This document shows positions 1 through 64,000 of a DNA stretch of 64,000 nucleotides, piece after piece. Numbering within the stretch: position 1 is the first letter of the stretch; each line of letters opens with the position of its first letter. The DNA is from Clostridia bacterium. Its GTDB lineage: Bacteria; Bacillota; Clostridia; Christensenellales; CAG-917. A program made the translations under genes and the position numbers. Below the pieces are notes generated by a model that made no database searches, was not told the origin of the DNA, and worked only from the letters and a program-made list of their open reading frames with translations. Location of the stretch: NCBI GenBank assembly GCA_036654095.1, contig JAVVSR010000002.1:65375-129374 (forward strand), in the 5' to 3' direction.

Positions 1-583
1 CTTTTTTGTTGCCAGTTTCTTTATCTACCTTACATTTTATCCCCTTGCTATCAAAAAACCGACTGGCGCGCTTGTTTAATTTTTCCATTTGCCTATCCGC
101 TTTTTTCAAATCCTTATTGTAGATACTAAGCATAATTTCGTTATTGTCGCTTGCGCTATCAATATAGTTTTGCTCAACAGCTAGTTCCAAAATACGCTCT
201 ACGGCATCTTCTAGATTTAATCCATTTAGTGATTGACCCGCAAGTAATGTTTCGGCATCTGCGTTTTTAGCACTTGCGCTTTTAACCTTGCCCGTTCTAT
301 TAAGAGTTAGCTCAATGCTTGGATTGATGTCTATATATACAATACTATCATCGGCTCTGAAATAAAAATGTCCACCCGTTAATATACCAAAAAGAAAAAC
401 AAACGTGGCTAGTACGGCAGTGACAAATATTTTCGTCCTATTTGGATTATTATGACGCTTAAGCGCAATCACGTCAGATTCGATTGGTTGCGTTATATTA
501 CTTGCAATAACTTTGTCTAAAACATTCGGAACAAATTTATCGCTGGATTTTATTAACATTTTTTCTATTTCGCGTTTTTTCAT
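1..583 (-). CDS. anti-sigma factor, RsgI-like (3' end runs off the window)
   Basis: Absent from the ORF track because there is no stop in the window. Hand translation from ATG 583..581 gives MKKREIEKMLIKSSDKFVPNVLDK...IFVTAVLATFVFLFGILTG (single TM)...VYIDINPSIELTLNRTGKVKSASAKNADAETLLAGQSLNGLNLEDAVERILELAVEQNYID, open to position 1. The ATG overlaps the sigma stop (ATGA). Confidence 0.75.
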   Translation of the reverse strand, partial: MKKREIEKMLIKSSDKFVPNVLDKVIASNITQPIESDVIALKRHNNPNRTKIFVTAVLATFVFLFGILTGGHFYFRADDSIVYIDINPSIELTLNRTGKVKSASAKNADAETLLAGQSLNGLNLEDAVERILELAVEQNYIDSASDNNEIMLSIYNKDLKKADRQMEKLNKRASRFFDSKGIKCKVDKETGNKK

Positions 584-1104
584 TGTTCCTCCTTTATAGC
601 TTTTCTTAGTTTTTTTAAAGCATTGTTATATTGCCAACGCACGGTTGCCGAAGATTTATCCAATATTGCGGCTATTTCTACCAGTTTTATTTCGCCAATT
701 GTGTGCATTAACACGATACCACTTTCATTTTCATCTAGTGTTTTAAGTGTCAGCTGAATGATTCCGCTTTCATCATTAGCTTTTAATTCATAATCTCCAC
801 CTATATAGTCATGTTCGCTAAAGTCCACAAAGCATTCTTGCTTTCGTTTTTTATAAATGTTGAAGGCCAAATTACGTGAAATCGCATGTATCCAAGCTCT
901 TGCATTTGTTCCATCGTTGTATTGACTGGCGGCACTTTGGATTTTTAAATAAGTTTCTTGCATGACATCTTCAGCCGTGGCATAATCTCGTAAAATCGTG
1001 AACGCTATGGCAAAAACAGATTTTTTAGTCGATTCATAAATGGCAACTAAAGCGGAGTTTTCGCCCCGCTTTAATTGTTGCATTTGTTGGTTCAAATCTG
1101 CCAC
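580..1104 (-). CDS. ECF-type RNA polymerase sigma-70 family factor
   Basis: 174 aa. Region 2 (DVMQETYLKI...ARAWIHAISRNLAFNIYKKR) and region 4 HTH (EIAAILDKSSATVRWQYNNALKKLR). GTG start with AAGGAGG 4 nt upstream. Confidence 0.9.
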   Translation of the reverse strand: MADLNQQMQQLKRGENSALVAIYESTKKSVFAIAFTILRDYATAEDVMQETYLKIQSAASQYNDGTNARAWIHAISRNLAFNIYKKRKQECFVDFSEHDYIGGDYELKANDESGIIQLTLKTLDENESGIVLMHTIGEIKLVEIAAILDKSSATVRWQYNNALKKLRKAIKEEQ

Positions 1105-1151
1105 ATTGCCTCCTTTGCAAGCTTAATAATATTAAATCGTTCCTTTGCTTA

Positions 1152-2153
1152 TTAAGCTCCCTTTCTCCAATTTTGAATATCCTCTTTTACTTTCTTTTCG
1201 TTTTTCTTGAACCCCTCTCTATGTGATTCAATTTTATCCTTATTTTTCTCTATCTTTTCAATCTTGTCTGCTTTTTGTTGTTCCTTGAGCGCAGTGGTAT
1301 CAGCTTTTGCTTTTTCCATCAACACTTTTAGTTCCGCTTCATATAGCGGCTTAAGTTCTGCAATTCTAGCAATTTTAAGCGCCAAAGTGCTTTCCAAAAC
1401 TGCTTTTTCATCAGCAGCCCCCGTAAATGCGGCTATCTGTGCTTTTAATAAGGAAACTTCCTCATCTAAGGTAAAAAGTTCTGCGTATGTTACTTTTAGC
1501 GCCGCTTTGTCTATTTTTAATTGGGCTTTGATTGCGTGGCTTAAATCGCCCTTGCCGTGACTGGCCTTAATAAGTTTAACTAGTTCGTTTATAGGCATTG
1601 CTTTAAGCTGTTCTAATGTCATAGTTGGGTTCATATCAATAGCGCGTAATATCATTTTCATATGTCCCACTGATACGCCAAGCTGCGCCGCTTGAACGCC
1701 ATATTCCTCTAGCGTTGCCTTTGAAACCTTGCCAAAAATTCCATTGTTGTCAAAATAACGATTTAGACGAGTTTCCAAAGTGTTTTCCATTTTAGTTTTC
1801 TTATTTGAATCCTCATTAATAACAGTCAATTCAACTTCCGTTTCATTTGCGTCAACATCAATGTAACCTGCTTCTGCACTAAGGCTAACTACTTGTTCCG
1901 CTGCGGCTTCGATATCCATACCCTCGAAATTGGTTTCTGCGAGTAAAACTTCCGCGTCAGCATTGACTGGCTTAACCGATAAAACTTTGTTGTCGCCACT
2001 TACCGTAAATTCCACTTCAGGATTTATAGACAGTGAAACATAGGTCACAGCTTCTGCTCTGTTTGGCTTGCCATTCGCGCAAGCGGCAAATGTTCCTATC
2101 GCCATGCACAAAATAATTGCAGTTGCGCCGAGTCTTAACATATCTTTTTTCAT
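1152..2153 (-). CDS. lipoprotein with RsgI-like extracytoplasmic domain and C-terminal K/E-rich coiled coil
   Basis: Lipobox GTFAAC after a signal peptide. The segment SLSINPEVEFTVSGDNKVLSVKPVNADAEVLLAETNFEGMDIEAAAEQVVSLSAEAGYID is visibly homologous to the anti-sigma ectodomain at 1..583. AAGGAGG RBS. Confidence 0.7.
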   Translation of the reverse strand: MKKDMLRLGATAIILCMAIGTFAACANGKPNRAEAVTYVSLSINPEVEFTVSGDNKVLSVKPVNADAEVLLAETNFEGMDIEAAAEQVVSLSAEAGYIDVDANETEVELTVINEDSNKKTKMENTLETRLNRYFDNNGIFGKVSKATLEEYGVQAAQLGVSVGHMKMILRAIDMNPTMTLEQLKAMPINELVKLIKASHGKGDLSHAIKAQLKIDKAALKVTYAELFTLDEEVSLLKAQIAAFTGAADEKAVLESTLALKIARIAELKPLYEAELKVLMEKAKADTTALKEQQKADKIEKIEKNKDKIESHREGFKKNEKKVKEDIQNWRKGA

Positions 2154-2399
2154 TTTTAAAGTCCTCCTTGCGGAAGCATTTTCTGCTCCCTTTACCTATA
2201 TAACAAACAAGGACTATCTTTCGTTTGATTTTTGCAAAAAAATTTTATCGTTTATGAAATTGACAATTTGGTTAATATGTTATAGCATAAGCCAGCATTA
2301 AAATACAAGAAAACTAAATATTAAAACAAGCAAAACTCAAATAATTAACTACCTTTTAACGGTTCAAATATCCACAAAGTAAACTAATATTACAACCCA

Positions 2400-2774
2400 C
2401 TATCTTGTTCCGCTGTCAATATCGAGCTTTATTCTTTTTACTAAGGAATGTTTATCTGCAATTAGAGAGAACGATTTTATCAAACAGTCGTTAGTATCGA
2501 GTGAGGATAAAATGGAATCAATGATACTTTGTTCGCGCATCACCCAACAAAAAATAATATATTCATATTGGGAACACTTTAAAAATTGGTTTAACTGAAA
2601 ACAGATATTTTCCATAACCATAGTCTTAGTTTCCTCGTTAACAACGAAAGGTTGCATATCCCAACACCAATCTCCATCAAGAAAAACATTGCGAGGTAAT
2701 ATTTTTTGTAGTTCTCTACAAGTGGTTGTTTTCCCAACACCTATTGTACCACTTATCATAATTAATGTTTTCAT
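2400..2774 (-). CDS. small P-loop NTPase / nucleotide-kinase-like protein
   Basis: 124 aa with Walker A GTIGVGKTT near the N-terminus. Short for the family. No further identifiable domain. Confidence 0.55.
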   Translation of the reverse strand: MKTLIMISGTIGVGKTTTCRELQKILPRNVFLDGDWCWDMQPFVVNEETKTMVMENICFQLNQFLKCSQYEYIIFCWVMREQSIIDSILSSLDTNDCLIKSFSLIADKHSLVKRIKLDIDSGTR

Positions 2775-2815
2775 TTATTACACCACCAACATAAACAATC
2801 TTCACTACAAATTCA

Positions 2816-4321
2816 CTATTTCCTTGACATCAACACCATGCACTCGACGTGCTTAGTTTGAGGAAACATGTCGAACGGAATGACAACTTCCACGTCGTAA
2901 GATTTTGCAAGTATTGTTAAATCTCTCGCAAGAGTTGCAGGATTACACGATATATAAATTATTTTGCTGATTGCACTATTTGATTGTATAATTGCATTCA
3001 ATACCGCTTCGTCACATCCCTTACGCGGAGGGTCTAAAACCACCGCTATATTAGGAATTTTATGAACATAATTATTACTATTAGCAGATAAAAGAATGTC
3101 ATTTTGAATAGACAAATTATCTAATTTATTTTTGTTAAGATTATCGCATATAATATTATTTTTATTATTAATTTCGCCTTTATTGATACAATTATACATT
3201 TCAAGTATGTTTTTTGTCAATAGCGGTAATTGTGCAGCCGCATCGCCACATATATTTTTAACACTTTTTGTCAAGTTATTTAGTTGCATAAGTGAATTGG
3301 CATTTCGCGTTGCGTCCTCAACAATTTCAATGCCGTAGACGCAAGGATAATAACTTGATTTAATGTGATTTGCCAACATTGCGCTTAAGATACCTACCCC
3401 GGAATATACATCAAACACCACATCAATGCCTTCAAGCTTAAGTAGAGTTTCGGCATAAATTTTGTCACGAATTTCATCATTTACTTGTAAAAATGACAGT
3501 GGTGATAGCGGCAAATTAACACCTGCTATGTTAAGTGTTTTTTCTTGACCATAGATAAGCCGAATTGTGTCGCCAAAAATAACATTCGTATTACGTTTAT
3601 TTATACTAATGTAAAGATTGAAATCAAAAAGTTGTTTTAGCGCCGAAATAAGCGCTTCGGAATTTGGCAAGTTATCGCCATTTATAACCAATGTAATACA
3701 CAAAAAATTATCAACAAAACGAACCACAAGGTGGCGCAAAAGCCCCTTCCCTGTTATGTCTGAATAAGCTGACAGTTTCGACGTACCGTATTTCCCGTTA
3801 GCCCATTCAAGTAAAACTTTAATAATTTTTTTTGCCCAATTTCCATGAAGTAAGCAATCATTTATTTCAACTATTTCGTGTGAGGATTTTTTATAGAAAC
3901 CCGCTACAATTTTGCCGTCAATCTCGCCGATAGGAAGCTGTAATTTGTTGCGATAAAAAAACTTTTCCCCACAAACCACGGGCGCACATTCCACATTATT
4001 TAGCCCGACTTTATGCAAACAATTTTGTACTTGTTCACGCTTGAAGTCAGACTGCTCAACCGCATTTATATGTTGCAAGTCACAACCGCCACATATTCCA
4101 AAATACTCACATTTGGGGGTTACTCGCAATTCTGACGCGCGCATAACTTTGATAAGTTCGGCAAAGGCTAAGTTCTTTTTTATATGTACAATTTTAATTT
4201 TTGCCAAATCGCCAATAACAGCCATCGGAATAAAAACAACCATTCCGTTCACCTTTGCGACGCCTTCGCCATCCATACCCAAACTCACAACTTCTACAAT
4301 TAAATTATCACCTATATTCAT
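2816..4321 (-). CDS. rlmD: 23S rRNA (uracil-C5)-methyltransferase RlmD/RumA family
   Basis: N-terminal TRAM-like domain, Fe-S cysteines CEYFGICGGCDLQH, SAM-MTase core, and the C-terminal motifs VLDPPRKGC and YISCNPATLARD. Confidence 0.9.
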   Translation of the reverse strand: MNIGDNLIVEVVSLGMDGEGVAKVNGMVVFIPMAVIGDLAKIKIVHIKKNLAFAELIKVMRASELRVTPKCEYFGICGGCDLQHINAVEQSDFKREQVQNCLHKVGLNNVECAPVVCGEKFFYRNKLQLPIGEIDGKIVAGFYKKSSHEIVEINDCLLHGNWAKKIIKVLLEWANGKYGTSKLSAYSDITGKGLLRHLVVRFVDNFLCITLVINGDNLPNSEALISALKQLFDFNLYISINKRNTNVIFGDTIRLIYGQEKTLNIAGVNLPLSPLSFLQVNDEIRDKIYAETLLKLEGIDVVFDVYSGVGILSAMLANHIKSSYYPCVYGIEIVEDATRNANSLMQLNNLTKSVKNICGDAAAQLPLLTKNILEMYNCINKGEINNKNNIICDNLNKNKLDNLSIQNDILLSANSNNYVHKIPNIAVVLDPPRKGCDEAVLNAIIQSNSAISKIIYISCNPATLARDLTILAKSYDVEVVIPFDMFPQTKHVECMVLMSRK

Positions 4322-4514
4322 AAGGATATTGTAGCAAAACGATAGACATTATGCAACTACATTTAATAATTAGGCATTTAATTATTAAATTAAACAATAT
4401 AAATCTTAAAAACAATCTATTTGCTGTTTGCATATTTAACCAATAACTGCAATTACAAAAAAATTTAGACGTTACTTAAATATTGCCCTTCAAAATCGAA
4501 TTTATAGTATATAA

Positions 4515-4556
4515 CAAAAAAACACAAGCTCCCTTTTATGAGTTTGTGTTTTTTTA
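4515..4556. terminator. bidirectional rho-independent terminator downstream of tRNA-Leu
   Basis: ACACAAGCT / AGTTTGTGT stem (one G-T pair) flanked by an A-run and a T-run. Confidence 0.6.
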
Positions 4557-4558
4557 AT

Positions 4559-4645
4559 TGGTGCGGACAACAGGACTTGAACCTGCACAAAGTTGCCCTC
4601 ATAAGAACCTGAATCTTACGCGTCTGCCAATTCCGCCATGTCCGC
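4559..4645 (-). tRNA. tRNA-Leu(CAG)
   Basis: 87 nt, folded by hand. Acceptor GCGGACA/TGTCCGC plus ACCA, anticodon arm TAAGA-TTCAGGT-TCTTA, long variable arm, T-loop GGTTCAAGTCC. Confidence 0.9.
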
Positions 4646-4752
4646 AAATGTAGTGTGATAATACAATTTTATGCAAAAAAAGTCAAGTAATTATTTATAA
4701 TTAAGAATTTTTAACTACATTTAAAAATTTTTTATATCGCAATCCATTAGAA

Positions 4753-6369
4753 TTAGCCCTTACTTCCGCCAATATACTTTTGTGCATTTGCCCACATTTC
4801 AATTTGTCGAGGGTTTTCCAAAACCATAATTGCCGAAACTCCTGAATTATTAAGGCGTTTAAAATATTTTACTAACTTTTCCATCGCCGAAAGGTCAAAA
4901 GTTTTAAGCAATGACAGGTCAAAGATAATGGTATCATAGTTTTCAATTCGAGTATCGATATGTGATATAAGTTTATCGGCTGATTTAAATGTTAAATGAG
5001 GTGTAACTAAAAATGCTTGCGCATTATTTAAGTTTGCATTTAGGTGCGTATATTTTTCAAGAGTTTCCGCTTGCGAAATATTTGTTTTTGCGCAAAGCTC
5101 AATAATTTGTAGTATGCAAGCAACTAAAAAACCGCCACCAACACCAAACACTAAATCTTCAGTTACGGTAAGCACAAAAGTAGTTAGCAAAATAGCGGTA
5201 TCGCGCCAATTAAATAGTATCATTTTGAAACACAATTTAAAGTTAGCCATTCCAAGCGCAACCATAATTAGCACAGCGGAAAGCGAGGCCATTGGAATAA
5301 ATTTCATAATTGGCATAAGCACAAGAAACATAATAAGCAATATCACTGCGTGAAACATACCAGCTACGGGGGAGCGTCCGCCATTTTTCACATTAGCGGC
5401 TGTCCTCGCGATTGCGCCAGTCGCGGGCAATCCGCCAAAGCAAGCAGATGCGATGTTAGTAAGCCCCTGCGCAAATAGTTCCGTGTTCGAGTCGTGGCGG
5501 CCATTAATCATACTGTCGGCAACGGTTGCCGAAAGCAGGCTTTCGATTGCGCCCAAAAACGCAATAACCATACTTGGCACAATTAATTTCACTATATTTA
5601 ACGAGCCAAGATTTGCCCACTGTGGAAAGTAAAATTGCGCTTTAATTTCACCAAAACTTGAGCCGATTGTGTCGACCGAATGTGGATAAAATTTGTTTAC
5701 TAAAAGCGTTAGTAGCGTTGCGATAATTATCGCGACAAATGCAGAAGGAAATTTCGCATTTATTTTAGGCAAGCAAATTATAATTGCAATCGTAACACAG
5801 CCAATGGCGGTAGTTGCAAATGAAATACTTTTTATATTTTGAAATAAAATAGAGATTTGCGAAATAAAATGTCCGCCAGTTAAGCAATCAATTCCAAAAA
5901 AACCTTTTATTTGCCCGACCATTAGCGTAACCCCTATACCAGCTGTAAATCCTAAAATGATTGGATATGGAATATACCTCACTAACTTGCCCGCGCGAAA
6001 TAATCCTAAAAACAATAGTATAATTCCAGCCATAACTGTTGCAAATTGCAAGCCAATCAAGCCTATTTCGGGATTGTTGACATAGCCCAAAACGATGACA
6101 ACAAATGCCGCCGTTGGCCCGCCAATTTGAACTTTACTTCCACCGAATAAACTAATGATAAAACCCGCGACGATTGCGGTAATAATCCCCTGTTGCAAGG
6201 TAACCCCAGATTGTATACCTAGCGCGATTGACAATGGTAGCGCTATGATAGCTACCAACAAACCACTCATTAAATCGGCAGTTAGTTTTTTAAAACTGTA
6301 ACCTTTTAACGAGTCGAACAAAGCAGGCTTAATAAACATAAATTTCTGACTTAAATCCTTTAGTTGCAC
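4753..6369 (-). CDS. SulP family inorganic anion (sulfate) permease with C-terminal STAS domain
   Basis: 538 aa, polytopic, with typical SulP N-terminal and core segments and a soluble STAS-like tail. Start is uncertain (GTG at 6369 or ATG 30 nt downstream; no clear RBS). Confidence 0.85.
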   Translation of the reverse strand: MQLKDLSQKFMFIKPALFDSLKGYSFKKLTADLMSGLLVAIIALPLSIALGIQSGVTLQQGIITAIVAGFIISLFGGSKVQIGGPTAAFVVIVLGYVNNPEIGLIGLQFATVMAGIILLFLGLFRAGKLVRYIPYPIILGFTAGIGVTLMVGQIKGFFGIDCLTGGHFISQISILFQNIKSISFATTAIGCVTIAIIICLPKINAKFPSAFVAIIIATLLTLLVNKFYPHSVDTIGSSFGEIKAQFYFPQWANLGSLNIVKLIVPSMVIAFLGAIESLLSATVADSMINGRHDSNTELFAQGLTNIASACFGGLPATGAIARTAANVKNGGRSPVAGMFHAVILLIMFLVLMPIMKFIPMASLSAVLIMVALGMANFKLCFKMILFNWRDTAILLTTFVLTVTEDLVFGVGGGFLVACILQIIELCAKTNISQAETLEKYTHLNANLNNAQAFLVTPHLTFKSADKLISHIDTRIENYDTIIFDLSLLKTFDLSAMEKLVKYFKRLNNSGVSAIMVLENPRQIEMWANAQKYIGGSKG

Positions 6370-6714
6370 ACTACAATACTACGTATTAACGTAGGCATAG
6401 TTTAAGCTTGCAAAAAAAATATGTCAAGCATAACTAGCGCAAAATATATTATATATTAGGCCGTTTTTGCTTGACATTTTAAACATCATATTTAAGTCGA
6501 TTTTAGGCAATTTATGACACCAAAACTAGCTGTTTTTGTTAATTTTGCTTTAATTGATATCAACTTTTATGCCTAGACAAATAAAAAGTAATTAATCGCA
6601 ATATTTCAATAGACATATTTAATAATGTAACAAATTTAAATTACAATGTTTTATAAAATCCATTATGATATCGCTTAACATTAATTAAACAAATATATTC
6701 ACTTTCCACACAAA

Positions 6715-7086
6715 TTACAGTTCGGTTTTCCAAAGTCCGTGCAGGTTGCAATAAGCGTATACCGCTATTGGTTCTTCGCCATCCAAGGTAAAAGTCGCCG
6801 AAGGTTTGCCGTTACATTTTTTCCGCATACCGCCTTCAGAAGTTTCGAGATAAATCCAATCAATATAATGTTCTTCAGTCATTGGGTGAACAACACTACC
6901 AACCGTTACGCTAACTTTTTGGCCTTCAATAAGCACCATCGGAATATGCTTTTCGTGGCTTGCTTCAACAGTATTTGCTTCAAGAGATTTCATTTTCGCG
7001 CCACAACAAATTATTGGCACACCTGAATTATTTATCATACCTACCAGATTTTTACAATGCTCACACAAATAAAATTTACTTGACAT
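6715..7086 (-). CDS. dfx: desulfoferrodoxin (class I superoxide reductase)
   Basis: 123 aa. Desulforedoxin-type N-terminus CEHCKN...ICCG plus centre II ligands (EKHIP, HPMTEEHYIDWI, CNLHGLW). AAGGAGG RBS. Confidence 0.92.
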   Translation of the reverse strand: MSSKFYLCEHCKNLVGMINNSGVPIICCGAKMKSLEANTVEASHEKHIPMVLIEGQKVSVTVGSVVHPMTEEHYIDWIYLETSEGGMRKKCNGKPSATFTLDGEEPIAVYAYCNLHGLWKTEL

Positions 7087-7108
7087 AGTAATACCTCCTT
7101 AAAATCAA

Positions 7109-7184
7109 TTTTTGTTTTTGTTTTTGTTTTTGTTTTTGTTTTCGTTTTTGTTTTCGTTTTTGTTTTTGTTTTTGTTTTTGTTTT
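7109..7184. repeat. hexanucleotide microsatellite: 10 x TTTTTG + 2 x TTTTCG (12 units plus a partial)
   Basis: Counted directly: units tile 7109..7180 without gaps. On the minus strand it reads (CAAAAA)n and ends 8 nt before the dfx Shine-Dalgarno. Confidence 0.95.
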
Positions 7185-7210
7185 AACGTTATATCATACA
7201 CCACAAAAAA

Positions 7211-7864
7211 TTATCTTGCATTTTGCCAACTTTCATCATAAGGATTTTTTTGAAATGCTTTAACTAATTTATATTCAGCTTCAGTAATATAACTTTCTTC
7301 AAGCGCAACATCGGTCAACACATCAAAATTTGTAATCGACACATTTTTAATATTTTCTTCCAACAGCCTTGCAATGCCTTTTTGCATACCATAAGTAAAT
7401 ATTGAAACAATACCCAAAACATCTGCGCCAACATCGCGTAACGCATTTACAACTTCAATAGCCGAGCCTGCGGTAGAAATCAAATCCTCTACAACGACGA
7501 CTTTTTTTCCAGTTGGAATAATCCCCTCAATTTGATTGTTGCGACCGTGCGTTTTGCTGTCGCCACGGACATATCCCATAGGTATATCCAAAATTTCGCT
7601 GACAATAGCCGCGTGCGGAATACCCGCTGTTGATGTGCCAAAAACAGCTTCACATTCAGGATAAAACGCCTCAATATTTTCAGCGATACCATTTTCAATA
7701 ATTTCGCGTACACGCGGATACGACAACGTCAAACGATTGTCGCAATATATTGGTGATTTAATGCCACTTGCCCACACAAAGGGCTCATTTGGCCTTAGGA
7801 AAACCGCTTTAATTGACAAAAGCGCTTTAGCCACCTGTTTTTCTAACTCTTTAAAATGTTCCAT
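7211..7864 (-). CDS. pyrE: orotate phosphoribosyltransferase
   Basis: 217 aa with PRPP-binding loop VVVVEDLISTAGS. Last gene of the pyr operon. Confidence 0.93.
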   Translation of the reverse strand: MEHFKELEKQVAKALLSIKAVFLRPNEPFVWASGIKSPIYCDNRLTLSYPRVREIIENGIAENIEAFYPECEAVFGTSTAGIPHAAIVSEILDIPMGYVRGDSKTHGRNNQIEGIIPTGKKVVVVEDLISTAGSAIEVVNALRDVGADVLGIVSIFTYGMQKGIARLLEENIKNVSITNFDVLTDVALEESYITEAEYKLVKAFQKNPYDESWQNAR

Positions 7865-7872
7865 AACTCCTC

Positions 7873-8571
7873 CTAGTTTGCTGAAAATTCATTTTTACAA
7901 CGCAAATATGCTTCTAACGGATTATCTGCGCCAGTAATGCTTCTGCCTACTACAATATAATCACTGCCAAGTTCCCTTGCAAGCGCAGGTGTTGAAATAC
8001 GTTTTTGGTCGTCGGCGCAATCACCTGAAAGACGAATCCCGGGAGTAACGCTAATAAGCCCTAACTTTTTAATTATCGGGGCTTCTAGCGGGCTGCAAAC
8101 AACACCGTCAAGCCCTGCTATTTTAGCATTTTCAGCATAACCTTTAACTGTTTCGTCAAGCGACTTTGAAATAAACAATTCACTATGCAAAACGCTTTCG
8201 CTTGTTGATGTTAGCTGAGTTACCGCGATAAGCAAAGTGCCTGTTCCATTCGCTCCCTCACTAAGCCCTTGACGCGCCTTTTTCATCATTTCTATTCCAC
8301 CAGAGGCGTGTACATTTGTCATATCGACGCCAAGCGACGCAATATTTTTCATAGCCTTATATACGGTGTTTGGAATGTCGTGAAGTTTTAAATCCAAAAA
8401 GATTTTAAAACCATTTTGCTTTAACTCCTTAACCATATCTGCGCCCTCTTTATAAAAAAGTTCCATGCCGACTTTAAGATAAGGTTTTTCATTTTTAAAG
8501 TTTTTCAAAAATAAATTCAGGTCGTTTTTGCTTGAAAAATCACACGCAATAATAACTTCTTTACTCATCAT
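7873..8571 (-). CDS. pyrF: orotidine-5'-phosphate decarboxylase
   Basis: Motifs IIACDF, FLDLKLHDIPNT and IVVGRSI. The ORF extends to 8583 (TTG), but ATG 8571 follows the GGGAGGG RBS. Confidence 0.92.
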   Translation of the reverse strand: MMSKEVIIACDFSSKNDLNLFLKNFKNEKPYLKVGMELFYKEGADMVKELKQNGFKIFLDLKLHDIPNTVYKAMKNIASLGVDMTNVHASGGIEMMKKARQGLSEGANGTGTLLIAVTQLTSTSESVLHSELFISKSLDETVKGYAENAKIAGLDGVVCSPLEAPIIKKLGLISVTPGIRLSGDCADDQKRISTPALARELGSDYIVVGRSITGADNPLEAYLRCKNEFSAN

Positions 8572-9475
8572 GCGCCCTCCCAATTATATCGGATAATTTT
8601 TTAATATTAAACTGTTCCATAAGTTTTGGCAGTTGCAAAATAATTTTTTGACACGCCCACGGGTCAATCAAATTTTGACTGCCCACCATAACGGCGGTTG
8701 CGCCTGCGTACATCATTTCAATAACATCGTACGCGCTTTCAATTCCACCTATTCCGATAATAGGCAGTTTGACCGCGTCATAAACTTGATACACCATTCT
8801 AACAGCAACAGGAAACACACCTTTTCCGCTATAACCTCCCGTTTTGACACTTAAAATTGGTTTAGCTGTTTTCAAGTTAATGCGCATACCAACTAAAGTA
8901 TTAATTAAACTAATTGCATCAGCTCCGCCATTTTCAACAGCCTTCGCCATACTTGCAATATCGGTTACATTTGGACTTAATTTAACAATAATTGGCTTTG
9001 TAGATACTTTTTTAACAGCTTTAACTAGCTTTTCCGCAATATTAGCGTCAACGCCAAAAGCCATACCTCCGCCTTTTACATTTGGGCAACTTATATTTAA
9101 TTCGACAGCAAAAACCTTGTCAACTGTGTTAAATTTTGCGACGGTCGCTACATAATCATCAAAACTATGACCCCCAACGTTAGCTATGACGGGTTTCCCG
9201 TATACCGCTGAAAGCTTTACTATTTCATCTGAAATTACTTTGTCAACCCCGGGATTTTGCAACCCGATTGCATTTAATAAGCCTGACGGACATTCTGCAA
9301 TTCTAGGCAATGGATTTCCATATCTAGCGCTTAGCGTTGTGCCTTTAAGTGAAATTGAACCTAAACAATTTATGTCATAATATTCACTAAACTCATACCC
9401 GAAACCAAACGTCCCCGACGCAGGTATAATTGGATTACTTAATAAATTATTAAACAGTTGAACTCTTGTATCCAT
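8561..9475 (-). CDS. pyrD: dihydroorotate dehydrogenase B, catalytic subunit
   Basis: 304 aa class 1B DHODH (NISCPN, GGISS-like IGIGGIES). Paired with pyrK. Confidence 0.93.
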   Translation of the reverse strand: MDTRVQLFNNLLSNPIIPASGTFGFGYEFSEYYDINCLGSISLKGTTLSARYGNPLPRIAECPSGLLNAIGLQNPGVDKVISDEIVKLSAVYGKPVIANVGGHSFDDYVATVAKFNTVDKVFAVELNISCPNVKGGGMAFGVDANIAEKLVKAVKKVSTKPIIVKLSPNVTDIASMAKAVENGGADAISLINTLVGMRINLKTAKPILSVKTGGYSGKGVFPVAVRMVYQVYDAVKLPIIGIGGIESAYDVIEMMYAGATAVMVGSQNLIDPWACQKIILQLPKLMEQFNIKKLSDIIGRAHDE

Positions 9476-10200
9476 TAAAATTTCACCTCCGCGCTGTCAA
9501 AAATCGGGCCGTCTTTGCACACACGTTTTATGCCGTTATATGTTTCAATACTGCAACCCATACACGCGCCAAATCCGCACGCCATACGCGCTTCAAGCGA
9601 CAATTCCCCTGTTTTTGAAAATTCCGATAGCGCCTTCAGCATAACAGTAGGACCACAAGCGTAATAATAATCATAGTCAATTTGGACAGTCATCAATGCT
9701 TCCACTGCATTTCCATAAAAACCGATAGAACCGTCATCAGACGACACTATCACACTTCCTAGCTTTTTGAACTCGTCAACATAAAAGGCTTCAGCTTCGT
9801 TTTTAAATCCCAGCACAATGACGGGTTTTTTGCCCTGTTTGACTAATTCTTTCGCCAAGTAATAAAGAGGCGCAATACCTATTCCACCGCCAACTAACAA
9901 CGGTTTTTTTGAACGTTCTGTTCTGAAGCCATTTCCTAAGGCTACCAAACAATCCAATTCGTCGCCATTTTTTAAACCAATCATCGCTTCCGTGCCGCGC
10001 CCAGAAACCCTATATAAAACAGTAATTTCATTGCCGTTACGGTCGGCAATACCAAATGGACGACGCAAGTAAAAACCGTTTAATGCAATTTCAATAAACT
10101 GACCACATTGTGTTTTATCAATATCGCCAACTAAAATCAACTTATAAATATCTTTGCTGATTTTATTGTTTTCTTTTACCTTTAAATTAATTTGCTTCAT
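9475..10200 (-). CDS. pyrK: dihydroorotate dehydrogenase B electron-transfer subunit (FAD/2Fe-2S)
   Basis: 241 aa with an RPFGI FAD motif and a C-terminal CGFGACMGC cluster. Confidence 0.92.
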   Translation of the reverse strand: MKQINLKVKENNKISKDIYKLILVGDIDKTQCGQFIEIALNGFYLRRPFGIADRNGNEITVLYRVSGRGTEAMIGLKNGDELDCLVALGNGFRTERSKKPLLVGGGIGIAPLYYLAKELVKQGKKPVIVLGFKNEAEAFYVDEFKKLGSVIVSSDDGSIGFYGNAVEALMTVQIDYDYYYACGPTVMLKALSEFSKTGELSLEARMACGFGACMGCSIETYNGIKRVCKDGPIFDSAEVKF

Positions 10201-10396
10201 TTTTTACCTATTGATTTAATTGCGCTTAATTAAGCAATTATCTATATTACATCTGCTGCGTAAATTTCGAGCCAAACATCTAATGCATTAATTTGCGCTA
10301 TATCAAAACATTTTCTTATTGCTACACCCGTACAGCCCTATTCAACTAATTAACAGTAAATAGGACTAACCGCATAATTAGATAATACAACATTAA

Positions 10397-13300
10397 TTAT
10401 TTTGCGTCAATAGTACTAACACTCATCGTAATTTCCTCAAGCACGTCAAGTAAGGCCGCCACGGTGTCAAGTGAGGTAAATATAGGAACATTATTTTCAA
10501 CAGCCGTGCTTCTAATTGCAACGCCGTCACGATGAACAGTAAGTTCGCCTTCGGTAATGGTGTTTACAACATAGGTAACATATCCTTTGCGCAACCCTTC
10601 CAATATTTCTTCGCTACCTTGTGAAAGTTTTTTGCGAACCCTTGTGCGAATACCTTTAGTTTTCAAAAATTTGGCCGTACCTTCAGTGGCTTCGATGTTA
10701 AAACCTAAATCATAAAAACGCTTAATGAGAGGTAATGCGGCATCTTTATCGGCATCACTAATAGTTGCGAATACCGTTCCATAGTTGCTAACCCTTAGAC
10801 CACTGGCCTTTAAAGCTTTATAGATAGCGCGATTAAGCGATTTATCGTAGCCGATTGCTTCGCCGGTAGATTTCATTTCGGGCGAAAGCACCGCGTCAAG
10901 CCCTGTAAGTTTACTGTACGAGAACGTAGGCGCTTTGACATACCATTTATCCTTTCTTGGAAACACACCCGTATAACCCAACGTCTTTAGACTTTGTCCA
11001 AGCATAACCTTTGTTGCAATATTCGCAATAGGTACGCCCGTAACTTTAGCTAAAAACGGTACAGTACGGCTACTTCTTGGGTTTACTTCAATAATAAACA
11101 CCTTGTCCGACTTGTCGACTACAAACTGAATATTGAATGGCCCGATAATTCCAAGAGCGAGCGCTATGCGAGTTGTATAGTTTACAATAACATCTTGAAT
11201 TTGTTTGTTTAACGAATGTGACGGATACACGCTCAAGCTGTCGCCACTATGAACGCCTGCGCGCTCGATATGCTCCATAATTCCGGGGATAAAAACTTCT
11301 TTTCCGTCACAAATAGCGTCAACTTCACACTCGCGCCCAATAATATATTTATCAATAAGTACGGGGTGTTTTTTATTTAGTTGAACAGCCTCATTTAAAA
11401 AGCCTTCAAGATTTTTTTCGTCATACACAATGTGCATCATACGACCGCCTAGCACAAACGAGGGCCTTACTAAAACAGGATAACCTATTTTTAAAGCGGC
11501 GGCTTTGCCGTCGACAATATTAAACACGGCCTTACCTTCGGGCATAGGAATATTTAGTTTATTTAACACTTCAATAAATAAATCTCTATCCTCTGCCAAG
11601 GCGATACTTGCGCTGCTACTCCCTAAAATTTTAACACCCGCTTTATCTAGGTCATCGGCAAGATTGATTGCAGTTTGTCCGCCTAACGCAACGACAACAC
11701 CTTCAGGTTTTTCAAAGTCGACGATATTCATAACATCTTCAAACGTTAGCGGTTCGAAATACAATTTGTCACTTAGGGTATAGTCCGTTGAAACCGTTTC
11801 AGGATTGTTGTTTATAATAATAGCTTCATAGCCAGCTTCTTGAATAGCCCACACAGCGTGTACGGTAGAATAGTCAAATTCAACGCCTTGACCAATGCGG
11901 ATAGGCCCGCTTCCTAAAACTATTACTTTCTTTTTTTCGCCGATTTTTGACTCGTTTTCATTTTCATAAGTAGAGTAAAAATAAGGTATATATGATTTAA
12001 ATTCACCACCGCAGATATCAACCGTTTTATAAACAGGATACATATTGTTTTCTTTGCGCAGATTGTAAATATCGACATAGCTCATATCCCAGCACGCGCC
12101 AATAAACTCATCGCCGAAACCCATACGTTTTGCAGTATAAAGCACTTTAAGGTCATTTTTATTAGCTTTAATTATCTTTTCATAATTTACGATGTTATAT
12201 AATTTATTTAAAAACAGCTTGTCAATTTTCGTAATTTCGTTAATATAATCAACGCTGATATCCCTTCTTAGCGCCTCCATAATAGCGTAAATACGTTCAT
12301 CTGTGCTTGCGGAAATAAAATCAACTAACTCCTTTTTGCTAAACGATTTAAGCCGCGGAAGTTCAAGGTGGCACAGCCCTGTTTCAAGCGAACGCGCGCC
12401 TTTTAAAAACGCTTCTTCGAGCGTGCGCCCTATGCTCATTATTTCACCTGTTGCCTTCATTTGAGTATTTAAATGACGGTTTGCTGTTGCAAATTTATCA
12501 AACGGAAACCTAGGAAATTTTGCTACAACGTAATCAACCGTAGGTTCAAAACACGCCAACGTACTTGCAAGTTGTATTTCGTCAAGCCTCATTCCGCAGG
12601 CAATTTTACTGCTGACGCGCGCAATCGGAAACCCTGTCGCTTTGCTTGCTAGCGCACTTGAACGACTAACGCGAGGATTTACTTCTATTACATAATACTT
12701 AAACGAAAACGGGTCAAGGGAATACTGAATATTGCATCCGCCCTCTATCCCCAATGCCCTTATTATTTTCAATGCGCTGTTTCTAAGCATTTGAAATTCG
12801 CGGTTAGTAAGAGTTTGGCAAGGCGCAACGACTATTGAGTCGCCCGTATGAATACCAACTGGGTCAACGTTTTCCATACCACATACAACAATGGCAGTAT
12901 CGTTTGAATCACGCATAACTTCAAATTCTATTTCTTTAAACCCCTTTATGGATTTTTCAACTAAAATTTGAGTTACCGGCGAAAGCTTCAAAGCGCGTTT
13001 ACTAAGTTCAATCATTTCAGCGTCGTTATCGGCAAAGCCACCACCCGTACCACCTAAAGTAAATGCTGGCCTAACTATAATTGGATAACCAATTTTGTTT
13101 GCTGCTGCAACCGAATCTTCTATGGTTGTCGCTGTAAATGATTTTATAGTAGGTTCATTTATGCTTTCGCACAAATCTTTAAACAGCTGTCTGTCTTCCG
13201 CTTTCGTAATTGAATTGTAGCCTGTACCTAAAAGCTCAACTTGACACTCGTCTAAAATACCTTTTTTGTGTAACTGCATACCTAAATTTAAGCCCGTCTG

Positions 13301-13576
13301 ACCACCAATGCTACAAATTAAGCCGTCGGGACGCTCAAGCCTTATAATCCTTGCAACGTGTTCCAAGTCCAATGGTTCCATATAAATTTTATTTGCGATT
13401 TTCGTATCAGTCATAATTGTCGCAGGATTGCTGTTGACAAGCACAACCTCATAGCCCTCCTCTCGAAGCGCAATACAAGCCTGCGTACCTGCGTAGTCAA
13501 ACTCAGCCGCTTGTCCAATAACAATCGGGCCACTTCCGATGACCATAATTTTTTTAATATCTGTTCTCTTGGGCAT
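10397..13576 (-). CDS. carB: carbamoyl-phosphate synthase large subunit
   Basis: 1059 aa with duplicated ATP-grasp halves and an MGS-like C-terminus. Confidence 0.97.
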
Positions 13577-14663
13577 TTTTATTACCTCCTGCTTTCCTTA
13601 AAAGTTCAATATACTTTTCAAAAATCAAAATGCTATCAGCAGTGCCTTCCGCGCTTTCGGGGTGATACTGCATACCTATTACACCATTTAATTGGTCAAA
13701 AACACCTTCCGCCTCATTATCTAAAAGATTGATATGCGTAATTTTGATTTGTTTGCCTAAAAGGCTGTCATTGTTAAGCGCATAAGAATGATTTTGTGTT
13801 GTAATTTCGACCTTTCCAGTTTCGAGGTCTTTAACTGGAATATTTGAGCCTCGGTGTCCAAACTTCATTTTATATGTTGTCGCCCCGTATGCCAGCCCAA
13901 TCAACTGACAGCCTAAGCTAAGCCCAAAAATAGGCATTTTGCCCCGAGCTTTATTGATAAGTTCAATTATCTCAATAATTTCCATTGGATTGCCGGGGCC
14001 ATTTGTAATAAACAAGCCGTCAGCTTTTAACTTGACGATATCATCAAATGAGGTGTTAAACGGCACAATAACCACATTACAGCCGTATTCGTTAAGTTTT
14101 TTAATTACGCTATATTTAATACCACAGTCGACGGCAACTACTGTAAACTCTGGATTTCTCGTTCTTGAGTACCATACTTTTTGTGTAGAAACCAACTCAA
14201 CAGGACGCTTCTTAAGTTTTGAACTCTTCAGTTCTACTAAGCACTCGTCAATGCACCTGTTTGAATCGGTAATCATTGCAAGCATCTCGCCTTCGTCGCG
14301 AATTATTTTAACTATTTCACGTGTATCCAAGTCGGCAATTCCTGAAACATTGTTGTCAAGCATAACTTCGCTCAATGTTTTAGTGTAGCGGAAGTTCGAC
14401 GGCAAATCATTATACTCGCGAACAACCAATCCGCTTAAAAATATCCCCTTTGATTCATAATCCTCATCAGCTAAACCATAGTTTCCAATAAGAGGATAGC
14501 TCATAACAACTATCTGCTCTGCGTAACACGGGTCAGAAATTATTTCTTGATATCCTACCATACAGGTATTAAAAACCAATTCGGCGATTCGCGTACTTTT
14601 GCCTCCAAACCCTTCACCGTAAAAGACTTTACCGTTTTCTAACACAAGCATTTTATCTTTCAT
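13554..14663 (-). CDS. carA: carbamoyl-phosphate synthase small (glutaminase) subunit
   Basis: 369 aa with the GATase triad region GLSLGCQL...HPE. Overlaps carB by 23 nt. Confidence 0.95.
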
Positions 14664-14701
14664 TGTAACCTCCCGATATATCTAAAATTTTATATTTCAA
14701 A

Positions 14702-15910
14702 TTATATTGCCCTGTAAACGACTTTGCCGTCAACAAGCGTTAAAACGTTCATTCCAAAAAGCGACTCTCCGATAAATGGCGAGTTTTTACTTTTTGAAAG
14801 TATTTCATCCTTTCTATAAGTATGTTGATTTTCAATATCAAGCACCGCAATATCAGCCACGCTGCCTTCTTCTATGTTGCTGTGTAAAATACTGAAACGG
14901 TCAGACGGATTATAAACAAGCCAATTCAAAAATTTTTCATATGAAGCAAGTCCCGTTTTTATAAAGTAAGTAAAAATAATCGGCGCAAGCGTTTCAAACC
15001 CAATTATGCCGTTTGGAGCTTTTTCATATACAACAGCTTTGTCTTGTTCGCTATGCGGCGCGTGGTCGGTAGCAATCATATCAGCGACGCCTGTTAGCAA
15101 AGCTTTTATCGTAAACATCATATCACGACGCGAACGTAAAGGAGGATTCATTTTAAAATTTGTGTTGCCACATATATCGTCTTCGCAAAGCACTAAGTGA
15201 TGTGGAGTTACCTCACAAGTAACATCAACTCCATTTAACTTAGCCTTTTCAATGGCATTAAAGCTTCTTTCTGTTGACATATGACAAAAATGATATTTGC
15301 AGCCAATTTCCTTTACAAGCGCCAATTCTCGCTCAACTGCTAAATATTCAGCCTCGCCAGAAGTTCCGTAACCGTTCATTTCCGCGTGCGATGATATCAC
15401 AACGTCGTTTGCTTTCGCCCAACGCATAGCCTGCTTTAACACATCAATATTGTTTACGCCTCGACCATCGTCAGTGATACCCTTCACCTTACCAATTAGC
15501 TCGTCTAATGCCGAAACTTCAATGCCTAATTCACCTTTTGAAACACTTGCGTATGGATAAATTTTAATTACGCTTTCGACGTCTATAATGCTTTGTTCAA
15601 TTTGTAAATTTTCATAACAGTCGGGCGTAGGGTTAAGGTTTGGCATAGCCATAGCAGATGTTATCCCACCCTTAGCCGCGCTTCTGCTTTCCGAATAAAT
15701 TGTACCTTTACCCTCAAAACCAGGCTCGCGGAAATGCGCGTGTACATCAATAGTGCCGGGAATAACCCAGCACTTGGAAACATCAATAACGTTGCAATTT
15801 GAAAGAGAAATACAATCATCAATCTTTTTAATAAGATTGCCCTCTATCAATATATCTTTTTTAATTAAGCTGCCGCCTAAAAGCACACTTCCATTTTTTA
15901 ATAAAATCAA
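14702..15910 (-). CDS. pyrC: dihydroorotase
   Basis: 402 aa amidohydrolase (DVHAHFREPG). TTG start overlaps the pyrB stop (TTGA), with GGAGGG upstream. Confidence 0.92.
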   Translation of the reverse strand: MILLKNGSVLLGGSLIKKDILIEGNLIKKIDDCISLSNCNVIDVSKCWVIPGTIDVHAHFREPGFEGKGTIYSESRSAAKGGITSAMAMPNLNPTPDCYENLQIEQSIIDVESVIKIYPYASVSKGELGIEVSALDELIGKVKGITDDGRGVNNIDVLKQAMRWAKANDVVISSHAEMNGYGTSGEAEYLAVERELALVKEIGCKYHFCHMSTERSFNAIEKAKLNGVDVTCEVTPHHLVLCEDDICGNTNFKMNPPLRSRRDMMFTIKALLTGVADMIATDHAPHSEQDKAVVYEKAPNGIIGFETLAPIIFTYFIKTGLASYEKFLNWLVYNPSDRFSILHSNIEEGSVADIAVLDIENQHTYRKDEILSKSKNSPFIGESLFGMNVLTLVDGKVVYRAI

Positions 15911-16779
15911 AGCAAGCCCTCCATTACCATATAAATAACCGCCATCCGAACATAAACACCATTTTCCATTTGCTTATATATTCTGCTAACATTACATTCA
16001 GCGACATCGTCGGCTATTTCAATACCTCGGTTAATAGGCGCGGGGTGAATAATGATTGCACCCTTATTCATGTTTTTCACACGCTCCATTGTCATTCCCC
16101 AATTTTTCAAATATTCATTAGCCGCGACTTCAGTACCGTCGTGATGCCGTTCAAACTGCACGCGCAATAAATTAATAACATCTGCAAATTTAACCGCGTC
16201 GTCTAAACTAACAAGCGTACCCGTGTCATCAACAAACTGACTAGGCGCGCAAATATAAACTTCCATTCCAAGTCTTTTCATAATTTCAGCGTTACCGTGC
16301 GCCACGCGAGAGTGAACAATATCGCCAACAATACAAACTTTTAAACCATCAAATCGCCCAAATTCCTCATATATGGTCATTAAATCCAATAAAGTTTGAG
16401 TTGGATGGTTTGATGTGCCATCTCCGCCATTAAAAATAGGGATTTGGATATTTTCCAAATCCCTATAATATTCATTTTGCGAATGTCTAATAACAACACC
16501 ATCAACACCCAACGCCTCAAAAGTACGAACAGTGTCGTACAATGTTTCGCCCTTAGCAACGCTAGAAGCGCCCACGTTAAATGTAATAGGAGTAATGCCA
16601 AGCCTTAGCATTGCCATTTGAAAACTAAACTGCGTACGGGTAGAGTTTTCATAAAACAGGCTAGCCATTCTTTTCCCCGAATAATCCACTTTTTTCCCCT
16701 GCTTAAATTGAATAGCAAGGTCAATAATGTCGCAAATTTTTTGTGTGGATAGAACTTTTAAAGTAAGCAATCCTTTCAT
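15907..16779 (-). CDS. pyrB: aspartate carbamoyltransferase catalytic subunit
   Basis: 290 aa with ENSTRTQ, HPTQ and HPAPINRG motifs. Confidence 0.94.
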   Translation of the reverse strand: MKGLLTLKVLSTQKICDIIDLAIQFKQGKKVDYSGKRMASLFYENSTRTQFSFQMAMLRLGITPITFNVGASSVAKGETLYDTVRTFEALGVDGVVIRHSQNEYYRDLENIQIPIFNGGDGTSNHPTQTLLDLMTIYEEFGRFDGLKVCIVGDIVHSRVAHGNAEIMKRLGMEVYICAPSQFVDDTGTLVSLDDAVKFADVINLLRVQFERHHDGTEVAANEYLKNWGMTMERVKNMNKGAIIIHPAPINRGIEIADDVAECNVSRIYKQMENGVYVRMAVIYMVMEGLL

Positions 16780-16867
16780 TAAAAAACCTCAATTTGGCAA
16801 AAAAATTTTGGCAAATCATTTTGCCGAAACCTTTTTTCACATACCTACATTCGTGTTTATTTGTTTA

Positions 16868-16896
16868 ATTATATCACGAAATATTGTTATATGCAA
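16868..16896 (-). promoter_or_regulatory. candidate sigma-A promoter of the pyr operon
   Basis: Minus strand: TTGCAT, 17 nt spacer, TATAAT, about 90 nt upstream of the pyrB ATG. The leader contains GGCAAAATGATTTGCC followed by AAAATTTTTTT (16790..16826). Confidence 0.45.
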
Positions 16897-17096
16897 ATGT
16901 TTTGAGTACGCCAGACAATATTTTTTTAATATTTATATTTAATCTTATAATTAGGATTTAACAGCAAATTTAAATATTGAAACCAAATATAATGATATTC
17001 AGTTATAATTATGTTTGCTTTTTATCATAACAATTTAATTTACACTTTCTTTCAGCAAGTATTGCAATGTTATAATTAATAAATTAAACAATAACT

Positions 17097-17621
17097 TTAC
17101 TTAAACCTATATAGTTTATAAAACTTTTTAACACGCGCTACATACTTTCTTGTTTCGTCATAAGGGATATCCTCTACTCTTTTAATTCCGTCAGCTAACC
17201 ATTGTTTTATTGTCCCCTCTCCTGCATTATACGCGGCCAAGCCAAATTCAAAATCAAATTTTTCAATCAAGTAATCTAAATATTTTACACCTAATAATAT
17301 ATTTATTTCGGCACTATATAATAATTCATAATTAAAATATCCTAGCTTTAAAATGTCCTCATATATCCACTTGGCTGTTGCTGGCTTCAGTTGCATTAAA
17401 CCAACTGCGCCCTTTTCGGATATTGCCTTGATATCAAACCCACTTTCCACTTTAATAACCGCCAAAACCAATCGATTATCCACTCCAAACTTTTTTGCAG
17501 CAACAGAAACTTCCTCATCGTACTTGGTAAAAAACACCGAATACATTGTTAAGGAAATTATTAAAAGAATCACAGCTGTCACTGATAGCCATAAATTTAA
17601 GTTGTTTTTATTTTTTTTCAC
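17097..17621 (-). CDS. membrane-anchored lytic transglycosylase (SLT domain)
   Basis: 174 aa with an N-terminal TM. SLT motifs VIKVESGF, GLMQL and AAYNAGEG. GTG start with no obvious RBS. Confidence 0.8.
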   Translation of the reverse strand: MKKNKNNLNLWLSVTAVILLIISLTMYSVFFTKYDEEVSVAAKKFGVDNRLVLAVIKVESGFDIKAISEKGAVGLMQLKPATAKWIYEDILKLGYFNYELLYSAEINILLGVKYLDYLIEKFDFEFGLAAYNAGEGTIKQWLADGIKRVEDIPYDETRKYVARVKKFYKLYRFK

Positions 17622-17650
17622 GTTACAATATATTATGCTTCAATTTAGCC

Positions 17651-17677
17651 AAAAAAAACAACCGCTAATATAGCGGT
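17651..17677 (-). terminator. rho-independent terminator after coaE
   Basis: Minus strand: ACCGCTA-TAT-TAGCGGT followed by TGTTTTTTTT. Confidence 0.6.
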
Positions 17678-17868
17678 CATAATTGGTTTAATTAAATAAA
17701 AAAATATAGTACTAATTTACAAAAAAATTACTTCCTAAAATTTTTCTCGCTTGCTTAAAATACCTTTTATAAAAATATTGATTAAAACAAGCAAAACTAT
17801 GTGCCGTAAAATTGTCAAAAAAATGCCTCAATTATAATTTCAGCTTGTTTTACGTAAAATGTTGTGCG

Positions 17869-18459
17869 CTAGTTTTCAATATGTATAGGGGTTATGCCTG
17901 TATCCGCTTCGATTTTTATAAGCATTTCACGAACTCGCCTGTACAATTCGTCATATGATGCCTTGTTTTCAATTATGTAATCGGCATATTTTTCGCGTTC
18001 GCCATCGCTTAACTGCGACATAATCATTTTGTGCGCCAAAATTTTATCAATGCCACTACGGTCAAAAAGCCGTGATACCCTTATATCGTATGGCGCGGTA
18101 ATAACAATAATTTTATCAAACATAGTTTGCATTCCACTTTCAAACAGCAGTGGTACTTCTACAAACAAATCTAAGCCCGCGCGCTTAATTTCACTAAAAA
18201 TAATTGGGTGGGCAATACTGTTTAGCAGCTGACGTTTGTCATAGTCGTTAAAAATAATTTTCCTTAAAATATCCTTATTAATTTTGCCATCAACCACCGC
18301 CGACGGAAAGGCAGTTTGTATTTTTTCAATATAATCAGCGCGCAACAAGAGCCTCGCATTGATTTCGTCTGCCGAGGCAACCTTGTAACCCAACGAAGAT
18401 ATAATTTTCATAACTTCGCTTTTCCCAACTCCAATACCACCAGTAACTGCAATTCTCAT
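17869..18459 (-). CDS. coaE: dephospho-CoA kinase
   Basis: 196 aa with P-loop GGIGVGKS. Directly follows polA, with a 1-nt overlap. Confidence 0.9.
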   Translation of the reverse strand: MRIAVTGGIGVGKSEVMKIISSLGYKVASADEINARLLLRADYIEKIQTAFPSAVVDGKINKDILRKIIFNDYDKRQLLNSIAHPIIFSEIKRAGLDLFVEVPLLFESGMQTMFDKIIVITAPYDIRVSRLFDRSGIDKILAHKMIMSQLSDGEREKYADYIIENKASYDELYRRVREMLIKIEADTGITPIHIEN

Positions 18460-21005
18460 TAATCTGCCTCAAACCAACTTCTGCCTGTTTTAACATTTAC
18501 CGTCAACGGAACACTAAGTTTAACGGCATTTTCCATACAGTTTTTTAATTCAGACGTGATAAACTCGGCCTCCGACTGTTCGGTTTCAATTATCAATTCA
18601 TCGTGAACTTGCAAAAGCATTTTAGAATTTGTATTTTTAAGTCGTTTTTCAACTTCAAGCATAGCAATTTTAATAATGTCGGCAGCAGTACCCTGCAAAG
18701 GTAAATTCATAGCTGCACGCTTCCCAAATTCTCTAATATTATGATTAGTTGATTTAATTTCAGGAAGTTCACGAATACGGCCAAAAAAAGTGGTTATATA
18801 ACCGTGTTCTTCAGCGAAAGCGACGTTTTTATCCATATATTCTTTTACGCGCGGATAAGTTGCGAAGTACTTTTCAATATATATTTTAGCCTTTCGCGCG
18901 CTAATAGACAAGTTGTTTGCCAAGCCAAAATCACTTATGCCATAAATAATACCAAAGTTCACGGCTTTAGCGTCGCGGCGCATTTCAGATGTGACTTCAT
19001 TTTGACTCACGCCAAAAATTTCAGCAGCGGTAGATGCGTGTATGTCGCGACTTTCGATATATGCTTTAATTAAATTTTCATCGCCACTGAAATGCGCTAA
19101 AAGCCTAAGTTCAATTTGCGAGTAGTCGGCGCATACCAAAAGCTTACCTTTATCCGCAACAAAAGCCCGCCTTATTTCGCGCCCTTCGGACGTGCGTGTA
19201 GGAATATTTTGCAAGTTCGGTTCAACCGACGAAAGCCTACCTGTTGATGTTACAGTTTGTTTATACTCGGTATGAATACGACCATCGCCAGCAATAACTT
19301 TTTTAAGTCCGTCAACGTAAGTCGACTGAAGCTTGGAAAGTTGCCGATACCTAATAATCAAAGGAATAATTGGATGTTCATCATAGAGGTCGTTCAACAC
19401 TTCAATGCCTACCGAAAGCCCCGTTTTATTTTTCTTTTTAGACAACAATTTAAGTTTATCAAAAAGAATAACGGCCAACTGCTTGGGCGAATTAATATTG
19501 AAAGTTTCTCCTGAATACGTATAAATGTTATTAGTTAAAGTATCCAATTCTAAAGTATATTTATCGCTTAGCTCATTTAGCACATTTTCGTCAACGCGTA
19601 TGCCTTTAACTTCCATACCAAACAAAACATTTTCAAGAGGCAATTCAATGTCATAGTAAAGTTTTGATAGGTTTTTTTCATTTAAATCGCAAGTTAGTCT
19701 TTCTAAAATCAAAAACAAGGTTGACACATTTTCTTGCTCGCCGAACCCGAAACATAAAAACATTTCGCTCATACTTGAAAAGTTTTTGCTGCCTTTAACC
19801 AAATGCGCCATTAAAAGTGTATCGTAAATTTCACCATTAATACTAATATTATATTCATTTAGCGAATGCAATAAAGCCTTGTAATCGTACAAGATTTTAT
19901 CAGTATTGGCAATTAGTAAAGGCTTTATAGTTTCAAGTATAACATCAATAGACAGTTCGCCAAACAGGTCATTTGATGGCGACACTAAAAACTGTTTGTC
20001 CTTGCAAATTGAAAAGCAAATATTGACTCCAAATGTTAAAGCTAAAGGCTTATCAACACATTCATTAACGGCGGCTATTAATGCTTCCAAATTGTCAACA
20101 TTAATTGTTGATATATCTGTTTGTGTAAATAAAACATCTGTTTCGTCATTTGTATCAAATTTAAGACGTTTAATTAGATTGACAAAATCAAGTTCAATTA
20201 GCCCTTCTTTGGCTTTTTTAGTAAACGGATAAACCAACTTTAAATCATCTAATTTACATTTAAGCGGAACATCTGTATTTATAGTTGCCAGTTGATATGA
20301 CATCTTTGCAATAGCCTCTCCTTCAACTAGCCTTTCGCCAACTTTACCTGAAATTTTTGAAGCGTTTGCCAGCACATTTTCAAGCGTCTTATATTCGTTT
20401 AAAAGTATCATTGCTGTTTTTTCGCCAATGCCCGCAATCCCCGGAATGTTGTCAGCCGTATCTCCCCGTAAAGCTTTGTAGTCAATAATTGACTGTGGCG
20501 TAAATCCATCTTCAGCCAAGCGCGCTTCGTCATACATTATCACATCTGATATCCCACGCTTAGTGTAGCATATTTTAGTGTTGTCACTAATTAACTGTAA
20601 TGCGTCACGGTCGCCAGTCACAATTATTGTATCCATATCAAACCGTTTTGCCATTGTACCTAAAATATCATCAGCTTCATAACCCGCTAACTCTAAAATT
20701 GTAATCCCAAAATCATTTAAAACCTTTTTTAACATAGGTACTTGCGCAACCAATTCATCAGGCATTGGCTTTCTCGTAGCTTTATATGGCGCAAACATCT
20801 CGTGCCTAAAAGTCGGAAATCTTAGGTCAAATGCCGCCGCTATGTGCGTTGGCTTTTCATCTGAAATCAATTTTGTCATCATAGTAACAAAACCATATAT
20901 CGCACCCGTCGGACGTCCTTGCCTGTCAGTCAAAGCAGATTTTTGCAACGCATAAAACGCGCGATACATTAAGCTGTTGCTATCTAGTAAAATTAATTTA
21001 TCCAT
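18459..21005 (-). CDS. polA: DNA polymerase I
   Basis: About 848 aa with a 5' nuclease domain, a central exo-like domain and the Pol A motifs (DYSQIELR, RRDAKAVNFGIIYG, QVHDE). The ORF track starts 6 nt earlier at a GTG. Confidence 0.96.
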   Translation of the reverse strand: MDKLILLDSNSLMYRAFYALQKSALTDRQGRPTGAIYGFVTMMTKLISDEKPTHIAAAFDLRFPTFRHEMFAPYKATRKPMPDELVAQVPMLKKVLNDFGITILELAGYEADDILGTMAKRFDMDTIIVTGDRDALQLISDNTKICYTKRGISDVIMYDEARLAEDGFTPQSIIDYKALRGDTADNIPGIAGIGEKTAMILLNEYKTLENVLANASKISGKVGERLVEGEAIAKMSYQLATINTDVPLKCKLDDLKLVYPFTKKAKEGLIELDFVNLIKRLKFDTNDETDVLFTQTDISTINVDNLEALIAAVNECVDKPLALTFGVNICFSICKDKQFLVSPSNDLFGELSIDVILETIKPLLIANTDKILYDYKALLHSLNEYNISINGEIYDTLLMAHLVKGSKNFSSMSEMFLCFGFGEQENVSTLFLILERLTCDLNEKNLSKLYYDIELPLENVLFGMEVKGIRVDENVLNELSDKYTLELDTLTNNIYTYSGETFNINSPKQLAVILFDKLKLLSKKKNKTGLSVGIEVLNDLYDEHPIIPLIIRYRQLSKLQSTYVDGLKKVIAGDGRIHTEYKQTVTSTGRLSSVEPNLQNIPTRTSEGREIRRAFVADKGKLLVCADYSQIELRLLAHFSGDENLIKAYIESRDIHASTAAEIFGVSQNEVTSEMRRDAKAVNFGIIYGISDFGLANNLSISARKAKIYIEKYFATYPRVKEYMDKNVAFAEEHGYITTFFGRIRELPEIKSTNHNIREFGKRAAMNLPLQGTAADIIKIAMLEVEKRLKNTNSKMLLQVHDELIIETEQSEAEFITSELKNCMENAVKLSVPLTVNVKTGRSWFEAD

Positions 21006-21130
21006 ACACACCTATTATTTCCATATATTATTTTAATATTTACAACTAGTCATCTTTTATCATTGCCATTACGTTATAAAAGTTACCCTATTTAATTATT
21101 TGCCGACTAACAATTTAATTTAGTTTCCCT

Positions 21131-22336
21131 TTACTCATTAAATGGATAATGCTTATATAACGATACAAAAATTTTTCTTAGCAATGGTTTTATTTCAATG
21201 CCTTTCTTTAACGCCGTATCTAAATTTTTAAATGTTTCAGCCTTTGCTTTCGCTGTTTGCATAATTAAATTAAAGAAATCATCAATAGTATAAATTGCGT
21301 ATCTCTCTAACCCTAAAGCCAACGCGAACTCTTCCAAAAAAGCTACAAAGGCTTTACAATCGCTTGTATCCTTATCAAGCGCAAGCTCAAGTTTAACCGT
21401 ATCGCAAATGTCCTCTATATTTGAGTGTAGGTATTTATGAATTTTTAGTCCCAAGTCGTCCATAATAGGCGGAAAACTTTCTTCATTAATATTCAACATA
21501 AAACGATAGAAGTCATCGTGCGAAGGACAAATCACGCAGTATTTAAAACTAGGCATATCCAACAATAGACGTTTGGTATCATAGTAGCCCATTTTCATAT
21601 AGTTTTTAACATTATCTTGAGTAAATTCCAGCGCGTAAGCCATTTTTTCACTAGGGATAACATATCTCATATTTACCCCGTCTTTGACTTCTATTTTTCG
21701 ACGAGGCTTTCTTGAGCTTGTGCGTATAATGATAATATCGTCATAGCCTTTGGCCACAAGTAATTTGACAGGCATATTGTCATAAACGCCACCGTCAATA
21801 AAACGTTTACCATCGTTTCCCGAAATTTGTTGCCACCTAAATAATGGATAACTGGCGCTTGCTATTACATAATCACAAAGCTGTCCAACGGGGATATCTT
21901 CTTTCATTAAATAATGCACATTAAAATCAGGAACGCTGAAAGTAACCAATCCAAAGTCTTTATTGCTTCGCCTCACGGCCGATTCATCAATATAACTTGC
22001 CAAAAATTTATGAAGCTGTTCGGTGCTTCGGTCAATAAGCCCACCCAAATTTTTTAGCGTTTTACCTAGACCCATAAGTATATTTTTATCGATTTCTCGA
22101 TTAAGAATACGAATCATATTTTCGTCATCAAAAGCAAGAACGGTAGTCATAGTAATATTATCCCACATTTCAATCGTTTTTTGCCAATCGCCCTGCGCAA
22201 GCATCGCTGCGTTTACAGCGCCGATTGAAGTACCGACATATCCGTCAAATTCATAACCGTGTTCAAACAATGCCGTAAGCGCGCCAATATGAAATGCGCC
22301 TTTCACGCCACCGCCCTCTAAAACTAATCCACGCAT
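21131..22336 (-). CDS. patatin-like phospholipase family protein
   Basis: 401 aa with the GGGVKG oxyanion motif, the GTSIG nucleophile elbow and a DGG motif. Confidence 0.85.
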   Translation of the reverse strand: MRGLVLEGGGVKGAFHIGALTALFEHGYEFDGYVGTSIGAVNAAMLAQGDWQKTIEMWDNITMTTVLAFDDENMIRILNREIDKNILMGLGKTLKNLGGLIDRSTEQLHKFLASYIDESAVRRSNKDFGLVTFSVPDFNVHYLMKEDIPVGQLCDYVIASASYPLFRWQQISGNDGKRFIDGGVYDNMPVKLLVAKGYDDIIIIRTSSRKPRRKIEVKDGVNMRYVIPSEKMAYALEFTQDNVKNYMKMGYYDTKRLLLDMPSFKYCVICPSHDDFYRFMLNINEESFPPIMDDLGLKIHKYLHSNIEDICDTVKLELALDKDTSDCKAFVAFLEEFALALGLERYAIYTIDDFFNLIMQTAKAKAETFKNLDTALKKGIEIKPLLRKIFVSLYKHYPFNE

Positions 22337-22583
22337 ATTTTCTCCTCGACTATTATGTATATTATAGCGTTATTTAACACTAATTGTCAAGGTAGAACAA
22401 AAGAAAAGCAATCGGCGCAATAAGCTGACTTATGTTTTGTTTAATATAAGCGATATACCGATGTTAAACTGACAATTAAAAATTAATTTAATAAATAAAT
22501 TTTGTTAAATTAAAAATATGGAACAATTTAAAATGTAACACTATTTAAAGCAAGCCAACCATTTAAAACTGTGTATACAATTT

Positions 22584-22616
22584 AAAAGCAAGCCAATCAA
22601 ATGGCTTGCTTTTTTA
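22584..22616. terminator. bidirectional rho-independent terminator
   Basis: AGCAAGCCA-ATCAAA-TGGCTTGCT flanked by AAAA and TTTTT. Confidence 0.65.
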
Positions 22617-22746
22617 ATTTAGTTCACATACAACTATTTTTATATCAATTTGGTTTTAAATTTGTTTTTGCAATTAACGTTAAACTATCTTCAAACAAAA
22701 ATTACATATTTATTTGGTTTTTATTTAAAATACAATTTGCATTAAA

Positions 22747-25296
22747 CTAATTTGCCTCTCCGCGCAACCTAGCGCACGTTTTTTCATCTAACGTATAGGT
22801 CGATGTAGGAGTCAACTTTGAATTGTTTTTGTAGGTATATGCTTGGCAAGCAGGGAAGTCGCCTTGCCCAATTAAATCAGCAATGCCTATTTCAACCATA
22901 ACAAAACCATTGCCTTCAATGTTCCCGCTGACAATCGTATTTGAAGGATATAGCGCGCCTGCCAACATAATGCCTAAGCTAAAGTATTCAAGCCCGCCAA
23001 CAGTCATTGTATATTCATCGTATTTAGGTTTTTGCATTTCCTTTGTAACCGCGCCTTTAATTGCATTGTCCAAAACGGGATTTCCAGTAATAGTTCCAAT
23101 CAAGTCAAGGTCAACTAGATATTGCCAATTATAGATTTCCATAAATCCCTCGACTTTCAAATAAGAAAATCCGTCTAACCCCGCGTCAGAGGAATTGAAC
23201 CCCAAACAAGTGACCAAACTCTTAGCAAATATACAGTTTTTTATTGTAACACTTGAGTTAGAAGAATATTGATAAGGTTGGCCTATTGGCTCGCCTTTTT
23301 CATTACAGTCTTGATAATCTCTTCGTGAAATATCTACATAAAGGTTGTAGTTTGATGTATTTCTCATAACGCAGCCCTCAAACGAAACTTCTCCGCCATA
23401 GGATACAAAAGCCCACTTTGCATATTCAAGCAAACAATATTCAACTTTAATATTTTTAAATATATCGCACCGTTGGCCGTCATTAGGGAAAATCTCAACG
23501 CAATTACCGTGATAAGTTGCTTTAGATATGACAAGATTGTCATCATCTGGCGGTTGAGCCGCGCGCACTGTCAAATTGCGCAACTTAACATTGCTGTCAC
23601 GAATACTAATTATATATCCGCCCAAATTATCTTCTGGGTCAATGTTTGTATAGTCAATCATACGGCCATTTCCAAACAAATTTGTATATAAATTAATAAA
23701 AATACCTCTCCCTTCCTCGTTATAAAAATGAATGTCCTTTTGAACAAATATATCTATTTTACGAGTATTGGCCGCATTTACAATTTCAAATTTGTCAAAA
23801 ACATTTATGCCTTGCGCCACCTTAAAGTTATAAACCGCAGACACCGTATCTGCGCTATACGCTGTATTTTTTGATTTTACGGTAATTGAAACATTTTGAA
23901 TACCTGAAATAATTGGCGCAAAAGTTATAATACCATTTTCATCAATCGAAGTGATATCGCTGCGATTACTTTCCCAAATAAAATCTAATGGCGATTGTCC
24001 AACGGGCTTTTTAACTTCCATTTTACGTGTAAACACGATTTCGCCTTGTTTGTTGTAGTACATATTGCCATAAATACACTCGCGCGCAATTCCCCTTTTT
24101 TCGTCCGCGCCCGAATCGGATAAAACGATATAAGTCACAGGTGTAACCACTTTAAACGCGATATTAATACTTTTCCCACCGACGGTTGCCGTAAACACAA
24201 CATCTCCGTCCTCTTTTGCGTTTATTAACCCGCTAGAATTTATTTCTGCAATGTTAGTATTGCTTGATGAATAAACAACGTTATTTATTTCACCTTTTCC
24301 TGTGGCACGATACGCGCAGTTAAGAGAAGTTGGAAGCCTATTAATTTTAATATTTTTTTCCATTAATTCGGCATTTTCAAAAATCAAGTCATCGCTTTCG
24401 CACCGACCAACAACTATTTCCGTATTCCCCCGCTTAACGATAACGGCTTTCGCGCTATTAAAATTAAGAACATTTCCAACAATCACCGCGTCTGAATCGC
24501 TAATTATCGAGCAGTTAGTTCCATTGGCAAACTCGGATAAATTGACACTGCTTGATGTTGTATAATAACTGTCAAATTTAAAATTACCCTCGCTTGACGT
24601 AACTTTGATTTTTGAAGTAATTTCTTTAGCTACCTCGACAACTTTAACTTCGCCTTTTTCGTTTATAATGCAGCTATCTGGTGACTTAATTTTAACAGTT
24701 ATTACTACTTGACCAGCCTTTTTTGCCGTTAAAATGCCATTGTTGTCAACCGAAACAATGCTCGGGTCGTCACTTTCCCACATTGAATAAAGTATCGGCG
24801 CGTCAGTTGGACGAGCCTTTACGCCTAAAGCAAGTTTCTTATCTGTTGTCATTTCACAAGACTCTGCGTTTTCACCATTTATAACTATAAACGCATTTTC
24901 GGCAATCTCGCCTTTTACAATGTACATACATTTATCGGTATGACCGCCGTCGTCTGTCGTGGCTACTACATAAAAAATACCATATGAGTATATTTTAACA
25001 TTGCCTTTGTCGTCAATGGTCGCGATTGCATCGCCAGTGTAATCGGGGTCAAATTTTGATACGTTTTCAATACTCCAATAAATTTTATCGTTTTTAGCTT
25101 TTTTGGGATAAACCTTAGCCGTTACTTGAATTTTGTGGTTTTTAATTCCCGAAACAGATACTTCCCTGTCGCCATTAATTTCGACGCCTATAACGCCTAT
25201 ATCAGGGCTTAGTGATATGACCTCAGTCGCAAGCATAACCGCGCCTACAATCATAAGGGGTATTAGCACTAAAAGCCCAATAAGAATTTTTTTCAT
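22747..25296 (-). CDS. large membrane-anchored/secreted protein: several Big_2-like Ig domains plus a C-terminal beta-helix-like region
   Basis: 849 aa with an N-terminal hydrophobic anchor. Repeated Big_2-type signatures (VSVDNNGILTAKKAGQVVITV, IAEINSSGLINAKEDGDVVFTA, ITSIDENGIITF). The C-terminal part has short repetitive beta-strand motifs (NVKLRNLTV, VTIKNCIF). Confidence 0.6.
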   Translation of the reverse strand: MKKILIGLLVLIPLMIVGAVMLATEVISLSPDIGVIGVEINGDREVSVSGIKNHKIQVTAKVYPKKAKNDKIYWSIENVSKFDPDYTGDAIATIDDKGNVKIYSYGIFYVVATTDDGGHTDKCMYIVKGEIAENAFIVINGENAESCEMTTDKKLALGVKARPTDAPILYSMWESDDPSIVSVDNNGILTAKKAGQVVITVKIKSPDSCIINEKGEVKVVEVAKEITSKIKVTSSEGNFKFDSYYTTSSSVNLSEFANGTNCSIISDSDAVIVGNVLNFNSAKAVIVKRGNTEIVVGRCESDDLIFENAELMEKNIKINRLPTSLNCAYRATGKGEINNVVYSSSNTNIAEINSSGLINAKEDGDVVFTATVGGKSINIAFKVVTPVTYIVLSDSGADEKRGIARECIYGNMYYNKQGEIVFTRKMEVKKPVGQSPLDFIWESNRSDITSIDENGIITFAPIISGIQNVSITVKSKNTAYSADTVSAVYNFKVAQGINVFDKFEIVNAANTRKIDIFVQKDIHFYNEEGRGIFINLYTNLFGNGRMIDYTNIDPEDNLGGYIISIRDSNVKLRNLTVRAAQPPDDDNLVISKATYHGNCVEIFPNDGQRCDIFKNIKVEYCLLEYAKWAFVSYGGEVSFEGCVMRNTSNYNLYVDISRRDYQDCNEKGEPIGQPYQYSSNSSVTIKNCIFAKSLVTCLGFNSSDAGLDGFSYLKVEGFMEIYNWQYLVDLDLIGTITGNPVLDNAIKGAVTKEMQKPKYDEYTMTVGGLEYFSLGIMLAGALYPSNTIVSGNIEGNGFVMVEIGIADLIGQGDFPACQAYTYKNNSKLTPTSTYTLDEKTCARLRGEAN

Positions 25297-25350
25297 TTTT
25301 ACCTCACCTAATAAATCAATCGGGTAGATAGCTCCCGAAATAGAAAGTGC

Positions 25351-27018
25351 TTATGCTTGCACGAGTTTTGTGTAGCGCTTGTTGACATTTACAAACAAAG
25401 TAGTTACGCTAATGGCCGCCGTAACAGCAGTTATTATGATAAGCAACCAATAAATTGATATTAAACCATTTTTAATAGCAATGCCGAACATACTTGGCAA
25501 ATAGCTTAAAATCATAGTACTGAAGCCATATATAATAGCAAGCAATAACCCAACCACCAAAGCAATCGCAACGTTTTTATTTGCCGATACAATTTCGCCT
25601 TCGCCCGAAACGTTAAATGACGGCGATATTGTATCAACGTAAATGCAAATGCTCGTCAGTGTTATAACTACAAGTTCGGCAATAAAGAAAATAAATACCG
25701 AATCTTTAAAGCTAATAAACTTTGCAAATAAAATTGACAAACAACACAAAATAACCGAAATCGTTGCAACAGCCGAGTACAAAATAAACTTCACCAAAAT
25801 TTGCTGGTTGTATGATACTGGTATAATTTTTGTATGATAAAAGCAGCTACCCTCGCGACTAATTGCGGTTGACGAAAACGATATAATGATTGCCACAAAT
25901 ATTGTAACAACTAAAAGGGAAATACCGGGTAGTATGCCCGTTCCAACGCTTTCAACGCCTATTTTCGCTGCAAGTTTGTTGCACATAAAAACCATAATTG
26001 GAGCGGTCATTGCCATTGCTAAATACTGAAAGCTATAATTAAAGCTACGAATTATCAATAAGAACTCGCGTTTAAGCAAAGCAACAAAAACTGGTAATGG
26101 CTTATTTTTTATTTTTTTCGTAAATGAAGCGCGTTGATTTTCAATGCCATCAAGTATGGTTTTAAAATACCATTTCTTAACTACCCAAAACGATATCGCG
26201 CCTACGCCACTTGTAAGCAATATAACATACAACAGCGACAACAAAACTTTTTTCCCTCGCAGTAGGTTGCCATATTGATTAAATGGAAAACAGTATTTTG
26301 CAAAGTTATTAATATGTTCAATCATCTGTGGCGAAAATAGCGATAACTCTCGCGTTTGCATATAGTCCAAAACAGTATTTAAAATGAGCATATACAGCGT
26401 AAACGAAAATATTAAAACAGCAATGATAATTGCTAATACAATTCCAAATTTGTTTTTAATTAAGTTTACAAACAACATAACGGGAATTGCAATAATATTT
26501 GCAATAAAAAATGGCAATGTCGAGCTTATAATAGTTACAAACCCCGCCCAAAAGTAAAAGCCAACACCCAATTTCATAAGCACGCCATAACAAATGTAAA
26601 ACGGCAAAAGCATAGCCGACATAATTAAAAAGTTATTGGTCAAAACATATGCGGACTTTGCGGCAAATATTTGCGTACCATTTACAGGAAAGCGCATAAG
26701 CATTTCGTTATCTGTGCTGTAATAAAGAGCTTTAACTAAGGTTGCCGTACAAATAATTAGTTGCAAAATCATTGAGGCCATAGTGACAAGCACAATATAG
26801 CTGTCTCTAAGTTCAGGTCGCCCAGTAAACATTTTAGTTAAGTAATAAATACCTGCCACAATAATGCCATATATAGCGCCTGTAAAAATAACATTGGCAA
26901 TCCATTTTCCAATATTTTTTGCGCCTATTTTCGAGCCAAAACCGAAACGCGACCTAAGGTCAAGTTTTAGTAAAGCTTTTATAGTATACAAATTTTCATT
27001 TTTAATTTCATTCGACAT
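25351..27018 (-). CDS. polytopic ABC exporter permease (putative ABC_export-type)
   Basis: About 555 aa with at least 10 hydrophobic spans. Start set at ATG 27018 (AGGAGG 7 nt upstream), not the ORF-track 27105, which overlaps the ATPase gene. Confidence 0.7.
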   Translation of the reverse strand: MSNEIKNENLYTIKALLKLDLRSRFGFGSKIGAKNIGKWIANVIFTGAIYGIIVAGIYYLTKMFTGRPELRDSYIVLVTMASMILQLIICTATLVKALYYSTDNEMLMRFPVNGTQIFAAKSAYVLTNNFLIMSAMLLPFYICYGVLMKLGVGFYFWAGFVTIISSTLPFFIANIIAIPVMLFVNLIKNKFGIVLAIIIAVLIFSFTLYMLILNTVLDYMQTRELSLFSPQMIEHINNFAKYCFPFNQYGNLLRGKKVLLSLLYVILLTSGVGAISFWVVKKWYFKTILDGIENQRASFTKKIKNKPLPVFVALLKREFLLIIRSFNYSFQYLAMAMTAPIMVFMCNKLAAKIGVESVGTGILPGISLLVVTIFVAIIISFSSTAISREGSCFYHTKIIPVSYNQQILVKFILYSAVATISVILCCLSILFAKFISFKDSVFIFFIAELVVITLTSICIYVDTISPSFNVSGEGEIVSANKNVAIALVVGLLLAIIYGFSTMILSYLPSMFGIAIKNGLISIYWLLIIITAVTAAISVTTLFVNVNKRYTKLVQA

Positions 27019-27751
27019 TCCATTTCCTCCTTTCTTCCTCGGTGGAGGAGGCTTGGAAGAAAACTTTTTCCAAAGTTTCGCGATTAGCCGCGTCAGCAAG
27101 GTCAATTACATCAACCAACTCGCCCGCGTTAATGATAGCGACCCGATTGCAAACCTTTGACACCATATCCAAGTTGTGCGAACTAAAGAAAACGGTGTTT
27201 CCCTTGGCGCAATGCTCGCGCATATAAGTTAAGATTTCGGCCATAGATTGAGGGTCAAGCCCCATCATAGGCTCGTCAAGCACCCAAAGTTTTGGCTCGT
27301 AAATTAAGGCGGCAATAATACAAATTTTCTGTTTCATACCGTGGCTATACGATTTAATTTGGCGGTCAACTGCGCTTTCTAAACCAAATAAATTTAAAAA
27401 CTTATCAAGTCTTGCCACACGGTCAACTTGCGAAACTCTGTACAAATCGGCAACATAGTTTACATACTCTCGGCCAGTAAGCTTTTCGTATACGCTGTGA
27501 TTATCTGGAACATAACCCATATTAAGTTTTGCTTTTATTGATTCGGTAACTATATTATAACCGCAAATAGTAATTTCGCCGCTATCAAATGGCTGAATAC
27601 CTGTAAGGCACTTAATTGTAGTAGATTTACCCGCGCCGTTCTTCCCTAAAAATCCAAATATTTCCCCTTCTTTCAATTCCAAATTTAAACCCTTAACGGC
27701 ATATCTATCACTGTTAGCATATTTTTTATTTAAATCAACAATTTTTAACAT
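27008..27751 (-). CDS. ABC transporter ATP-binding protein
   Basis: Walker A GKNGAGKST, signature YSHGMKQK, Walker B LWVLDEP, H-loop SSHN. Confidence 0.93.
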   Translation of the reverse strand: MLKIVDLNKKYANSDRYAVKGLNLELKEGEIFGFLGKNGAGKSTTIKCLTGIQPFDSGEITICGYNIVTESIKAKLNMGYVPDNHSVYEKLTGREYVNYVADLYRVSQVDRVARLDKFLNLFGLESAVDRQIKSYSHGMKQKICIIAALIYEPKLWVLDEPMMGLDPQSMAEILTYMREHCAKGNTVFFSSHNLDMVSKVCNRVAIINAGELVDVIDLADAANRETLEKVFFQASSTEEERRKWNVE

Positions 27752-27839
27752 TTTTAACCTCTAATATAATATTTTTTATAAGCAAAAAAGCGTGCAATAG
27801 TTGCACAACCGAACTTGATGTTATATGTAAAATAAAATT

Positions 27840-28295
27840 TTAAGCTAATAAATTAAAAGATGGTTTTTTAATAATACCTTCACCAAAACTACAAAGTATG
27901 TTAAGACTGCTTTGCGAATTAACTTTGTCAAAACGTAGCCACAGAACTTTACGTTGTCTGTTGAAAATGCGCAAAACAATAGGACAAATCTCAGCAATTA
28001 TCAATACAAATATGCTAATTAGATGTTTTCGGATACTGAAAATATATGAATATGCAATAATTGAAACTGAATTAGACAATAATTCTGCAAAAATATCGAA
28101 AATTAAAAACTTTGAAAAACTAATTACCATAATTAAAATGGTTATGTAAATCATTTTTAAGCAATAATTTCCACTCAGTTTTTTCAAGACAAACATAAAA
28201 AAAGCGGTTGCAATACCAAATACTGCCCAATACAGAATTCCAATAATAATGTAAATTAAATTAATTAACCCGCAACCAAGCGAAACCAAATCCAC
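27840..28295 (-). CDS. hypothetical small membrane protein (about 4 TM)
   Basis: 151 aa and very hydrophobic. GTG start with AAGGTG 5 nt upstream. First gene of the ABC operon. No recognisable family. Confidence 0.45.
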   Translation of the reverse strand: MDLVSLGCGLINLIYIIIGILYWAVFGIATAFFMFVLKKLSGNYCLKMIYITILIMVISFSKFLIFDIFAELLSNSVSIIAYSYIFSIRKHLISIFVLIIAEICPIVLRIFNRQRKVLWLRFDKVNSQSSLNILCSFGEGIIKKPSFNLLA

Positions 28296-28329
28296 AATTC
28301 ACCTTAAACAATAATTATATGTTTTTTCT

Positions 28330-28359
28330 ATTTTAACATATATAAAAATGCGCTGTCAA
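28330..28359 (-). promoter_or_regulatory. candidate sigma-A promoter of the ABC operon
   Basis: Minus strand: TTGACA, 18 nt spacer, TAAAAT, about 35 nt upstream of the GTG at 28295. Confidence 0.4.
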
Positions 28360-28484
28360 ATAAAATACGTTATAAATCAATATATTGCCCTTTAACGGAT
28401 TTAATAACCACAATAAATATATATATTTTATATCATTTGTATAGTTATATGCCTATGTAAAATTCATACGCTTTGCGCGCGCAA

Positions 28485-28518
28485 CAAAAAACAAGCTTGT
28501 CATATCAACAAGCTTGCT
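28485..28518 (-). terminator. rho-independent terminator after lacZ
   Basis: Minus strand: GCAAGCTTGT-TGATATG-ACAAGCTTGT followed by TTTTTG. Confidence 0.65.
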
Positions 28519-28689
28519 TTAAAAATTAAATTTGGCATTTGTTTACTAAAATATTGTGATTGTCAAACTCCATTATATCAACTTCATTTTTTAATTATTT
28601 AACGAAGTTCGTTTAACAACATAAGCGCTTTGACTGTTTCAAAACACATTTTATTTTAGCGTTATAAAACTAAATTGTTGTTTTATAAT

Positions 28690-31600
28690 TTACTGTACTT
28701 TGCTTTTTTCAATAAACTTAAGGCTGACTTGCAAAGTATGCTTTTTGTATGGCATAAGTTTATACCTAGTCTTAGTGCGAGCAAACGCAGGAACATCTCC
28801 GCCAACACCACGCTGCCCACCATCAATATTTACAGTTAAAAACTCCGTATGGATAAGGTCATGTTTATGCACCGCTTTGTCCAAAGCTTCAATAGTAAAC
28901 GGATAAACGCTGGCCTCAAATGGATTGTTGATATAATCGACACGTAAGGTATCCTTTTCACCTTGAAGTTCCAACCAGCGCATTTCGGTATGATTGCTAC
29001 ATTCCTGAGGAGCAAGATACTCGTGACCAAACTCTTCGGGAGTGCCGTCATATACGGCCAAAACAGCGGCTGCCTTGCGGTCACAGTAATTTTCGAACGG
29101 ACCCTTGCCATAGAATTTCATTTTGTCATAACCCTTGTTAAGTTGCATGGTAAAACCATATCTAGGCAAGCCATAGAATTGACCTCTGGCAATCATTGCA
29201 AAGTCCATATTTCCGCAACCATCAAATTTATAAGTGGTTTTCAATTTAAGCATACGGAAAGCTGTTTTCCAATAAATTTCAACGCGCAAACAACCTGACA
29301 GTTCGCTGTAATAAATCTTTTTGGGACGAAGTTTTTGATTGGCTTTTTTATAGTAGAATTTACCCATAAAGAACCTCACAAATGCTGGCACTATTGGAAG
29401 CAAATCATTGTCGGTAATAGCGCGCCAAACATTTGGTTTAAGCGGGCTAGTCAAAAGTTCGCGACCCAGTCGGTTGATAGTTAAACCGCCCGACTTTTTA
29501 TCGATAGAAACCTCGGTATCTTCACAATAAACTTTAATTGCGTCATCGTTATTTTCATAAATAGGTTTAATCTTACTGCCCTGCGCTTTGCCTTTAATTT
29601 CATTAGTTAAGAACTGCTCGTGCGAAACGATATGGCCTGCTGGCGCATATAAAGTATCTTCTTTTAATGAAACCTCAACAAGAATGGAGTGTTCTGTTTT
29701 TTTGTTTTTAATAAACTTAGCAACATTTAAACGCCCTTTTTCATAAGGTTTAATTACTGGCATTTGAAGTTTGACTTCATCAACCATACAACCATCGTGT
29801 AGCACCTTTAGCGTCAAATCAAAGTTACTTGTATCTAGCGTACGATATCTGTTAATTATAACAAGCTCGTCGCCTTCTAACTCAAAATCAATTAGTTGAT
29901 AGCACTTTTTAACTTCATAAAGTGCTGGATTTGGCGAACGGTCAGCTTGAACAATACCATTAAATACAAAGTTTCCGTCATTAGGTTTGTCGCCCCAATC
30001 GCCACCCATAGTCCATTCGGTAACGCCGTCTTCATTGATACGTTTTATACTTTGGTCGGCAAAATCCCAAATAAAACCACCTGCCAATCTATCGTATGAT
30101 AAAAAGTCTTTCCAGTAGTCGGCAAAGTTTCCAAGGCTGTTATTCATACTGTGCGCATACTCACAAAGAATAAATGGTTTATCCTTATAGTCATTCGGCT
30201 TTAAGCGATAACCCATACCCGCGTTCCACAGCGCGCGACTATGAACGTGCGTTTTATTTTCGCCGATTTTTTTCATTGTTTGTTGCATTGTATACATTTC
30301 GCTCATCACGTCGCTGACGTGCAAAAAGCTGTCACATTCGTAATGCACTGGGCGCGTATTATCAATGGCTAAAGCAGCTTTTTTCATAGCCGCAAAAGTA
30401 TCACCGACACCCGCTTCGTTTCCAAGCGACCACATAATAATACACGTATGATTTTTATATGAATTAACCATATTTTCCATACGATAAATACACGGAGCTA
30501 GCCACTTAGGGTCACTAGCCGGAATCGTCTTCGCAAGGCCGTGAGTTTCAAGGTTGTTTTCGCACATAACCAACATACCATATTTATCGCAAAGTTCATA
30601 AAAATCACGGCTGTTTGGATAGTGACTTGTTCGAATTGCGGTTATGTTGTTTTGACGACAAAGTATAATGTCTTTTTCAATAAGTTCTCTTGGTACAGCG
30701 TGGCCATAATCGGGGTGAAATTCGTGACGATTGACTCCTCTAAACCTTATTGGTAAATTGTTTAAAAGAATAAACGGCCCCCTTCCTGTGGCCTCGTCGT
30801 AAGGCGCGATAGCTATTGACCTAAATCCAAACATTAGTTTACGACGGTCAAGCATTTCAGCATCTTCAAACAAAACGTAATCCAATTCATAAAGATACGG
30901 ATTGTCTATTTCCCAAAGAGTGACACCCAACAAATCTCGTGAAAACTCAACGTCGTAAACTTCGCCGTTTTCAATAGGAGGCACTGCCATAGTTTCAGTA
31001 AATACCTCGGTTCTGTCGGCATCTCGAAGTTTTATCATCAACCTACCGCCTTCAAAATCAGCTCGTTCGGCCTTAACTGTTACCTTAGCGTTAAATACCG
31101 CGCCTTCGCCTTTTGGCGTAAGCGAACAGTAATTATAAATATCAGCAATGCATTTTTCTGACCTGAACACTAAGTTGACATCGCGGAAAATACCTGCCAA
31201 CCTCCACATATCTTGGTCTTCTAAATAACTGCCGATACTAAATTGGTATACCGTAACTGCAAGCTTGTTTGTGCCTTCGACAACAAAATCAGTTATATCG
31301 TATTCGACTTGGTCAAAAGTATCTTCACTGAAACCAACAAATTGTCCGTTTAGATATACTTCGCCAGCGCTGTTGATACCGCCAAAGTTTATAAACACAT
31401 TTTCCTTGCTTGGTTTATATGTAAACTCGGTAACATAACAGCCAACAGGATTTATTTCAGGATGGATATATGGTATTAATTTTTTCTTTTTACTTTCAAC
31501 AGGATAAGGATAGTTCACATTAGTGTACTGTGGTTTTCCAAAACCTTGAATTTGCCAATCCGACGGTACTTTAATTTCGTCAAAATTTGAAATATCGTAA

Positions 31601-31776
31601 TCCAGTGAAAAATAATTTTCGGGGATATCGCCAACTTTTTCGCAAAATTTAAATTTCCAAATTCCGTTTAGACTTTTTATTTTTTTATAGCCATTAACAT
31701 CGTATGGAAAACCAGCGCCGTGTCGTTTTTCGGTATTTACATTAAAAATGCTAACATCATTATAATAGTTGTTCAT
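28690..31776 (-). CDS. lacZ: beta-galactosidase, glycoside hydrolase family 2
   Basis: About 1028 aa with GH2 sugar-binding, Ig-like and TIM-barrel domains (WSLGNEAG acid/base region, ILCEYAHSMNNS nucleophile region) and a C-terminal small-chain domain. ATG 31776 follows a GAGGTG RBS; the ORF track starts at 31797. Confidence 0.93.
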   Translation of the reverse strand: MNNYYNDVSIFNVNTEKRHGAGFPYDVNGYKKIKSLNGIWKFKFCEKVGDIPENYFSLDYDISNFDEIKVPSDWQIQGFGKPQYTNVNYPYPVESKKKKLIPYIHPEINPVGCYVTEFTYKPSKENVFINFGGINSAGEVYLNGQFVGFSEDTFDQVEYDITDFVVEGTNKLAVTVYQFSIGSYLEDQDMWRLAGIFRDVNLVFRSEKCIADIYNYCSLTPKGEGAVFNAKVTVKAERADFEGGRLMIKLRDADRTEVFTETMAVPPIENGEVYDVEFSRDLLGVTLWEIDNPYLYELDYVLFEDAEMLDRRKLMFGFRSIAIAPYDEATGRGPFILLNNLPIRFRGVNRHEFHPDYGHAVPRELIEKDIILCRQNNITAIRTSHYPNSRDFYELCDKYGMLVMCENNLETHGLAKTIPASDPKWLAPCIYRMENMVNSYKNHTCIIMWSLGNEAGVGDTFAAMKKAALAIDNTRPVHYECDSFLHVSDVMSEMYTMQQTMKKIGENKTHVHSRALWNAGMGYRLKPNDYKDKPFILCEYAHSMNNSLGNFADYWKDFLSYDRLAGGFIWDFADQSIKRINEDGVTEWTMGGDWGDKPNDGNFVFNGIVQADRSPNPALYEVKKCYQLIDFELEGDELVIINRYRTLDTSNFDLTLKVLHDGCMVDEVKLQMPVIKPYEKGRLNVAKFIKNKKTEHSILVEVSLKEDTLYAPAGHIVSHEQFLTNEIKGKAQGSKIKPIYENNDDAIKVYCEDTEVSIDKKSGGLTINRLGRELLTSPLKPNVWRAITDNDLLPIVPAFVRFFMGKFYYKKANQKLRPKKIYYSELSGCLRVEIYWKTAFRMLKLKTTYKFDGCGNMDFAMIARGQFYGLPRYGFTMQLNKGYDKMKFYGKGPFENYCDRKAAAVLAVYDGTPEEFGHEYLAPQECSNHTEMRWLELQGEKDTLRVDYINNPFEASVYPFTIEALDKAVHKHDLIHTEFLTVNIDGGQRGVGGDVPAFARTKTRYKLMPYKKHTLQVSLKFIEKSKVQ

Positions 31777-31816
31777 ATTCACCTCAATATGCCGCAAGGC
31801 AATGTTTTAGTATAAT

Positions 31817-32521
31817 TTACTTAATAATAACTTCTCTTCCGCAATTAGGACACTCGACCATATCGCCAGACGCTTTAAGTTTATTGACGCAGTCGTTAGG
31901 TAGGTTCATACCGCAACCTGCGCAAAGTCCATCTTTGGCGTACTCGACAAATGCCGGCAACCGTTTATTAGCTCGACAACGCCTGTATATATCCATTAGC
32001 TCCTTTGGAATATCCTTTTCAATAGCTTTCATAGTTGCAACAACTGGCGCGCCTTCTTGTGAGAGTTTTGCGCGTAACCCTTGATATGCTTGCATAGCCC
32101 TAGTGAATTGGTCTTTTATTTGCATAGCTTGCATAGTAAGTTTTTCGCTGTTATCTTTTACAAAATCCATACGACTGGAAAGTTTAAAAAGTTCTTTTTC
32201 GGCTTTTTCCATATCGTCAGCTAAGGTCGCCAACTTTTTTTCATAATATTCAATTTCAGTTATGTCATCGACATTTTTATAGTGCAGCGCAATTTCTGAA
32301 ATTTCTTTTTCAATCATCGCGATATTTGCTTCGTTTTTATCGACACTTGACATAAGCTCGTCAGCCTCAGCATTAAATGCCGACATATTTTCGCTAGCTT
32401 TTTTCATCATCGAATCCAGTTTCGCCGCGCGTTCCTTTTCCTCGCTGTTGTTAAGGTCACGTTCGATTTTAAACAACGCCTTATCAATGTTCTGATACTC
32501 CAACATCTTTTCAAAATTCAT
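31817..32521 (-). CDS. coiled-coil protein with C-terminal C4 zinc ribbon (COG1579-like)
   Basis: 234 aa with a long helical region and CAGCGMNLP...CPNCGR. Lies next to a NIF3 gene, the usual neighbour. Confidence 0.75.
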   Translation of the reverse strand: MNFEKMLEYQNIDKALFKIERDLNNSEEKERAAKLDSMMKKASENMSAFNAEADELMSSVDKNEANIAMIEKEISEIALHYKNVDDITEIEYYEKKLATLADDMEKAEKELFKLSSRMDFVKDNSEKLTMQAMQIKDQFTRAMQAYQGLRAKLSQEGAPVVATMKAIEKDIPKELMDIYRRCRANKRLPAFVEYAKDGLCAGCGMNLPNDCVNKLKASGDMVECPNCGREVIIK

Positions 32522-32573
32522 AATACACCTCGCATACCTTAATAAATAAGGTTAATATCGCCCGTTTAAAGGC

Positions 32574-33338
32574 TTAGTTATAAGGATTACCCTCGTAATG
32601 CTTAATTATTTTTGTTGTGTCAAAATAACACTTTATGCTGTCATAAACAATATCTATAAAAATCTTCTCGCTCGCATAGTGTCCCACTTCGATAATTGGC
32701 AAATCTATGGCTAGCGCCTCTAGCATAATATGGTGTTTTACATCTGAAGTTATTAAAACCTCACCACCTCGGTCAAGCGCTGTTCTAAGCGTAACGCTAT
32801 CTGCGCCTGCGCCGTTCACCATTGCCACGCACGAAATTTCCATATTTTTGTCACCGACCACTTTCACTAGCGTATCGCTAAGCAACGGCTCTAAAATATC
32901 CTTTAATTCGCCTAATGTAATTGGATTTTCAAGGTCGCCAATAGCGCCAATTCCATCGTCTTGAAGCTTGCCTATGGAATTGCAACCCAGTGATTTTAAC
33001 GTCAACCACGACATATTGCCTTCCATTCTATCAACATTTGTGTGCGCTGCATAAATATTTATACCATTTACAAATGCCTTTGCAATTATATCATTTATGT
33101 AATCGTCATTTAAAAACCTTTTAATAGGATTAAAAATTATAGGGTGATGTGATATTATTAAATTACAATCACATTCTATTGCTTCTTCTATTACGTCAGA
33201 TGTAACATCAACGCATATCAAGACTTTAGTCACTTCTTTTTCAAGGCTTCCAACCAACAATCCAACATTGTCAAAATCCATTGCGCTTTCTATCGGCGCA
33301 ATGCGCTCAATTATTTTGGCAAAGTCTTTAACAATCAT
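32574..33338 (-). CDS. Nif3-like dinuclear metal centre protein (YqfO family)
   Basis: 254 aa with ISHHPIIF and AAHTNVD motifs. Conserved position after trmK. Confidence 0.85.
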   Translation of the reverse strand: MIVKDFAKIIERIAPIESAMDFDNVGLLVGSLEKEVTKVLICVDVTSDVIEEAIECDCNLIISHHPIIFNPIKRFLNDDYINDIIAKAFVNGINIYAAHTNVDRMEGNMSWLTLKSLGCNSIGKLQDDGIGAIGDLENPITLGELKDILEPLLSDTLVKVVGDKNMEISCVAMVNGAGADSVTLRTALDRGGEVLITSDVKHHIMLEALAIDLPIIEVGHYASEKIFIDIVYDSIKCYFDTTKIIKHYEGNPYN

Positions 33339-33982
33339 AAATTTTCCTCCAGTAAAGAAATTTCATTTTGTATCTTACTAAGACGTTCAACTGACGCGGT
33401 TTTCAATAGGCCTCTAAGCTTATTCAACCTAACATTTTTATAGCTAATAAAATCATCATTCCGCTCAAACCCGAACATCATTTCAAAGTCGCTATATTCT
33501 CTATTTTCCGTTTCATAGCCCGAAACTACAAATATTTGATAAAACCTCGTATCAGATTTCAGCATATAATCACGTTGAATTTTAAAACCTGTTGATATTA
33601 AATACCGTCTAAGTTCTATCGTGTGTTGGTGCGGAACCAATATGTACTTTGAAAATACTGATTTTGCCTTAGATAAAATATCAATAATTTCACGACCGCC
33701 AATACCTGCAATGACAACCGTATCGACCTCGTTTGAAGCTATAACCTCTAAACCATCGCCAACGCGAAAATCCATCTTATCGGCGCAACCATTTTCATTT
33801 GCAAGCCGTTTAGCCTTAACAATACTGTTGGGACTAATATCGCTTGCTACAACCATTTCGCCCGTTTTACCCACAGCCAAAACAGCTAATTTTCCGTGGT
33901 CAGTACCAATATCACAAACGCGCTCGCCTACATTTATATGTCCCAAAATAGCGTTTAAGCGTCTATCTAATTTGATTTTCAT
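33335..33982 (-). CDS. trmK: tRNA (adenine22-N1)-methyltransferase
   Basis: 215 aa with DIGTDHGKL and IAGIGG motifs. Conserved rpoD-trmK-nif3 synteny. Confidence 0.85.
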   Translation of the reverse strand: MKIKLDRRLNAILGHINVGERVCDIGTDHGKLAVLAVGKTGEMVVASDISPNSIVKAKRLANENGCADKMDFRVGDGLEVIASNEVDTVVIAGIGGREIIDILSKAKSVFSKYILVPHQHTIELRRYLISTGFKIQRDYMLKSDTRFYQIFVVSGYETENREYSDFEMMFGFERNDDFISYKNVRLNKLRGLLKTASVERLSKIQNEISLLEENL

Positions 33983-33983
33983 A

Positions 33984-35021
33984 TTATGAAAAATCTTTAA
34001 GCTTTTTTATGCGGTTAGGATGACGCAACTTGCGCAATGCTTTAGCTTCAATTTGCCTAATACGTTCACGCGTTACATTAAATTCTTTCCCGACTTCCTC
34101 AAGCGTACGAGGGTGACTGTCGTCAATACCATACCTAAGCCTTAAAACCTTTTCCTCACGCGGAGTTAGCGAACTTAAGACTTGCACCAACTGTTCTCTA
34201 AGCATATTAGTTTCAGCAACCTCAGCGGGCGCGGCAGCATTACTATCTTCTATAAAATCGCCAAGATGACTGTCTTCTTCTTCGCCAATAGGCGTTTCAA
34301 GCGAAACAGGGTCTTGAGCTATTTTTTGTATTTCGCGCACGCGCTCGGGAGTGCTGCCAATCGTTTCGGCAATTTCCTCGGGAGTGGGTTCGCGTCCTAG
34401 TTTTTGCAGCAACTGACGAGTTGCGCGCACTTGTTTATTGATTGTTTCAACCATATGAACAGGAATACGAATTGTGCGAGCTTGGTCGGCAATAGCGCGC
34501 GTAATTGACTGTCTTATCCACCACGTCGCGTAGGTCGAAAACTTAAAACCTTTAGTATAGTCAAATTTTTCAACCGCCTTCATAAGCCCAAGATTTCCTT
34601 CTTGAATTAAATCCAAAAATTGCATACCGCGACCGACATATCTCTTAGCAATAGAAACAACCAATCTAAGATTTGCTTCACTCAGTATTTTTTTCGCGTC
34701 TTCGTCGCCCGTTTCCATTAATTTTGCTAGCTCGACCTCGCGCTCTGCCGACAACAACGAAACTTTACCTATATCTTTTAAATACATTTTTACCGAGTCG
34801 TCAAGATTTCTTTCGCTCATAATATTTTCTAGGCTGTCATCAACTTCACCTATTGGAACAACCTGTTCAATAGCTTTAAACACAACCTCCATATCTTCGG
34901 CGGTAGCCTGCAAATGCTCAAGTTTAACCATAATCTCTTCTTGATTAAGGCTACCCTTTTGCTTACCGATAATAATAAGTTTATCGATTTCCGCCTGTAA
35001 AAGCGCTGTTCTGTTTTCCAT
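33984..35021 (-). CDS. rpoD: primary RNA polymerase sigma factor
   Basis: 345 aa with [27 protein letters not shown] and region 4.2 [27 protein letters not shown]. Confidence 0.97.
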
Positions 35022-35044
35022 AAAGCTCCTTTAAAACAAATAAT

Positions 35045-36877
35045 TTATTCTTTAGAATTAATTTCCTTTAACATTTTTTGATACTTTACCAATTCAATTC
35101 TCATTTCGCCGCGCTCGTCATCCGACGCGCTATCAAAACTACACGACAATTCTTTTATTTTGGCATTTATAAAAGAATTTTTCAGCAATCTTACACTATC
35201 TCGATAATAATAACTTTTTTGTAAATCATCACTAAATTCAACTGATGAATACACCACATTCGCAACTTCGTTATATGGTTTTTCGTCATCTCCTAACGCG
35301 ACATCTGCGTCATCGGGCTTGTCCAAACCCGATACAATAGTGTAAAGCATATGAACAACAGGTTTATTGCCTTTTTTAATTTCATCGACTATATAGTCAT
35401 AAATTTTCTTATGCGTCTCATCGGTTAATATTTCCCTTGAAATATCCTGAAAACTTGCAAATCTATCCGCGTCAATTAAGCACTTTAAAACAAACCTACC
35501 AGCTTTAATTGTTGCGTCAGTTTCCGCCCGTACTACCTTTTCTTTCTTTAGCGAAACTTGTTCTTTTGCAACATCCATTACCAATCCTTCACGCAAAATA
35601 TTTGTCGCAACACGGCTTTTATCATTGATAATTTCAAGATAAACTTCTTGTTGCGCTTTATTTGGAATAGACTTAATAAAATCTAACGCTTCCTTGACAT
35701 ACTTAGCGCGCCCTGTTTGTGTATCCAATTTGTATTTATTTTCAATTATTTTCAGCCTATATTCAATATATGGCAACGCTTTTTCCAAAAGCGATTTAAA
35801 GCCATCTGCGCCATATTTTTTAATTGTATCATCGGGGTCAAGCCCACTAGGTAGGGTCACAACATTAAGATTGACGCCTTCACTATTCAACAATTCCAAA
35901 TTAGAGATAGCCGCCTTTGCGCCAGCCGTATCACCATCGTAACAAACATAAATATTTTCAGATAAATTTTTAAGTTCCCTCGCCTGACCTGCGCCAAGGG
36001 CCGTACCCATACCCGCGACTGCATTATTAAAGCCATACTTCGCGAGCGCAATAACATCCATATATCCTTCAACAATTATAACGTTATCAATACCTTTTTG
36101 CTGTTTTTCGCGCTTTACGAAATTGATGCCATATAGCACCTTGTTTTTTTCAAACACGGGAGTATTGTGATAATTGACATATTTCCCACCCGTAAATTCT
36201 TTAGATAAAACCCGCCCGCTAAAAGCGATTACCCTGCTAGTCGAATCAATAATCGGAACAATTAACCGCTGTTGCAAAGCATCAAACGGCTTGTTTATCT
36301 TTTCACTTTTCCAACCAACACCACTTTCGTAAATTTCATCATCGGTAAATCCTTTCTTTTTCAAAATGCTAATAACATCGTCATAGCTTTTTGAATATCC
36401 CAATCCAAAACGCACGGCTAAATTTCTGCTAATACCACGCTTCAATAAATACGCCATAGCAACCGCGCCGTCTTCACTCATAAGATTTTCATTGTATCGC
36501 TTTGCTGTAATAGACAAAATTTCAAATAGGCGGTCACGCTTTTTTTTCGCAGCTTGAACTCGCGTAACATCCACAAGGTTAGGCATTTGCATACCTACGC
36601 GCTCGGCCAAAGCCTGCACCGCTTCCGTAAAAGTTTGCCCTTCAATTTTCATCACAAATTTTATAACATCGCCCGACTCATGACAGCCAAAACAATAGTA
36701 AAAACCTTCATCATTCACGGCAAATGACGGCGTTTTCTCGTGGTGAAACGGACAACAACCCCAAAATCTATTGCCTTTGGGCGTTAGTTGAACATATTTC
36801 GATACGACCTCTACAATATTGTTTTTATCCTTAAGTTCTTGCAACCACTCTAAAGGATAGCCTTCGCGTTGTATCAT
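35045..36877 (-). CDS. dnaG: DNA primase
   Basis: Zinc finger CPFHHEKTPSF...CFGC and a TOPRIM domain (IIVEGYMDV, DGDTAG). ATG 36877 is preferred over the ORF-track 36898 on RBS position. Confidence 0.94.
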   Translation of the reverse strand: MIQREGYPLEWLQELKDKNNIVEVVSKYVQLTPKGNRFWGCCPFHHEKTPSFAVNDEGFYYCFGCHESGDVIKFVMKIEGQTFTEAVQALAERVGMQMPNLVDVTRVQAAKKKRDRLFEILSITAKRYNENLMSEDGAVAMAYLLKRGISRNLAVRFGLGYSKSYDDVISILKKKGFTDDEIYESGVGWKSEKINKPFDALQQRLIVPIIDSTSRVIAFSGRVLSKEFTGGKYVNYHNTPVFEKNKVLYGINFVKREKQQKGIDNVIIVEGYMDVIALAKYGFNNAVAGMGTALGAGQARELKNLSENIYVCYDGDTAGAKAAISNLELLNSEGVNLNVVTLPSGLDPDDTIKKYGADGFKSLLEKALPYIEYRLKIIENKYKLDTQTGRAKYVKEALDFIKSIPNKAQQEVYLEIINDKSRVATNILREGLVMDVAKEQVSLKKEKVVRAETDATIKAGRFVLKCLIDADRFASFQDISREILTDETHKKIYDYIVDEIKKGNKPVVHMLYTIVSGLDKPDDADVALGDDEKPYNEVANVVYSSVEFSDDLQKSYYYRDSVRLLKNSFINAKIKELSCSFDSASDDERGEMRIELVKYQKMLKEINSKE

Positions 36878-37273
36878 TAAAATGCTACTCCATTTCATCC
36901 TATATTTTCGCCAAATTTCGCGCGAAAAAAATAACAGCTATTATTATATTCGCTGTAACTAAAAAAAATCCTTAATTAACCTGTATTATAGCACATATAT
37001 TAATACTATGTAAGTATAATTGGAGCAAAACTATATAATTATAAATATATAGCTAAACTATATAAATAAACTAACTTAACACCAATATTATCGTTTTACT
37101 TTAAGCAAAATTTGAATTTGATTTTAAATTTAAAAACCGATTTTTCTTTCGTTTTTCTATTAAAAACGCACTTGATTTTGACGTCTATTATCCTATTGAT
37201 AATTTCAATTCAGCCATTGATTACTCAATATTTGACATCGTTTTTAATTTTAAATAGCTTTGTGTTATTTCAA

Positions 37274-38260
37274 CTAAATTCTTTGCCAGTTTTTTGGAAC
37301 AAAAATTTCTTCAAATATTGTAACGGCATATCTGTCGCTCATAGACGCGATATAGTCGCATACAACTGTTTGCAAACTATCATTTGGCAACAAAACTTTA
37401 TACATCTCAGGCAACATATTTGGATTTTCATAAAAATAGTTATACAACAATTCAATCAACTTAATCGCCTTAACTTCCTCACTTTTGGCAGCTGGCAAAG
37501 TGTATAAATTGTTAAACATAAAATCACGAAGTTTCATAAGCGCGTCATCAAATGGTTTAGACAAACCAATTATAGGGCTATTATTGCTGTTTTTAACCAA
37601 ATCATAAACCAAGCTATTGATACGCGAACGATGGCTTGCGCCTAGAACTTCCACGCAATCTTTCGGCAACTGATTTTCGGTAATTAACCCTGCGCGTATT
37701 CCGTCATCGATATCGTGATTGACGTACGCTATACGGTCGGCGAAACTAACAACTTTGCCTTCTAACGTTTTAGGCGAGCCATCGATTTTATGATTGTATA
37801 TACCGTCCAAGACTTCGGCAGTTAGATTTAAGTTTTCCAACACGGTAACTACTCGAATACTTTGCGCGTTATGCGAAAAATTTTCATTAGTCAAACGCGA
37901 CAATGTTTTTTCGCCAGCGTGACCAAAAGGAGTGTGACCGAGGTCGTGTCCCATAGCGATGGCTTCAATTAAATCCTCATTCAGACAAATAGCTCGCCCA
38001 ACCGTACGCGCTATTTGCGAAACCTCTAGGGTGTGCGTAAGTCTAGTACGATAATGGTCGCCCTCTGGTGACAAAAAAACCTGTGTTTTATGCTTTAGTC
38101 GTCTAAATGCTTTACTGTGAATAATGCGGTCGCGGTCGCGCTGAAAGTCAGTGCGCAGTTCGCATTCTTCAATCGGGGAAACACGCCCGGTAGTATCGCG
38201 ACTTTTAAATGCAAACGGCGAAAAATATTTGTCTTCTATTTCATAAATGCGTTCTTTCAT
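37274..38260 (-). CDS. dgt: dGTP triphosphohydrolase-like HD-domain protein
   Basis: 328 aa with RLTHTLEV and HDLGHTPFGH motifs. Immediately upstream of dnaG-rpoD. Confidence 0.88.
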   Translation of the reverse strand: MKERIYEIEDKYFSPFAFKSRDTTGRVSPIEECELRTDFQRDRDRIIHSKAFRRLKHKTQVFLSPEGDHYRTRLTHTLEVSQIARTVGRAICLNEDLIEAIAMGHDLGHTPFGHAGEKTLSRLTNENFSHNAQSIRVVTVLENLNLTAEVLDGIYNHKIDGSPKTLEGKVVSFADRIAYVNHDIDDGIRAGLITENQLPKDCVEVLGASHRSRINSLVYDLVKNSNNSPIIGLSKPFDDALMKLRDFMFNNLYTLPAAKSEEVKAIKLIELLYNYFYENPNMLPEMYKVLLPNDSLQTVVCDYIASMSDRYAVTIFEEIFVPKNWQRI

Positions 38261-38267
38261 AAATCAC

Positions 38268-38471
38268 CTATTTGTCAGTATGAGGCTTAACTTTTCGTTT
38301 ATTGCCAAATTTATCTACAATATAAGTATTGTCCAAATTACTTTGCAACGACGCCTTAACGCTTTCAATATACTCGCGCCGCAAAACGTCTTGTTCGCTT
38401 TTTTCTAAATCGGTCAAGCCTTCTTCTTTTGCTTTTTTAGCAAGTTCGTTAATTCTATTAATGTTAAGCAT
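38268..38471 (-). CDS. DUF896 / UPF0291 (YnzC-like) small protein
   Basis: 67 aa. INELAKKAKEEGLTDLEKSEQDVLRREY resembles B. subtilis YnzC. Confidence 0.8.
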   Translation of the reverse strand: MLNINRINELAKKAKEEGLTDLEKSEQDVLRREYIESVKASLQSNLDNTYIVDKFGNKRKVKPHTDK

Positions 38472-38472
38472 A

Positions 38473-39048
38473 TTAAGCGTTATACCTACTTATTTTCTTT
38501 TCGCGCTCGGACAAAAAATTAGCTTTATTCGTCAACTCAAGCGACATTGAAGTAATTTCAGAAAAAGCCTTATGATATTCATCTCCACTAAGTTTTTCAA
38601 GCAACAACGCTTTGGCTTTAATTTTATTAATGAAATTATACATATCCAAATAGCCCTCAACCTGCTGTTCTGTATAAGCGGTCAAAGCCTTATCAGCAAG
38701 CACGCCAAAGGAAATTGAAAGTTTAATAGCATCGCGTTTTGAAAGCACTTTATCGCCTTTCGCCAAAGTATCTGAAAGTTTAGCCGAAATATTTTTAGCT
38801 TCCGTTAGCAGCCCCTCTGAACGTTCGGTTTTGGTGCGCTTACTTATACGTTTTAAAACGGGAATACCAACAAATATTGCAATTATAAAAACACCATAAA
38901 CTGCAATTATTTCAACTATTTTCAATGTAGTATAAGTATTGGGACTTGCCGAGGTATCGCCATTGGTTGCGAACGCAACGCTTGTTATCGAAAGTACGAT
39001 AACAGATGTTAATAGTAAAAATAACGCAAATAAACTATGCTTTTTCAT
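38473..39048 (-). CDS. hypothetical membrane protein (signal peptide, one TM, cytoplasmic helical domain)
   Basis: Start at ATG 39048 (GGAGGT 7 nt upstream). No recognisable family. Confidence 0.5.
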   Translation of the reverse strand: MKKHSLFALFLLLTSVIVLSITSVAFATNGDTSASPNTYTTLKIVEIIAVYGVFIIAIFVGIPVLKRISKRTKTERSEGLLTEAKNISAKLSDTLAKGDKVLSKRDAIKLSISFGVLADKALTAYTEQQVEGYLDMYNFINKIKAKALLLEKLSGDEYHKAFSEITSMSLELTNKANFLSEREKKISRYNA

Positions 39049-39868
39049 TGTTATTACCTCCACCGTTACTTAAAATATTTACATCAAGCTTGTTGAACGG
39101 TATTTCAATATTATTGCTTTTTAATGCTTTAATAATTTTTTCATTTAACGAAAATTTAACGTCCCAGTACGCTTCGTTTGGCAACCAAACTCTAGCGGAA
39201 AGCTTAAGCGCATTTGCGCCATATTCAGTCAGCCAAACCACAGGCGAAGGAGTGTGTAAAACTTGCGGCGCTTCAAGTATTGTTGCAAGTATAATTGCGC
39301 GCGCTTTTTCAATATCTGTGTCATATGCGACATTTACTTCCATATCGAGCCTGCGTGTTGGCATTGTTGAATAATTAACTACACTGCTACCAATAATTTG
39401 CGAATTTGGTAAAATTATAACTCGCTCGTCGGGAGTAGCAAGTTTTGTGCTAAATATCCCAATCGCTCGAACCGTCCCACTAACCCCTGCAACATCAATG
39501 TAGTCGCCAACTACAAAGGGCTTGCTTCCAACAATGATAAAACCATTTGCCAAATTGGATAAACTATCCTTTAACGCCAAGCCTATGGCTAGCCCTGCGG
39601 CCGATACGACAGCAATAAAACTGCCTGTCGATAACCCTGCTGTTTTTGCGACAAGTAAAAATAGTACAAAATAAATTGCCAATCCGAATATGGAATTTAA
39701 AAACGAACTAACTGTTTTTTCTACATTTGACTTAACTAACATATTTTTAATAAACCGCAAAATAAGTCGCGCTACAATAAGCCCAAAAATGACAAGCGAA
39801 ATAGTTTTTGCAACAACCAATCCGCTGCCCAAAAAAAAGTTTTCAAGAGCTTTTAAAATTTCATTCAT
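39035..39868 (-). CDS. mscS: small-conductance mechanosensitive channel (MscS family)
   Basis: 277 aa with 3 TM and the MscS beta domain (FVVGDYIDVAGVSGTV...ILPNSQI). Confidence 0.88.
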   Translation of the reverse strand: MNEILKALENFFLGSGLVVAKTISLVIFGLIVARLILRFIKNMLVKSNVEKTVSSFLNSIFGLAIYFVLFLLVAKTAGLSTGSFIAVVSAAGLAIGLALKDSLSNLANGFIIVGSKPFVVGDYIDVAGVSGTVRAIGIFSTKLATPDERVIILPNSQIIGSSVVNYSTMPTRRLDMEVNVAYDTDIEKARAIILATILEAPQVLHTPSPVVWLTEYGANALKLSARVWLPNEAYWDVKFSLNEKIIKALKSNNIEIPFNKLDVNILSNGGGNNNEKA

Positions 39869-39882
39869 ACTTTCCCCTTTAA

Positions 39883-40836
39883 TTAAATTTTAGGCTTCCA
39901 CATTTTTTGGAAAACACTAAATAATATTTTATTTACTTTTTTAGAAATATGTTCACCCGTATCTAAAACCGATGACTGGATTGCCTTAGCGGTAATTGTA
40001 GGAATTAATGAAGTTAATACATTAAATTCAATATCGACATCGTCCGACGACATTATAAACATAGCGTCGCCATCAAACATAGTGTGCGACGGAGATATTG
40101 ACAGCGCAAATCCGTCGTGCGCCAACTCTGCTAAAATATTTGCTTGCAATTTTGTAAGTTTTGCGTTAGTGATAATACAGCCTATTGTTGTATTGCTGTT
40201 TTTAAGTTCTAAGCTTCCTGAAGACATAATTTTTGTGCAATCGATATAATTGCCGTCCTCAGTCATTGCGCCTGCAATAATATTGCCATCTTTAACTATA
40301 TCTCCTAGCGCGTTTACAGCTACAATAACCGCTATTTCAAGCCCGTTTAGCGAATAGGTTTGTATACCAAGCCCAGCTTTCGCAGCCGCGTCCATACCGC
40401 AAATTTTACTTATGGTCGCCCCCGTACCCGCGCCAATACAACCTCGTTCAAAATTATCTATTTTTGCATTTTGAACGGCCAAATAACCCGCTTTTTTATC
40501 AGGATATCCAAACTGCTTAAATTCAAGGTCATACAGCGACGCTCCCGAAACAGTCGGCACGCGATATTTACCAGCATTGTAACCAATACCTTTTTCATGA
40601 AGATAATCCATAACTCCCGAAGCGGCCTCTAAGCCAAACGCGCTGCCACCACTTAAAACAACGGCATTAATTTTTTGCACGGTTTTTTCGGGTTTAAGTA
40701 AATCGGTTTCGCGGGTCGCAGGCGCCGAACCCCTGACACAAACTCCGCCAACAGCTCCATCTTCTGCCAAAATGACCGTTACGCCCGTGCCAATTTCATT
40801 GTCAGTAAAGTGACCAATTTTAAACTTATTTAACAT
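39883..40836 (-). CDS. P1/DmpA-family (S58) aminopeptidase
   Basis: 317 aa with GTGVTVIL, AVVLSGGSAFGL and NTTIGCIITNA motifs. Confidence 0.8.
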   Translation of the reverse strand: MLNKFKIGHFTDNEIGTGVTVILAEDGAVGGVCVRGSAPATRETDLLKPEKTVQKINAVVLSGGSAFGLEAASGVMDYLHEKGIGYNAGKYRVPTVSGASLYDLEFKQFGYPDKKAGYLAVQNAKIDNFERGCIGAGTGATISKICGMDAAAKAGLGIQTYSLNGLEIAVIVAVNALGDIVKDGNIIAGAMTEDGNYIDCTKIMSSGSLELKNSNTTIGCIITNAKLTKLQANILAELAHDGFALSISPSHTMFDGDAMFIMSSDDVDIEFNVLTSLIPTITAKAIQSSVLDTGEHISKKVNKILFSVFQKMWKPKI

Positions 40837-40843
40837 AATACCT

Positions 40844-42919
40844 CTACTTTATTTCAAGCGCAGTATTGTAGCCTGCGCGTGTTGCATCTGCAATACGACC
40901 AACTTTTTTTGCGTCGCCAATAAGATATGACCGAGGAAAATTATTTTTAATCTCGTCAAATATTTTATTATCGGGACGAACGCCTATTGCAAGCACAACA
41001 TTATCAACCTCAATCTCCTTAGAAATATTGGTTTTAACATCTTCTACAATTATGCCCTTATCTGTAATCTTAACAAGTTTATGAGATGTCAAAATTTCTG
41101 TTGAGTATTTTGAAAGCTTTTGCATAGCGTCATCAATATGCTGAAACCAACCACCTGGCGCGACAGTATCTGCCATTTCAATAATGGTAACTGAATTGCC
41201 TTGTTCATTTAATAATTCTGACGTTTCAAGGCCTGTCATTCCACTTCCGATAACGGCCACTTTTTTGCCACTAAGTTTTTCACTTCCGCCCAAAATCTCA
41301 GTAGTGGTGCAAACATTTGCGCGGTCAACGCCCTCAATCGCCCTAGGACGGATAGCCACGCCGCCTGTTGCGACAATAACAGCATAAGGATTAATTGACT
41401 TTAGCGTTTCAACTGACGCTGTTGTATTGTATTTAATTTCGACGTTGAGCTTGGTTACAGAAGTGACTAAGTCTTCCGTACACCAACCAATTTTCTCTTT
41501 CTTAGGGCCTTTATTAGCAAGCTGCAACTGACCGCCGGCTTGCGATGATTTTTCAAAAATAACGGGTTTAAATCCGCGCCTTGCAAGCACTTCCGCGGCG
41601 GTAAGCCCCGCGGGACCTGCGCCCACAATCGCAACGACACGACCCGCGCCGTCTTTAGCTAAATTATTATTAAATCTTTCGCGGCCAATAGTTGGATTAA
41701 CCGCGCATTCGCCGTGCGTGCCTTTAAATGCGTTTGTTTGCATACTTTGGAAACAGTACAAACAGCTTATGCAACGCTTAATATCTTCTGGTCGATTTTC
41801 AATACACTTTTCAACGAAATGTGGGTCAGCAAAATGTGGGCGCCCTAGCGAAATAAAATCTTGTATGCCCTCTTTAAGTTGAGCCTCGGCCTGCTCGGGG
41901 GTACGTATAAGATTAGCTGCAATAACTGGAATTTTAACTTCCTTTTTGACAGCTGCCGCCATATATTTACGCCAACCGACATCAAACGATGTAGGCTCTA
42001 ACCAATAGTTAAACGTGTCATAAGCAGCGCACGAAACATCAATAGCGTCAATACCAGCCTTTTCAAGCCTCTTTGCCATTTCAACGCCCTCGGCCAAAGC
42101 GTAACCCTTCCCCTCTTGCCCAATAAAGCTATAACACTCATCAACAGTCAACCTAACTATGATTGGATAATCTCCACAGTTTTTGCGTATACCCTCAATT
42201 ATTTCAAGCAAAAACCTCATTCTGTTTTCAAGACATCCGCCATATTCATCCGTGCGCTTATTGGTATTAGGGCTCAAAAATTGTTGAATTAAATAGCCGT
42301 GCGATGCGTGCAATTCAACCGCGTCAACACCTGCTTTTTGCAAACGAACTGCCGCTGAAACAAAATCTTTAATCAAACCCTTTACTTGACTTTTGGAAAG
42401 CGCACGCATTTTACTTTCAGCAAATTTGCTCTTTTCGCAAACTGACGGCGCATATACCTTCGGCACAATACCTTTTTGCATAAGTTTCGGCCCGATTTTG
42501 GGAACTATTTTAAATACAAGATTTTTAACACATTTTACATTTTGGAAAGGTATCATAAGCGGAATTGTGCCAATACATAACCCCAAGTTTTGTCTGCCGG
42601 GATGATGAAGTTGCACCGCAAGTTTCACGCCATATTTGTGTATTCTATTTGCCATCTCGCGCATAGGTTCAATGTGATAATCGTGACTCATCGCAAGTTG
42701 CGCAAATGCAGACGCGCCAGTCACATCGTTTACCCTAGTAATTTCCGTAATTATTAACCCCGTACCACCCTTGGCGCGTTCTTCATAATAATCCATCAAC
42801 CTCTCAGTTGGTTTACCATTAAAATCACCTAACCCCATAAGCATTGGCGCAAGTACAACGCGATTTTTAACGGCCATTTTACCGATATTCATTGGTGACA
42901 GCAACATTTCATAACTCAT
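40844..42919 (-). CDS. OYE-family NADH:flavin oxidoreductase fused to an FAD/NAD(P) oxidoreductase (2-enoate / 2,4-dienoyl-CoA reductase-like)
   Basis: N-terminal OYE TIM barrel, a Cys cluster CISCLYC...C, and two GxGxxG folds (VGAGPAGL, IGSGMTGLE). ATG 42919 follows an AGAGGT RBS; the ORF track starts at 42964. Confidence 0.85.
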   Translation of the reverse strand: MSYEMLLSPMNIGKMAVKNRVVLAPMLMGLGDFNGKPTERLMDYYEERAKGGTGLIITEITRVNDVTGASAFAQLAMSHDYHIEPMREMANRIHKYGVKLAVQLHHPGRQNLGLCIGTIPLMIPFQNVKCVKNLVFKIVPKIGPKLMQKGIVPKVYAPSVCEKSKFAESKMRALSKSQVKGLIKDFVSAAVRLQKAGVDAVELHASHGYLIQQFLSPNTNKRTDEYGGCLENRMRFLLEIIEGIRKNCGDYPIIVRLTVDECYSFIGQEGKGYALAEGVEMAKRLEKAGIDAIDVSCAAYDTFNYWLEPTSFDVGWRKYMAAAVKKEVKIPVIAANLIRTPEQAEAQLKEGIQDFISLGRPHFADPHFVEKCIENRPEDIKRCISCLYCFQSMQTNAFKGTHGECAVNPTIGRERFNNNLAKDGAGRVVAIVGAGPAGLTAAEVLARRGFKPVIFEKSSQAGGQLQLANKGPKKEKIGWCTEDLVTSVTKLNVEIKYNTTASVETLKSINPYAVIVATGGVAIRPRAIEGVDRANVCTTTEILGGSEKLSGKKVAVIGSGMTGLETSELLNEQGNSVTIIEMADTVAPGGWFQHIDDAMQKLSKYSTEILTSHKLVKITDKGIIVEDVKTNISKEIEVDNVVLAIGVRPDNKIFDEIKNNFPRSYLIGDAKKVGRIADATRAGYNTALEIK

Positions 42920-43034
42920 ATTCATACCTCTTATAATAGGCTTATTTGTTATTAAGTATAACATATGTAATAAAACTAAGCAAACACATTGACAATTATC
43001 GGTAATAATCTATAAAAAATATTGCAAATGTATG

Positions 43035-43067
43035 AAAAACGGACAACTATAAATAGCTGTCCGTTTT
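43035..43067 (-). terminator. rho-independent terminator after the serpin gene
   Basis: Minus strand: ACGGACAGCT-ATTTAT-AGTTGTCCGT followed by TTTTTC. Confidence 0.65.
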
Positions 43068-43104
43068 CCATCTTAGAAGGATTATGTTTTGCGCTGTTAG
43101 AGGA

Positions 43105-44514
43105 TTAAATATTTTGTACAGCGCCAGTAAAAATAGGCACGTTATTTCGCATTATCGCATAAATAAATGGCTTGTCAAGCTCAAACTGTAATGTTTGATT
43201 TTGATTAAAGTGAACGTTTGTTGGAGCTTTGTCGTCAACTAACAACGAACCTGCATTTGCTCCCGATATGTCTAAAGAAATAAACGCTTTTGTGACAAAA
43301 TTTGATACATATAGATTACCCGCTGCAAAATTATTTAAGTTAGCTTTGTCAGCGCAAAAAATATCTGTAACACCGAAATTGCTTATTATTTTTTTCATAT
43401 CCTGATTAGAGGTAATTGAAAAAGTCGGAAATTTACAAACAAGATTACCATCAACAAGATTTTCTTGCAAACTAAATGTTGCAGCCTCTTGTAACAATCC
43501 TTTATTTAAAATATCCGAAATAGTATTGTTTCCATTTGGCTTTATCAAAACCAAATTATAATTGCCCAGCATATTTACTTTAGCCGATGTATAATTTGCG
43601 CTTTCATAAAACACTTTTCCTGTTGATTTATAAAGCAAGGCATTGGCAATTTTCGAACCTTCGTTAGGATGTGCGCTAAATTTTAAAGTTGTTTCTTCTA
43701 AATTACTCTTGTCCCAACTCGCCGAAAAATCTATTAGCGAAAATAATTTTAAAACAGATTCCATCTCGCCAATATCATTTTTTGTTCCAAACTTGCCGTC
43801 ACTGTTGTCACTGAGCCACGAGCGTATAGATTTTCCCATAACTGGTTTATTAAAGTTGCCATTAAAAATATCTGCTTTATAATTAATTGCTAATCTTTCA
43901 GCGGCAGGTTGGTTGTAATTTTTCAAGTTGTTAAACCAAGCGGAATTGTTTATAAGTAGACGCGCTTCATCAGTATTTTGGCAAAAGTAATTATAAATAA
44001 GTTTATATGTTTCGTCCGATTGCGCGCCAGCCCCTAAACAATCAACTAATTGTTGTTTTGTTTCGCCGTTGGCCATTTCCTGAAGAATACCAATCATAAA
44101 ATAAACAGCAAACGGTGAAAATACTGAATTATCTTCATTTGAAAGCAAGGTCGCTTCCGAAAGTTTGAACAGCGAATCGTTTAATCGAGCTTGCACAGTA
44201 TCATCTAGTTTAATGTTATTAGCTTGCAAATTTTTAGCATGCTGACTTCCGCTAATTTTAACCATATCGGTAGCGGTCGATATAGCAAAATCATTGTAGT
44301 TAATGTTCCGTCCTTTTATGCTTATAGCGACGCCTGTTATTGCCAAACAAATAATCAGCACGCTTGCAATGCTACTTGCCCAAAGTTTTTTACTTTTAAA
44401 TTTGTATTTATGTTCACGAGAATATGAAGTATCAACTGCTTGCTTTACACTTTCCTTTAGCATAACAGGCACTTCAATCTCGGATAATACACTTTTAAAA
44501 TCTTTATCGGTCAA
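43105..44514 (-). CDS. membrane-tethered serpin-domain protein in the anti-sigma position
   Basis: 469 aa: a 43-aa cytoplasmic N-terminus, one TM (LWASSIASVLIICLAITGVAISI), then a serpin fold (FSPFAVYFMIGILQEMANGETKQQL...FELDKPFIYAIMRNNVPIFTGAVQN). TTG start 8 nt after GGAGG and 4 nt after the sigma stop. Confidence 0.8.
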   Translation of the reverse strand: MTDKDFKSVLSEIEVPVMLKESVKQAVDTSYSREHKYKFKSKKLWASSIASVLIICLAITGVAISIKGRNINYNDFAISTATDMVKISGSQHAKNLQANNIKLDDTVQARLNDSLFKLSEATLLSNEDNSVFSPFAVYFMIGILQEMANGETKQQLVDCLGAGAQSDETYKLIYNYFCQNTDEARLLINNSAWFNNLKNYNQPAAERLAINYKADIFNGNFNKPVMGKSIRSWLSDNSDGKFGTKNDIGEMESVLKLFSLIDFSASWDKSNLEETTLKFSAHPNEGSKIANALLYKSTGKVFYESANYTSAKVNMLGNYNLVLIKPNGNNTISDILNKGLLQEAATFSLQENLVDGNLVCKFPTFSITSNQDMKKIISNFGVTDIFCADKANLNNFAAGNLYVSNFVTKAFISLDISGANAGSLLVDDKAPTNVHFNQNQTLQFELDKPFIYAIMRNNVPIFTGAVQNI

Positions 44515-44518
44515 CTTG

Positions 44519-44983
44519 CTACCTCCAGTCGTCTTTTAATTGCTCCCTAGCGCGCATCAATCTTGCCTTTACGTTTGATGGCGTTATTTTTAAATATTGC
44601 GAAATTTCCTTAACACTGTATCCATAATAATAATAAAGCAGTATAACCATTTTATACTTTTCAGGCAACGCTAATATCAATGGTAAATTGCTGTCAGGCA
44701 TTGACATTGCGGGATGATTTTCAATAAATTCATCGCCCACTTCTCGCTGTTTATACGCCTTCTTAATGTAATTTTTAGCAAGATTTTGTGTTACTTTAAT
44801 TATCCAAGCGCGCTCGTGTCGTTCGTCGTTAAAGTCGGGAGAATTGTAGCATAACTTTACAAAAAGTTCCTGCGTGATATCTTCGCTATCCGCAGCGTTT
44901 CGAGTAAATATGTAGGCTATCCGATACACTAAAGCATGATAGCTTTCATATAATGTCTCAAACTCCTTTACTTTGCCACTCAT
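44519..44983 (-). CDS. ECF-type RNA polymerase sigma factor
   Basis: Region 2 (DITQELFVKL...ERAWIIKVTQNLAKNYIKK) and region 4 (VKEISQYLKITPSNVKARLMRAREQL). ATG 44983 follows an AGAGGGA RBS; the ORF track starts at 45040. Confidence 0.88.
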   Translation of the reverse strand: MSGKVKEFETLYESYHALVYRIAYIFTRNAADSEDITQELFVKLCYNSPDFNDERHERAWIIKVTQNLAKNYIKKAYKQREVGDEFIENHPAMSMPDSNLPLILALPEKYKMVILLYYYYGYSVKEISQYLKITPSNVKARLMRAREQLKDDWR

Positions 44984-45371
44984 ATTCCCTCTACCATAAC
45001 AAACAGCGCTAAATCGTATATGGTTACATTTTATTTTCAATCCGCAAAAATCACGGCTTGAATTTAATCTTTTGTTTTTTATTTAACTTCATTGTAACAT
45101 TAATTTAAACAATATATCAAGTTTTTATTGTAAATTTTATAAACGGATTATTTTCAACTTTTTTTAAAAAATTTTCAATACATACTTAGATTGCAAATTT
45201 AGTTATAAATTCATATCGCTACTTTATTACCATATTTATTTTTATTTTTTTATTTTATAATTTTAAAGTTTTCGGTTTTCTGCTAATTTTACTAAATTTT
45301 TCATACTTCTTTTCCTTTTTTGCAATAAAAAAAGCACCAATTCATTTTGGTATTTGCGCTTACTCAAAAAG

Positions 45372-45474
45372 GAAAATCCTAATTCACTGCCTCAAAAAAA
45401 GCTCAAGAACAAAACCTTAAGCCGATTTTTTTAAAAAAGACAACGAAAAATCCTAATTCACTGCTTAAAAAAAG
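45372..45474. repeat. two direct copies of a ~30-bp element (GAAAATCCTAATTCACTGCYTYAAAAAAAG), period ~73 bp
   Basis: Copies at 45372..45400 and 45445..45474, read directly. They sit between an ECF sigma gene and the tRNA-Val terminator. Confidence 0.8.
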
Positions 45475-45475
45475 A

Positions 45476-45513
45476 ACAAAAAGAAAACCTAAGTAGAGGT
45501 TCTACTTAGGTTT
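45476..45513 (-). terminator. rho-independent terminator after tRNA-Val
   Basis: AACCTAAGTAGA-loop-TCTACTTAGGTT, followed on the minus strand by TTTTCTTTTT. Confidence 0.7.
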
Positions 45514-45517
45514 TATT

Positions 45518-45593
45518 TGGTGGACGATAACGGACTCGAACCGCTGACTTTCTCCACGTCAAGAAGACACTCTACCAGCTGAGTTAATCGTCC
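45518..45593 (-). tRNA. tRNA-Val(GAC)
   Basis: 76 nt, folded by hand. Acceptor GGACGAT/ATCGTCC plus ACCA, anticodon arm TCTTC-TTGACGT-GGAGA, T-loop GGTTCGAGTCC. Confidence 0.9.
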
Positions 45594-45717
45594 ATATTTT
45601 TTTACCTTCAAATATTTTAGCATACCTTTTACTTTTTGTAAATTATTTATCGTCCATTTTGCCTTATTTCGTATAAATATTTTTTTGTAGGTAATATTAA
45701 TGTAATGGAGGTATTTT

Positions 45718-46314
45718 ATGAAACTTTTAGAAAGCAAAACATATCTGAATTTAGCTAAGGCTTATGCCGGCGAATGTCAAGCACATATTCGCTACAAATT
45801 TATTGAGTACGGTGCGCGCAACGAGGGTTATGTTGCAATGGCCGAACTTGTGGACAAGGTGGTATACAATGAATTTAATCACGCGCGTATGTTGTATTCG
45901 TTTATTCAAACTGCCGACGAAAAAACTATTGAAAACATCGATATTTGTTCGGGCTATCCTTTCAAAGAAAAATGGAACCTTATTGACAACCTAAAGTTAT
46001 CGGCAGAAGATGAAAACAATGAAGCTACAAAAATCTATCCTGCTTACGAAAAAACTGCACGCGATGAAGGGTTTACAGATATTGCAAATTTATTTAAAAA
46101 TCTTATTCAAGTGGAAACCTGTCACAAAATGTTATTTGAGCAACTTCACTGTCAAATGAAAAGCGGTACGATGTACAAAAAACCAACTGCCGTAAAATGG
46201 AAGTGTGGTGGCTGTGGTTATGAAGCTACGTCCAAGGAAGCGTTTAAGGTTTGCCCTTTATGTCAAGCAAAGCAAGGTGTTGTAATGTTAAAAATCGAGG
46301 ACGCTGCAAACTAA
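45718..46314 (+). CDS. rbr: rubrerythrin
   Basis: 198 aa with an N-terminal diiron four-helix domain (E...EFNH, E..E.CH) and a C-terminal rubredoxin-like CGGCG...CPLC. GGAGGT RBS. Confidence 0.92.
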   Translation: MKLLESKTYLNLAKAYAGECQAHIRYKFIEYGARNEGYVAMAELVDKVVYNEFNHARMLYSFIQTADEKTIENIDICSGYPFKEKWNLIDNLKLSAEDENNEATKIYPAYEKTARDEGFTDIANLFKNLIQVETCHKMLFEQLHCQMKSGTMYKKPTAVKWKCGGCGYEATSKEAFKVCPLCQAKQGVVMLKIEDAAN

Positions 46315-46513
46315 AAATATATAATTTAAACATTTTATGTTTTACAAATGCACGTATTGCAAATTCAATATTGAATAATTATGTTAATTATTTTTAACAC
46401 TAAATTGCACCGTTTATAATCTTTTTGACGGTTTATAAAACTGCAAATTTTATTATTTAAAATATTGTGTTATTAACCATTATAAATTAAAAATTTAATT
46501 TTTGTTTGCAACA

Positions 46514-46571
46514 AATTCTCCGCGCTTAATAATTTCAAATGCGTACGCTTGATAAGCGCGGAGAATTTTTA
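46514..46571 (+). terminator. strong hairpin plus T-run, 200 nt downstream of rbr
   Basis: 15-bp stem AATTCTCCGCGCTTA / TAAGCGCGGAGAATT, a 24-nt loop, then TTTTA. Confidence 0.55.
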
Positions 46572-46612
46572 TATATATCAATATTTCGATAATATAAAAT
46601 GCACTTTTTTAC

Positions 46613-46640
46613 AAACTCGGCAGGTTAGTTGCCGAGTTTT
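46613..46640 (+). terminator. second hairpin plus T-rich tail
   Basis: AAACTCGGCA-GGTTAGT-TGCCGAGTTT followed by TGCTTTCGATTTTT. Confidence 0.5.
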
Positions 46641-46705
46641 GCTTTCGATTTTTACGCTTTCAATAAATTTGTCGAAATATTGCAAACATCAAACTTATTT
46701 ATAAT

Positions 46706-46734
46706 TTGACATTACATCATAAGTTTGTTATTAT
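46706..46734 (+). promoter_or_regulatory. candidate sigma-A promoter of the GH16 gene
   Basis: TTGACA, 17 nt spacer, TATTAT, ending 20 nt upstream of the ATG. Confidence 0.5.
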
Positions 46735-46753
46735 TAAATATTAGGAGAACATT

Positions 46754-47602
46754 ATGAAAAATATAAATAAAAAATTTGTCGCTTTAATAGCAATAGTTTT
46801 GTTACAAAGTGTACTGCTAATTGGTGTGCTTTCGGGTTGTAAAGACGATGAGAAACCTGTAGATACAAACTTAATTTTTAATGATGATTTTAACACTTTA
46901 GACACAAACACTTGGAATGTATACGATGAATTACGTCGTGGCGGATATTGGAAACCGCAACAAGTTTTTACCGATGATGGTAACCTCGTAATACGTACAT
47001 CAATAGTTGACGGCAATTACATAACAGGCGCGGTTGATACCGCGGGCAAAGTCGAACATACATTTGGATATTATGAGTCACGTTGTAAAGTTCCGAAAAC
47101 GCACGGAATTTGGGCGGCGTTTTGGATAATGTGCAACGGTATGGGGCTTAACAATCCCGACGCTACTATCGGCGGCGCAGAAATCGACATTTTTGAATCT
47201 CCATTTTATCCAACCAATTTATTTCAAGCGGCCATACATATCGGCGGTTACGGGGAAAATAAAATAGACTATTCGTTTTTGACTTTCAACCTTGAGAACA
47301 ATGGTATTGATGTTGACGATTTTTATACAGATTGGCACACCTTTGGTCTTGATTGGCAAGCCGACGGTTACAAATTTTATTATGACGACAACTTAATTTG
47401 GGAAACGAATTGCGACAACAATGTATCGACTGTCAACAGTTTTCTATTTTTATCGTGTGAAATAGCAGGCACAAATGCCGTTCCCGGTCAAAGTCCTTTC
47501 TTTGGCGGTGGTCACCCAAACAAAAATGACCCCGATGATATGCCAAAAGATTTTCTAATTGACTATGTCAGGATTTTCAAAACGAAGCCAATACATAAGT
47601 AG
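46754..47602 (+). CDS. glycoside hydrolase family 16 lipoprotein (beta-glucanase/laminarinase-like)
   Basis: Lipobox VLSGC and the GH16 catalytic motif EIDIFE. Confidence 0.85.
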   Translation: MKNINKKFVALIAIVLLQSVLLIGVLSGCKDDEKPVDTNLIFNDDFNTLDTNTWNVYDELRRGGYWKPQQVFTDDGNLVIRTSIVDGNYITGAVDTAGKVEHTFGYYESRCKVPKTHGIWAAFWIMCNGMGLNNPDATIGGAEIDIFESPFYPTNLFQAAIHIGGYGENKIDYSFLTFNLENNGIDVDDFYTDWHTFGLDWQADGYKFYYDDNLIWETNCDNNVSTVNSFLFLSCEIAGTNAVPGQSPFFGGGHPNKNDPDDMPKDFLIDYVRIFKTKPIHK

Positions 47603-47770
47603 AACTATTTATAAAAAATTTAAATGTGCTTACATTTTTAGATAATTATGTAAAAGAAATTAGTTTATTTGAACTATTTAAAAATTATGCAACTTAAACA
47701 CTTGTTTCGTATTTAAAGTTTATCGCGCAAACAGATGTTAAAATTCCTTTACAATATGGTTTAATAATAA

Positions 47771-47804
47771 AAAAGGCCCTTCCATTTTGGAAAGGCCTTT
47801 TATC
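47771..47804. terminator. bidirectional terminator between the convergent GH16 and WG-repeat genes
   Basis: AAAGGCCCTTCCA-TTT-TGGAAAGGCCTTT flanked by A and T runs. Confidence 0.7.
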
Positions 47805-47874
47805 TATCTTATATCATTAAATTAAAACAAAATAGTTTGTACTAGCCGTCTACCTAAACCATTTTCGCGCTAGT

Positions 47875-48861
47875 TTATTTCGACCAAAGCGTAGTCCCGT
47901 CAGGCGCAATAGTACCCCACTTGCCGCTTTCCTTAACCTTAGCTCTGCCATTTTCAAATGCCGTAGCTGCATCAAATTTACAGTCAATCACGCGCTCATT
48001 ATTTTTATTAATATATCCGCATTTTTCGTGTTCAAAAATCACAGCAAAGCCCTCGCTAAAACTCATAGCGCAGTCATACATCGGTTCGATTACATACTCG
48101 CCCGATGGATTAATAAAACCAAATAATTCGTTTACTTCAACACAAGCAAGCCCTTCCTTAAAATTGAAAACCTCATCGAACTTAGGCTCAATAACGGTGC
48201 GCAGACCATTGCTAAAGCCCCACTTTCCATTTTTTGTAATTTTACGCCATTCTTCAAGTGGCAATTCAACCTTGGGAAGTTTAGGTTCAAACACTTTTTG
48301 TTTGACATCTGGTTTTAATTGTCTTGAGTCGATTTTAGGAAGTTTTGGGTCAAACTTTGTATTTTTCGGTTCAGGACGTTTGTCAACGCGTGGTTTTTGT
48401 TCAGCCCGAGATTGTTCCACCTTAGGCTGTTTGATGTTAGCCCTATCTTGTTTGGAAATGGCATTTGCATTAATCACTGACTTATTTTCGCGTTGATTTG
48501 GCCGTATTGGCTCAACACTATCGACCTTTGCGACATCTAAACCCTCTTTTGGCGCGCCATCTCTCGACGTTTCATATACGGGTTGCGGCAACAGCTCAAT
48601 GCCTTTTTCGGCAATCTTAGCTTTGACATTAATCAAATGTTTTTTATTGAAAGTTTGCACACGGAACAATTCTCTCTCAGTGTGCTTTGCAATATCATAA
48701 ATGGTAACAAAGTTATTTTTTTTCAAAAGCTCAAGAGTATCTGGATACAAGCCAAGCTCCTCAATCGGTAACGCCAAAACTTCTTTATCACCCTTAACTT
48801 CTATTGGAAGACGATTGTTTGTATTACTGTGGGGACGGAAATGTTTTTTATTATTAGCCAT
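47875..48861 (-). CDS. protein with an RpoA-alpha-CTD-like helix-hairpin-helix domain, a K/P-rich linker and C-terminal WG (KWG) repeats
   Basis: IEELGLYPDTLELLKKNNFVTIYDIAKHTERELFRVQTFNKKHLINVKAKIAEKGIEL aligns by eye to alpha-CTD. The C-terminus has GKWGF..., FGFINPSGEYVIEPMYD, CGYINKNNERVIDCKFD and GKWGTIAPDG. ATG 48861 follows a GAGGT RBS. Confidence 0.65.
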   Translation of the reverse strand: MANNKKHFRPHSNTNNRLPIEVKGDKEVLALPIEELGLYPDTLELLKKNNFVTIYDIAKHTERELFRVQTFNKKHLINVKAKIAEKGIELLPQPVYETSRDGAPKEGLDVAKVDSVEPIRPNQRENKSVINANAISKQDRANIKQPKVEQSRAEQKPRVDKRPEPKNTKFDPKLPKIDSRQLKPDVKQKVFEPKLPKVELPLEEWRKITKNGKWGFSNGLRTVIEPKFDEVFNFKEGLACVEVNELFGFINPSGEYVIEPMYDCAMSFSEGFAVIFEHEKCGYINKNNERVIDCKFDAATAFENGRAKVKESGKWGTIAPDGTTLWSK

Positions 48862-49225
48862 AAAATACCTCGAAACTATTTTAGCACACAACTTATATAT
48901 TTACAACTGCTTAACAACGCTTTTATATATATTGACTTATTTTCTTTTAACATATATAATGATAAATGTAAATTTGTATATAAAAAACAATAAATTTAAG
49001 TTTAAAAAAGCAAGTAATTAACCTTTACCAAGGGGCTTATTGGTTAATAAAAAAATGTAATTAAATGTTAATGTCATCAAATATCGATGTATATTTGTGT
49101 GCAGAAAACTTGTATTTTAAAATTATTATATCGTTATAATTGTTAAAATTTGAATATAAATATCTAATTAAAAATAAGTAATTTATTAAAAAAACACAAA
49201 ATACTAAATTATTTGAGGATACCTA

Positions 49226-51733
49226 ATGAAAAAGTTTTGTTTGCCGTTTATGATAATAGCCTTAGCAATTACGCTTGCACTAAGCGGTGGCGTTGCCTGC
49301 GCAACCGAAACGGACGAGGGATATACATTGATTACGCCAAACGCAAATAACTACTTGTATTTGTTAAGCCCTGAAATAATTGCTATTTACGGCAACCAAA
49401 TAGTTGTATATGACCGCAGTGACAACAGCATAAATCTTGCAGGCACAGTGTCTAAAAAAATTAATCTAACATTTAAAGAAGCCGATGAATTCGTGACAGA
49501 TATGGCACTTAACGGCAATAATTTATATGTTTTAACTTGCTATTCTACATTATTGCGCTACGATATTAATTTGGGTGTCTTAACAAATCAAACCATTTCA
49601 GATACTATTCAGAGTATAGATATTGACAACAATTTTTTGTATTTGTATGACGGCTTGCGAACTATAATTTCATACGACTACACAACTTCAGCGCATACAT
49701 CTGCAACGGATATTAAAAACAAAATTGTTGGCACTAAGGATATTGTAATATACAATAACACTGCCTATTGTTTAAAATGGAGTGGAGAAATCTACTCATT
49801 TAATTTATTGGATAAAACTTCTACACTTTTGTACGATGGTCACAAACTGGCAACTTTATCAATAATTTTTGACGGCGCCAATCCGCAACTACTTTGTTCC
49901 GATTTAAATGAAAAATCTTATCTGCACAAAATTAATATTGATGGAAGTTATATTTTGGGCGAATCAATAGTCAATGTATTTGAAAGTAATGCCCACTTAA
50001 AGGCGGTCACTTCTGACGGTACAAATATCGCTGTTTTAGATGGCGAAGATAAAGCGGTTTTAAAGCTAACCACCTCTTATGCCGTCATTGATATTTATGG
50101 CTGTTCAAGCGCGCGTCAGGGTTGGTTTAATAATCCCACAGCCATACTGCCTGCAAACCTCGACAACTCGCGCGGCCAACTTGTTTTAGATAGTGGCAAT
50201 GCGCGTGTGGTTCATTTAAAATACAATTCCAATGGCGACATTGAAAGTACATTTCATATTCCGTATAATCAAGCAATTAATACAAAACTTTTAGGGTTTG
50301 GCAACTATCAAGTTTATATAGCCGACGAAAGCAACATTTACTATCACGGCAACGACTTAACTAAAGCATTTAAAGTTTCTACCAACTATAAAATTAAAGA
50401 TATGGCTGTAAACGACTTTTCCATATATGTTTTAGATGATAAGACCGACACTATTTTCAAGTCAGATATGGCCAATAAGGGTAGCTTTAGCATGTTGGCG
50501 CTTGCGCCAGACGCTATTTCAATAAAAGTTGCCGACAATATAAACTCCCCTGTTTATGTTATGACAAGTAAAGGTATTTCAGTTTTAACTTCGGTAGGCA
50601 AGCTAGCTGCTGAAATTAATTTTGAGGCAGAAGGCCTGCAAAACGTAACCGATTTCAATATTGATTATGTTGGAAACATTATGATTTCAAGCAAACAAAA
50701 TAATAAAATTACGCTTTCTTATTTTTCGCGTTCGCTGTCAACGTTCACTAAGGTTTCAACATTTTCATATTCAAACGCGCAATATCAAATTGACGAAATT
50801 TCGGCATTTTGCATAAACAATATGCACGACGGTATAAACAGTTTTGCCTTGTCATCAAACAAAAATATGCTTATTCGTTTTGACAACACTAAAAATTTTA
50901 ACACTATCAATAAAATGAACTTTAAGCCCTCTTCGGCTGTAAATTTACAATCAATAGTTTCACCTTCCGAAAGTAGCTTTTACACGGTGTCTAACTGCCT
51001 GCTCTATACCTACAATAACAATTTTAACATTGTAGAAAACTGTTTAATTAATGGCGCAAAAGTTGTTGGGTTTGCTCCATTTAGCTCGCAAAATATGATG
51101 TACGTTATGACCGACGACAATAAGTTTGGGTATATTGAAACAGCTAAAACTACGCCAATTAATAGCTCAACGACATCGCCAACTACTATACGCGCGTTAC
51201 ATGACACGGTCAATGCGTATTCATTTCCTAGCGCGTTTGCAAACTCTGTTACGCTAGATAAAAGCACTATCATGACGATTACTGATAATGCTGCCAACTT
51301 TAACAATGGTTACGCGTGGTACAAGGTAAACTACACTGAAAATGAACAAGTCAAAACCGCATACGTAATGCGCACCCGAGTTGTTGAGTTTTTGCCAACA
51401 AGCGAAGTTGACAAACCAAAGTTTATAAAAGTAAAATCCAGTAGAATTGGCGCAAAGGTAAATGTATATTCGCTAGCTGACGAGCAATCTGCAATTATTA
51501 CAACCTTAACAGATGGAACAAAAGTTCAAGTACTTTCGCCGTCCAACGCGGAAAGCTTGTATACGCTAATTAAAGTTGGCGATACAGTTGGGTACATTTT
51601 GACAAGTGATATTTTTGAAAGCAACGGCCTAACTAGTGGTCAAATAGTTGCTATATTGCTTGCTGGTTTTACGATTGTAATTACCACTCTATATTTTATA
51701 ATTAGCAAGCGAAATCGTAGGCAAAGCAACTAG
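49226..51733 (+). CDS. large surface protein: signal peptide, NHL-like beta-propeller repeats, SH3b-like domains, C-terminal TM anchor
   Basis: 835 aa. Recurring blade-like motifs (NLYVLT, FLYLYD, LVLDSGNARVVHL, VYIADE, SIYVLDD, VYVMTS), an SH3_3-like segment (TDGTKVQVLSPSNAESLYTLIKVGDTVGYI) and the terminal IVAILLAGFTIVITTLYFIISKRNRR. Confidence 0.55.
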   Translation: MKKFCLPFMIIALAITLALSGGVACATETDEGYTLITPNANNYLYLLSPEIIAIYGNQIVVYDRSDNSINLAGTVSKKINLTFKEADEFVTDMALNGNNLYVLTCYSTLLRYDINLGVLTNQTISDTIQSIDIDNNFLYLYDGLRTIISYDYTTSAHTSATDIKNKIVGTKDIVIYNNTAYCLKWSGEIYSFNLLDKTSTLLYDGHKLATLSIIFDGANPQLLCSDLNEKSYLHKINIDGSYILGESIVNVFESNAHLKAVTSDGTNIAVLDGEDKAVLKLTTSYAVIDIYGCSSARQGWFNNPTAILPANLDNSRGQLVLDSGNARVVHLKYNSNGDIESTFHIPYNQAINTKLLGFGNYQVYIADESNIYYHGNDLTKAFKVSTNYKIKDMAVNDFSIYVLDDKTDTIFKSDMANKGSFSMLALAPDAISIKVADNINSPVYVMTSKGISVLTSVGKLAAEINFEAEGLQNVTDFNIDYVGNIMISSKQNNKITLSYFSRSLSTFTKVSTFSYSNAQYQIDEISAFCINNMHDGINSFALSSNKNMLIRFDNTKNFNTINKMNFKPSSAVNLQSIVSPSESSFYTVSNCLLYTYNNNFNIVENCLINGAKVVGFAPFSSQNMMYVMTDDNKFGYIETAKTTPINSSTTSPTTIRALHDTVNAYSFPSAFANSVTLDKSTIMTITDNAANFNNGYAWYKVNYTENEQVKTAYVMRTRVVEFLPTSEVDKPKFIKVKSSRIGAKVNVYSLADEQSAIITTLTDGTKVQVLSPSNAESLYTLIKVGDTVGYILTSDIFESNGLTSGQIVAILLAGFTIVITTLYFIISKRNRRQSN

Positions 51734-52000
51734 CGGTGAATTTTTAAAAGTTAGATTGAGTTATTTTCTTGCAAGCTTAAGTGTGTTAGTATTGCGAAAA
51801 TATACTTTTGATTTTACGCCGAATGAATAACGTTTATATTAAGCGCAAAATCGTATCATAAATAATGCGGCTAATTTTAAAGTTATAGCTAATTTTAAAG
51901 TTATCGTAAACAAAAGTTGAAAATATCAAAATTAATGTTATTTTAACCTTAAAACACTTGCGTTTATTTGATGTTTTGATTATAATAAATAAGCTTATAA

Positions 52001-52077
52001 CTGGGTATGGCGCAGTTTGGTAGCGCGCTTGAATGGGGTTCAAGAGGCCGGAAGTTCAAATCTTCTTACCCAGACCA
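52001..52077 (+). tRNA. tRNA-Pro(GGG)
   Basis: 77 nt, folded by hand. Acceptor CTGGGTA/TACCCAG plus ACCA, anticodon arm CTTGA-ATGGGGT-TCAAG, T-loop AGTTCAAATCT. Confidence 0.88.
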
Positions 52078-52081
52078 TTAA

Positions 52082-52123
52082 AATGTCGATAACACTTTAA
52101 CTCGGTGTTATCGACATTTTTTG
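52082..52123 (+). terminator. rho-independent terminator after tRNA-Pro
   Basis: 14-bp stem AATGTCGATAACAC / GTGTTATCGACATT followed by TTTTTG. Confidence 0.75.
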
Positions 52124-52320
52124 TTAAAAAAGTTTAACGAGGTGTTTAATTTATCTAATCAATTTTTTAAATGCAATTTACTATTTTCATTGCTACGACT
52201 TTAATTAATGCTTTCAACGCCATATTGTCAAATATTTTATTAACTTCATATTTACTTAACGTATAATAAAACCATTTATTTATTAAATTATTTGTTAAAT
52301 TAAAAAACATTTTTTAGTAT

Positions 52321-52354
52321 CGAAAACCCCCGTAATTAGTATTGCGGGGGTTTT
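52321..52354 (-). terminator. rho-independent terminator after hydA
   Basis: AAAACCCCCG-loop-CGGGGGTTTT, followed on the minus strand by a T-run. Confidence 0.75.
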
Positions 52355-52382
52355 AGTGTTAAAATACCTGTTTAAATATAGT

Positions 52383-54125
52383 TTATAGGTCGCGTTTTAC
52401 ATATTTTGTATGCAAAATTTCGTGCGCCTTATGACTGTTTGGCTCACCTAAGAAGGTGTCATACAATTCTTTAATATAAACATTCTCGTGCGACTTACGC
52501 AACTTCATAACTTTGTCAGTATCGTAAATTGCCTTTGCGCGCAACGCTTGAATATTGCTATTATTTCGAGTAAACGCATCTTGAATAGGCTGTCCACCAC
52601 CATTTACGCAGCCTCCTGGACACGACATAATTTCAATAAAATGATAATCTGCTTTACCCGCTTTAATTAATTCCAAAAGATTTCTTGCGTTACCTAAGCC
52701 TGACGCAACTGCAACTTTAACTTCAATCCCTGCGAGAGTATACTTGGCTTCTTTAATGCCCTGAACTCCACGCACATCTTTGAAATCCAAGTTTTTCAAC
52801 TCTTTACCTTCAATAACTTCAGCAAGCGTCCTAAGCGCCGCCTCCATAACACCGCCCGTCGCGCCAAACAACAGCCCCGCGCCCGAACCAATACCTAGCG
52901 GACTATCATACTGTTCATCTGAAAGTTCATTAAATAAAATCCCTTTACGTTTAATCAACCTAGCTAATTCGCGAGTAGTTAAAACGTGGTCAATATCTTG
53001 AACGCCAGCGGCATTTTGGAACGGACGATTTTTTTCAAACTTTTTTGCTGTGCAAGGCATAATAGTAACGACGCTAATTTTTTCAGCAGGAACGCCAATT
53101 TTCGACGCATAATATGTTTTGCAAAGCGCGCCAAACATCTGTTGTGGCGATTTGCAACTGCTTAAATTTCCAATAAATTCGGGATAGTTATGCTCAATAA
53201 ACTTAATCCACGCAGGCGAACAACTTGTCATCATCGGAAGTTTACCGCCGTTTTTAAGACGACCTAAAAACTCATATCCTTCTTCCATAATTGTTAGGTC
53301 AGCCGTAAAGTCTACGTCAAAAACATTATTAAACCCTATGCGACGTAATGCCGCAACCATTTTCCCTTCGCAGTTAGTGCCGATAGGGTATCCAAATTCT
53401 TCGCCGATGCCAACGCGAGTAGCAGGCGCTGTGCCGACAATAACATATTTATCAGGATTTGAGATATCCGCCAAAACTTCATCAATCTCATCACGTTCGC
53501 GAAGCGCGCCTGTCGGACATACTGTAATACATTGACCGCAACCAACGCAAGCTACGTCGCCTAATAATTTTTCAAACGCGCTCGATATATGCGTATCAAA
53601 GCCACGACCATTTGCGCCTATTACCGAAACCGATTGATATGCCGTACAAGCCGCCACGCAACGACGACAGAGAATACATTTATTGTTGTCGCGAACAAGA
53701 TAAGGAGTAGACTCGTCAATCGAATACTCAATCCGTGCGCCCAAGTATTTTTTAGTATCGCAACCTAATTCATATGCAAGTTTTTGAAGTTCGCAATTTT
53801 GATTTCTTACGCAACTTGGACAATTTTGTTCGTGGTCGGAAAGCATTAGTTCAACCGTAGTTTTTCGACTTTGCAAAATTTTGGGAGAGTTTGTAAAAAC
53901 TTCCGTTCCCTCACGCTCAAGCGGATATACGCAAGCAGCAACCAACGCGCGCGCGCCCTTAACCTCGCAAACGCAAACTCGACAAGCGCCAATAGCGTTG
54001 ATATCTTTTAAATAGCAAAGGGTAGGAATTTTAATACCTGCAATTTTAGCGGCATCTAAAATGGTAGTACCCTTTTCAACTGAAACCAAAATATTATCAA
54101 TTTTAACATTAATTAATTCACTCAT
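52383..54125 (-). CDS. hydA: [FeFe]-hydrogenase catalytic subunit (HydABC-type, group A3-like)
   Basis: N-terminal 2Fe-2S domain plus His-ligated and 2x[4Fe-4S] domains. H-cluster motifs TSCSPAW, MPCTAKKFE and EIMSCPGGCVNGGGQP. ATG 54125 is preferred (AAGGCGG RBS); the ORF-track GTG is at 54131. Confidence 0.93.
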   Translation of the reverse strand: MSELINVKIDNILVSVEKGTTILDAAKIAGIKIPTLCYLKDINAIGACRVCVCEVKGARALVAACVYPLEREGTEVFTNSPKILQSRKTTVELMLSDHEQNCPSCVRNQNCELQKLAYELGCDTKKYLGARIEYSIDESTPYLVRDNNKCILCRRCVAACTAYQSVSVIGANGRGFDTHISSAFEKLLGDVACVGCGQCITVCPTGALRERDEIDEVLADISNPDKYVIVGTAPATRVGIGEEFGYPIGTNCEGKMVAALRRIGFNNVFDVDFTADLTIMEEGYEFLGRLKNGGKLPMMTSCSPAWIKFIEHNYPEFIGNLSSCKSPQQMFGALCKTYYASKIGVPAEKISVVTIMPCTAKKFEKNRPFQNAAGVQDIDHVLTTRELARLIKRKGILFNELSDEQYDSPLGIGSGAGLLFGATGGVMEAALRTLAEVIEGKELKNLDFKDVRGVQGIKEAKYTLAGIEVKVAVASGLGNARNLLELIKAGKADYHFIEIMSCPGGCVNGGGQPIQDAFTRNNSNIQALRAKAIYDTDKVMKLRKSHENVYIKELYDTFLGEPNSHKAHEILHTKYVKRDL

Positions 54126-54137
54126 TTTCACACCGCC

Positions 54138-55922
54138 TTATTTTTTGATGATAGCTTTGAATTTACAATTATCAGCGCAAACGCCACATTTAATACACTT
54201 TGAATTGTCAATAACAAACTTCTCTTTAATTTTTCCACTAATTGCGCCCACTGGACACTTCTTTGAGCAAAGCGAACAGCCAACACATTTATCGGTAATT
54301 TCATAACTAAGAAGTTCCTTACATACGCCTGCCGGGCATCTCTTATCCACAACGTGCGCGACATACTCATCGCGGAAATAACGAAGCGTTGATAAAACTG
54401 GATTTGGCGCAGTTTGGCCAAGTCCACAAAGGCTATTTTCTTTAATGTAATAACAAAGTTTTTCCATATCGTCAAGGTCCTGAAGCGTAGCTTTCCCAGC
54501 AGTAATTTTATCCAAGTACTCAAGCAAGCGACGATTTCCAATACGGCAAGGCGTACATTTTCCACAACTTTCGTCAACCGTAAATTTTAAAAAGAATTTA
54601 GCAATATCAACCATGCAGTTATCCTCGTCCATAACAATCATACCGCCCGACCCCATCATTGAGCCGATGGAAATAAGGTTGTCATAGTCAATAGGAATGT
54701 CAAAGTGTTCCAGAGGGATACATCCGCCCGACGGCCCTCCCGTTTGCGCTGCCTTGAATTTTTTGCCATTAGGTATGCCACCGCCTATATCTTCAATAAC
54801 TTCACGGAGTGTTGTTCCCATAGGTATTTCAACAAGCCCTGTATTTGTAATTTTACCTCCTAACGCAAAAACCTTAGTCCCTTTAGACTTTTCAGTACCC
54901 ATAGCAGAAAACCAATCTGCGCCCTTTAGGATAATTTGCGCGATATTGGCAAAAGTTTCAACGTTGTTTAAAATGGTAGGTTTTCCGAAAAGGCCTTTTA
55001 CCGCGGGGAACGGAGGACGAGGACGCGGTTCGCCACGATTGCCTTCAATAGATGTCATAAGCGCCGTTTCCTCTCCGCAAACAAACGCGCCACTTCCTAA
55101 GCGGATATCAATATCAAAGCTAAAACCCGTATCCATAATATTTTTGCCCAATAGTCCATATTCTTTCGCTTGAGATAACGCAATTTTACAGCGCTCAACC
55201 GCAATAGGATATTCCGCACGAATATAAATGTAACCTTGGTCGCTTCCGATTGCATAGCCAGCAATAGCCATTGCTTCCAAAACCGAGTGGGGGTCGCCCT
55301 CTAAAACAGACCTATCCATAAATGCGCCCGGGTCGCCTTCGTCGGCGTTACAACAAACATACTTTTTGTTTGACACCGAGTCTTTAGCAAATTGCCACTT
55401 TAAGCCAGTTGGAAACCCTCCGCCGCCACGTCCGCGCAGACCTGATTTTTTAATTGTATCCACAACATCTTGAGGCGCAAGTTCGGTTATGCACTTAATT
55501 AAAGCCTGATAGCCGTCATAGCCAATATACTCATCAATTTCCTCGGGATTAATAACTCCGCAATTACGCAAGGCAATACGTGTTTGTTTTTTATAAAAGT
55601 TAGTATCCGAAAGCGACTTCACAATTTCGGTAGTCTTATGGTCCTTATATACAAGCCTTTCAACGATACGGCCTTTAATTAGATGTTCTGCCACAATTTC
55701 CGAAACATCGTCAGGCTTAATTTCGCTGTAAAAAGTGCCTTCTGGATATATAATAACAACAGGGCCAACCGCGCATAGACCAAAACAACCTGTCTTGACA
55801 ACTTGCGCTTCAGAGGAAAGCCCTTGCGCTTTAATTTCACTTTCAAATTTATCAAAAATTTCCGAACTGTGGTTTGAATGGCAACCCGTGCCACCACAAA
55901 CTAAAATATGACTTCGAAACAT
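54138..55922 (-). CDS. hydB: NuoF-like NAD(H)/FMN-binding hydrogenase subunit with N-terminal 2Fe-2S and C-terminal 2x[4Fe-4S]
   Basis: 594 aa with GRGGGGFPTGLKW, NADEGDPGAF, SCGKCTPCR and two CxxCxxCxxxCP motifs. AGGAGG RBS. Confidence 0.93.
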   Translation of the reverse strand: MFRSHILVCGGTGCHSNHSSEIFDKFESEIKAQGLSSEAQVVKTGCFGLCAVGPVVIIYPEGTFYSEIKPDDVSEIVAEHLIKGRIVERLVYKDHKTTEIVKSLSDTNFYKKQTRIALRNCGVINPEEIDEYIGYDGYQALIKCITELAPQDVVDTIKKSGLRGRGGGGFPTGLKWQFAKDSVSNKKYVCCNADEGDPGAFMDRSVLEGDPHSVLEAMAIAGYAIGSDQGYIYIRAEYPIAVERCKIALSQAKEYGLLGKNIMDTGFSFDIDIRLGSGAFVCGEETALMTSIEGNRGEPRPRPPFPAVKGLFGKPTILNNVETFANIAQIILKGADWFSAMGTEKSKGTKVFALGGKITNTGLVEIPMGTTLREVIEDIGGGIPNGKKFKAAQTGGPSGGCIPLEHFDIPIDYDNLISIGSMMGSGGMIVMDEDNCMVDIAKFFLKFTVDESCGKCTPCRIGNRRLLEYLDKITAGKATLQDLDDMEKLCYYIKENSLCGLGQTAPNPVLSTLRYFRDEYVAHVVDKRCPAGVCKELLSYEITDKCVGCSLCSKKCPVGAISGKIKEKFVIDNSKCIKCGVCADNCKFKAIIKK

Positions 55923-55931
55923 TTTATCCTC

Positions 55932-56300
55932 CTATACGTTTTCAACAAGATAATCGGTACAAATATTTCCGCCGACTATATGTTTTTCGATTATATTTTT
56001 TGCTTTCGCGCTGTCAACCTTAACGTAAGTAACCTTTTCCTGACCAGGAACAAACACTTCAACAATAGGTTCAAGCCTGCACATACCCAAACATCCCGCA
56101 CGCGTGACCTTAACATTTTGCAGTTTATGGCCTGCGACTTCATCAATAAGAGTGTTGAACACAGGACGAGCGCCCGCAGCTATACCGCAAGTCGCCATAC
56201 CAACTACAATACGCGTATCCGTACTATCAGCATTGTCACGCTGAGTAATTTCCGATTGCATTTTATCTCTAATTGCCTTAATATCGGCTAAAGTTTTCAT
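55932..56300 (-). CDS. hydD: thioredoxin-like [2Fe-2S] ferredoxin
   Basis: 122 aa with MATCGIAAG...AGCLGMC. The position matches the small ferredoxin gene seen in Thermoanaerobacter-type hyd operons. The symbol follows that usage and is tentative. Confidence 0.75.
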   Translation of the reverse strand: MKTLADIKAIRDKMQSEITQRDNADSTDTRIVVGMATCGIAAGARPVFNTLIDEVAGHKLQNVKVTRAGCLGMCRLEPIVEVFVPGQEKVTYVKVDSAKAKNIIEKHIVGGNICTDYLVENV

Positions 56301-56839
56301 AGCATCATACCTCCGTTTACTGTTTCAATATTTTCCGTTAATAAATCTTTAACAAAAGCTACCACCTCGGGACTACAAACAGATATCCCGTCTAATTCCA
56401 TTTTAAGTTCGCGCGTGTCAAACGTGAAAGTTTTTCCATTAATTTCATAATTCCAAACAAAATCCACATTATCGTCAAGCTGAGTTAAAATAGTCGACAC
56501 CAAATCGCCCAATGGAGCGCGGTCAATGCTGTCAAGTTTAAATGTTGCAACAACAGTTGTGCCGACGCCTAATTTAGATGTAATTTCAAAACTACCTTCA
56601 GCATCTTTAGTTGCCTGCATAAAAAGCGGAATACCCATACCAACTTTGCGAGTAGTTCGCGTAGTTGTAAAAGGGTCGCACACTTTTTTCAAAAAATCTT
56701 CGCTCATACCCTTGCCGTTGTCACGAATTTCAATTTTTAAAACTCCGTCATATGCCGATATGTTTACCTCAATAAGTTTAGCGTTGGCTTTAACAGAGTT
56801 TTCAACAATGTCAAGTATGTGAAGTGATAATTCTCTCAT
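56297..56839 (-). CDS. stand-alone GHKL (histidine-kinase-like) ATPase domain protein
   Basis: N box LDIVENSVKA, G1 DNGKGM and G2 GMGIP. No DHp/His-phosphoacceptor or sensor domain. ATG 56839 lies 1 nt after the hydC stop. Confidence 0.8.
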   Translation of the reverse strand: MRELSLHILDIVENSVKANAKLIEVNISAYDGVLKIEIRDNGKGMSEDFLKKVCDPFTTTRTTRKVGMGIPLFMQATKDAEGSFEITSKLGVGTTVVATFKLDSIDRAPLGDLVSTILTQLDDNVDFVWNYEINGKTFTFDTRELKMELDGISVCSPEVVAFVKDLLTENIETVNGGMML

Positions 56840-56840
56840 A

Positions 56841-57338
56841 TTATTTGTACTTTGCCAAAACACCATCTACGTCAGCTGATGTTAGCTTTCCGTAAACTTC
56901 GTCATTGACTGTCATAACAGGCGCCAATCCACAACAGCCTACACACCTAGTTTCTATAAGCGAAAATTTACCATCGGGGGTACATTCGTCGTGATGAATG
57001 CCTAGGTTCTTTTCAACCGCTGCCAACAAATTTCCACTACCCTTAACATAACAAGCCGTCCCCAGACAAACGGAAACTTGATACTTGCCACGAGGATTAA
57101 GTGTGAACTGCGAATAAAATGTCGCTACGCCAAATACCTTTTCAAGCGAAACGTCAAGAGTACTTGCTATTTTCTTTTGAACTTCAATCGGCAAGTATCC
57201 GTAAATGTCTTGGGCAATCTGTAAAGCAGGCATAAGCGCGCCCTGCATACTTTTAATTTCCTCAAGTTTGTTTGTAAGCAGAGCGTCCTGTTCGGGAGTA
57301 CCTTTGAATACAACATTTGTAAGTTTAATTTTTGCCAT
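56841..57338 (-). CDS. hydC: NuoE-like [2Fe-2S] hydrogenase subunit
   Basis: 165 aa with CLGTACYVKG...CVGCCGLAP. GGAGG RBS. Confidence 0.9.
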   Translation of the reverse strand: MAKIKLTNVVFKGTPEQDALLTNKLEEIKSMQGALMPALQIAQDIYGYLPIEVQKKIASTLDVSLEKVFGVATFYSQFTLNPRGKYQVSVCLGTACYVKGSGNLLAAVEKNLGIHHDECTPDGKFSLIETRCVGCCGLAPVMTVNDEVYGKLTSADVDGVLAKYK

Positions 57339-57401
57339 AAGCTCCTCCGTTCGTTTTTCAATTTGATATGTTATTTACCTTTAAAACTATGTTTATAATG
57401 T

Positions 57402-57419
57402 TTGTCAAAAAATTAACAC
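57402..57419. promoter_or_regulatory. candidate Rex (NADH/NAD+ sensing repressor) operator
   Basis: TTGTCAAAAAATTAACAC versus the clostridial Rex consensus TTGTTAANNNNTTAACAA: correct spacing, 2 mismatches. It starts 6 nt downstream of the predicted -10. Confidence 0.45.
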
Positions 57420-57425
57420 AGCGAT

Positions 57426-57453
57426 ATTATAGCACAGAATATTATTTTTTCAA
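57426..57453 (-). promoter_or_regulatory. candidate sigma-A promoter of the hyd operon
   Basis: Minus strand: TTGAAA, 16 nt spacer, extended -10 TGCTATAAT, about 90 nt upstream of the hydC ATG. Confidence 0.5.
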
Positions 57454-57649
57454 AACAAAAATGTTTATTATTCTGCAATAAATTCAAATTTTGACACTAT
57501 TTTTTTTAAAATTACATTGCGCAAGAATTTCTTTGCATATTTTTTAACAATAAATAATATTTTATAAATTACAATATAAATATAACGTTTGTTTTCAAAA
57601 TATAACTTTATGCTACACTTACTAGCGCATTTTTATTTGCAAGTAACGG

Positions 57650-58375
57650 CTATCTTTTATATACATTGCCAAGACGACGCTTATGCTCGGTACGCGAAAT
57701 TGCTTTTTCGATTTTTATTTTGTCGTCATTTGACGCCTTTCCGTTTAACAAATAATCATCAATAACCTTATACGAAATACCCATTTCCTTTTCGTCAGTT
57801 TGGCCTTCATAAAGCCCTGCGGAAGGCTGTTTACAAATAATACTTGTGGGAGCGTTTAAGTAGCGCAACATCTCATAAACCTCAGTTACAGTCAAGTCGG
57901 CAGTTGGATTAAAATCAAATGCGCCATCACCCCATTTTGTAAAGTAGCCCATCATAATTTCACTTCGATTTCCCGTACCTGCCACCAAATAACTGTTTTT
58001 ATATGCGTACGCATAAAGTGTTGTCATTCTAATACGAGGATTTATATTTGCATATGCCATGACACACTCGCCAATTTCCGATTGCAACATCTTGCGAAAC
58101 GCTGACTTTACTTCGGTTAAATCCAACTCAATGGTATTAATGCTAAATTTATTTGCGCAACATAAAGCGTCGTCCCTGTCGCTTCCATAATTTACACTGC
58201 TTTCACACGGCATAATAATACCCGTTACGTTATCTGTGGCCATTTTGCAAAGAATACCAACCAACGTACAATCCTTGCCGCCACTGTTGCCATAAACAAT
58301 ACCTTTTGCATTTGAATTTTTTAAAATTTCTTTAATCCAATTAACTCTATTTTTGACCTCTAACGCGCAATCCAT
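57650..58375 (-). CDS. nadE: ammonia-dependent NAD+ synthetase
   Basis: 241 aa with PP-loop GNSGGKDC. The ATG overlaps the PHP gene stop (TAATG). Confidence 0.88.
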   Translation of the reverse strand: MDCALEVKNRVNWIKEILKNSNAKGIVYGNSGGKDCTLVGILCKMATDNVTGIIMPCESSVNYGSDRDDALCCANKFSINTIELDLTEVKSAFRKMLQSEIGECVMAYANINPRIRMTTLYAYAYKNSYLVAGTGNRSEIMMGYFTKWGDGAFDFNPTADLTVTEVYEMLRYLNAPTSIICKQPSAGLYEGQTDEKEMGISYKVIDDYLLNGKASNDDKIKIEKAISRTEHKRRLGNVYKR

Positions 58376-59073
58376 TAGTTTATGCCTCCATTTAAGTATT
58401 TTAACAACGCTTTAGAACTTTTATCTTCAATTTCAAAAATATGTATTTCTTGACCTATTTTTTGCAAAGTATGGCTGTCACTATCAATTATAACAACACA
58501 ATCTTTAACATATTTGTCACGCTCAAATTTATCTATCGGCGATGACAATTCAACTGCGCCATATTCATTTGGTATTGTCCCCAATATTGCCAATATGCCA
58601 TTTGCCTCACGATTTATATGCGCAGGAACAGCAACCCCGTTAAATTTTTTTATACAATTACTTATTTCATATTCAGCAATATTTGATGACATCAACAGCA
58701 ACGAATCTTCGTGACCAACAACTTCGTCATCTTCATTTACTATTAGTTGCTGTCCAAAAATTTCTTCCCTGTTTTTCATTTTCGTAAATTCAATCGAATT
58801 ATAAAAATTATTTAAATCAACAAACTTTTCAAACAAACATAAAAAGTGTATTTCCTCTTTTGTTTGAAGCTCCATCGCGGGGACCACTGTTACCCCCAAC
58901 ATTTCCCCCACTGCCATTGTTGCTTTAACATTTTTTATACTGTTATGGTCGGCAACTGCAAGCATCTCTATCCCCGCAGCGCTCGCCTTCGCAACTATGT
59001 TGACGGGTGTCATATCATTGTCGGCGCAGGGCGACAGCGCGCTATGAATATGTAAATCATAGCAAACTTTCAT
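58375..59073 (-). CDS. PHP-domain metal-dependent phosphoesterase
   Basis: 232 aa with DLHIHSALSPCAD, VADHNS and DSDSH motifs. Confidence 0.8.
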   Translation of the reverse strand: MKVCYDLHIHSALSPCADNDMTPVNIVAKASAAGIEMLAVADHNSIKNVKATMAVGEMLGVTVVPAMELQTKEEIHFLCLFEKFVDLNNFYNSIEFTKMKNREEIFGQQLIVNEDDEVVGHEDSLLLMSSNIAEYEISNCIKKFNGVAVPAHINREANGILAILGTIPNEYGAVELSSPIDKFERDKYVKDCVVIIDSDSHTLQKIGQEIHIFEIEDKSSKALLKYLNGGIN

Positions 59074-59074
59074 T

Positions 59075-59401
59075 TCACTTACCTAAATATGCTTTTACGG
59101 CATCAAATACCGTCAAGTCGGTTTCTATAATGCAAATGTCTTTCTCTTTAGACTTGTCAATCAAATGTTCGTCACACTTTGAACCCTCGCAAATCACAAC
59201 ACAGCCTACCGATGCAAGCGACGCCACCGCCGCCACATTCAAATTTGTCATAACAGTAAACCATACGCACGACGCGGGCGCGCGACTCATAACAAAACTT
59301 AAAAAATCCCCACAATATCCGCCTTCCAACTCATTTTCAAGTGACGAAGGCACATTCACAATTTTAGCCTTTAATATTTTAATTAATTGGTCAATTTTCA
59401 T
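59075..59401 (-). CDS. DRTGG-domain protein
   Basis: 108 aa, similar in layout to 61660..62013 (NLNVAAVASLASVGCVVICEGSK...ICIIETDLTVFDA). GGGAGG RBS. The stop is 1 nt before the PHP ATG. Confidence 0.65.
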   Translation of the reverse strand: MKIDQLIKILKAKIVNVPSSLENELEGGYCGDFLSFVMSRAPASCVWFTVMTNLNVAAVASLASVGCVVICEGSKCDEHLIDKSKEKDICIIETDLTVFDAVKAYLGK

Positions 59402-59708
59402 ATTATACCTCCCTTGCTCGTTTTATATTATTCGCCTTTAGCTTACATCTAACTATACTATTTCGATATTTCTAGTATTATCTTTCTTGTTAAATTTATG
59501 AATACCAATTACCGCGCAACAACACTACACTTATAATCCTTATTTATGTTACATTAATGTGGATTATTTTAAAAAATATTTAAATTATTTACTACCCTTA
59601 TCATTGCATAATTTATTTTAAAATTCTTATTTAAATTATCTACACATAGTCGGCGTACCTTTCATTTGTATTTGTTTAAACAAACATTTTAAACAACTAT
59701 GTACTAAT

Positions 59709-60974
59709 TTATTCGCTCAAATTCTCACTAACATTAACTTTCCGCAAACACTCCTCAACCTTAGCTTCGCCATTGGCCACATCTTCGGCAAATGCCCTGC
59801 AACTCGGCGCACCGCATATGCCACAGTCAAGGTGAGGTAAATTTTTATATATTGCCTCAATTTTTGCCAACTTTTCCATAGCAATTTGTCTGTCCTCATC
59901 AAGCCTGTAAACCTCTTTAATTTTTGGAGCTTGAGTCCATTTAAAATAGTCAAGCGGTTTTTCCGCCTCGTTTAATGTGTTACAATTTAACTGCATATTT
60001 TTGCGAAGTGACCTAATACGCGCTTTCGCTACAAACGCATTTTCAATATTTAAAACGCCACCAACACACCCCCCGTTGCAAGCGTTTAGCTCAACAAAAT
60101 CAAGATAATTAAGTTTGCCATCTTCAATTTCTTTAAGTACGTTGATTACATTTTCAATGCCGTCTGCCGCTAAGTATTTATCCATAAAAAGGCCTGCCGC
60201 CTCGCCACCGCTTGACGCCCATTGAATACCTATTATCCCCGTTTTAGCAAGTTGCTTAATTTCCTTTAGCTTAGGCATAACGGCCAAAAGCTTCATATAA
60301 ACCTCGCTTATTGACAAAACACCATCAACTTCGGGTTCAGTTAGCCCAAGCCCAGTTTTCAGCGCAAACACTTTTGCTGGACACGGCGAAATAAAAAATA
60401 CACCAATATCTTCTTTCGGAATACCCTTTTTTATTGCAGCTTCTCGAGCCATCTTTATTGCGATGTCGGCAGGAGCTTGTAAGTTTAGCAACCTATCGGC
60501 CAACTCGTGAAACCTAACCAATATTAGCTCGACAACCGCCGGACAAGCCGTACTTATTATTGGCCTTACTATATTAGGTTTTTCTGCCAAATACTTGCGC
60601 GATGCTTCGCTAACTAATTCCGCTCCGCGCGTGACTTCAAATACATCGTCAAAGCCAATTTCCAACAATCCGCTTAAAACGATGTTAATATCGTCCATAT
60701 TATTAAATTGGCCATATAGAGAAGGCGCTGGTACTGCAATTTTATATTTATATTTGTTTATAATATCAAAGCTGTCATAGCTTGCCAACTTTGCCTGATG
60801 TGGACAAAGCCTTACGCACTCCCCACAAGCAACACATCGCTCATATAGCACCTTTGCTTTGCCGTTTCTAACTCTTATAGCCTCGGTCGGACAACGCTTC
60901 ATGCAGGTAATACAACCCTTGCACTTATCGCTGTCGAGCGTAACGGTGTTCATACTCTTGTCGTTATCAAACAT
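59709..60974 (-). CDS. HydS-like putative sensory [FeFe]-hydrogenase homologue without an output domain
   Basis: 421 aa. N-terminal 2x[4Fe-4S] ferredoxin motifs (CKGCITCMKRCP, CVACGECVRLCP), H-domain with altered motifs STACPAV / SPCPAKVFA / ELNACNGGCVGG, and a terminal Cx2Cx4Cx16C (CGICGAPSCRAFAEDVANGEAKVEEC). Confidence 0.8.
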   Translation of the reverse strand: MFDNDKSMNTVTLDSDKCKGCITCMKRCPTEAIRVRNGKAKVLYERCVACGECVRLCPHQAKLASYDSFDIINKYKYKIAVPAPSLYGQFNNMDDINIVLSGLLEIGFDDVFEVTRGAELVSEASRKYLAEKPNIVRPIISTACPAVVELILVRFHELADRLLNLQAPADIAIKMAREAAIKKGIPKEDIGVFFISPCPAKVFALKTGLGLTEPEVDGVLSISEVYMKLLAVMPKLKEIKQLAKTGIIGIQWASSGGEAAGLFMDKYLAADGIENVINVLKEIEDGKLNYLDFVELNACNGGCVGGVLNIENAFVAKARIRSLRKNMQLNCNTLNEAEKPLDYFKWTQAPKIKEVYRLDEDRQIAMEKLAKIEAIYKNLPHLDCGICGAPSCRAFAEDVANGEAKVEECLRKVNVSENLSE

Positions 60975-61092
60975 AATTCTCCTCTAGTCTCGAAAAACGA
61001 GTAAACCTTATAAATATAGCGCTTATCATAAAACCACTTTCATATAATGAAATTTAACATTAATATTATATAATATTATTTAGAAACAATTA

Positions 61093-61222
61093 ACACGACT
61101 TATCACTTAACTGCTTTCTTTAATAACTACACACCTTATCACTAACTGCTTTCTTAATAACAATACACCTTATCACTAACTGCTTTCTTTAATATCTACA
61201 CACCTTATCACTAACTGCTTAA
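61093..61222. repeat. four tandem direct repeats of a ~35-bp unit (core ACACCTTATCACTAACTGCTTTCTT)
   Basis: Core CTTATCAC starts at 61099, 61135, 61169 and 61204 (periods 36, 34 and 35 bp). An additional CTTATCA sits at 61022. Confidence 0.9.
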
Positions 61223-61237
61223 TAATGATTAAAAATA

Positions 61238-61663
61238 TTATTGTTCAAAATTAACTTGCAAAGTAAGCTCAGTGCCTTTGCCTACCTCTGACTTAATGTT
61301 AAACTTGTCGGTATATTTTAGCATATTAGGCAAGCCCATACCTGCGCCAAAACCCATCGCGCGAATGTTATCGGGAGCGGTAGAATAGCCGTCTTGCATT
61401 GCCAACTCGATATTTTCAATGCCTTTGCCCGTATCACGAAGAACAATGACAATTCGGTCATTAAAAATATCTACAAACGCCTTTCCTCCGCCCGCGTGAA
61501 TAACCATATTAATTTCGCCCTCATACATTGCGATTGCAACTCGGCGAATAGTCGTTGGGGGTATGCCCAACTGTTTTAGTGTATTTTTGACTTCGTCGCT
61601 TGCGCTACCCGCCGAAACGAAGTTATTTCCTTCGACTGTAAATTCCAAATGAAACGCGCTCAT
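61238..61663 (-). CDS. RsbW/SpoIIAB-like GHKL ATPase (anti-sigma-type serine kinase fold)
   Basis: 141 aa with EGEINMVIH, DTGKGI and GFGAGMGLPNM motifs. The ATG overlaps the upstream DRTGG stop (ATGA). Confidence 0.75.
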   Translation of the reverse strand: MSAFHLEFTVEGNNFVSAGSASDEVKNTLKQLGIPPTTIRRVAIAMYEGEINMVIHAGGGKAFVDIFNDRIVIVLRDTGKGIENIELAMQDGYSTAPDNIRAMGFGAGMGLPNMLKYTDKFNIKSEVGKGTELTLQVNFEQ

Positions 61664-62013
61664 ACGTCATCTTCTCCTAGATGCAAGCCATTGACGTAAA
61701 GCATACCGCAAGCGATGTACATACGATATCTACTCGAAAGTATCACTATGCCGCTTTGTTTTGCCAAGTTGACCATATCAACAGTAGGCACCTTCCCCCG
61801 AACAAGCACCAAACAGCGCATATCAAGCATAGCCGCTGTACGAACAGCTTGCGGATTGCACAACCCTGAAATTAAAACCGATTGGTCTTTAACAAAGGCA
61901 AGTACATCGCTCATCATATCCGATGCGCACGCAGAGGAAACCTCCTTATTAAGGCTTTCGTCGCAACAATATACTTTGGCATTTAAGATATTGACTATGT
62001 CACTTATTTTCAT
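61660..62013 (-). CDS. DRTGG-domain protein
   Basis: 117 aa. LISGLCNPQAVRTAAMLDMRCLVLVRGKVPTVDMVNLAKQSGIVILSSRY matches the DRTGG pattern. AAGGAG RBS. Confidence 0.7.
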   Translation of the reverse strand: MKISDIVNILNAKVYCCDESLNKEVSSACASDMMSDVLAFVKDQSVLISGLCNPQAVRTAAMLDMRCLVLVRGKVPTVDMVNLAKQSGIVILSSRYRMYIACGMLYVNGLHLGEDDV

Positions 62014-62346
62014 AAAACGCTCCTTTGGGATATTTGATAATTATATCATATAAAGAAAACTATTTCAAGGACTTTGATTATACACAATTTAACTTTTTGT
62101 AAATTATTGCACTTTTTTTTACTATTTTAGGATTATATTTTAATATTTTATAGCTTATTTTTACACTTGTTAAATTTTACAAATCAAAATAACGCAAAAT
62201 TATTTTATTATTTTGATTAAATTTTAAAGTTTACTTACAAATTTGCTTATAAAAATATTTATGTAATTTAAAAATATTAGTTTTTATTGTATTTTTATTA
62301 TATATGTAGTATAATGGTTATAAATATTTTTTAATGAGGTTATCCA

Positions 62347-63258
62347 ATGTATAAGCCTAAAGAAAACTCTGAAATCAAAATTGCCGCGCGCTCAATTATG
62401 AAGGGCAATTTTTGGAATATTTGGCAACTAATTTTTATATATTTTCTTTGTAGTTTTGCGCTATCTTATATCGTAACATTGATATTTGGCAACTTCAACA
62501 GTGTTCTTGAACAAGTTGCTAGCGGCAACATTCCTAAAGAAATAAACATCGGGCATATGATATTGTCGACACTTCCAAACATTATTTTGCAACTAATTTT
62601 GGTGCCAATATCATTTGGAATATTGTACAATGTTTGCTCAATAGTTCGCGGAGTAAACGTAAATAGAATTCAATTATTATTTAGCAAATTCCGTTCTGGA
62701 AAAGCATTTTTTAAAACTATTGGAGTAGCCGCTTTAATTAGCCTGAAAGTTTTTTTGTGGTCGCTATTATTAGTTGTTCCCGGCATAATTAAAGCTTTGT
62801 CATTAAGCCTTGCGCCTATGCTACTTTTTGATGAGCCCGACCTAACCATACGACAAACCTTGAAAAAAAGCGAAGATATGATGCGCGGATATAAAGGGAA
62901 ACTAGCATTGTTGCTGTTAAGTTTATACGCTTGGATATTTTTATCGATGTTAATTTCAATGCTTATAGTTCCGTTGTTTTCACAAATAAAATCAAATGCG
63001 CTAATTGAATTAATTCCGTCGTTTATTTCATTAGTAGTAATAGTTTTTATAACTCCATATTATTTAACTATTTTCGCTAAGTTTTATGATGAGATGCGTC
63101 GCAGTTTTTATGATGATGACACTACAAATAATTCAGTAAAAAAGGAATCTGGGTTTGAAAATAATTCGACTTTGGCAGATAAACCATTTAGCGATTCGCC
63201 TGAAAATGCACAAGAAAACACAAATGACAATGTAAGCAACAAACCATTTAGCGACTAA
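62347..63258 (+). CDS. DUF975-like polytopic membrane protein
   Basis: 303 aa with a family-like N-terminus (IKIAARSIMKGNFWNIW), about 6 TM, and an acidic tail with a duplicated KPFSD. Confidence 0.6.
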   Translation: MYKPKENSEIKIAARSIMKGNFWNIWQLIFIYFLCSFALSYIVTLIFGNFNSVLEQVASGNIPKEINIGHMILSTLPNIILQLILVPISFGILYNVCSIVRGVNVNRIQLLFSKFRSGKAFFKTIGVAALISLKVFLWSLLLVVPGIIKALSLSLAPMLLFDEPDLTIRQTLKKSEDMMRGYKGKLALLLLSLYAWIFLSMLISMLIVPLFSQIKSNALIELIPSFISLVVIVFITPYYLTIFAKFYDEMRRSFYDDDTTNNSVKKESGFENNSTLADKPFSDSPENAQENTNDNVSNKPFSD

Positions 63259-63304
63259 ATATTTGCAATCTATTTGCACAACAACAACTTTAAACGTATA
63301 TTTT

Positions 63305-63390
63305 ACATTTTTAAATTGAGTTTAGCAAAATACGCTAACCTTAATTTACATTTTTAAATTGAGTTTAGCAAAATACGCTAACCTTAATTT
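63305..63390. repeat. perfect tandem duplication, 2 x 43 bp
   Basis: ACATTTTTAAATTGAGTTTAGCAAAATACGCTAACCTTAATTT occurs at 63305..63347 and again at 63348..63390. Confidence 0.95.
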
Positions 63391-63507
63391 AATTTTGAAA
63401 TTTATATTTATCAAATTAAGACATACTGAAAATTCTAATAAACTTTTTTAGAAATAAGTTTAATACAATGATTTTAAAATCAAATTTTATTTTAAATTTA
63501 ATGCGAT

Positions 63508-64000
63508 ATGATACGAAATCCTACTAAAATTAAAACGAAAAATCGTGGCGCAACAAATATATTTATTTTAGGTTTTGTAAGCCTATTTATTGATATGAGT
63601 ACCGAAATGGTGTACCCTGTTTTGCCATTATTTTTAGTTGCGTTAGGCACAGCGCCTGCGCTAATTGGAGTTATCGAAGGCATATCCGAAAGCATTGCTG
63701 CATTTCTAAGGGTGGCTTCTGGCTATGTCAGCGACAAAACCAGCAAAAAAAAGACGTTGGCAATATTAGGTTATTCTGCCGCATTTTTGTACAAAGTACT
63801 GATTTTACTTTCTTCAGGTTGGTTTGGTATCCTCATTGCAAAAATTGTTGACCGCACAGGTAAAGGTATTCGCACGGCTCCTCGCGATAGCTTAATAGCC
63901 GAAGCAGGTGGCGCGCAACTAGGCAATTCATTTGGTATCCATAAAATGCTCGATATGCTAGGTTCAGCGCTTGGTGTTTTGCTTGCCTATTTAATTTTAT
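63508..64000 (+). CDS. MFS transporter (5' part; runs off the window)
   Basis: Absent from the ORF track (no stop). Hand translation gives MIRNPTKIKTKNRGATNIFILGFVSLFIDMSTEMVYPVLPLFLVALG...IAKIVDRTGKGIRTAPRDSLIAEAGG...; DRTGKGIR is MFS motif-A-like. The start codon is uncertain (no clear RBS). Confidence 0.7.
   Translation, partial: MIRNPTKIKTKNRGATNIFILGFVSLFIDMSTEMVYPVLPLFLVALGTAPALIGVIEGISESIAAFLRVASGYVSDKTSKKKTLAILGYSAAFLYKVLILLSSGWFGILIAKIVDRTGKGIRTAPRDSLIAEAGGAQLGNSFGIHKMLDMLGSALGVLLAYLIL

Follow-up and report, generated by a model that had tools for sequence, protein, structure and literature searches.

Two genes lie end to end on the minus strand of the window, the 64-kb stretch of DNA analysed here: one encodes an ECF sigma factor and the other, immediately downstream, a membrane-bound serpin. 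Together with a promoter-like motif ahead of the first gene and a terminator behind the second, they form a predicted two-gene operon in which the membrane protein is translationally coupled to the sigma factor (Table 1). The junction reads ...TGG AGG TAG CAAG TTG, with the sigma stop codon TAG, a 4-nt gap, and the TTG start of the serpin gene, and it bears out the layout given in a preliminary description of the locus, including the GGAGG inside the sigma 3′ end; that description left out the minus-strand orientation of both genes. The two open reading frames are in different frames, as they also are in the related loci L001 and L002. The TTG start is considered real because the N-terminus that it opens is conserved in homologues (MTDKDFKSVLSEIEVP vs MTEKDVKQAISEIEVP). 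The terminator folds at -24.9 kcal/mol (z -6.8; 0 of 200 shuffles equally stable) and is revealed by folding, having been overlooked by a sigma-70 promoter/terminator scanner because its T tract sits in the stem. The 4-nt gap, the shared ribosome-binding site, and the position of the terminator indicate the co-transcription expected of an anti-sigma gene, and the operon closes at that terminator with no second candidate anti-sigma gene within it.

Table 1. Features of the sigma-serpin operon, in window coordinates
Feature	Position	Strand	Basis
Intrinsic terminator hairpin and U tract, 33 nt past serpin stop	43032..43071	-	folding
Membrane-serpin gene, 469 aa, TTG start	43105..44514	-	read from sequence, Pfam
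Serpin domain, residues 117-469	43108..44166	-	PF00079, tengpin match, AF2, Foldseek
Hinge and reactive-centre loop, residues 414-445 (P15 = G418, predicted P1 = T432)	43180..43275	-	alignment
Juxtamembrane linker, 50 aa, residues 67-116	44167..44316	-	alignment, AF2
Predicted single transmembrane helix, residues 44-66, N-in	44317..44385	-	hydropathy scan, AF2, basic stretch
Predicted cytoplasmic tail, residues 1-43, 'type B' motif KSVLSEIEVPVMLKESVKQAV then basic stretch; proposed sigma-binding part	44386..44514	-	comparison
ECF (group IV) sigma factor, 154 aa, short 'clade B' type	44519..44983	-	Pfam, TIGR02937, sigma tree
GGAGG ribosome-binding site of serpin gene, within sigma 3′ end, 7 nt ahead of TTG	44522..44526	-	read directly from sequence
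Candidate ECF-type promoter for autoregulation (TGTAAC-N17-TGTTT), 17 nt between its end and sigma ATG	45001..45028	-	motif search

The sigma gene as first called spans 44519..45040, and its product carries Sigma70_r2 (E 1e-14) and Sigma70_r4_2 (E 6e-16), scores 84.9 bits on TIGR02937 against a cut-off of 42.9, and has regions 2 and 4 only, as ECF factors do. The TTG at 45040 over-extends the frame across the promoter-like motif, and translation most probably begins with the ATG at position 44983 (MSGKVKEF), as it does in homologues. The protein shares 60-62% identity with the sigma factors of L001 and L002 and groups with those of L035, L052, and L076 in a clade supported at 100/100. The candidate promoter is the sole match to its motif in the window, where 0.12 would be expected, and the same motif lies 15-16 nt ahead of the sigma ATG in L001 and L002. 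Because the motif (TGTAAC-N17-TGTWT) was found by inspection of these same three loci, its recurrence among them is circular, and its uniqueness in the window is the only independent evidence for a promoter. A DNA alignment of the regions upstream of the three sigma genes mostly matched a neighbouring tRNA remnant.

The serpin-bearing protein is predicted to cross the membrane once with its N-terminus in the cytoplasm. A hydropathy scan supports one transmembrane segment (mean hydropathy 2.49) directly preceded by the basic KYKFKSKK that ends the 43-aa tail, and AF2 draws a helix over residues 43-59, in agreement with the topology originally proposed. The tail is basic and is the best-conserved part of the protein, its core being 46-64% identical within the clade compared with 34-40% for the serpin domain, and it aligns with tails of the form MNRYKKANEGIHxPExLK. 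Two short helices are placed in it by AF2 (residues 3-11 and 21-32), with both tail and linker at low confidence; the linker has a pLDDT of ∼50 and is poorly conserved (22-32% identity) except at S79-T80-A81-x-D83-[MIV], where A81 and D83 are invariant.

No anti-sigma family is recognised in this part of the protein, as residues 1-116 have no Pfam or NCBIfam match even at E 10, and scans of the isolated tails against both databases gave no meaningful match. The tail carries no His/Cys motif, which agrees with the reported lack of a zinc (HxxxCxxC) anti-sigma motif, and it equally lacks the class I four-helix ASD, RsgI_N, and DUF4179. Only relatives sharing the tail match NF052375 ('anti-sigma factor'), and they do so weakly, at 14-20 bits, below the cut-off of 100, and a word-index search with residues 1-75 returned only the protein's own cluster.

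The ectodomain has the serpin fold first ascribed to it. PF00079 matches residues 117-468 at E 5.9e-37 and 128.2 bits (cut-off 27) over profile positions 9-369 of 370, AF2 models the core with pLDDT 80-90 and pTM 0.71, and Foldseek matches tengpin, conserpin, and antithrombin (E to 1e-24, TM up to 0.84). Tengpin is also the best solved relative by sequence (E 3e-25), and the core serpin residues FSP, breach Trp, and PF...G are kept. The reactive-centre loop is drawn by AF2 as already inserted, and the best Foldseek matches are latent or cleaved forms.

The register of this loop was set by alignment to tengpin and the family. The loop is the most variable region of the protein (16-25% identity), but the predicted P1, T432, 15 positions past P15, does not vary among three clade members and is replaced by Ser in L098. 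Compared with an inhibitory consensus of P17 Glu, P15 Gly, P14 Thr/Ser, and P12-P9 Ala/Gly/Ser, the window hinge (D-I-S-G-A-N-A-G-S-L-L-V) agrees at P15 Gly, P12 Ala, P11 Gly, and P10 Ser and departs at P17 Ile (Lys in a 99% twin), P14 Ala, and P9/P8 Leu. The wider family keeps a canonical DEEG-x-x-AAA-[YF]-T hinge, of which the window protein lacks the P17 Glu, the P14 Thr, and the Ala run, yet every clade member has small or hydrophobic residues at the buried even positions P14, P12, P10, and P8. The earlier view that the hinge would suit an inhibitory-type loop is thus upheld in part: P15 Gly and the even positions agree with it, and the departure from the family's canonical form does not. 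Although non-canonical, the hinge still seems capable of insertion.

All other members of the window's clade (L001, L002, and L098) also have the sigma gene directly upstream, and the same sigma factor is present at the loci of all four relatives. The clade is rare. A scan of metagenome contigs for it gave no match, and a scan of genome contigs gave the contig of L002 alone. The window's serpin domain has an odd composition, forms a separate long branch with those of L001 and L002 in the serpin-domain tree, and has the lowest Pfam serpin score among its relatives (128 bits vs 172-308). Because the domain is long-branched and scores so low, inhibition may have been lost. The clade evolves fast and has branched off from a very large serpin family of Clostridia.

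That wider family (the P0004 family, from gut and rumen Clostridia) has the same order of sigma factor, tail, transmembrane helix, linker, and serpin, with a 4-nt gene overlap. The window's serpin domain is 22-26% identical to it, and its degenerate hinge differs from the family's DEEG[CV][TE]AAA[YF]T. L035, L052, L076, P0137, and others in the family share the window's tail type and sigma clade, whereas most members carry another tail (KLQDAIGMIDDDLIxEA) and a longer sigma factor of another clade. A survey of serpin genes behind ECF sigma genes, proposed in the preliminary description, was performed on 80 species genomes of the wider family, with a long tail defined as at least 25 aa plus a transmembrane helix. 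An ECF sigma gene lies directly upstream of 52 of the 55 long-tail serpins (4-nt gene overlap in 44) and upstream of none of the 19 lipoprotein or signal-peptide serpins (Fisher p 7e-15), a comparison carrying a mild bias in that start codons were picked beside the sigma stop where a sigma gene was present; the starts are argued to be right because the tail motifs are conserved. The adjacency is neither peculiar to this genome nor due to chance: all relatives examined have it, and it shows a statistical link to the cytoplasmic tail.

Tail and sigma factor also evolve together. The sigma tree splits at 100/100 into two clades, and the tail motif matches the sigma clade without exception across 57 pairs, whereas the serpin-domain tree is discordant, with tail types and lipoproteins intermixed. 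A tail-B profile has 38 N-terminal matches, some on non-serpin proteins, and the non-serpin proteins P0133, P0148, P0150, and P0165 carry tail B, each directly behind a clade-B sigma gene. The sigma factors of L092 and L035 are 79% identical, and one has a serpin partner while the other does not. From the tail-sigma match, the discordant serpin tree, and the non-serpin ectodomains, tail and sigma factor appear to be the conserved unit and the serpin an exchangeable sensor. The anti-sigma role, at first proposed from position, is thereby strengthened: tail conservation, covariation with the sigma clade, and the same tail on non-serpins go beyond adjacency and, at the level of sequence comparison, support an anti-sigma reading of the window protein, whose tail very probably binds the sigma factor.

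The general architecture has a precedent in SigV/RsiV of Bacillus subtilis, Enterococcus faecalis, and Clostridioides difficile, in which an ECF sigma factor is paired with an anti-sigma factor that spans the membrane once and has a short tail at its N-terminus. The RsiV ectodomain is a direct receptor for lysozyme, a molecule of host attack, and binding exposes a juxtamembrane signal-peptidase site, followed by site-2 cleavage. The window-type tail (Y-K-x-x-x-x-I-x-x-P-x-x-L-K) resembles what we take to be the RsiV N-terminus, a likeness that serves as a lead only. The window ectodomain is a serpin instead of a DUF4179/DUF3298 fold, with no Pfam match to the RsiV-type DUF4179 helix or DUF3298/PdaC-like domain, and the window sigma factor reaches 58 bits on the SigV model, far under the cut-off of 190. 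Ligand binding by RsiV is reversible, whereas the trigger proposed for the window protein would be covalent and irreversible. Another comparison is offered by the class II anti-sigma domains of CnrY and NepR, which have a very short sigma-binding part of about two helices and no zinc motif. The window tail is likewise short, with two AF2 helices and no zinc motif, but it has no detectable sequence relationship to these proteins, and they lack any comparable large sensor ectodomain.

The closest solved structure is that of tengpin from Caldanaerobacter (Thermoanaerobacter) tengcongensis (PDB 2pee/2pef), which, like the window protein, has a pre-serpin N-terminal region. In tengpin, this N-terminus caps a patch of helices E/F and strands s1A/s2A and thereby keeps the protein in its native state, the patch shifts when the loop inserts, and residues 40-42 of the pre-serpin region hold the metastable native state (PMC1905895). 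Unlike the window protein, tengpin lacks a cytoplasmic tail and begins with a lipoprotein signal peptide (lipobox NMSGC/NITGC); its hinge is canonical, and it inhibits elastase. Its gene sits just after genes for an ECF sigma factor and a DUF4367 membrane protein, the neighbouring sigma factor having in the latter a membrane partner of its own.

The preferred reading, to which we give about an even chance, is that the second protein is an anti-sigma factor with a serpin sensor and that the operon responds to protease attack. The tail would keep the sigma factor at the membrane, with the ectodomain serpin acting as a single-use protease trap. An extracellular serine protease would attack the reactive-centre loop near T432, the attacked loop would insert into sheet A, and insertion would reshape the surface where the juxtamembrane linker packs, the place at which the pre-serpin N-terminus docks in tengpin; a protease as the trigger is plausible, at slightly under an even chance. 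The released linker, with its conserved Ala-x-Ala-like S79-T80-A81, would lie open to site-1 cleavage, whether by signal peptidase or by some other protease, after which a site-2 intramembrane protease would liberate the tail and free the sigma factor. The extra cut is required because loop cleavage leaves the serpin body on its anchor, and that cut is purely hypothetical. Release by this cleavage route is rather unlikely in its detail. The freed sigma factor would re-induce its own operon, replacing spent inhibitor, together with any regulon. More generally, and tentatively, a suicide inhibitor may serve as a single-use receptor, in which each protease molecule that the surface serpin traps, or that cuts it, would spend one anti-sigma factor and free one sigma factor, attack would be metered, and inhibitor would be re-made in proportion to its use. 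Tail and sigma factor would then be a portable cassette, of which Clostridia would have joined two kinds to serpins repeatedly.

A different possibility is that the protein is not an anti-sigma factor and that the sigma factor merely drives a co-transcribed, membrane-anchored protease inhibitor whose tail is only an anchor. The missing anti-sigma domain would fit, and the Caldanaerobacter arrangement, in which a lipoprotein serpin lies downstream of a separate sigma/anti-sigma pair, shows that a serpin can be simply one of the products under ECF sigma control. An anchor, however, needs no 25-aa motif that exceeds the ectodomain in conservation and follows the sigma clade without exception; the same tail and sigma clade bear unrelated ectodomains, serpins with lipid or signal-peptide anchors were never found behind a sigma gene in the survey, and the operon offers no other anti-sigma candidate before its terminator, making this explanation very improbable.

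The remaining alternatives accept the anti-sigma factor and differ over its serpin. In this fast-evolving clade, the fold may no longer inhibit or sense proteases, serving as a scaffold or a binder of another ligand while ordinary envelope-stress proteolysis frees the sigma factor. The non-canonical hinge, unlike that of the rest of the family, points this way, as do the long branch, odd composition, and low Pfam score, the charged P14/P13 in the hinge of P0004, another sigma-coupled serpin, and the pre-inserted loop with its latent or cleaved matches. AF2 often renders serpins relaxed, however, so the model is weak evidence, and a degenerate scaffold fits poorly with the retained FSP, breach Trp, and PF...G, with even hinge positions that stay small or hydrophobic, and with a predicted P1 Thr/Ser kept across ∼38%-identical proteins; we regard it as unlikely. 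It is also conceivable, though improbable, that the serpin guards the anti-sigma tether by inhibiting site-1 or stray proteases, with the sigma factor freed once the inhibitor is saturated or inactivated. The same architecture supports this explanation as supports the sensor, and the long, poorly conserved, predicted disordered linker should be protease-sensitive, but one serpin would have to protect a neighbouring tether, and the sequence does not separate this arrangement from the sensor model.

Through a sigma-coupled membrane serpin, gut Clostridia may be able to detect attack by proteases. For bacteria in general, ECF sigma/anti-sigma pairs are one of the main ways of sensing the outside, but few of the signals have been identified; a serpin sensor, if real, would add proteolytic attack as a new class of signal and an irreversible, stoichiometric receptor logic. 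A literature search found no publication on an ECF sigma factor paired with a serpin-bearing anti-sigma factor, consistent with the initial statement that no characterised example was known. Work on gut bacterial serpins has treated them as secreted proteins that inhibit host elastase and pancreatic proteases. The reviews consulted do not say that many of them are tethered to the membrane and linked to a sigma factor, features that would alter the view of their regulation and role. The diverged clade of the window would show whether signalling outlives loss of the canonical inhibitory hinge.

Two relatives have split serpin genes. In L002, a 66-aa tail ORF precedes a 409-aa serpin ORF, and a naturally separate anti-sigma protein was rejected because, when aligned with L001, the serpin frame is seen to continue upstream beyond its ATG; the split can be traced to one extra base at TTT-CGG-C. 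The split in L098, in sequence from an old metagenome, coincides with A-runs and is probably a sequencing error.

The window sigma gene and the tethered serpin proposed as its anti-sigma factor meet at the junction TGG AGG TAG CAAG TTG, which bears out the layout in the preliminary description: after the sigma stop come a 4-nt gap and the TTG start codon, and GGAGG is placed 7 nt 5′ of that codon, within the sigma gene. The sigma ORF scores 84.9 bits against TIGR02937 (cut-off 42.9), and its own start, previously placed at the TTG at 45040, is probably the ATG at 44983, because homologues start at that position; the TTG probably over-extends the frame. The serpin fold recognised earlier is upheld by Pfam and by Foldseek, with serpins matched at E 1e-24. 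A TGTAAC-N17-TGTTT motif, found once in the 64-kb window (0.12 copies expected), lies 17 nt 5′ of the sigma ATG and at the equivalent place in two relatives' loci, L001 and L002, and a terminator-like hairpin with a U tract (-24.9 kcal/mol, z -6.8) lies 33 nt 3′ of the serpin stop; the pair is therefore a self-contained bicistronic operon.

Features of the sigma/serpin operon and of other elements in the window
Feature	Position	Strand	Remarks
ECF sigma ORF	44519..45040	-	Sigma70_r2 E 1e-14, Sigma70_r4_2 E 6e-16
Serpin-bearing protein, 469 aa	43105..44514	-	
Cytoplasmic tail of 469-aa protein	first 43 aa		ends KYKFKSKK
Single hydrophobic helix of 469-aa protein	residues ~44-66		
Linker of 469-aa protein	50 aa		between TM helix and serpin domain
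Serpin domain of 469-aa protein	residues 117-468		Pfam, E 5.9e-37
tRNA-Val(GAC) gene	45518..45593	-	just 5′ of the sigma operon
Second sigma/anti-sigma pair	2..1104	-	4-nt overlap
Second ECF sigma	580..1104	-	overlaps membrane protein by 4 nt
Membrane protein of second pair	2..583	-	runs off window start; non-serpin ectodomain

The window protein branches off from a very large family. Its distant relative P0004 (26% identity), for which a search at E 1e-10 gave at least 1259 relatives, also lies behind an ECF sigma gene, with a 4-nt overlap. A survey of this wider family in a single genome per species gave 527 relatives, from which 80 loci were kept, nearly all from metagenome-assembled genomes and nearly all labelled Clostridia (Oscillospiraceae, Lachnospiraceae, Acutalibacteraceae); ORFs were called, sigma and serpin profiles were built, and each serpin N-terminus was classified. 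The adjacency seen in the window recurs: among serpin genes with room upstream, a sigma gene lay directly upstream of 52 of the 55 encoding a TM helix behind 25 aa or more of cytoplasmic tail (three lacked such a sigma gene), versus none of the 19 with a signal peptide or lipobox (Fisher p 7e-15). In 44 of the 52, the genes share an ATGA 4-nt overlap; throughout the survey, the start codons chosen were those next to sigma stops. Three serpins (L014, L015, and L027) combine a TM helix with a long, basic N-terminal region but show neither the conserved tail motif nor an upstream sigma gene; they may derive from the sigma-coupled class through decay or re-purposing.

The tails fall into two types, each with its own sigma factors. 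Type A tails (KLQDAIGMIDDDLIxEA and variants) are paired with sigma factors of ∼185-200 aa, and type B tails (MNRYKKANEGIHxPExLKxxV) with sigma factors of ∼155-168 aa; the window tail, KSVLSEIEVPVMLKESVKQAV, aligns with type B. A tree of the sigma factors from 57 pairs places the six type B partners, that of the window among them, in one clade (clade B) with 100/100 support and every non-type-B partner in the type A clade, and the window sigma is 31-36% identical to type B sigmas versus 20-26% to type A sigmas by BLAST. The serpin-domain tree is discordant: it sets the window, L001, and L002 apart on a long branch of their own and intersperses the remaining type B serpins (L035, L052, and L076) with those of type A and with lipoprotein serpins. 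A profile of the six type B tails, searched against 1.84 billion representative proteins, gave 38 matches, nearly all from the protein's first residues. These include further serpins, but also four proteins with unrelated ectodomains and no Pfam match (P0133, P0148, P0150, and P0165), all of which are encoded directly after or overlapping an ECF sigma gene of 156-180 aa whose best match is clade B. The sigma factors of L092 and L035 are 79% identical, though only one of them is paired with a serpin.

Such comparative genomics, on which all functional statements about the pair rest, suggests that tail and sigma form the unit and the serpin is exchangeable, as one would expect of a sigma/anti-sigma cassette whose sensor can be swapped. 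The alternative that the tail is a mere anchor is hard to reconcile with its tracking of the sigma clade and with the same tail on non-serpin ectodomains. Type B tails also match NCBIfam NF052375 'anti-sigma factor' weakly, below threshold, which points toward an anti-sigma role and proves nothing. Full-text literature searches found no paper pairing a serpin with an ECF sigma or anti-sigma factor, and a review of gut serpins makes no mention of sigma, anchor, or operon. Against this literature, the window protein is a putative ECF anti-sigma factor with a new sensor, and the signalling logic, if confirmed, would be new.

The window clade, at only five members, is small and always sigma-coupled. 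A word-index search with the window protein returned three proteins only, its 99% twin P0001 (Clostridia MAG) and two that are 37-38% identical to it, and the exhaustive tail-profile search added P0131 (locus L098). The sigma gene lies 4 nt upstream of the serpin gene in L001, and a tail ORF appears between the two in L002 (66 aa, tail plus TM) and in L098, where an FMN oxidoreductase follows the serpin as in the window. In both cases the ORFs are taken to be a single gene. What separates them in L002 is a one-base frame change directly after the TM helix, at TTT-CGG-C (contig CAZSAC010000025.1, 2040..2085); if CGGC is decoded in a single step, the protein becomes continuous and aligns with L001, and three other CGG codons in the gene are decoded normally. 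In the old assembly that carries L098 (3001..4375, JGI 2124908002), A-runs divide the gene among three frames, most likely through homopolymer sequencing errors. The L002 record is labelled Bacteroidaceae, yet its gene order (S58 peptidase, MscS, HD, DnaG) is that of the Clostridia window. Where the window has its tRNA-Val gene, 5′ of the sigma operon, L001 and L002 also conserve a tRNA-like remnant ahead of their sigma genes. Clade sigma factors share 60-62% identity; identity to the window protein is 46-64% in the tail core (residues 1-28), 34-40% in the serpin domain, 22-32% in the linker, and 16-25% in the hinge and loop.

The compatibility of the window hinge with an inhibitory-type loop, noted earlier, is supported only in part. 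The wider family, whether tail-anchored or lipoprotein, retains the canonical inhibitory hinge DEEG[CV][TE]AAA[YF]T, and the window clade does not, reading D-I-S-G-A-N-A-G-S-L-L-V in the window, D-E-H-G-C-K-A-K-A-M-V-R in L001, and K-N-G-C-K-A-G-A-M-A-R in L002. The P15 Gly is nevertheless invariant, P14, P12, P10, and P8, which would be buried upon insertion, are small or hydrophobic in every member, and at the predicted P1 (fifteenth residue from P15), in the protein's most variable stretch, three members carry Thr and the fourth Ser. From this pattern we infer that the loop may still insert and keep a defined scissile site. The hinge of the sigma-coupled P0004 (L003), N-D-G-E-E-T-E-F-F, is charged at P14/P13, unlike that of its close relatives, so the canonical hinge may have been lost more than once among sigma-coupled serpins. 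The AF2 model is confident for the serpin core (pLDDT 80-90), with low confidence for tail, linker, and reactive-centre loop; the structures it matches best are serpins in the latent or cleaved form, and it places the hinge as a strand beside s5A, a drawing that carries little weight on the trap question because AF2 often draws serpins so.

The closest solved structure is tengpin, from Caldanaerobacter tengcongensis (E 3e-25). In tengpin, a segment N-terminal to the serpin domain caps a hydrophobic patch of helices E/F and strands s1A/s2A, elements that shift upon loop insertion, and the serpin relaxes without this segment (PMC1905895). The sole conserved linker element in the window clade is [AS]-[TS]-A-x-D-[MIV] (S79-T80-A81-T82-D83-M84 in the window, A81 and D83 being invariant), which joins an Ala-x-Ala-like site to residues reminiscent of the tengpin A-N-L-M cap. 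In the proposed mechanism, protease attack on the loop would lead to loop insertion, which would undock the linker and expose a site-1 cleavage site; intramembrane cleavage would follow, and the released sigma factor would re-induce its own operon. The last of these proposed steps are patterned on the RsiV and RsiW systems.

Tengpin is a lipoprotein (lipobox NMSGC/NITGC), whereas the window protein has a cytoplasmic tail and a TM helix. Across L093-L096 (Caldanaerobacter and Thermoanaerobacter), the tengpin gene lies just behind the genes for an ECF sigma and its DUF4367 membrane partner, at a distance of 120 nt in Caldanaerobacter relatives; the fusion could descend from this three-gene layout. 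C. subterraneus DSM 13054 has a frameshifted sigma gene and lacks most of the DUF4367 gene. The '56-aa N-terminal region of unknown function' of the 2007 tengpin paper takes in its lipoprotein signal peptide. The membrane protein of the second sigma/anti-sigma pair in the window has a short tail with FVPNVLDKVI, followed by one TM helix.

What the first reader, a model, noticed from the sequence alone, without database searches (positions are those of the whole stretch)
58375..62013. Split H2/redox-sensing module: output-less HydS-like hydrogenase flanked by two DRTGG proteins, an RsbW-like kinase and a PHP phosphoesterase
Five co-oriented genes lie directly upstream of the HydABC-type hydrogenase operon.

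- **The genes:** DRTGG (61660..62013); an RsbW-like GHKL ATPase (61238..61663, ATGA-coupled); a 421-aa [FeFe]-hydrogenase homologue (59709..60974); a second DRTGG (59075..59401); and PHP (58375..59073).
- **H-cluster motifs:** The homologue keeps a Cys directly before the Pro of L1 and the Cys residues of L2 and L3. It also carries the substitutions I associate with putative sensory enzymes. L1 is STACPAV, with Ala where TSCCP has the proton-relay Cys. L2 is SPCPAKVFA, with Ser for Met. L3 is ELNACNGGCVGG, with Asn for Met.
- **C-terminus:** It ends with an exact Cx2Cx4Cx16C motif, which I recall from Thermotoga maritima HydS. It stops 12 residues later, with no PAS, kinase, phosphatase or MCP domain.
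- **Inference:** Any signal must therefore pass to separate proteins. The neighbours are the candidates: two DRTGG domains, a serine-kinase-fold ATPase with no cognate STAS or sigma gene nearby, and a PHP phosphoesterase. To my knowledge no signalling mechanism has been worked out for this gene set.
- **Prior knowledge:** A hydrogenase-like regulator next to trimeric hydrogenases has been noted in comparative genomics.
Basis: partly seen in the sequence, partly recalled or inferred. Interest (0 to 1): 0.78.

Follow-up and report, generated by a model that had tools for sequence, protein, structure and literature searches.

The report
PAS-less hydrogen-sensor hydrogenase gene cassette
This is a well-conserved gene cassette built around a slow, sensor-type [FeFe]-hydrogenase (group D "HydS") whose neighbouring DRTGG, kinase-like ATPase and PHP proteins are very probably its missing signalling partners; the hydrogenase type is already known, but how it signals is not.

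Summary
In detail: all five ORFs, the motifs and the exact Cx2Cx4Cx16C ending are at the stated coordinates.

**What the hydrogenase is.** The 421-aa protein is a group D (M2e) [FeFe]-hydrogenase. It is about 45% identical to the biochemically characterised Thermoanaerobacter mathranii TamHydS. It is not a group C enzyme like T. maritima HydS, because it has no PAS domain. Published work already places such enzymes upstream of trimeric HydABC and near "kinases", and leaves signal transduction open.

**What is added here.**
- The order DRTGG1–ATPase–HydS–DRTGG2 is kept in every testable one of 97 related loci (83/83 upstream, 84/84 downstream).
- PHP follows in 61/73 loci, and HydAB lies within about 9 kb in 27/38.
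- Each of DRTGG1, the SpoIIAB-like ATPase and DRTGG2 is fused to HydS in some lineage. DRTGG1 is also fused to the ATPase in one MAG.
- Both DRTGG paralogues share an invariant D-x-x-S motif.
- The ATPase and PHP keep their catalytic residues.
- By predicted fold, PHP is nearest EndoQ and RNase AM, not protein phosphatases.

**Best reading.** This is an H2-gauging complex that controls a GHKL kinase through DRTGG adaptors. The phosphorylation steps are inferred, not shown.

**Verdict.** A new member of a known kind that offers testable candidates for an open mechanism.

The parts
61660..62013 (-). DRTGG1: 117-aa stand-alone DRTGG-domain protein, translationally coupled (ATGA) to the ATPase gene
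   Evidence: ORF. Pfam DRTGG 29.8 bits, above the 25.2 threshold. Found directly upstream of the ATPase gene in 83/83 testable loci. Fused to the ATPase in L103 and to the N-terminus of HydS in P0273 and P0333. D32 and S35 are invariant.
61238..61663 (-). SpoIIAB/RsbW-like GHKL ATPase (putative Ser kinase), 141 aa
   Evidence: Pfam HATPase_c 35.3 bits and HATPase_c_2 31.6 bits. The best NCBIfam hit is SpoIIAB at 55.7 bits, below its 135-bit cutoff. PDB hits to SpoIIAB 1TIL, 1L0O and 1TH8 at E about 1e-5. 28% identity over 138 aa to B. subtilis SpoIIAB. E48, N52, D77-x-G79-x-G81 and G104-L111 are invariant in 47 non-redundant homologues. Fused to HydS in P0276.
59709..60974 (-). Group D (M2e) [FeFe]-hydrogenase, HydS type. 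It has two N-terminal [4Fe-4S] sites, an H-domain with relay Cys replaced by Ala and Met353 by Ser, a C-terminal Cx2Cx4Cx16C [4Fe-4S] site, and no PAS domain
   Evidence: Domain and sequence evidence. About 45% identical to TamHydS. 45% identity / 372 bits to Koleobacter group D, against 27% / 122 bits to group C and 25% / 88 bits to group A HydA. 417 clusters at 50% identity match at E<=1e-30.
59075..59401 (-). DRTGG2: 108-aa divergent DRTGG paralogue, coupled to PHP by a 1-nt spacer
   Evidence: Pfam DRTGG 21.9 bits, below the gathering threshold. The joint profile hits DRTGG structures 3L2B and 2IOJ. Found downstream of hydS in 84/84 loci. Fused to the HydS C-terminus in P0244, P0259, P0262, P0337, P0345 and P0374. 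It shares the invariant D32 and S35 with DRTGG1.
58375..59073 (-). Stand-alone PHP-domain metal-dependent phosphoesterase, 232 aa
   Evidence: Pfam PHP 33.2 bits, above the 26.4 threshold. H8, H10, D42, H43, E68, H76, H152, D199, H201, C16 and C79 are invariant. The AlphaFold2 model has pLDDT 94.4. The Foldseek top hit is EndoQ 5ZB8 (TM 0.72), followed by BAD_1165, RNase AM and TM0559. Present in 61/73 loci. Searching from PHP homologues returns the same cassette.
57650..58375 (-). NAD+ synthase (nadE), start overlapping the PHP stop (TAATG). This is a lineage-specific passenger between the cassette and hydC
   Evidence: Pfam NAD_synthase 229 bits. Junction. Found in the same position only in the closest relatives: L018-L022 and L105.
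52383..57338 (-). Presumed target operon: hydC (57338..56841), a second GHKL ATPase (56866..56297), a small 2Fe-2S ferredoxin (56300..55932), hydB (55922..54138) and hydA (54131..52383)
   Evidence: Pfam and NCBIfam results; HydA scores 867 bits against FeFe_hydrog_A6, above that model's cutoff. A promoter-like site (TTGAAA-16-TATAAT with TG) lies at 57453..57426. HydAB lies within about 9 kb of HydS in 27/38 loci.
62040..62068 (-). Promoter-like site (TTGAAA-17-TATAAT with TG extension) 27 nt upstream of the DRTGG1 start
   Evidence: This is a consensus match only and has not been tested.

Best explanation
**Overall model.** The cassette encodes a hydrogen-gauging regulatory complex. Sequence identity, synteny, fusions and residue conservation are shown here. 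Complex formation, phosphorylation, the PHP substrate and the output are all inferred.

1. **Sensor.** HydS is a group D [FeFe]-hydrogenase. It binds an H-cluster, two N-terminal [4Fe-4S] clusters and a C-terminal [4Fe-4S] cluster. It lacks the proton-relay Cys, so it turns over slowly, and its cluster redox state follows the H2 partial pressure. This is inferred from homology, with the biochemistry taken from TamHydS.
2. **Coupling.** HydS has no output domain of its own. It is coupled to a SpoIIAB-like GHKL ATPase/kinase through two paralogous DRTGG proteins. DRTGG1 sits on the kinase side and DRTGG2 on the C-terminal side of HydS. The two probably pair through a DRTGG-DRTGG contact of the kind seen in CBS-pyrophosphatases. 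This step is inferred from fusions and gene order.
3. **Switch.** H2-dependent reduction changes the complex and switches the kinase. The most likely acceptor is the invariant Ser of the D-x-x-S motif in a DRTGG protein, by analogy with SpoIIAB phosphorylating SpoIIAA.
4. **Reset.** Where PHP is present, it resets the state by hydrolysing a phosphoester.
5. **Output.** The output tunes the electron-bifurcating HydABC hydrogenase, either its expression or its activity.
For: **HydS identity.**
- Published work describes TamHydS as having higher H2 affinity and low catalytic rates, a C-terminal cluster, a gene upstream of HydABC and an unknown signal route (PMC8163306; PMC13104023; PMC3561251).

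**Synteny.**
- DRTGG1 plus the ATPase lie upstream in 83/83 loci.
- DRTGG2 lies downstream in 84/84.
- PHP is present in 61/73.

**Taxonomic spread.** The same set occurs in Acetivibrio saccincola, Koleobacter methoxysyntrophicus and a Thermoanaerobacterales MAG.

**Fusions.**
- HydS::DRTGG2 appears in 6 cluster representatives.
- DRTGG1::HydS appears in 2.
- ATPase::HydS appears in 1.
- DRTGG1::ATPase occurs in L103 and CBS::ATPase in Koleobacter.

**Residue conservation.**
- ATP-binding motifs are invariant, and the ATPase aligns end to end with SpoIIAB.
- D32 and S35 are invariant in both DRTGG paralogues, including the fused forms.
- PHP metal ligands are invariant and the model is confident.

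**Supporting context.**
- DRTGG-DRTGG' dimer contacts are reported for CBS-PPase.
- PHP homologues lead back to the same cassette.
Against: - No DNA-binding protein, sigma factor or STAS protein is in or near the cassette, so the output is unknown.
- The only substrates I know of for RsbW/SpoIIAB-type kinases are STAS proteins (general knowledge, not tested here). DRTGG is a different family.
- The predicted PHP fold is closest to EndoQ, RNase AM and nucleotide phosphatases, and no protein phosphatase appears among the Foldseek hits.
- PHP is missing from a whole clade (12/73 loci).
- HydAB is not within about 9 kb in 11/38 loci, including an isolate genome.
- TamHydS still catalyses H2 turnover, so a catalytic role is not excluded.
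- The loci are not phylogenetically independent.
- Most fusions come from gene calls on short metagenomic contigs.
Confidence: 0.55

Rival explanations
1. HydS is the regulated enzyme, not the sensor. It is a slow but genuine ferredoxin-linked hydrogenase. The kinase-like ATPase, DRTGG proteins and PHP switch its activity on and off in response to another cue such as energy charge or adenine nucleotides.
For: - TamHydS interconverts H+ and H2 close to the thermodynamic potential.
- In Koleobacter the ATPase carries CBS domains. In CBS-PPases those domains bind adenine nucleotides.
- DRTGG occurs in nucleotide-regulated enzymes and in SpxR-type metabolic regulators.
- The cassette also occurs away from hydABC.
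Against: - The relay Cys and the proton-pathway residues are lost family-wide, and published rates are low.
- The usual position next to, or inside, the hydABC operon (27/38 loci) suggests a link to that enzyme rather than an independent metabolic role.
Confidence: 0.15
2. Signalling runs through a small nucleotide rather than protein phosphorylation. The PHP enzyme hydrolyses a nucleotide or oligonucleotide messenger, the DRTGG (and in some lineages CBS) modules bind it, and the GHKL protein acts as an ATP-dependent conformational switch or anti-sigma factor rather than a kinase.
For: - The nearest predicted-fold and sequence neighbours of PHP are EndoQ, RNase AM, a 3',5'-bisphosphate nucleotidase type and the PHP domain of TrlF.
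- A CBS::ATPase fusion exists.
- DRTGG-containing CBS-PPases respond to diadenosine polyphosphates.
Against: - No cyclase or synthetase for a messenger is in the cassette.
- PHP is dispensable in one clade.
- The invariant Ser in both DRTGG paralogues and the intact kinase-type ATP site fit phosphotransfer at least as well.
Confidence: 0.15
3. The five proteins are accessory or assembly subunits of the HydABC complex, with no signalling role. For example, they might chaperone or gate its iron-sulfur or flavin sites in an ATP-dependent way.
For: - In several loci the five genes sit inside the structural operon between hydC and the second GHKL ATPase (L014-L016, L027).
- A second GHKL ATPase is a constant member of the hydABC operon (52 loci).
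- No transcription factor is present in the cassette.
Against: - The cassette stands alone in 11/38 loci and in Acetivibrio saccincola.
- The HydA subunits that matched in the PDB come from HydABC-type entries (7P5H, 8A6T, 7Q4V). The absence of such accessory subunits from those structures rests on my knowledge, not on a tool result.
- HydS retains every H-cluster ligand, which points to H2 chemistry of its own.
Confidence: 0.08

Closest known systems
TamHydS of Thermoanaerobacter mathranii (group D / M2e putative sensory [FeFe]-hydrogenase)
   Same: - It has the same architecture: two N-terminal [4Fe-4S] sites, an H-domain, a C-terminal Cx2Cx4Cx16C site and no PAS domain.
- The relay Cys is replaced by Ala and Met353 by Ser.
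- It is about 45% identical to the window protein.
- Its gene also lies upstream of a trimeric HydABC and next to a histidine-kinase-like ATPase.
   Different: - Position M497 is Asn here, invariant in this clade, but Leu in TamHydS.
- The published TamHydS context mentions an AraC regulator, which is not present here.
- The DRTGG and PHP neighbours are not discussed in the literature I could search.
Group C sensory hydrogenases (T. maritima HydS, R. albus HydS, Thermoanaerobacterium HfsB)
   Same: - The H-domain lacks the relay Cys, and the same Cx2Cx4Cx16C cluster site is present.
- The genes lie near bifurcating hydrogenases and Ser/Thr kinase genes.
- hfsB deletions change fermentation balance and adhE expression.
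   Different: - Group C proteins carry a fused PAS domain. In Koleobacter the PAS domain is joined to a sigma-54 activator.
- The window protein has none and shares only 27% identity with a group C protein.
- Its partners are DRTGG proteins and a PHP enzyme instead.
SpoIIAB-SpoIIAA-SpoIIE / RsbW-RsbV-RsbU partner-switching modules
   Same: - A small single-domain GHKL Ser-kinase-type protein is present, with N, G1 and G2 boxes intact.
- Small alpha/beta partner proteins carry an invariant Ser.
- A hydrolase gene lies in the same cluster.
   Different: - There is no STAS protein, no PP2C phosphatase and no group 3 sigma factor.
- The score is far below the SpoIIAB and RsbW equivalog cutoffs.
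- The input is an H-cluster protein.
- Phosphotransfer is untested.
Regulatory [NiFe]-hydrogenase HoxBC with HoxJ/HoxA (Ralstonia/Cupriavidus)
   Same: The logic is the same: a slow hydrogenase acts as an H2 gauge bound to a kinase that controls hydrogenase genes (summarised in PMC5707799).
   Different: - The metal site and the protein families are unrelated.
- HoxJ is a PAS histidine kinase with a response regulator, and no response regulator is present here.
CBS-DRTGG regulatory insert of family II pyrophosphatases, and SpxR-type HTH-DRTGG-CBS regulators
   Same: - The DRTGG fold family matches (3L2B at E 1e-4).
- DRTGG acts there as a dimerising regulatory module.
- An association with CBS domains is seen in the Koleobacter homologue.
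   Different: - Here DRTGG is a stand-alone protein with its own invariant D-x-x-S signature, and it lacks the name-giving DR/TGG residues.
- Its partners are a kinase-like ATPase and a hydrogenase.

Membership tests
[FeFe]-hydrogenase group D (M2e, HydS of TamHydS type) | H-domain with all four H-cluster Cys ligands (L1, L2 and two in L3) | tested here: met
   Fe_hyd_lg_C scores 96 bits. C144, C198, C299 and C303 are invariant in alignments A1 and A2.
[FeFe]-hydrogenase group D (M2e, HydS of TamHydS type) | Proton-relay Cys (CpI C299) absent, and Met353 replaced by Ser or Thr | tested here: met
   L1 is STACP (Ala). L2 is S/T-P-C in all 13 aligned relatives. The criterion is taken from Land 2020.
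[FeFe]-hydrogenase group D (M2e, HydS of TamHydS type) | N-terminal 2x[4Fe-4S] domain, C-terminal Cx2Cx4Cx16C site, and no PAS domain | tested here: met
   Fer4 families and FeS PF04060 (51 bits) are found, with no PAS hit. The protein ends 12 residues after the last Cys.
[FeFe]-hydrogenase group D (M2e, HydS of TamHydS type) | Closer in sequence to characterised group D than to groups A, B or C | tested here: met
   - About 45% identity to TamHydS, from an OCR-damaged coding sequence, so approximate.
- 45% / 372 bits to Koleobacter group D.
- 27% / 122 bits to group C.
- 25% / 88 bits to group A HydA.
- The best PDB match scores only 69 bits.

No formal tree was built.
[FeFe]-hydrogenase group D (M2e, HydS of TamHydS type) | Binds an H-cluster and reacts with H2 (high affinity, low rate) | not testable with these tools
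   This needs expression, maturation and spectroscopy. It is known only for TamHydS.
[FeFe]-hydrogenase group C (M2f, TmHydS/HfsB) | PAS domain fused after the C-terminal cluster site | tested here: not met
   There is no PAS hit and the protein ends at residue 421. None of the ten longest of the 150 nearest cluster representatives carries a PAS domain.
SpoIIAB/RsbW anti-sigma Ser kinases | Single GHKL domain of about 140 aa with N, G1 and G2 ATP-binding boxes | tested here: met
   HATPase_c_2 scores 31.6 bits. The protein aligns to SpoIIAB over 138 aa. E48, N52, DxGxG and GxGxGxG-L are invariant.
SpoIIAB/RsbW anti-sigma Ser kinases | Reaches the curated equivalog score for SpoIIAB or RsbW | tested here: not met
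   The SpoIIAB model TIGR01925 gives 55.7 bits against a 135-bit cutoff. The RsbW model gives 20.7 bits against 145.
SpoIIAB/RsbW anti-sigma Ser kinases | Cognate STAS antagonist and group 3 sigma factor in the same locus | tested here: not met
   Neither is found among the cassette and its neighbours. The only sigma gene found in the window (only 40000-64000 was screened) is an ECF type about 13 kb away.
SpoIIAB/RsbW anti-sigma Ser kinases | Phosphorylates a Ser of its partner protein | not testable with these tools
   This needs an in vitro kinase assay. Only the invariant Ser35 in both DRTGG paralogues is shown.
DRTGG domain (PF07085) | Reaches the Pfam gathering score | tested here: inconclusive
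   DRTGG1 scores 29.8 bits (pass). DRTGG2 scores 21.9 bits, below the 25.2 threshold. The joint profile hits DRTGG structures 3L2B and 2IOJ. The two paralogues align end to end at about 22% identity.
PHP phosphoesterase (PF02811) | Gathering score, conserved His/Asp/Glu metal ligands and a PHP barrel fold | tested here: met
   The Pfam score is 33.2 bits against 26.4. The ligands are invariant. The model has pLDDT 94.4, and all 34 Foldseek hits with E<=1e-3 are PHP-domain proteins.
PHP-family protein phosphatases (CpsB/YwqE type) | Closest sequence or structure neighbours are protein phosphatases | tested here: not met
   The top Foldseek matches are EndoQ, BAD_1165, RNase AM, TM0559 and Pol III PHP. 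The NCBIfam best hits are TrlF-PHP, nucleoside bisphosphate phosphatase and RNase RNM. This does not exclude activity on a phosphoprotein.

The most novel reading that the evidence does not exclude
The cassette is a previously undescribed kind of partner-switching phosphorelay gated by an H-cluster. DRTGG-domain proteins take the place of STAS antagonists and are phosphorylated on the invariant D-x-x-S serine by a SpoIIAB-like kinase. A PHP hydrolase takes the place of the PP2C phosphatase. The redox state of the C-terminal [4Fe-4S] cluster of a group D hydrogenase decides which partner the kinase binds. This would give Clostridia a direct H2-to-phosphorylation switch controlling electron-bifurcating hydrogenases.
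Probability: 0.25. Interest if true: 0.8.

Novelty: new member of a known kind. Interest (0 to 1): 0.55.

Why it matters
**The open question.** Group D hydrogenases are studied intensively as spectroscopic models, and TamHydS is the main example. They are called "putatively sensory", but nobody has shown how a PAS-less enzyme could pass on a signal. Land et al. 2020 state this as an open question.

**What this analysis contributes.**
- Gene order is conserved around HydS across 97 related loci.
- Natural fusions join HydS to each of DRTGG1, DRTGG2 and the SpoIIAB-like ATPase.
- Together these name the proteins to test and the residues to mutate: DRTGG D32 and S35, and the ATPase N and G boxes.

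**Physiological relevance.** H2 partial pressure steers the split between H2, acetate, ethanol and lactate in gut and cellulolytic Clostridia. A defined H2 sensor would therefore matter for gut physiology and for engineering biofuel strains, as the hfsB work on the related group C system already suggests.

Tried and rejected
- **Genome scan with the single HydS sequence and metagenome scan with an alignment.** Both returned only relatives of 46-74% identity. Wider sampling had to come from cluster representatives and a profile search.
- **Complex prediction.** It is not available with these tools.
- **PDB search with the ATPase.** It gave top 'polyubiquitin' hits. I rejected these as an artefact of summing many weak repeats (each stretch has E about 80-100). 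SpoIIAB is the real match.
- **Rex operator search.** The 24 matches are no more than the 21 expected by chance. One 2-mismatch site sits just after the -10 box of the hydC promoter (57402-57419). It is suggestive only.
- **The 35-bp tandem repeat between the ATPase gene and hydS.** I considered it as an operator array, but related loci have nothing equivalent there.
- **Rfam search of the region.** It found only a tRNA.
- **Literature.**
  - No searchable paper links DRTGG or PHP with hydrogenases or HydS.
  - Zheng et al. 2014 is not held.
  - Calusinska et al. 2010 could not be read.
- **TamHydS coding sequence from a PDF supplement.** It is OCR-damaged with frameshifts, so the 45% identity is approximate.

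Full report
**1. Observation**

| Gene | Coordinates (minus strand) | Length |
|---|---|---|
| DRTGG1 | 62013..61660 | 117 aa |
| GHKL ATPase | 61663..61238 | 141 aa |
| Hydrogenase homologue (HydS) | 60974..59709 | 421 aa |
| DRTGG2 | 59401..59075 | 108 aa |
| PHP | 59073..58375 | 232 aa |

- The first two genes overlap in ATGA.
- DRTGG2 and PHP are 1 nt apart.
- Pfam confirms DRTGG1 (29.8 bits, threshold 25.2), HATPase_c and HATPase_c_2, and PHP.
- In HydS, Pfam confirms Fe_hyd_lg_C, FeS PF04060 and two ferredoxin-type cluster motifs.
- DRTGG2 alone is below threshold at 21.9 bits.
  - It aligns end to end with DRTGG1.
  - A joint profile of both paralogues hits the solved DRTGG domains 3L2B and 2IOJ.
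- The L1, L2 and L3 motifs and the Cx2Cx4Cx16C ending read exactly as described.

Two details differ from the finding.
- An NAD synthase gene lies between PHP and hydC. Its start overlaps the PHP stop.
- hydS is flanked by AT-rich gaps of 263 and 307 bp.

**2. What the hydrogenase is**

Published work defines group D (M2e) enzymes by several features (PMC8163306):
- two N-terminal [4Fe-4S] sites;
- a C-terminal Cx2Cx4Cx16C site;
- loss of the relay Cys;
- Met353 replaced by Ser or Thr;
- no PAS domain.

The window protein meets each of these.

| Compared with | Identity | Score |
|---|---|---|
| TamHydS (coding sequence from the SI of PMC13104023; OCR errors make this approximate) | about 45% | 259 bits (best segment) |
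| Group D protein of Koleobacter | 45% | 372 bits |
| PAS- and sigma-54-fused group C protein of the same genome | 27% | 122 bits |
| The window's own catalytic HydA | 25% | 88 bits |

- No solved structure is closer than 69 bits.
- The family is large. At 50% clustering, 417 clusters match at E<=1e-30. The nearest 150 are almost all 410-460 aa and align through the C-terminal cluster site.
- The correct reference is therefore TamHydS, not T. maritima HydS, which belongs to group C and has a PAS domain.

Comparative papers already list M2e genes a few genes upstream of trimeric bifurcating hydrogenases in Caldicellulosiruptor, Thermoanaerobacter and C. thermocellum. They call them sensory because of nearby protein kinases (PMC3561251).

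**3. Are the neighbours partners?**

I fetched 17 genome loci and 80 metagenome loci with HydS identities of 46-74%. I located each window protein in them by tblastn.

| Feature | Loci with it / loci testable |
|---|---|
| DRTGG1 followed by the ATPase, immediately upstream of hydS | 83/83 |
| DRTGG2 immediately downstream | 84/84 |
| PHP following DRTGG2 | 61/73 |
| HydA and HydB within about 8-9 kb | 27/38 |

- The 12 loci without PHP form one clade. An HMM search finds no PHP there either.
- Where hydABC is adjacent, three layouts occur:
  - co-directional, as in this window;
  - divergent;
  - the five genes embedded between hydC and the operon's second GHKL ATPase.
- These loci are not independent samples, so the counts show consistency rather than statistical weight.
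- Wider sampling found the same set in an Acetivibrio saccincola genome (no hydABC nearby), in Koleobacter methoxysyntrophicus and in a Thermoanaerobacterales MAG.
- Two PHP homologues chosen without reference to HydS lie in the same cassette.

**4. Fusions**

The unusually long members among the 150 cluster representatives are natural fusions.

| Fusion | Where seen |
|---|---|
| HydS with a C-terminal type-2 DRTGG | P0244, P0259, P0262, P0337, P0345, P0374 |
| Type-1 DRTGG at the N-terminus of HydS | P0273, P0333 |
| Cassette-type ATPase at the N-terminus of HydS | P0276 |
| DRTGG1 and the ATPase as one 279-aa protein | Thermoanaerobacterales MAG |
| ATPase carrying CBS domains | Koleobacter |

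- Every fusion keeps the order of the operon.
- This is the strongest evidence that these proteins act together with HydS. They supply what the PAS domain supplies in group C.
- One caveat applies: most fusions rest on gene calls from short metagenomic contigs.

**5. State of the partner proteins**

*ATPase.*
- It aligns over its whole length with SpoIIAB. PDB hits 1TIL, 1L0O and 1TH8 score E about 1e-5, and identity to B. subtilis SpoIIAB is 28% over 138 aa.
- It keeps E48, N52, D77-x-G-x-G and the G104-L111 glycine box without exception in 47 non-redundant homologues.
- It is far below the equivalog cutoffs for SpoIIAB and RsbW.
- No STAS or group 3 sigma gene is nearby. The nearest sigma gene is an ECF type about 13 kb away.

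*DRTGG paralogues.*
- They are only about 22% identical to each other.
- They share an invariant Asp32 and Ser35 in a [S/C]-D-[L/M]-[L/M/F]-S motif. The motif is also present in all fused forms.
- The motif does not appear in the CBS-PPase DRTGG sequence (alignment).

*PHP.*
- It keeps all metal ligands and gives a confident model with pLDDT 94.4.
- Its nearest structures are endonuclease Q (TM 0.72), BAD_1165, RNase AM, TM0559 and polymerase PHP domains.
- No protein phosphatases appear among the hits.

**6. Mechanism**

I commit to a sensor-complex model.
- HydS reports H2 through the redox state of its clusters.
- DRTGG2 docks on the HydS C-terminal side and DRTGG1 on the kinase.
- The two DRTGG proteins pair as DRTGG domains do in CBS-pyrophosphatase.
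- The GHKL protein is switched as a result.
- The invariant Ser is the most likely phospho-acceptor.
- PHP resets the state where it is present.
- The output acts on HydABC.

Only identity, synteny, fusion and residue conservation are shown. Every biochemical step is inferred. I give the overall model 0.55 and the specific DRTGG-phosphorylation relay about 0.25.

Three rivals remain open:
- HydS is the regulated enzyme rather than the sensor.
- The signal is a nucleotide messenger, suggested by the fold neighbours of PHP and the CBS fusion.
- The proteins are structural accessories of HydABC.

The missing output component is the main gap.

**7. Comparison and novelty**

- The hydrogenase is a new member of a known, biochemically characterised group.
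- The logic resembles three known systems: group C HydS/HfsB systems with adjacent Ser/Thr kinases, SpoIIAB-type partner switching, and the HoxBC-HoxJ regulatory [NiFe] hydrogenase.
- It differs in using DRTGG proteins and a PHP enzyme.
- I found no paper that discusses those two families in this context.
- The signalling question is stated as open by the group that characterised TamHydS.
- Interest is therefore moderate. The finding is not surprising to specialists, but it turns an open question into defined experiments.

Noticed in passing
window 61099-61220 (gap between the ATPase stop and the hydS start): A tandem repeat of 35 bp x 3.5 copies at 90% match. The 19-nt core GCAGTTAGTGATAAGGTGT occurs three times exactly and nowhere else in the window (0.01 expected). 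Related loci have no equivalent, so it could be an operator array or a local expansion.
   Followed up: partly
window 56297-56866 (-): A second GHKL ATPase of 189 aa (HATPase_c, HATPase_c_3) sits inside the hydABC operon between hydC and the small 2Fe-2S ferredoxin. It is conserved in 52 related loci and has intact DxGxG and GxG boxes. Its function is unknown. It travels with hydABC, not with the HydS cassette.
   Followed up: partly
window 52383-54131 (-), HydA residue about 300: The catalytic HydA reads TSCSPAW where CpI has TSCCP, so Ser occupies the position of the cluster-ligand Cys300. The same TSCSP occurs in 39 of 40 related HydA sequences and in the solved HydA1 chain of PDB entry 7Q4V, so it is a natural variant of this HydABC lineage.
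   Followed up: partly
window 57650-58375 (-): An NAD+ synthase gene is translationally coupled to PHP (TAATG) between the cassette and hydC. It sits in the same position only in the closest relatives (L018-L022, L105) and lies upstream of the cassette in L024. This is notable because HydABC uses NAD(H).
   Followed up: partly
window 57402-57419, just after the -10 box of the hydC promoter-like site (57453-57426): A Rex-operator-like palindrome, TTGTCAAAAAATTAACAC, with 2 mismatches to TTGTTAAnnnnTTAACAA. Window-wide matches are not above chance (24 against 21). A Rex-type gene lies next to the cassette in Koleobacter (L099 5372-6019).
   Followed up: partly
L099 (Koleobacter methoxysyntrophicus) 17010-19380 and 6929-8071: Directly after hydA lies a group C HydS fused to PAS and a sigma-54 activator domain, a candidate one-component H2-responsive transcription factor. 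A DDE transposase is inserted between DRTGG1 and the CBS::ATPase gene of the group D cassette.
   Followed up: no
L102 (metagenome contig, 3471 bp): A permuted arrangement: DRTGG2 - PHP - operon-type GHKL ATPase - DRTGG1::HydS fusion - small ferredoxin. No cassette-type ATPase is visible on the contig.
   Followed up: no
L010 9622-10001 and L011 7188-7573; L012 9199-10001 and L013 8743-9223: The gap between the ATPase gene and hydS holds insertions in some relatives. In L010 and L011 it is a GC-rich element with terminal inverted repeats and internal repeats (MITE-like). In L012 and L013 it is an inserted ORF whose Cys/His-rich sequence looks to me like a dCMP deaminase (no domain search was run).
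   Followed up: no
window 44519-45040 (-) and 43105-44514 (-): An ECF-type sigma factor gene is followed by a 469-aa protein with a serpin domain. This is an unusual pairing and appears unrelated to the hydrogenase cassette.
   Followed up: no
window 52001-52074 (+): A tRNA gene (Rfam 61 bits) marks the downstream end of the hydABC operon.
   Followed up: no
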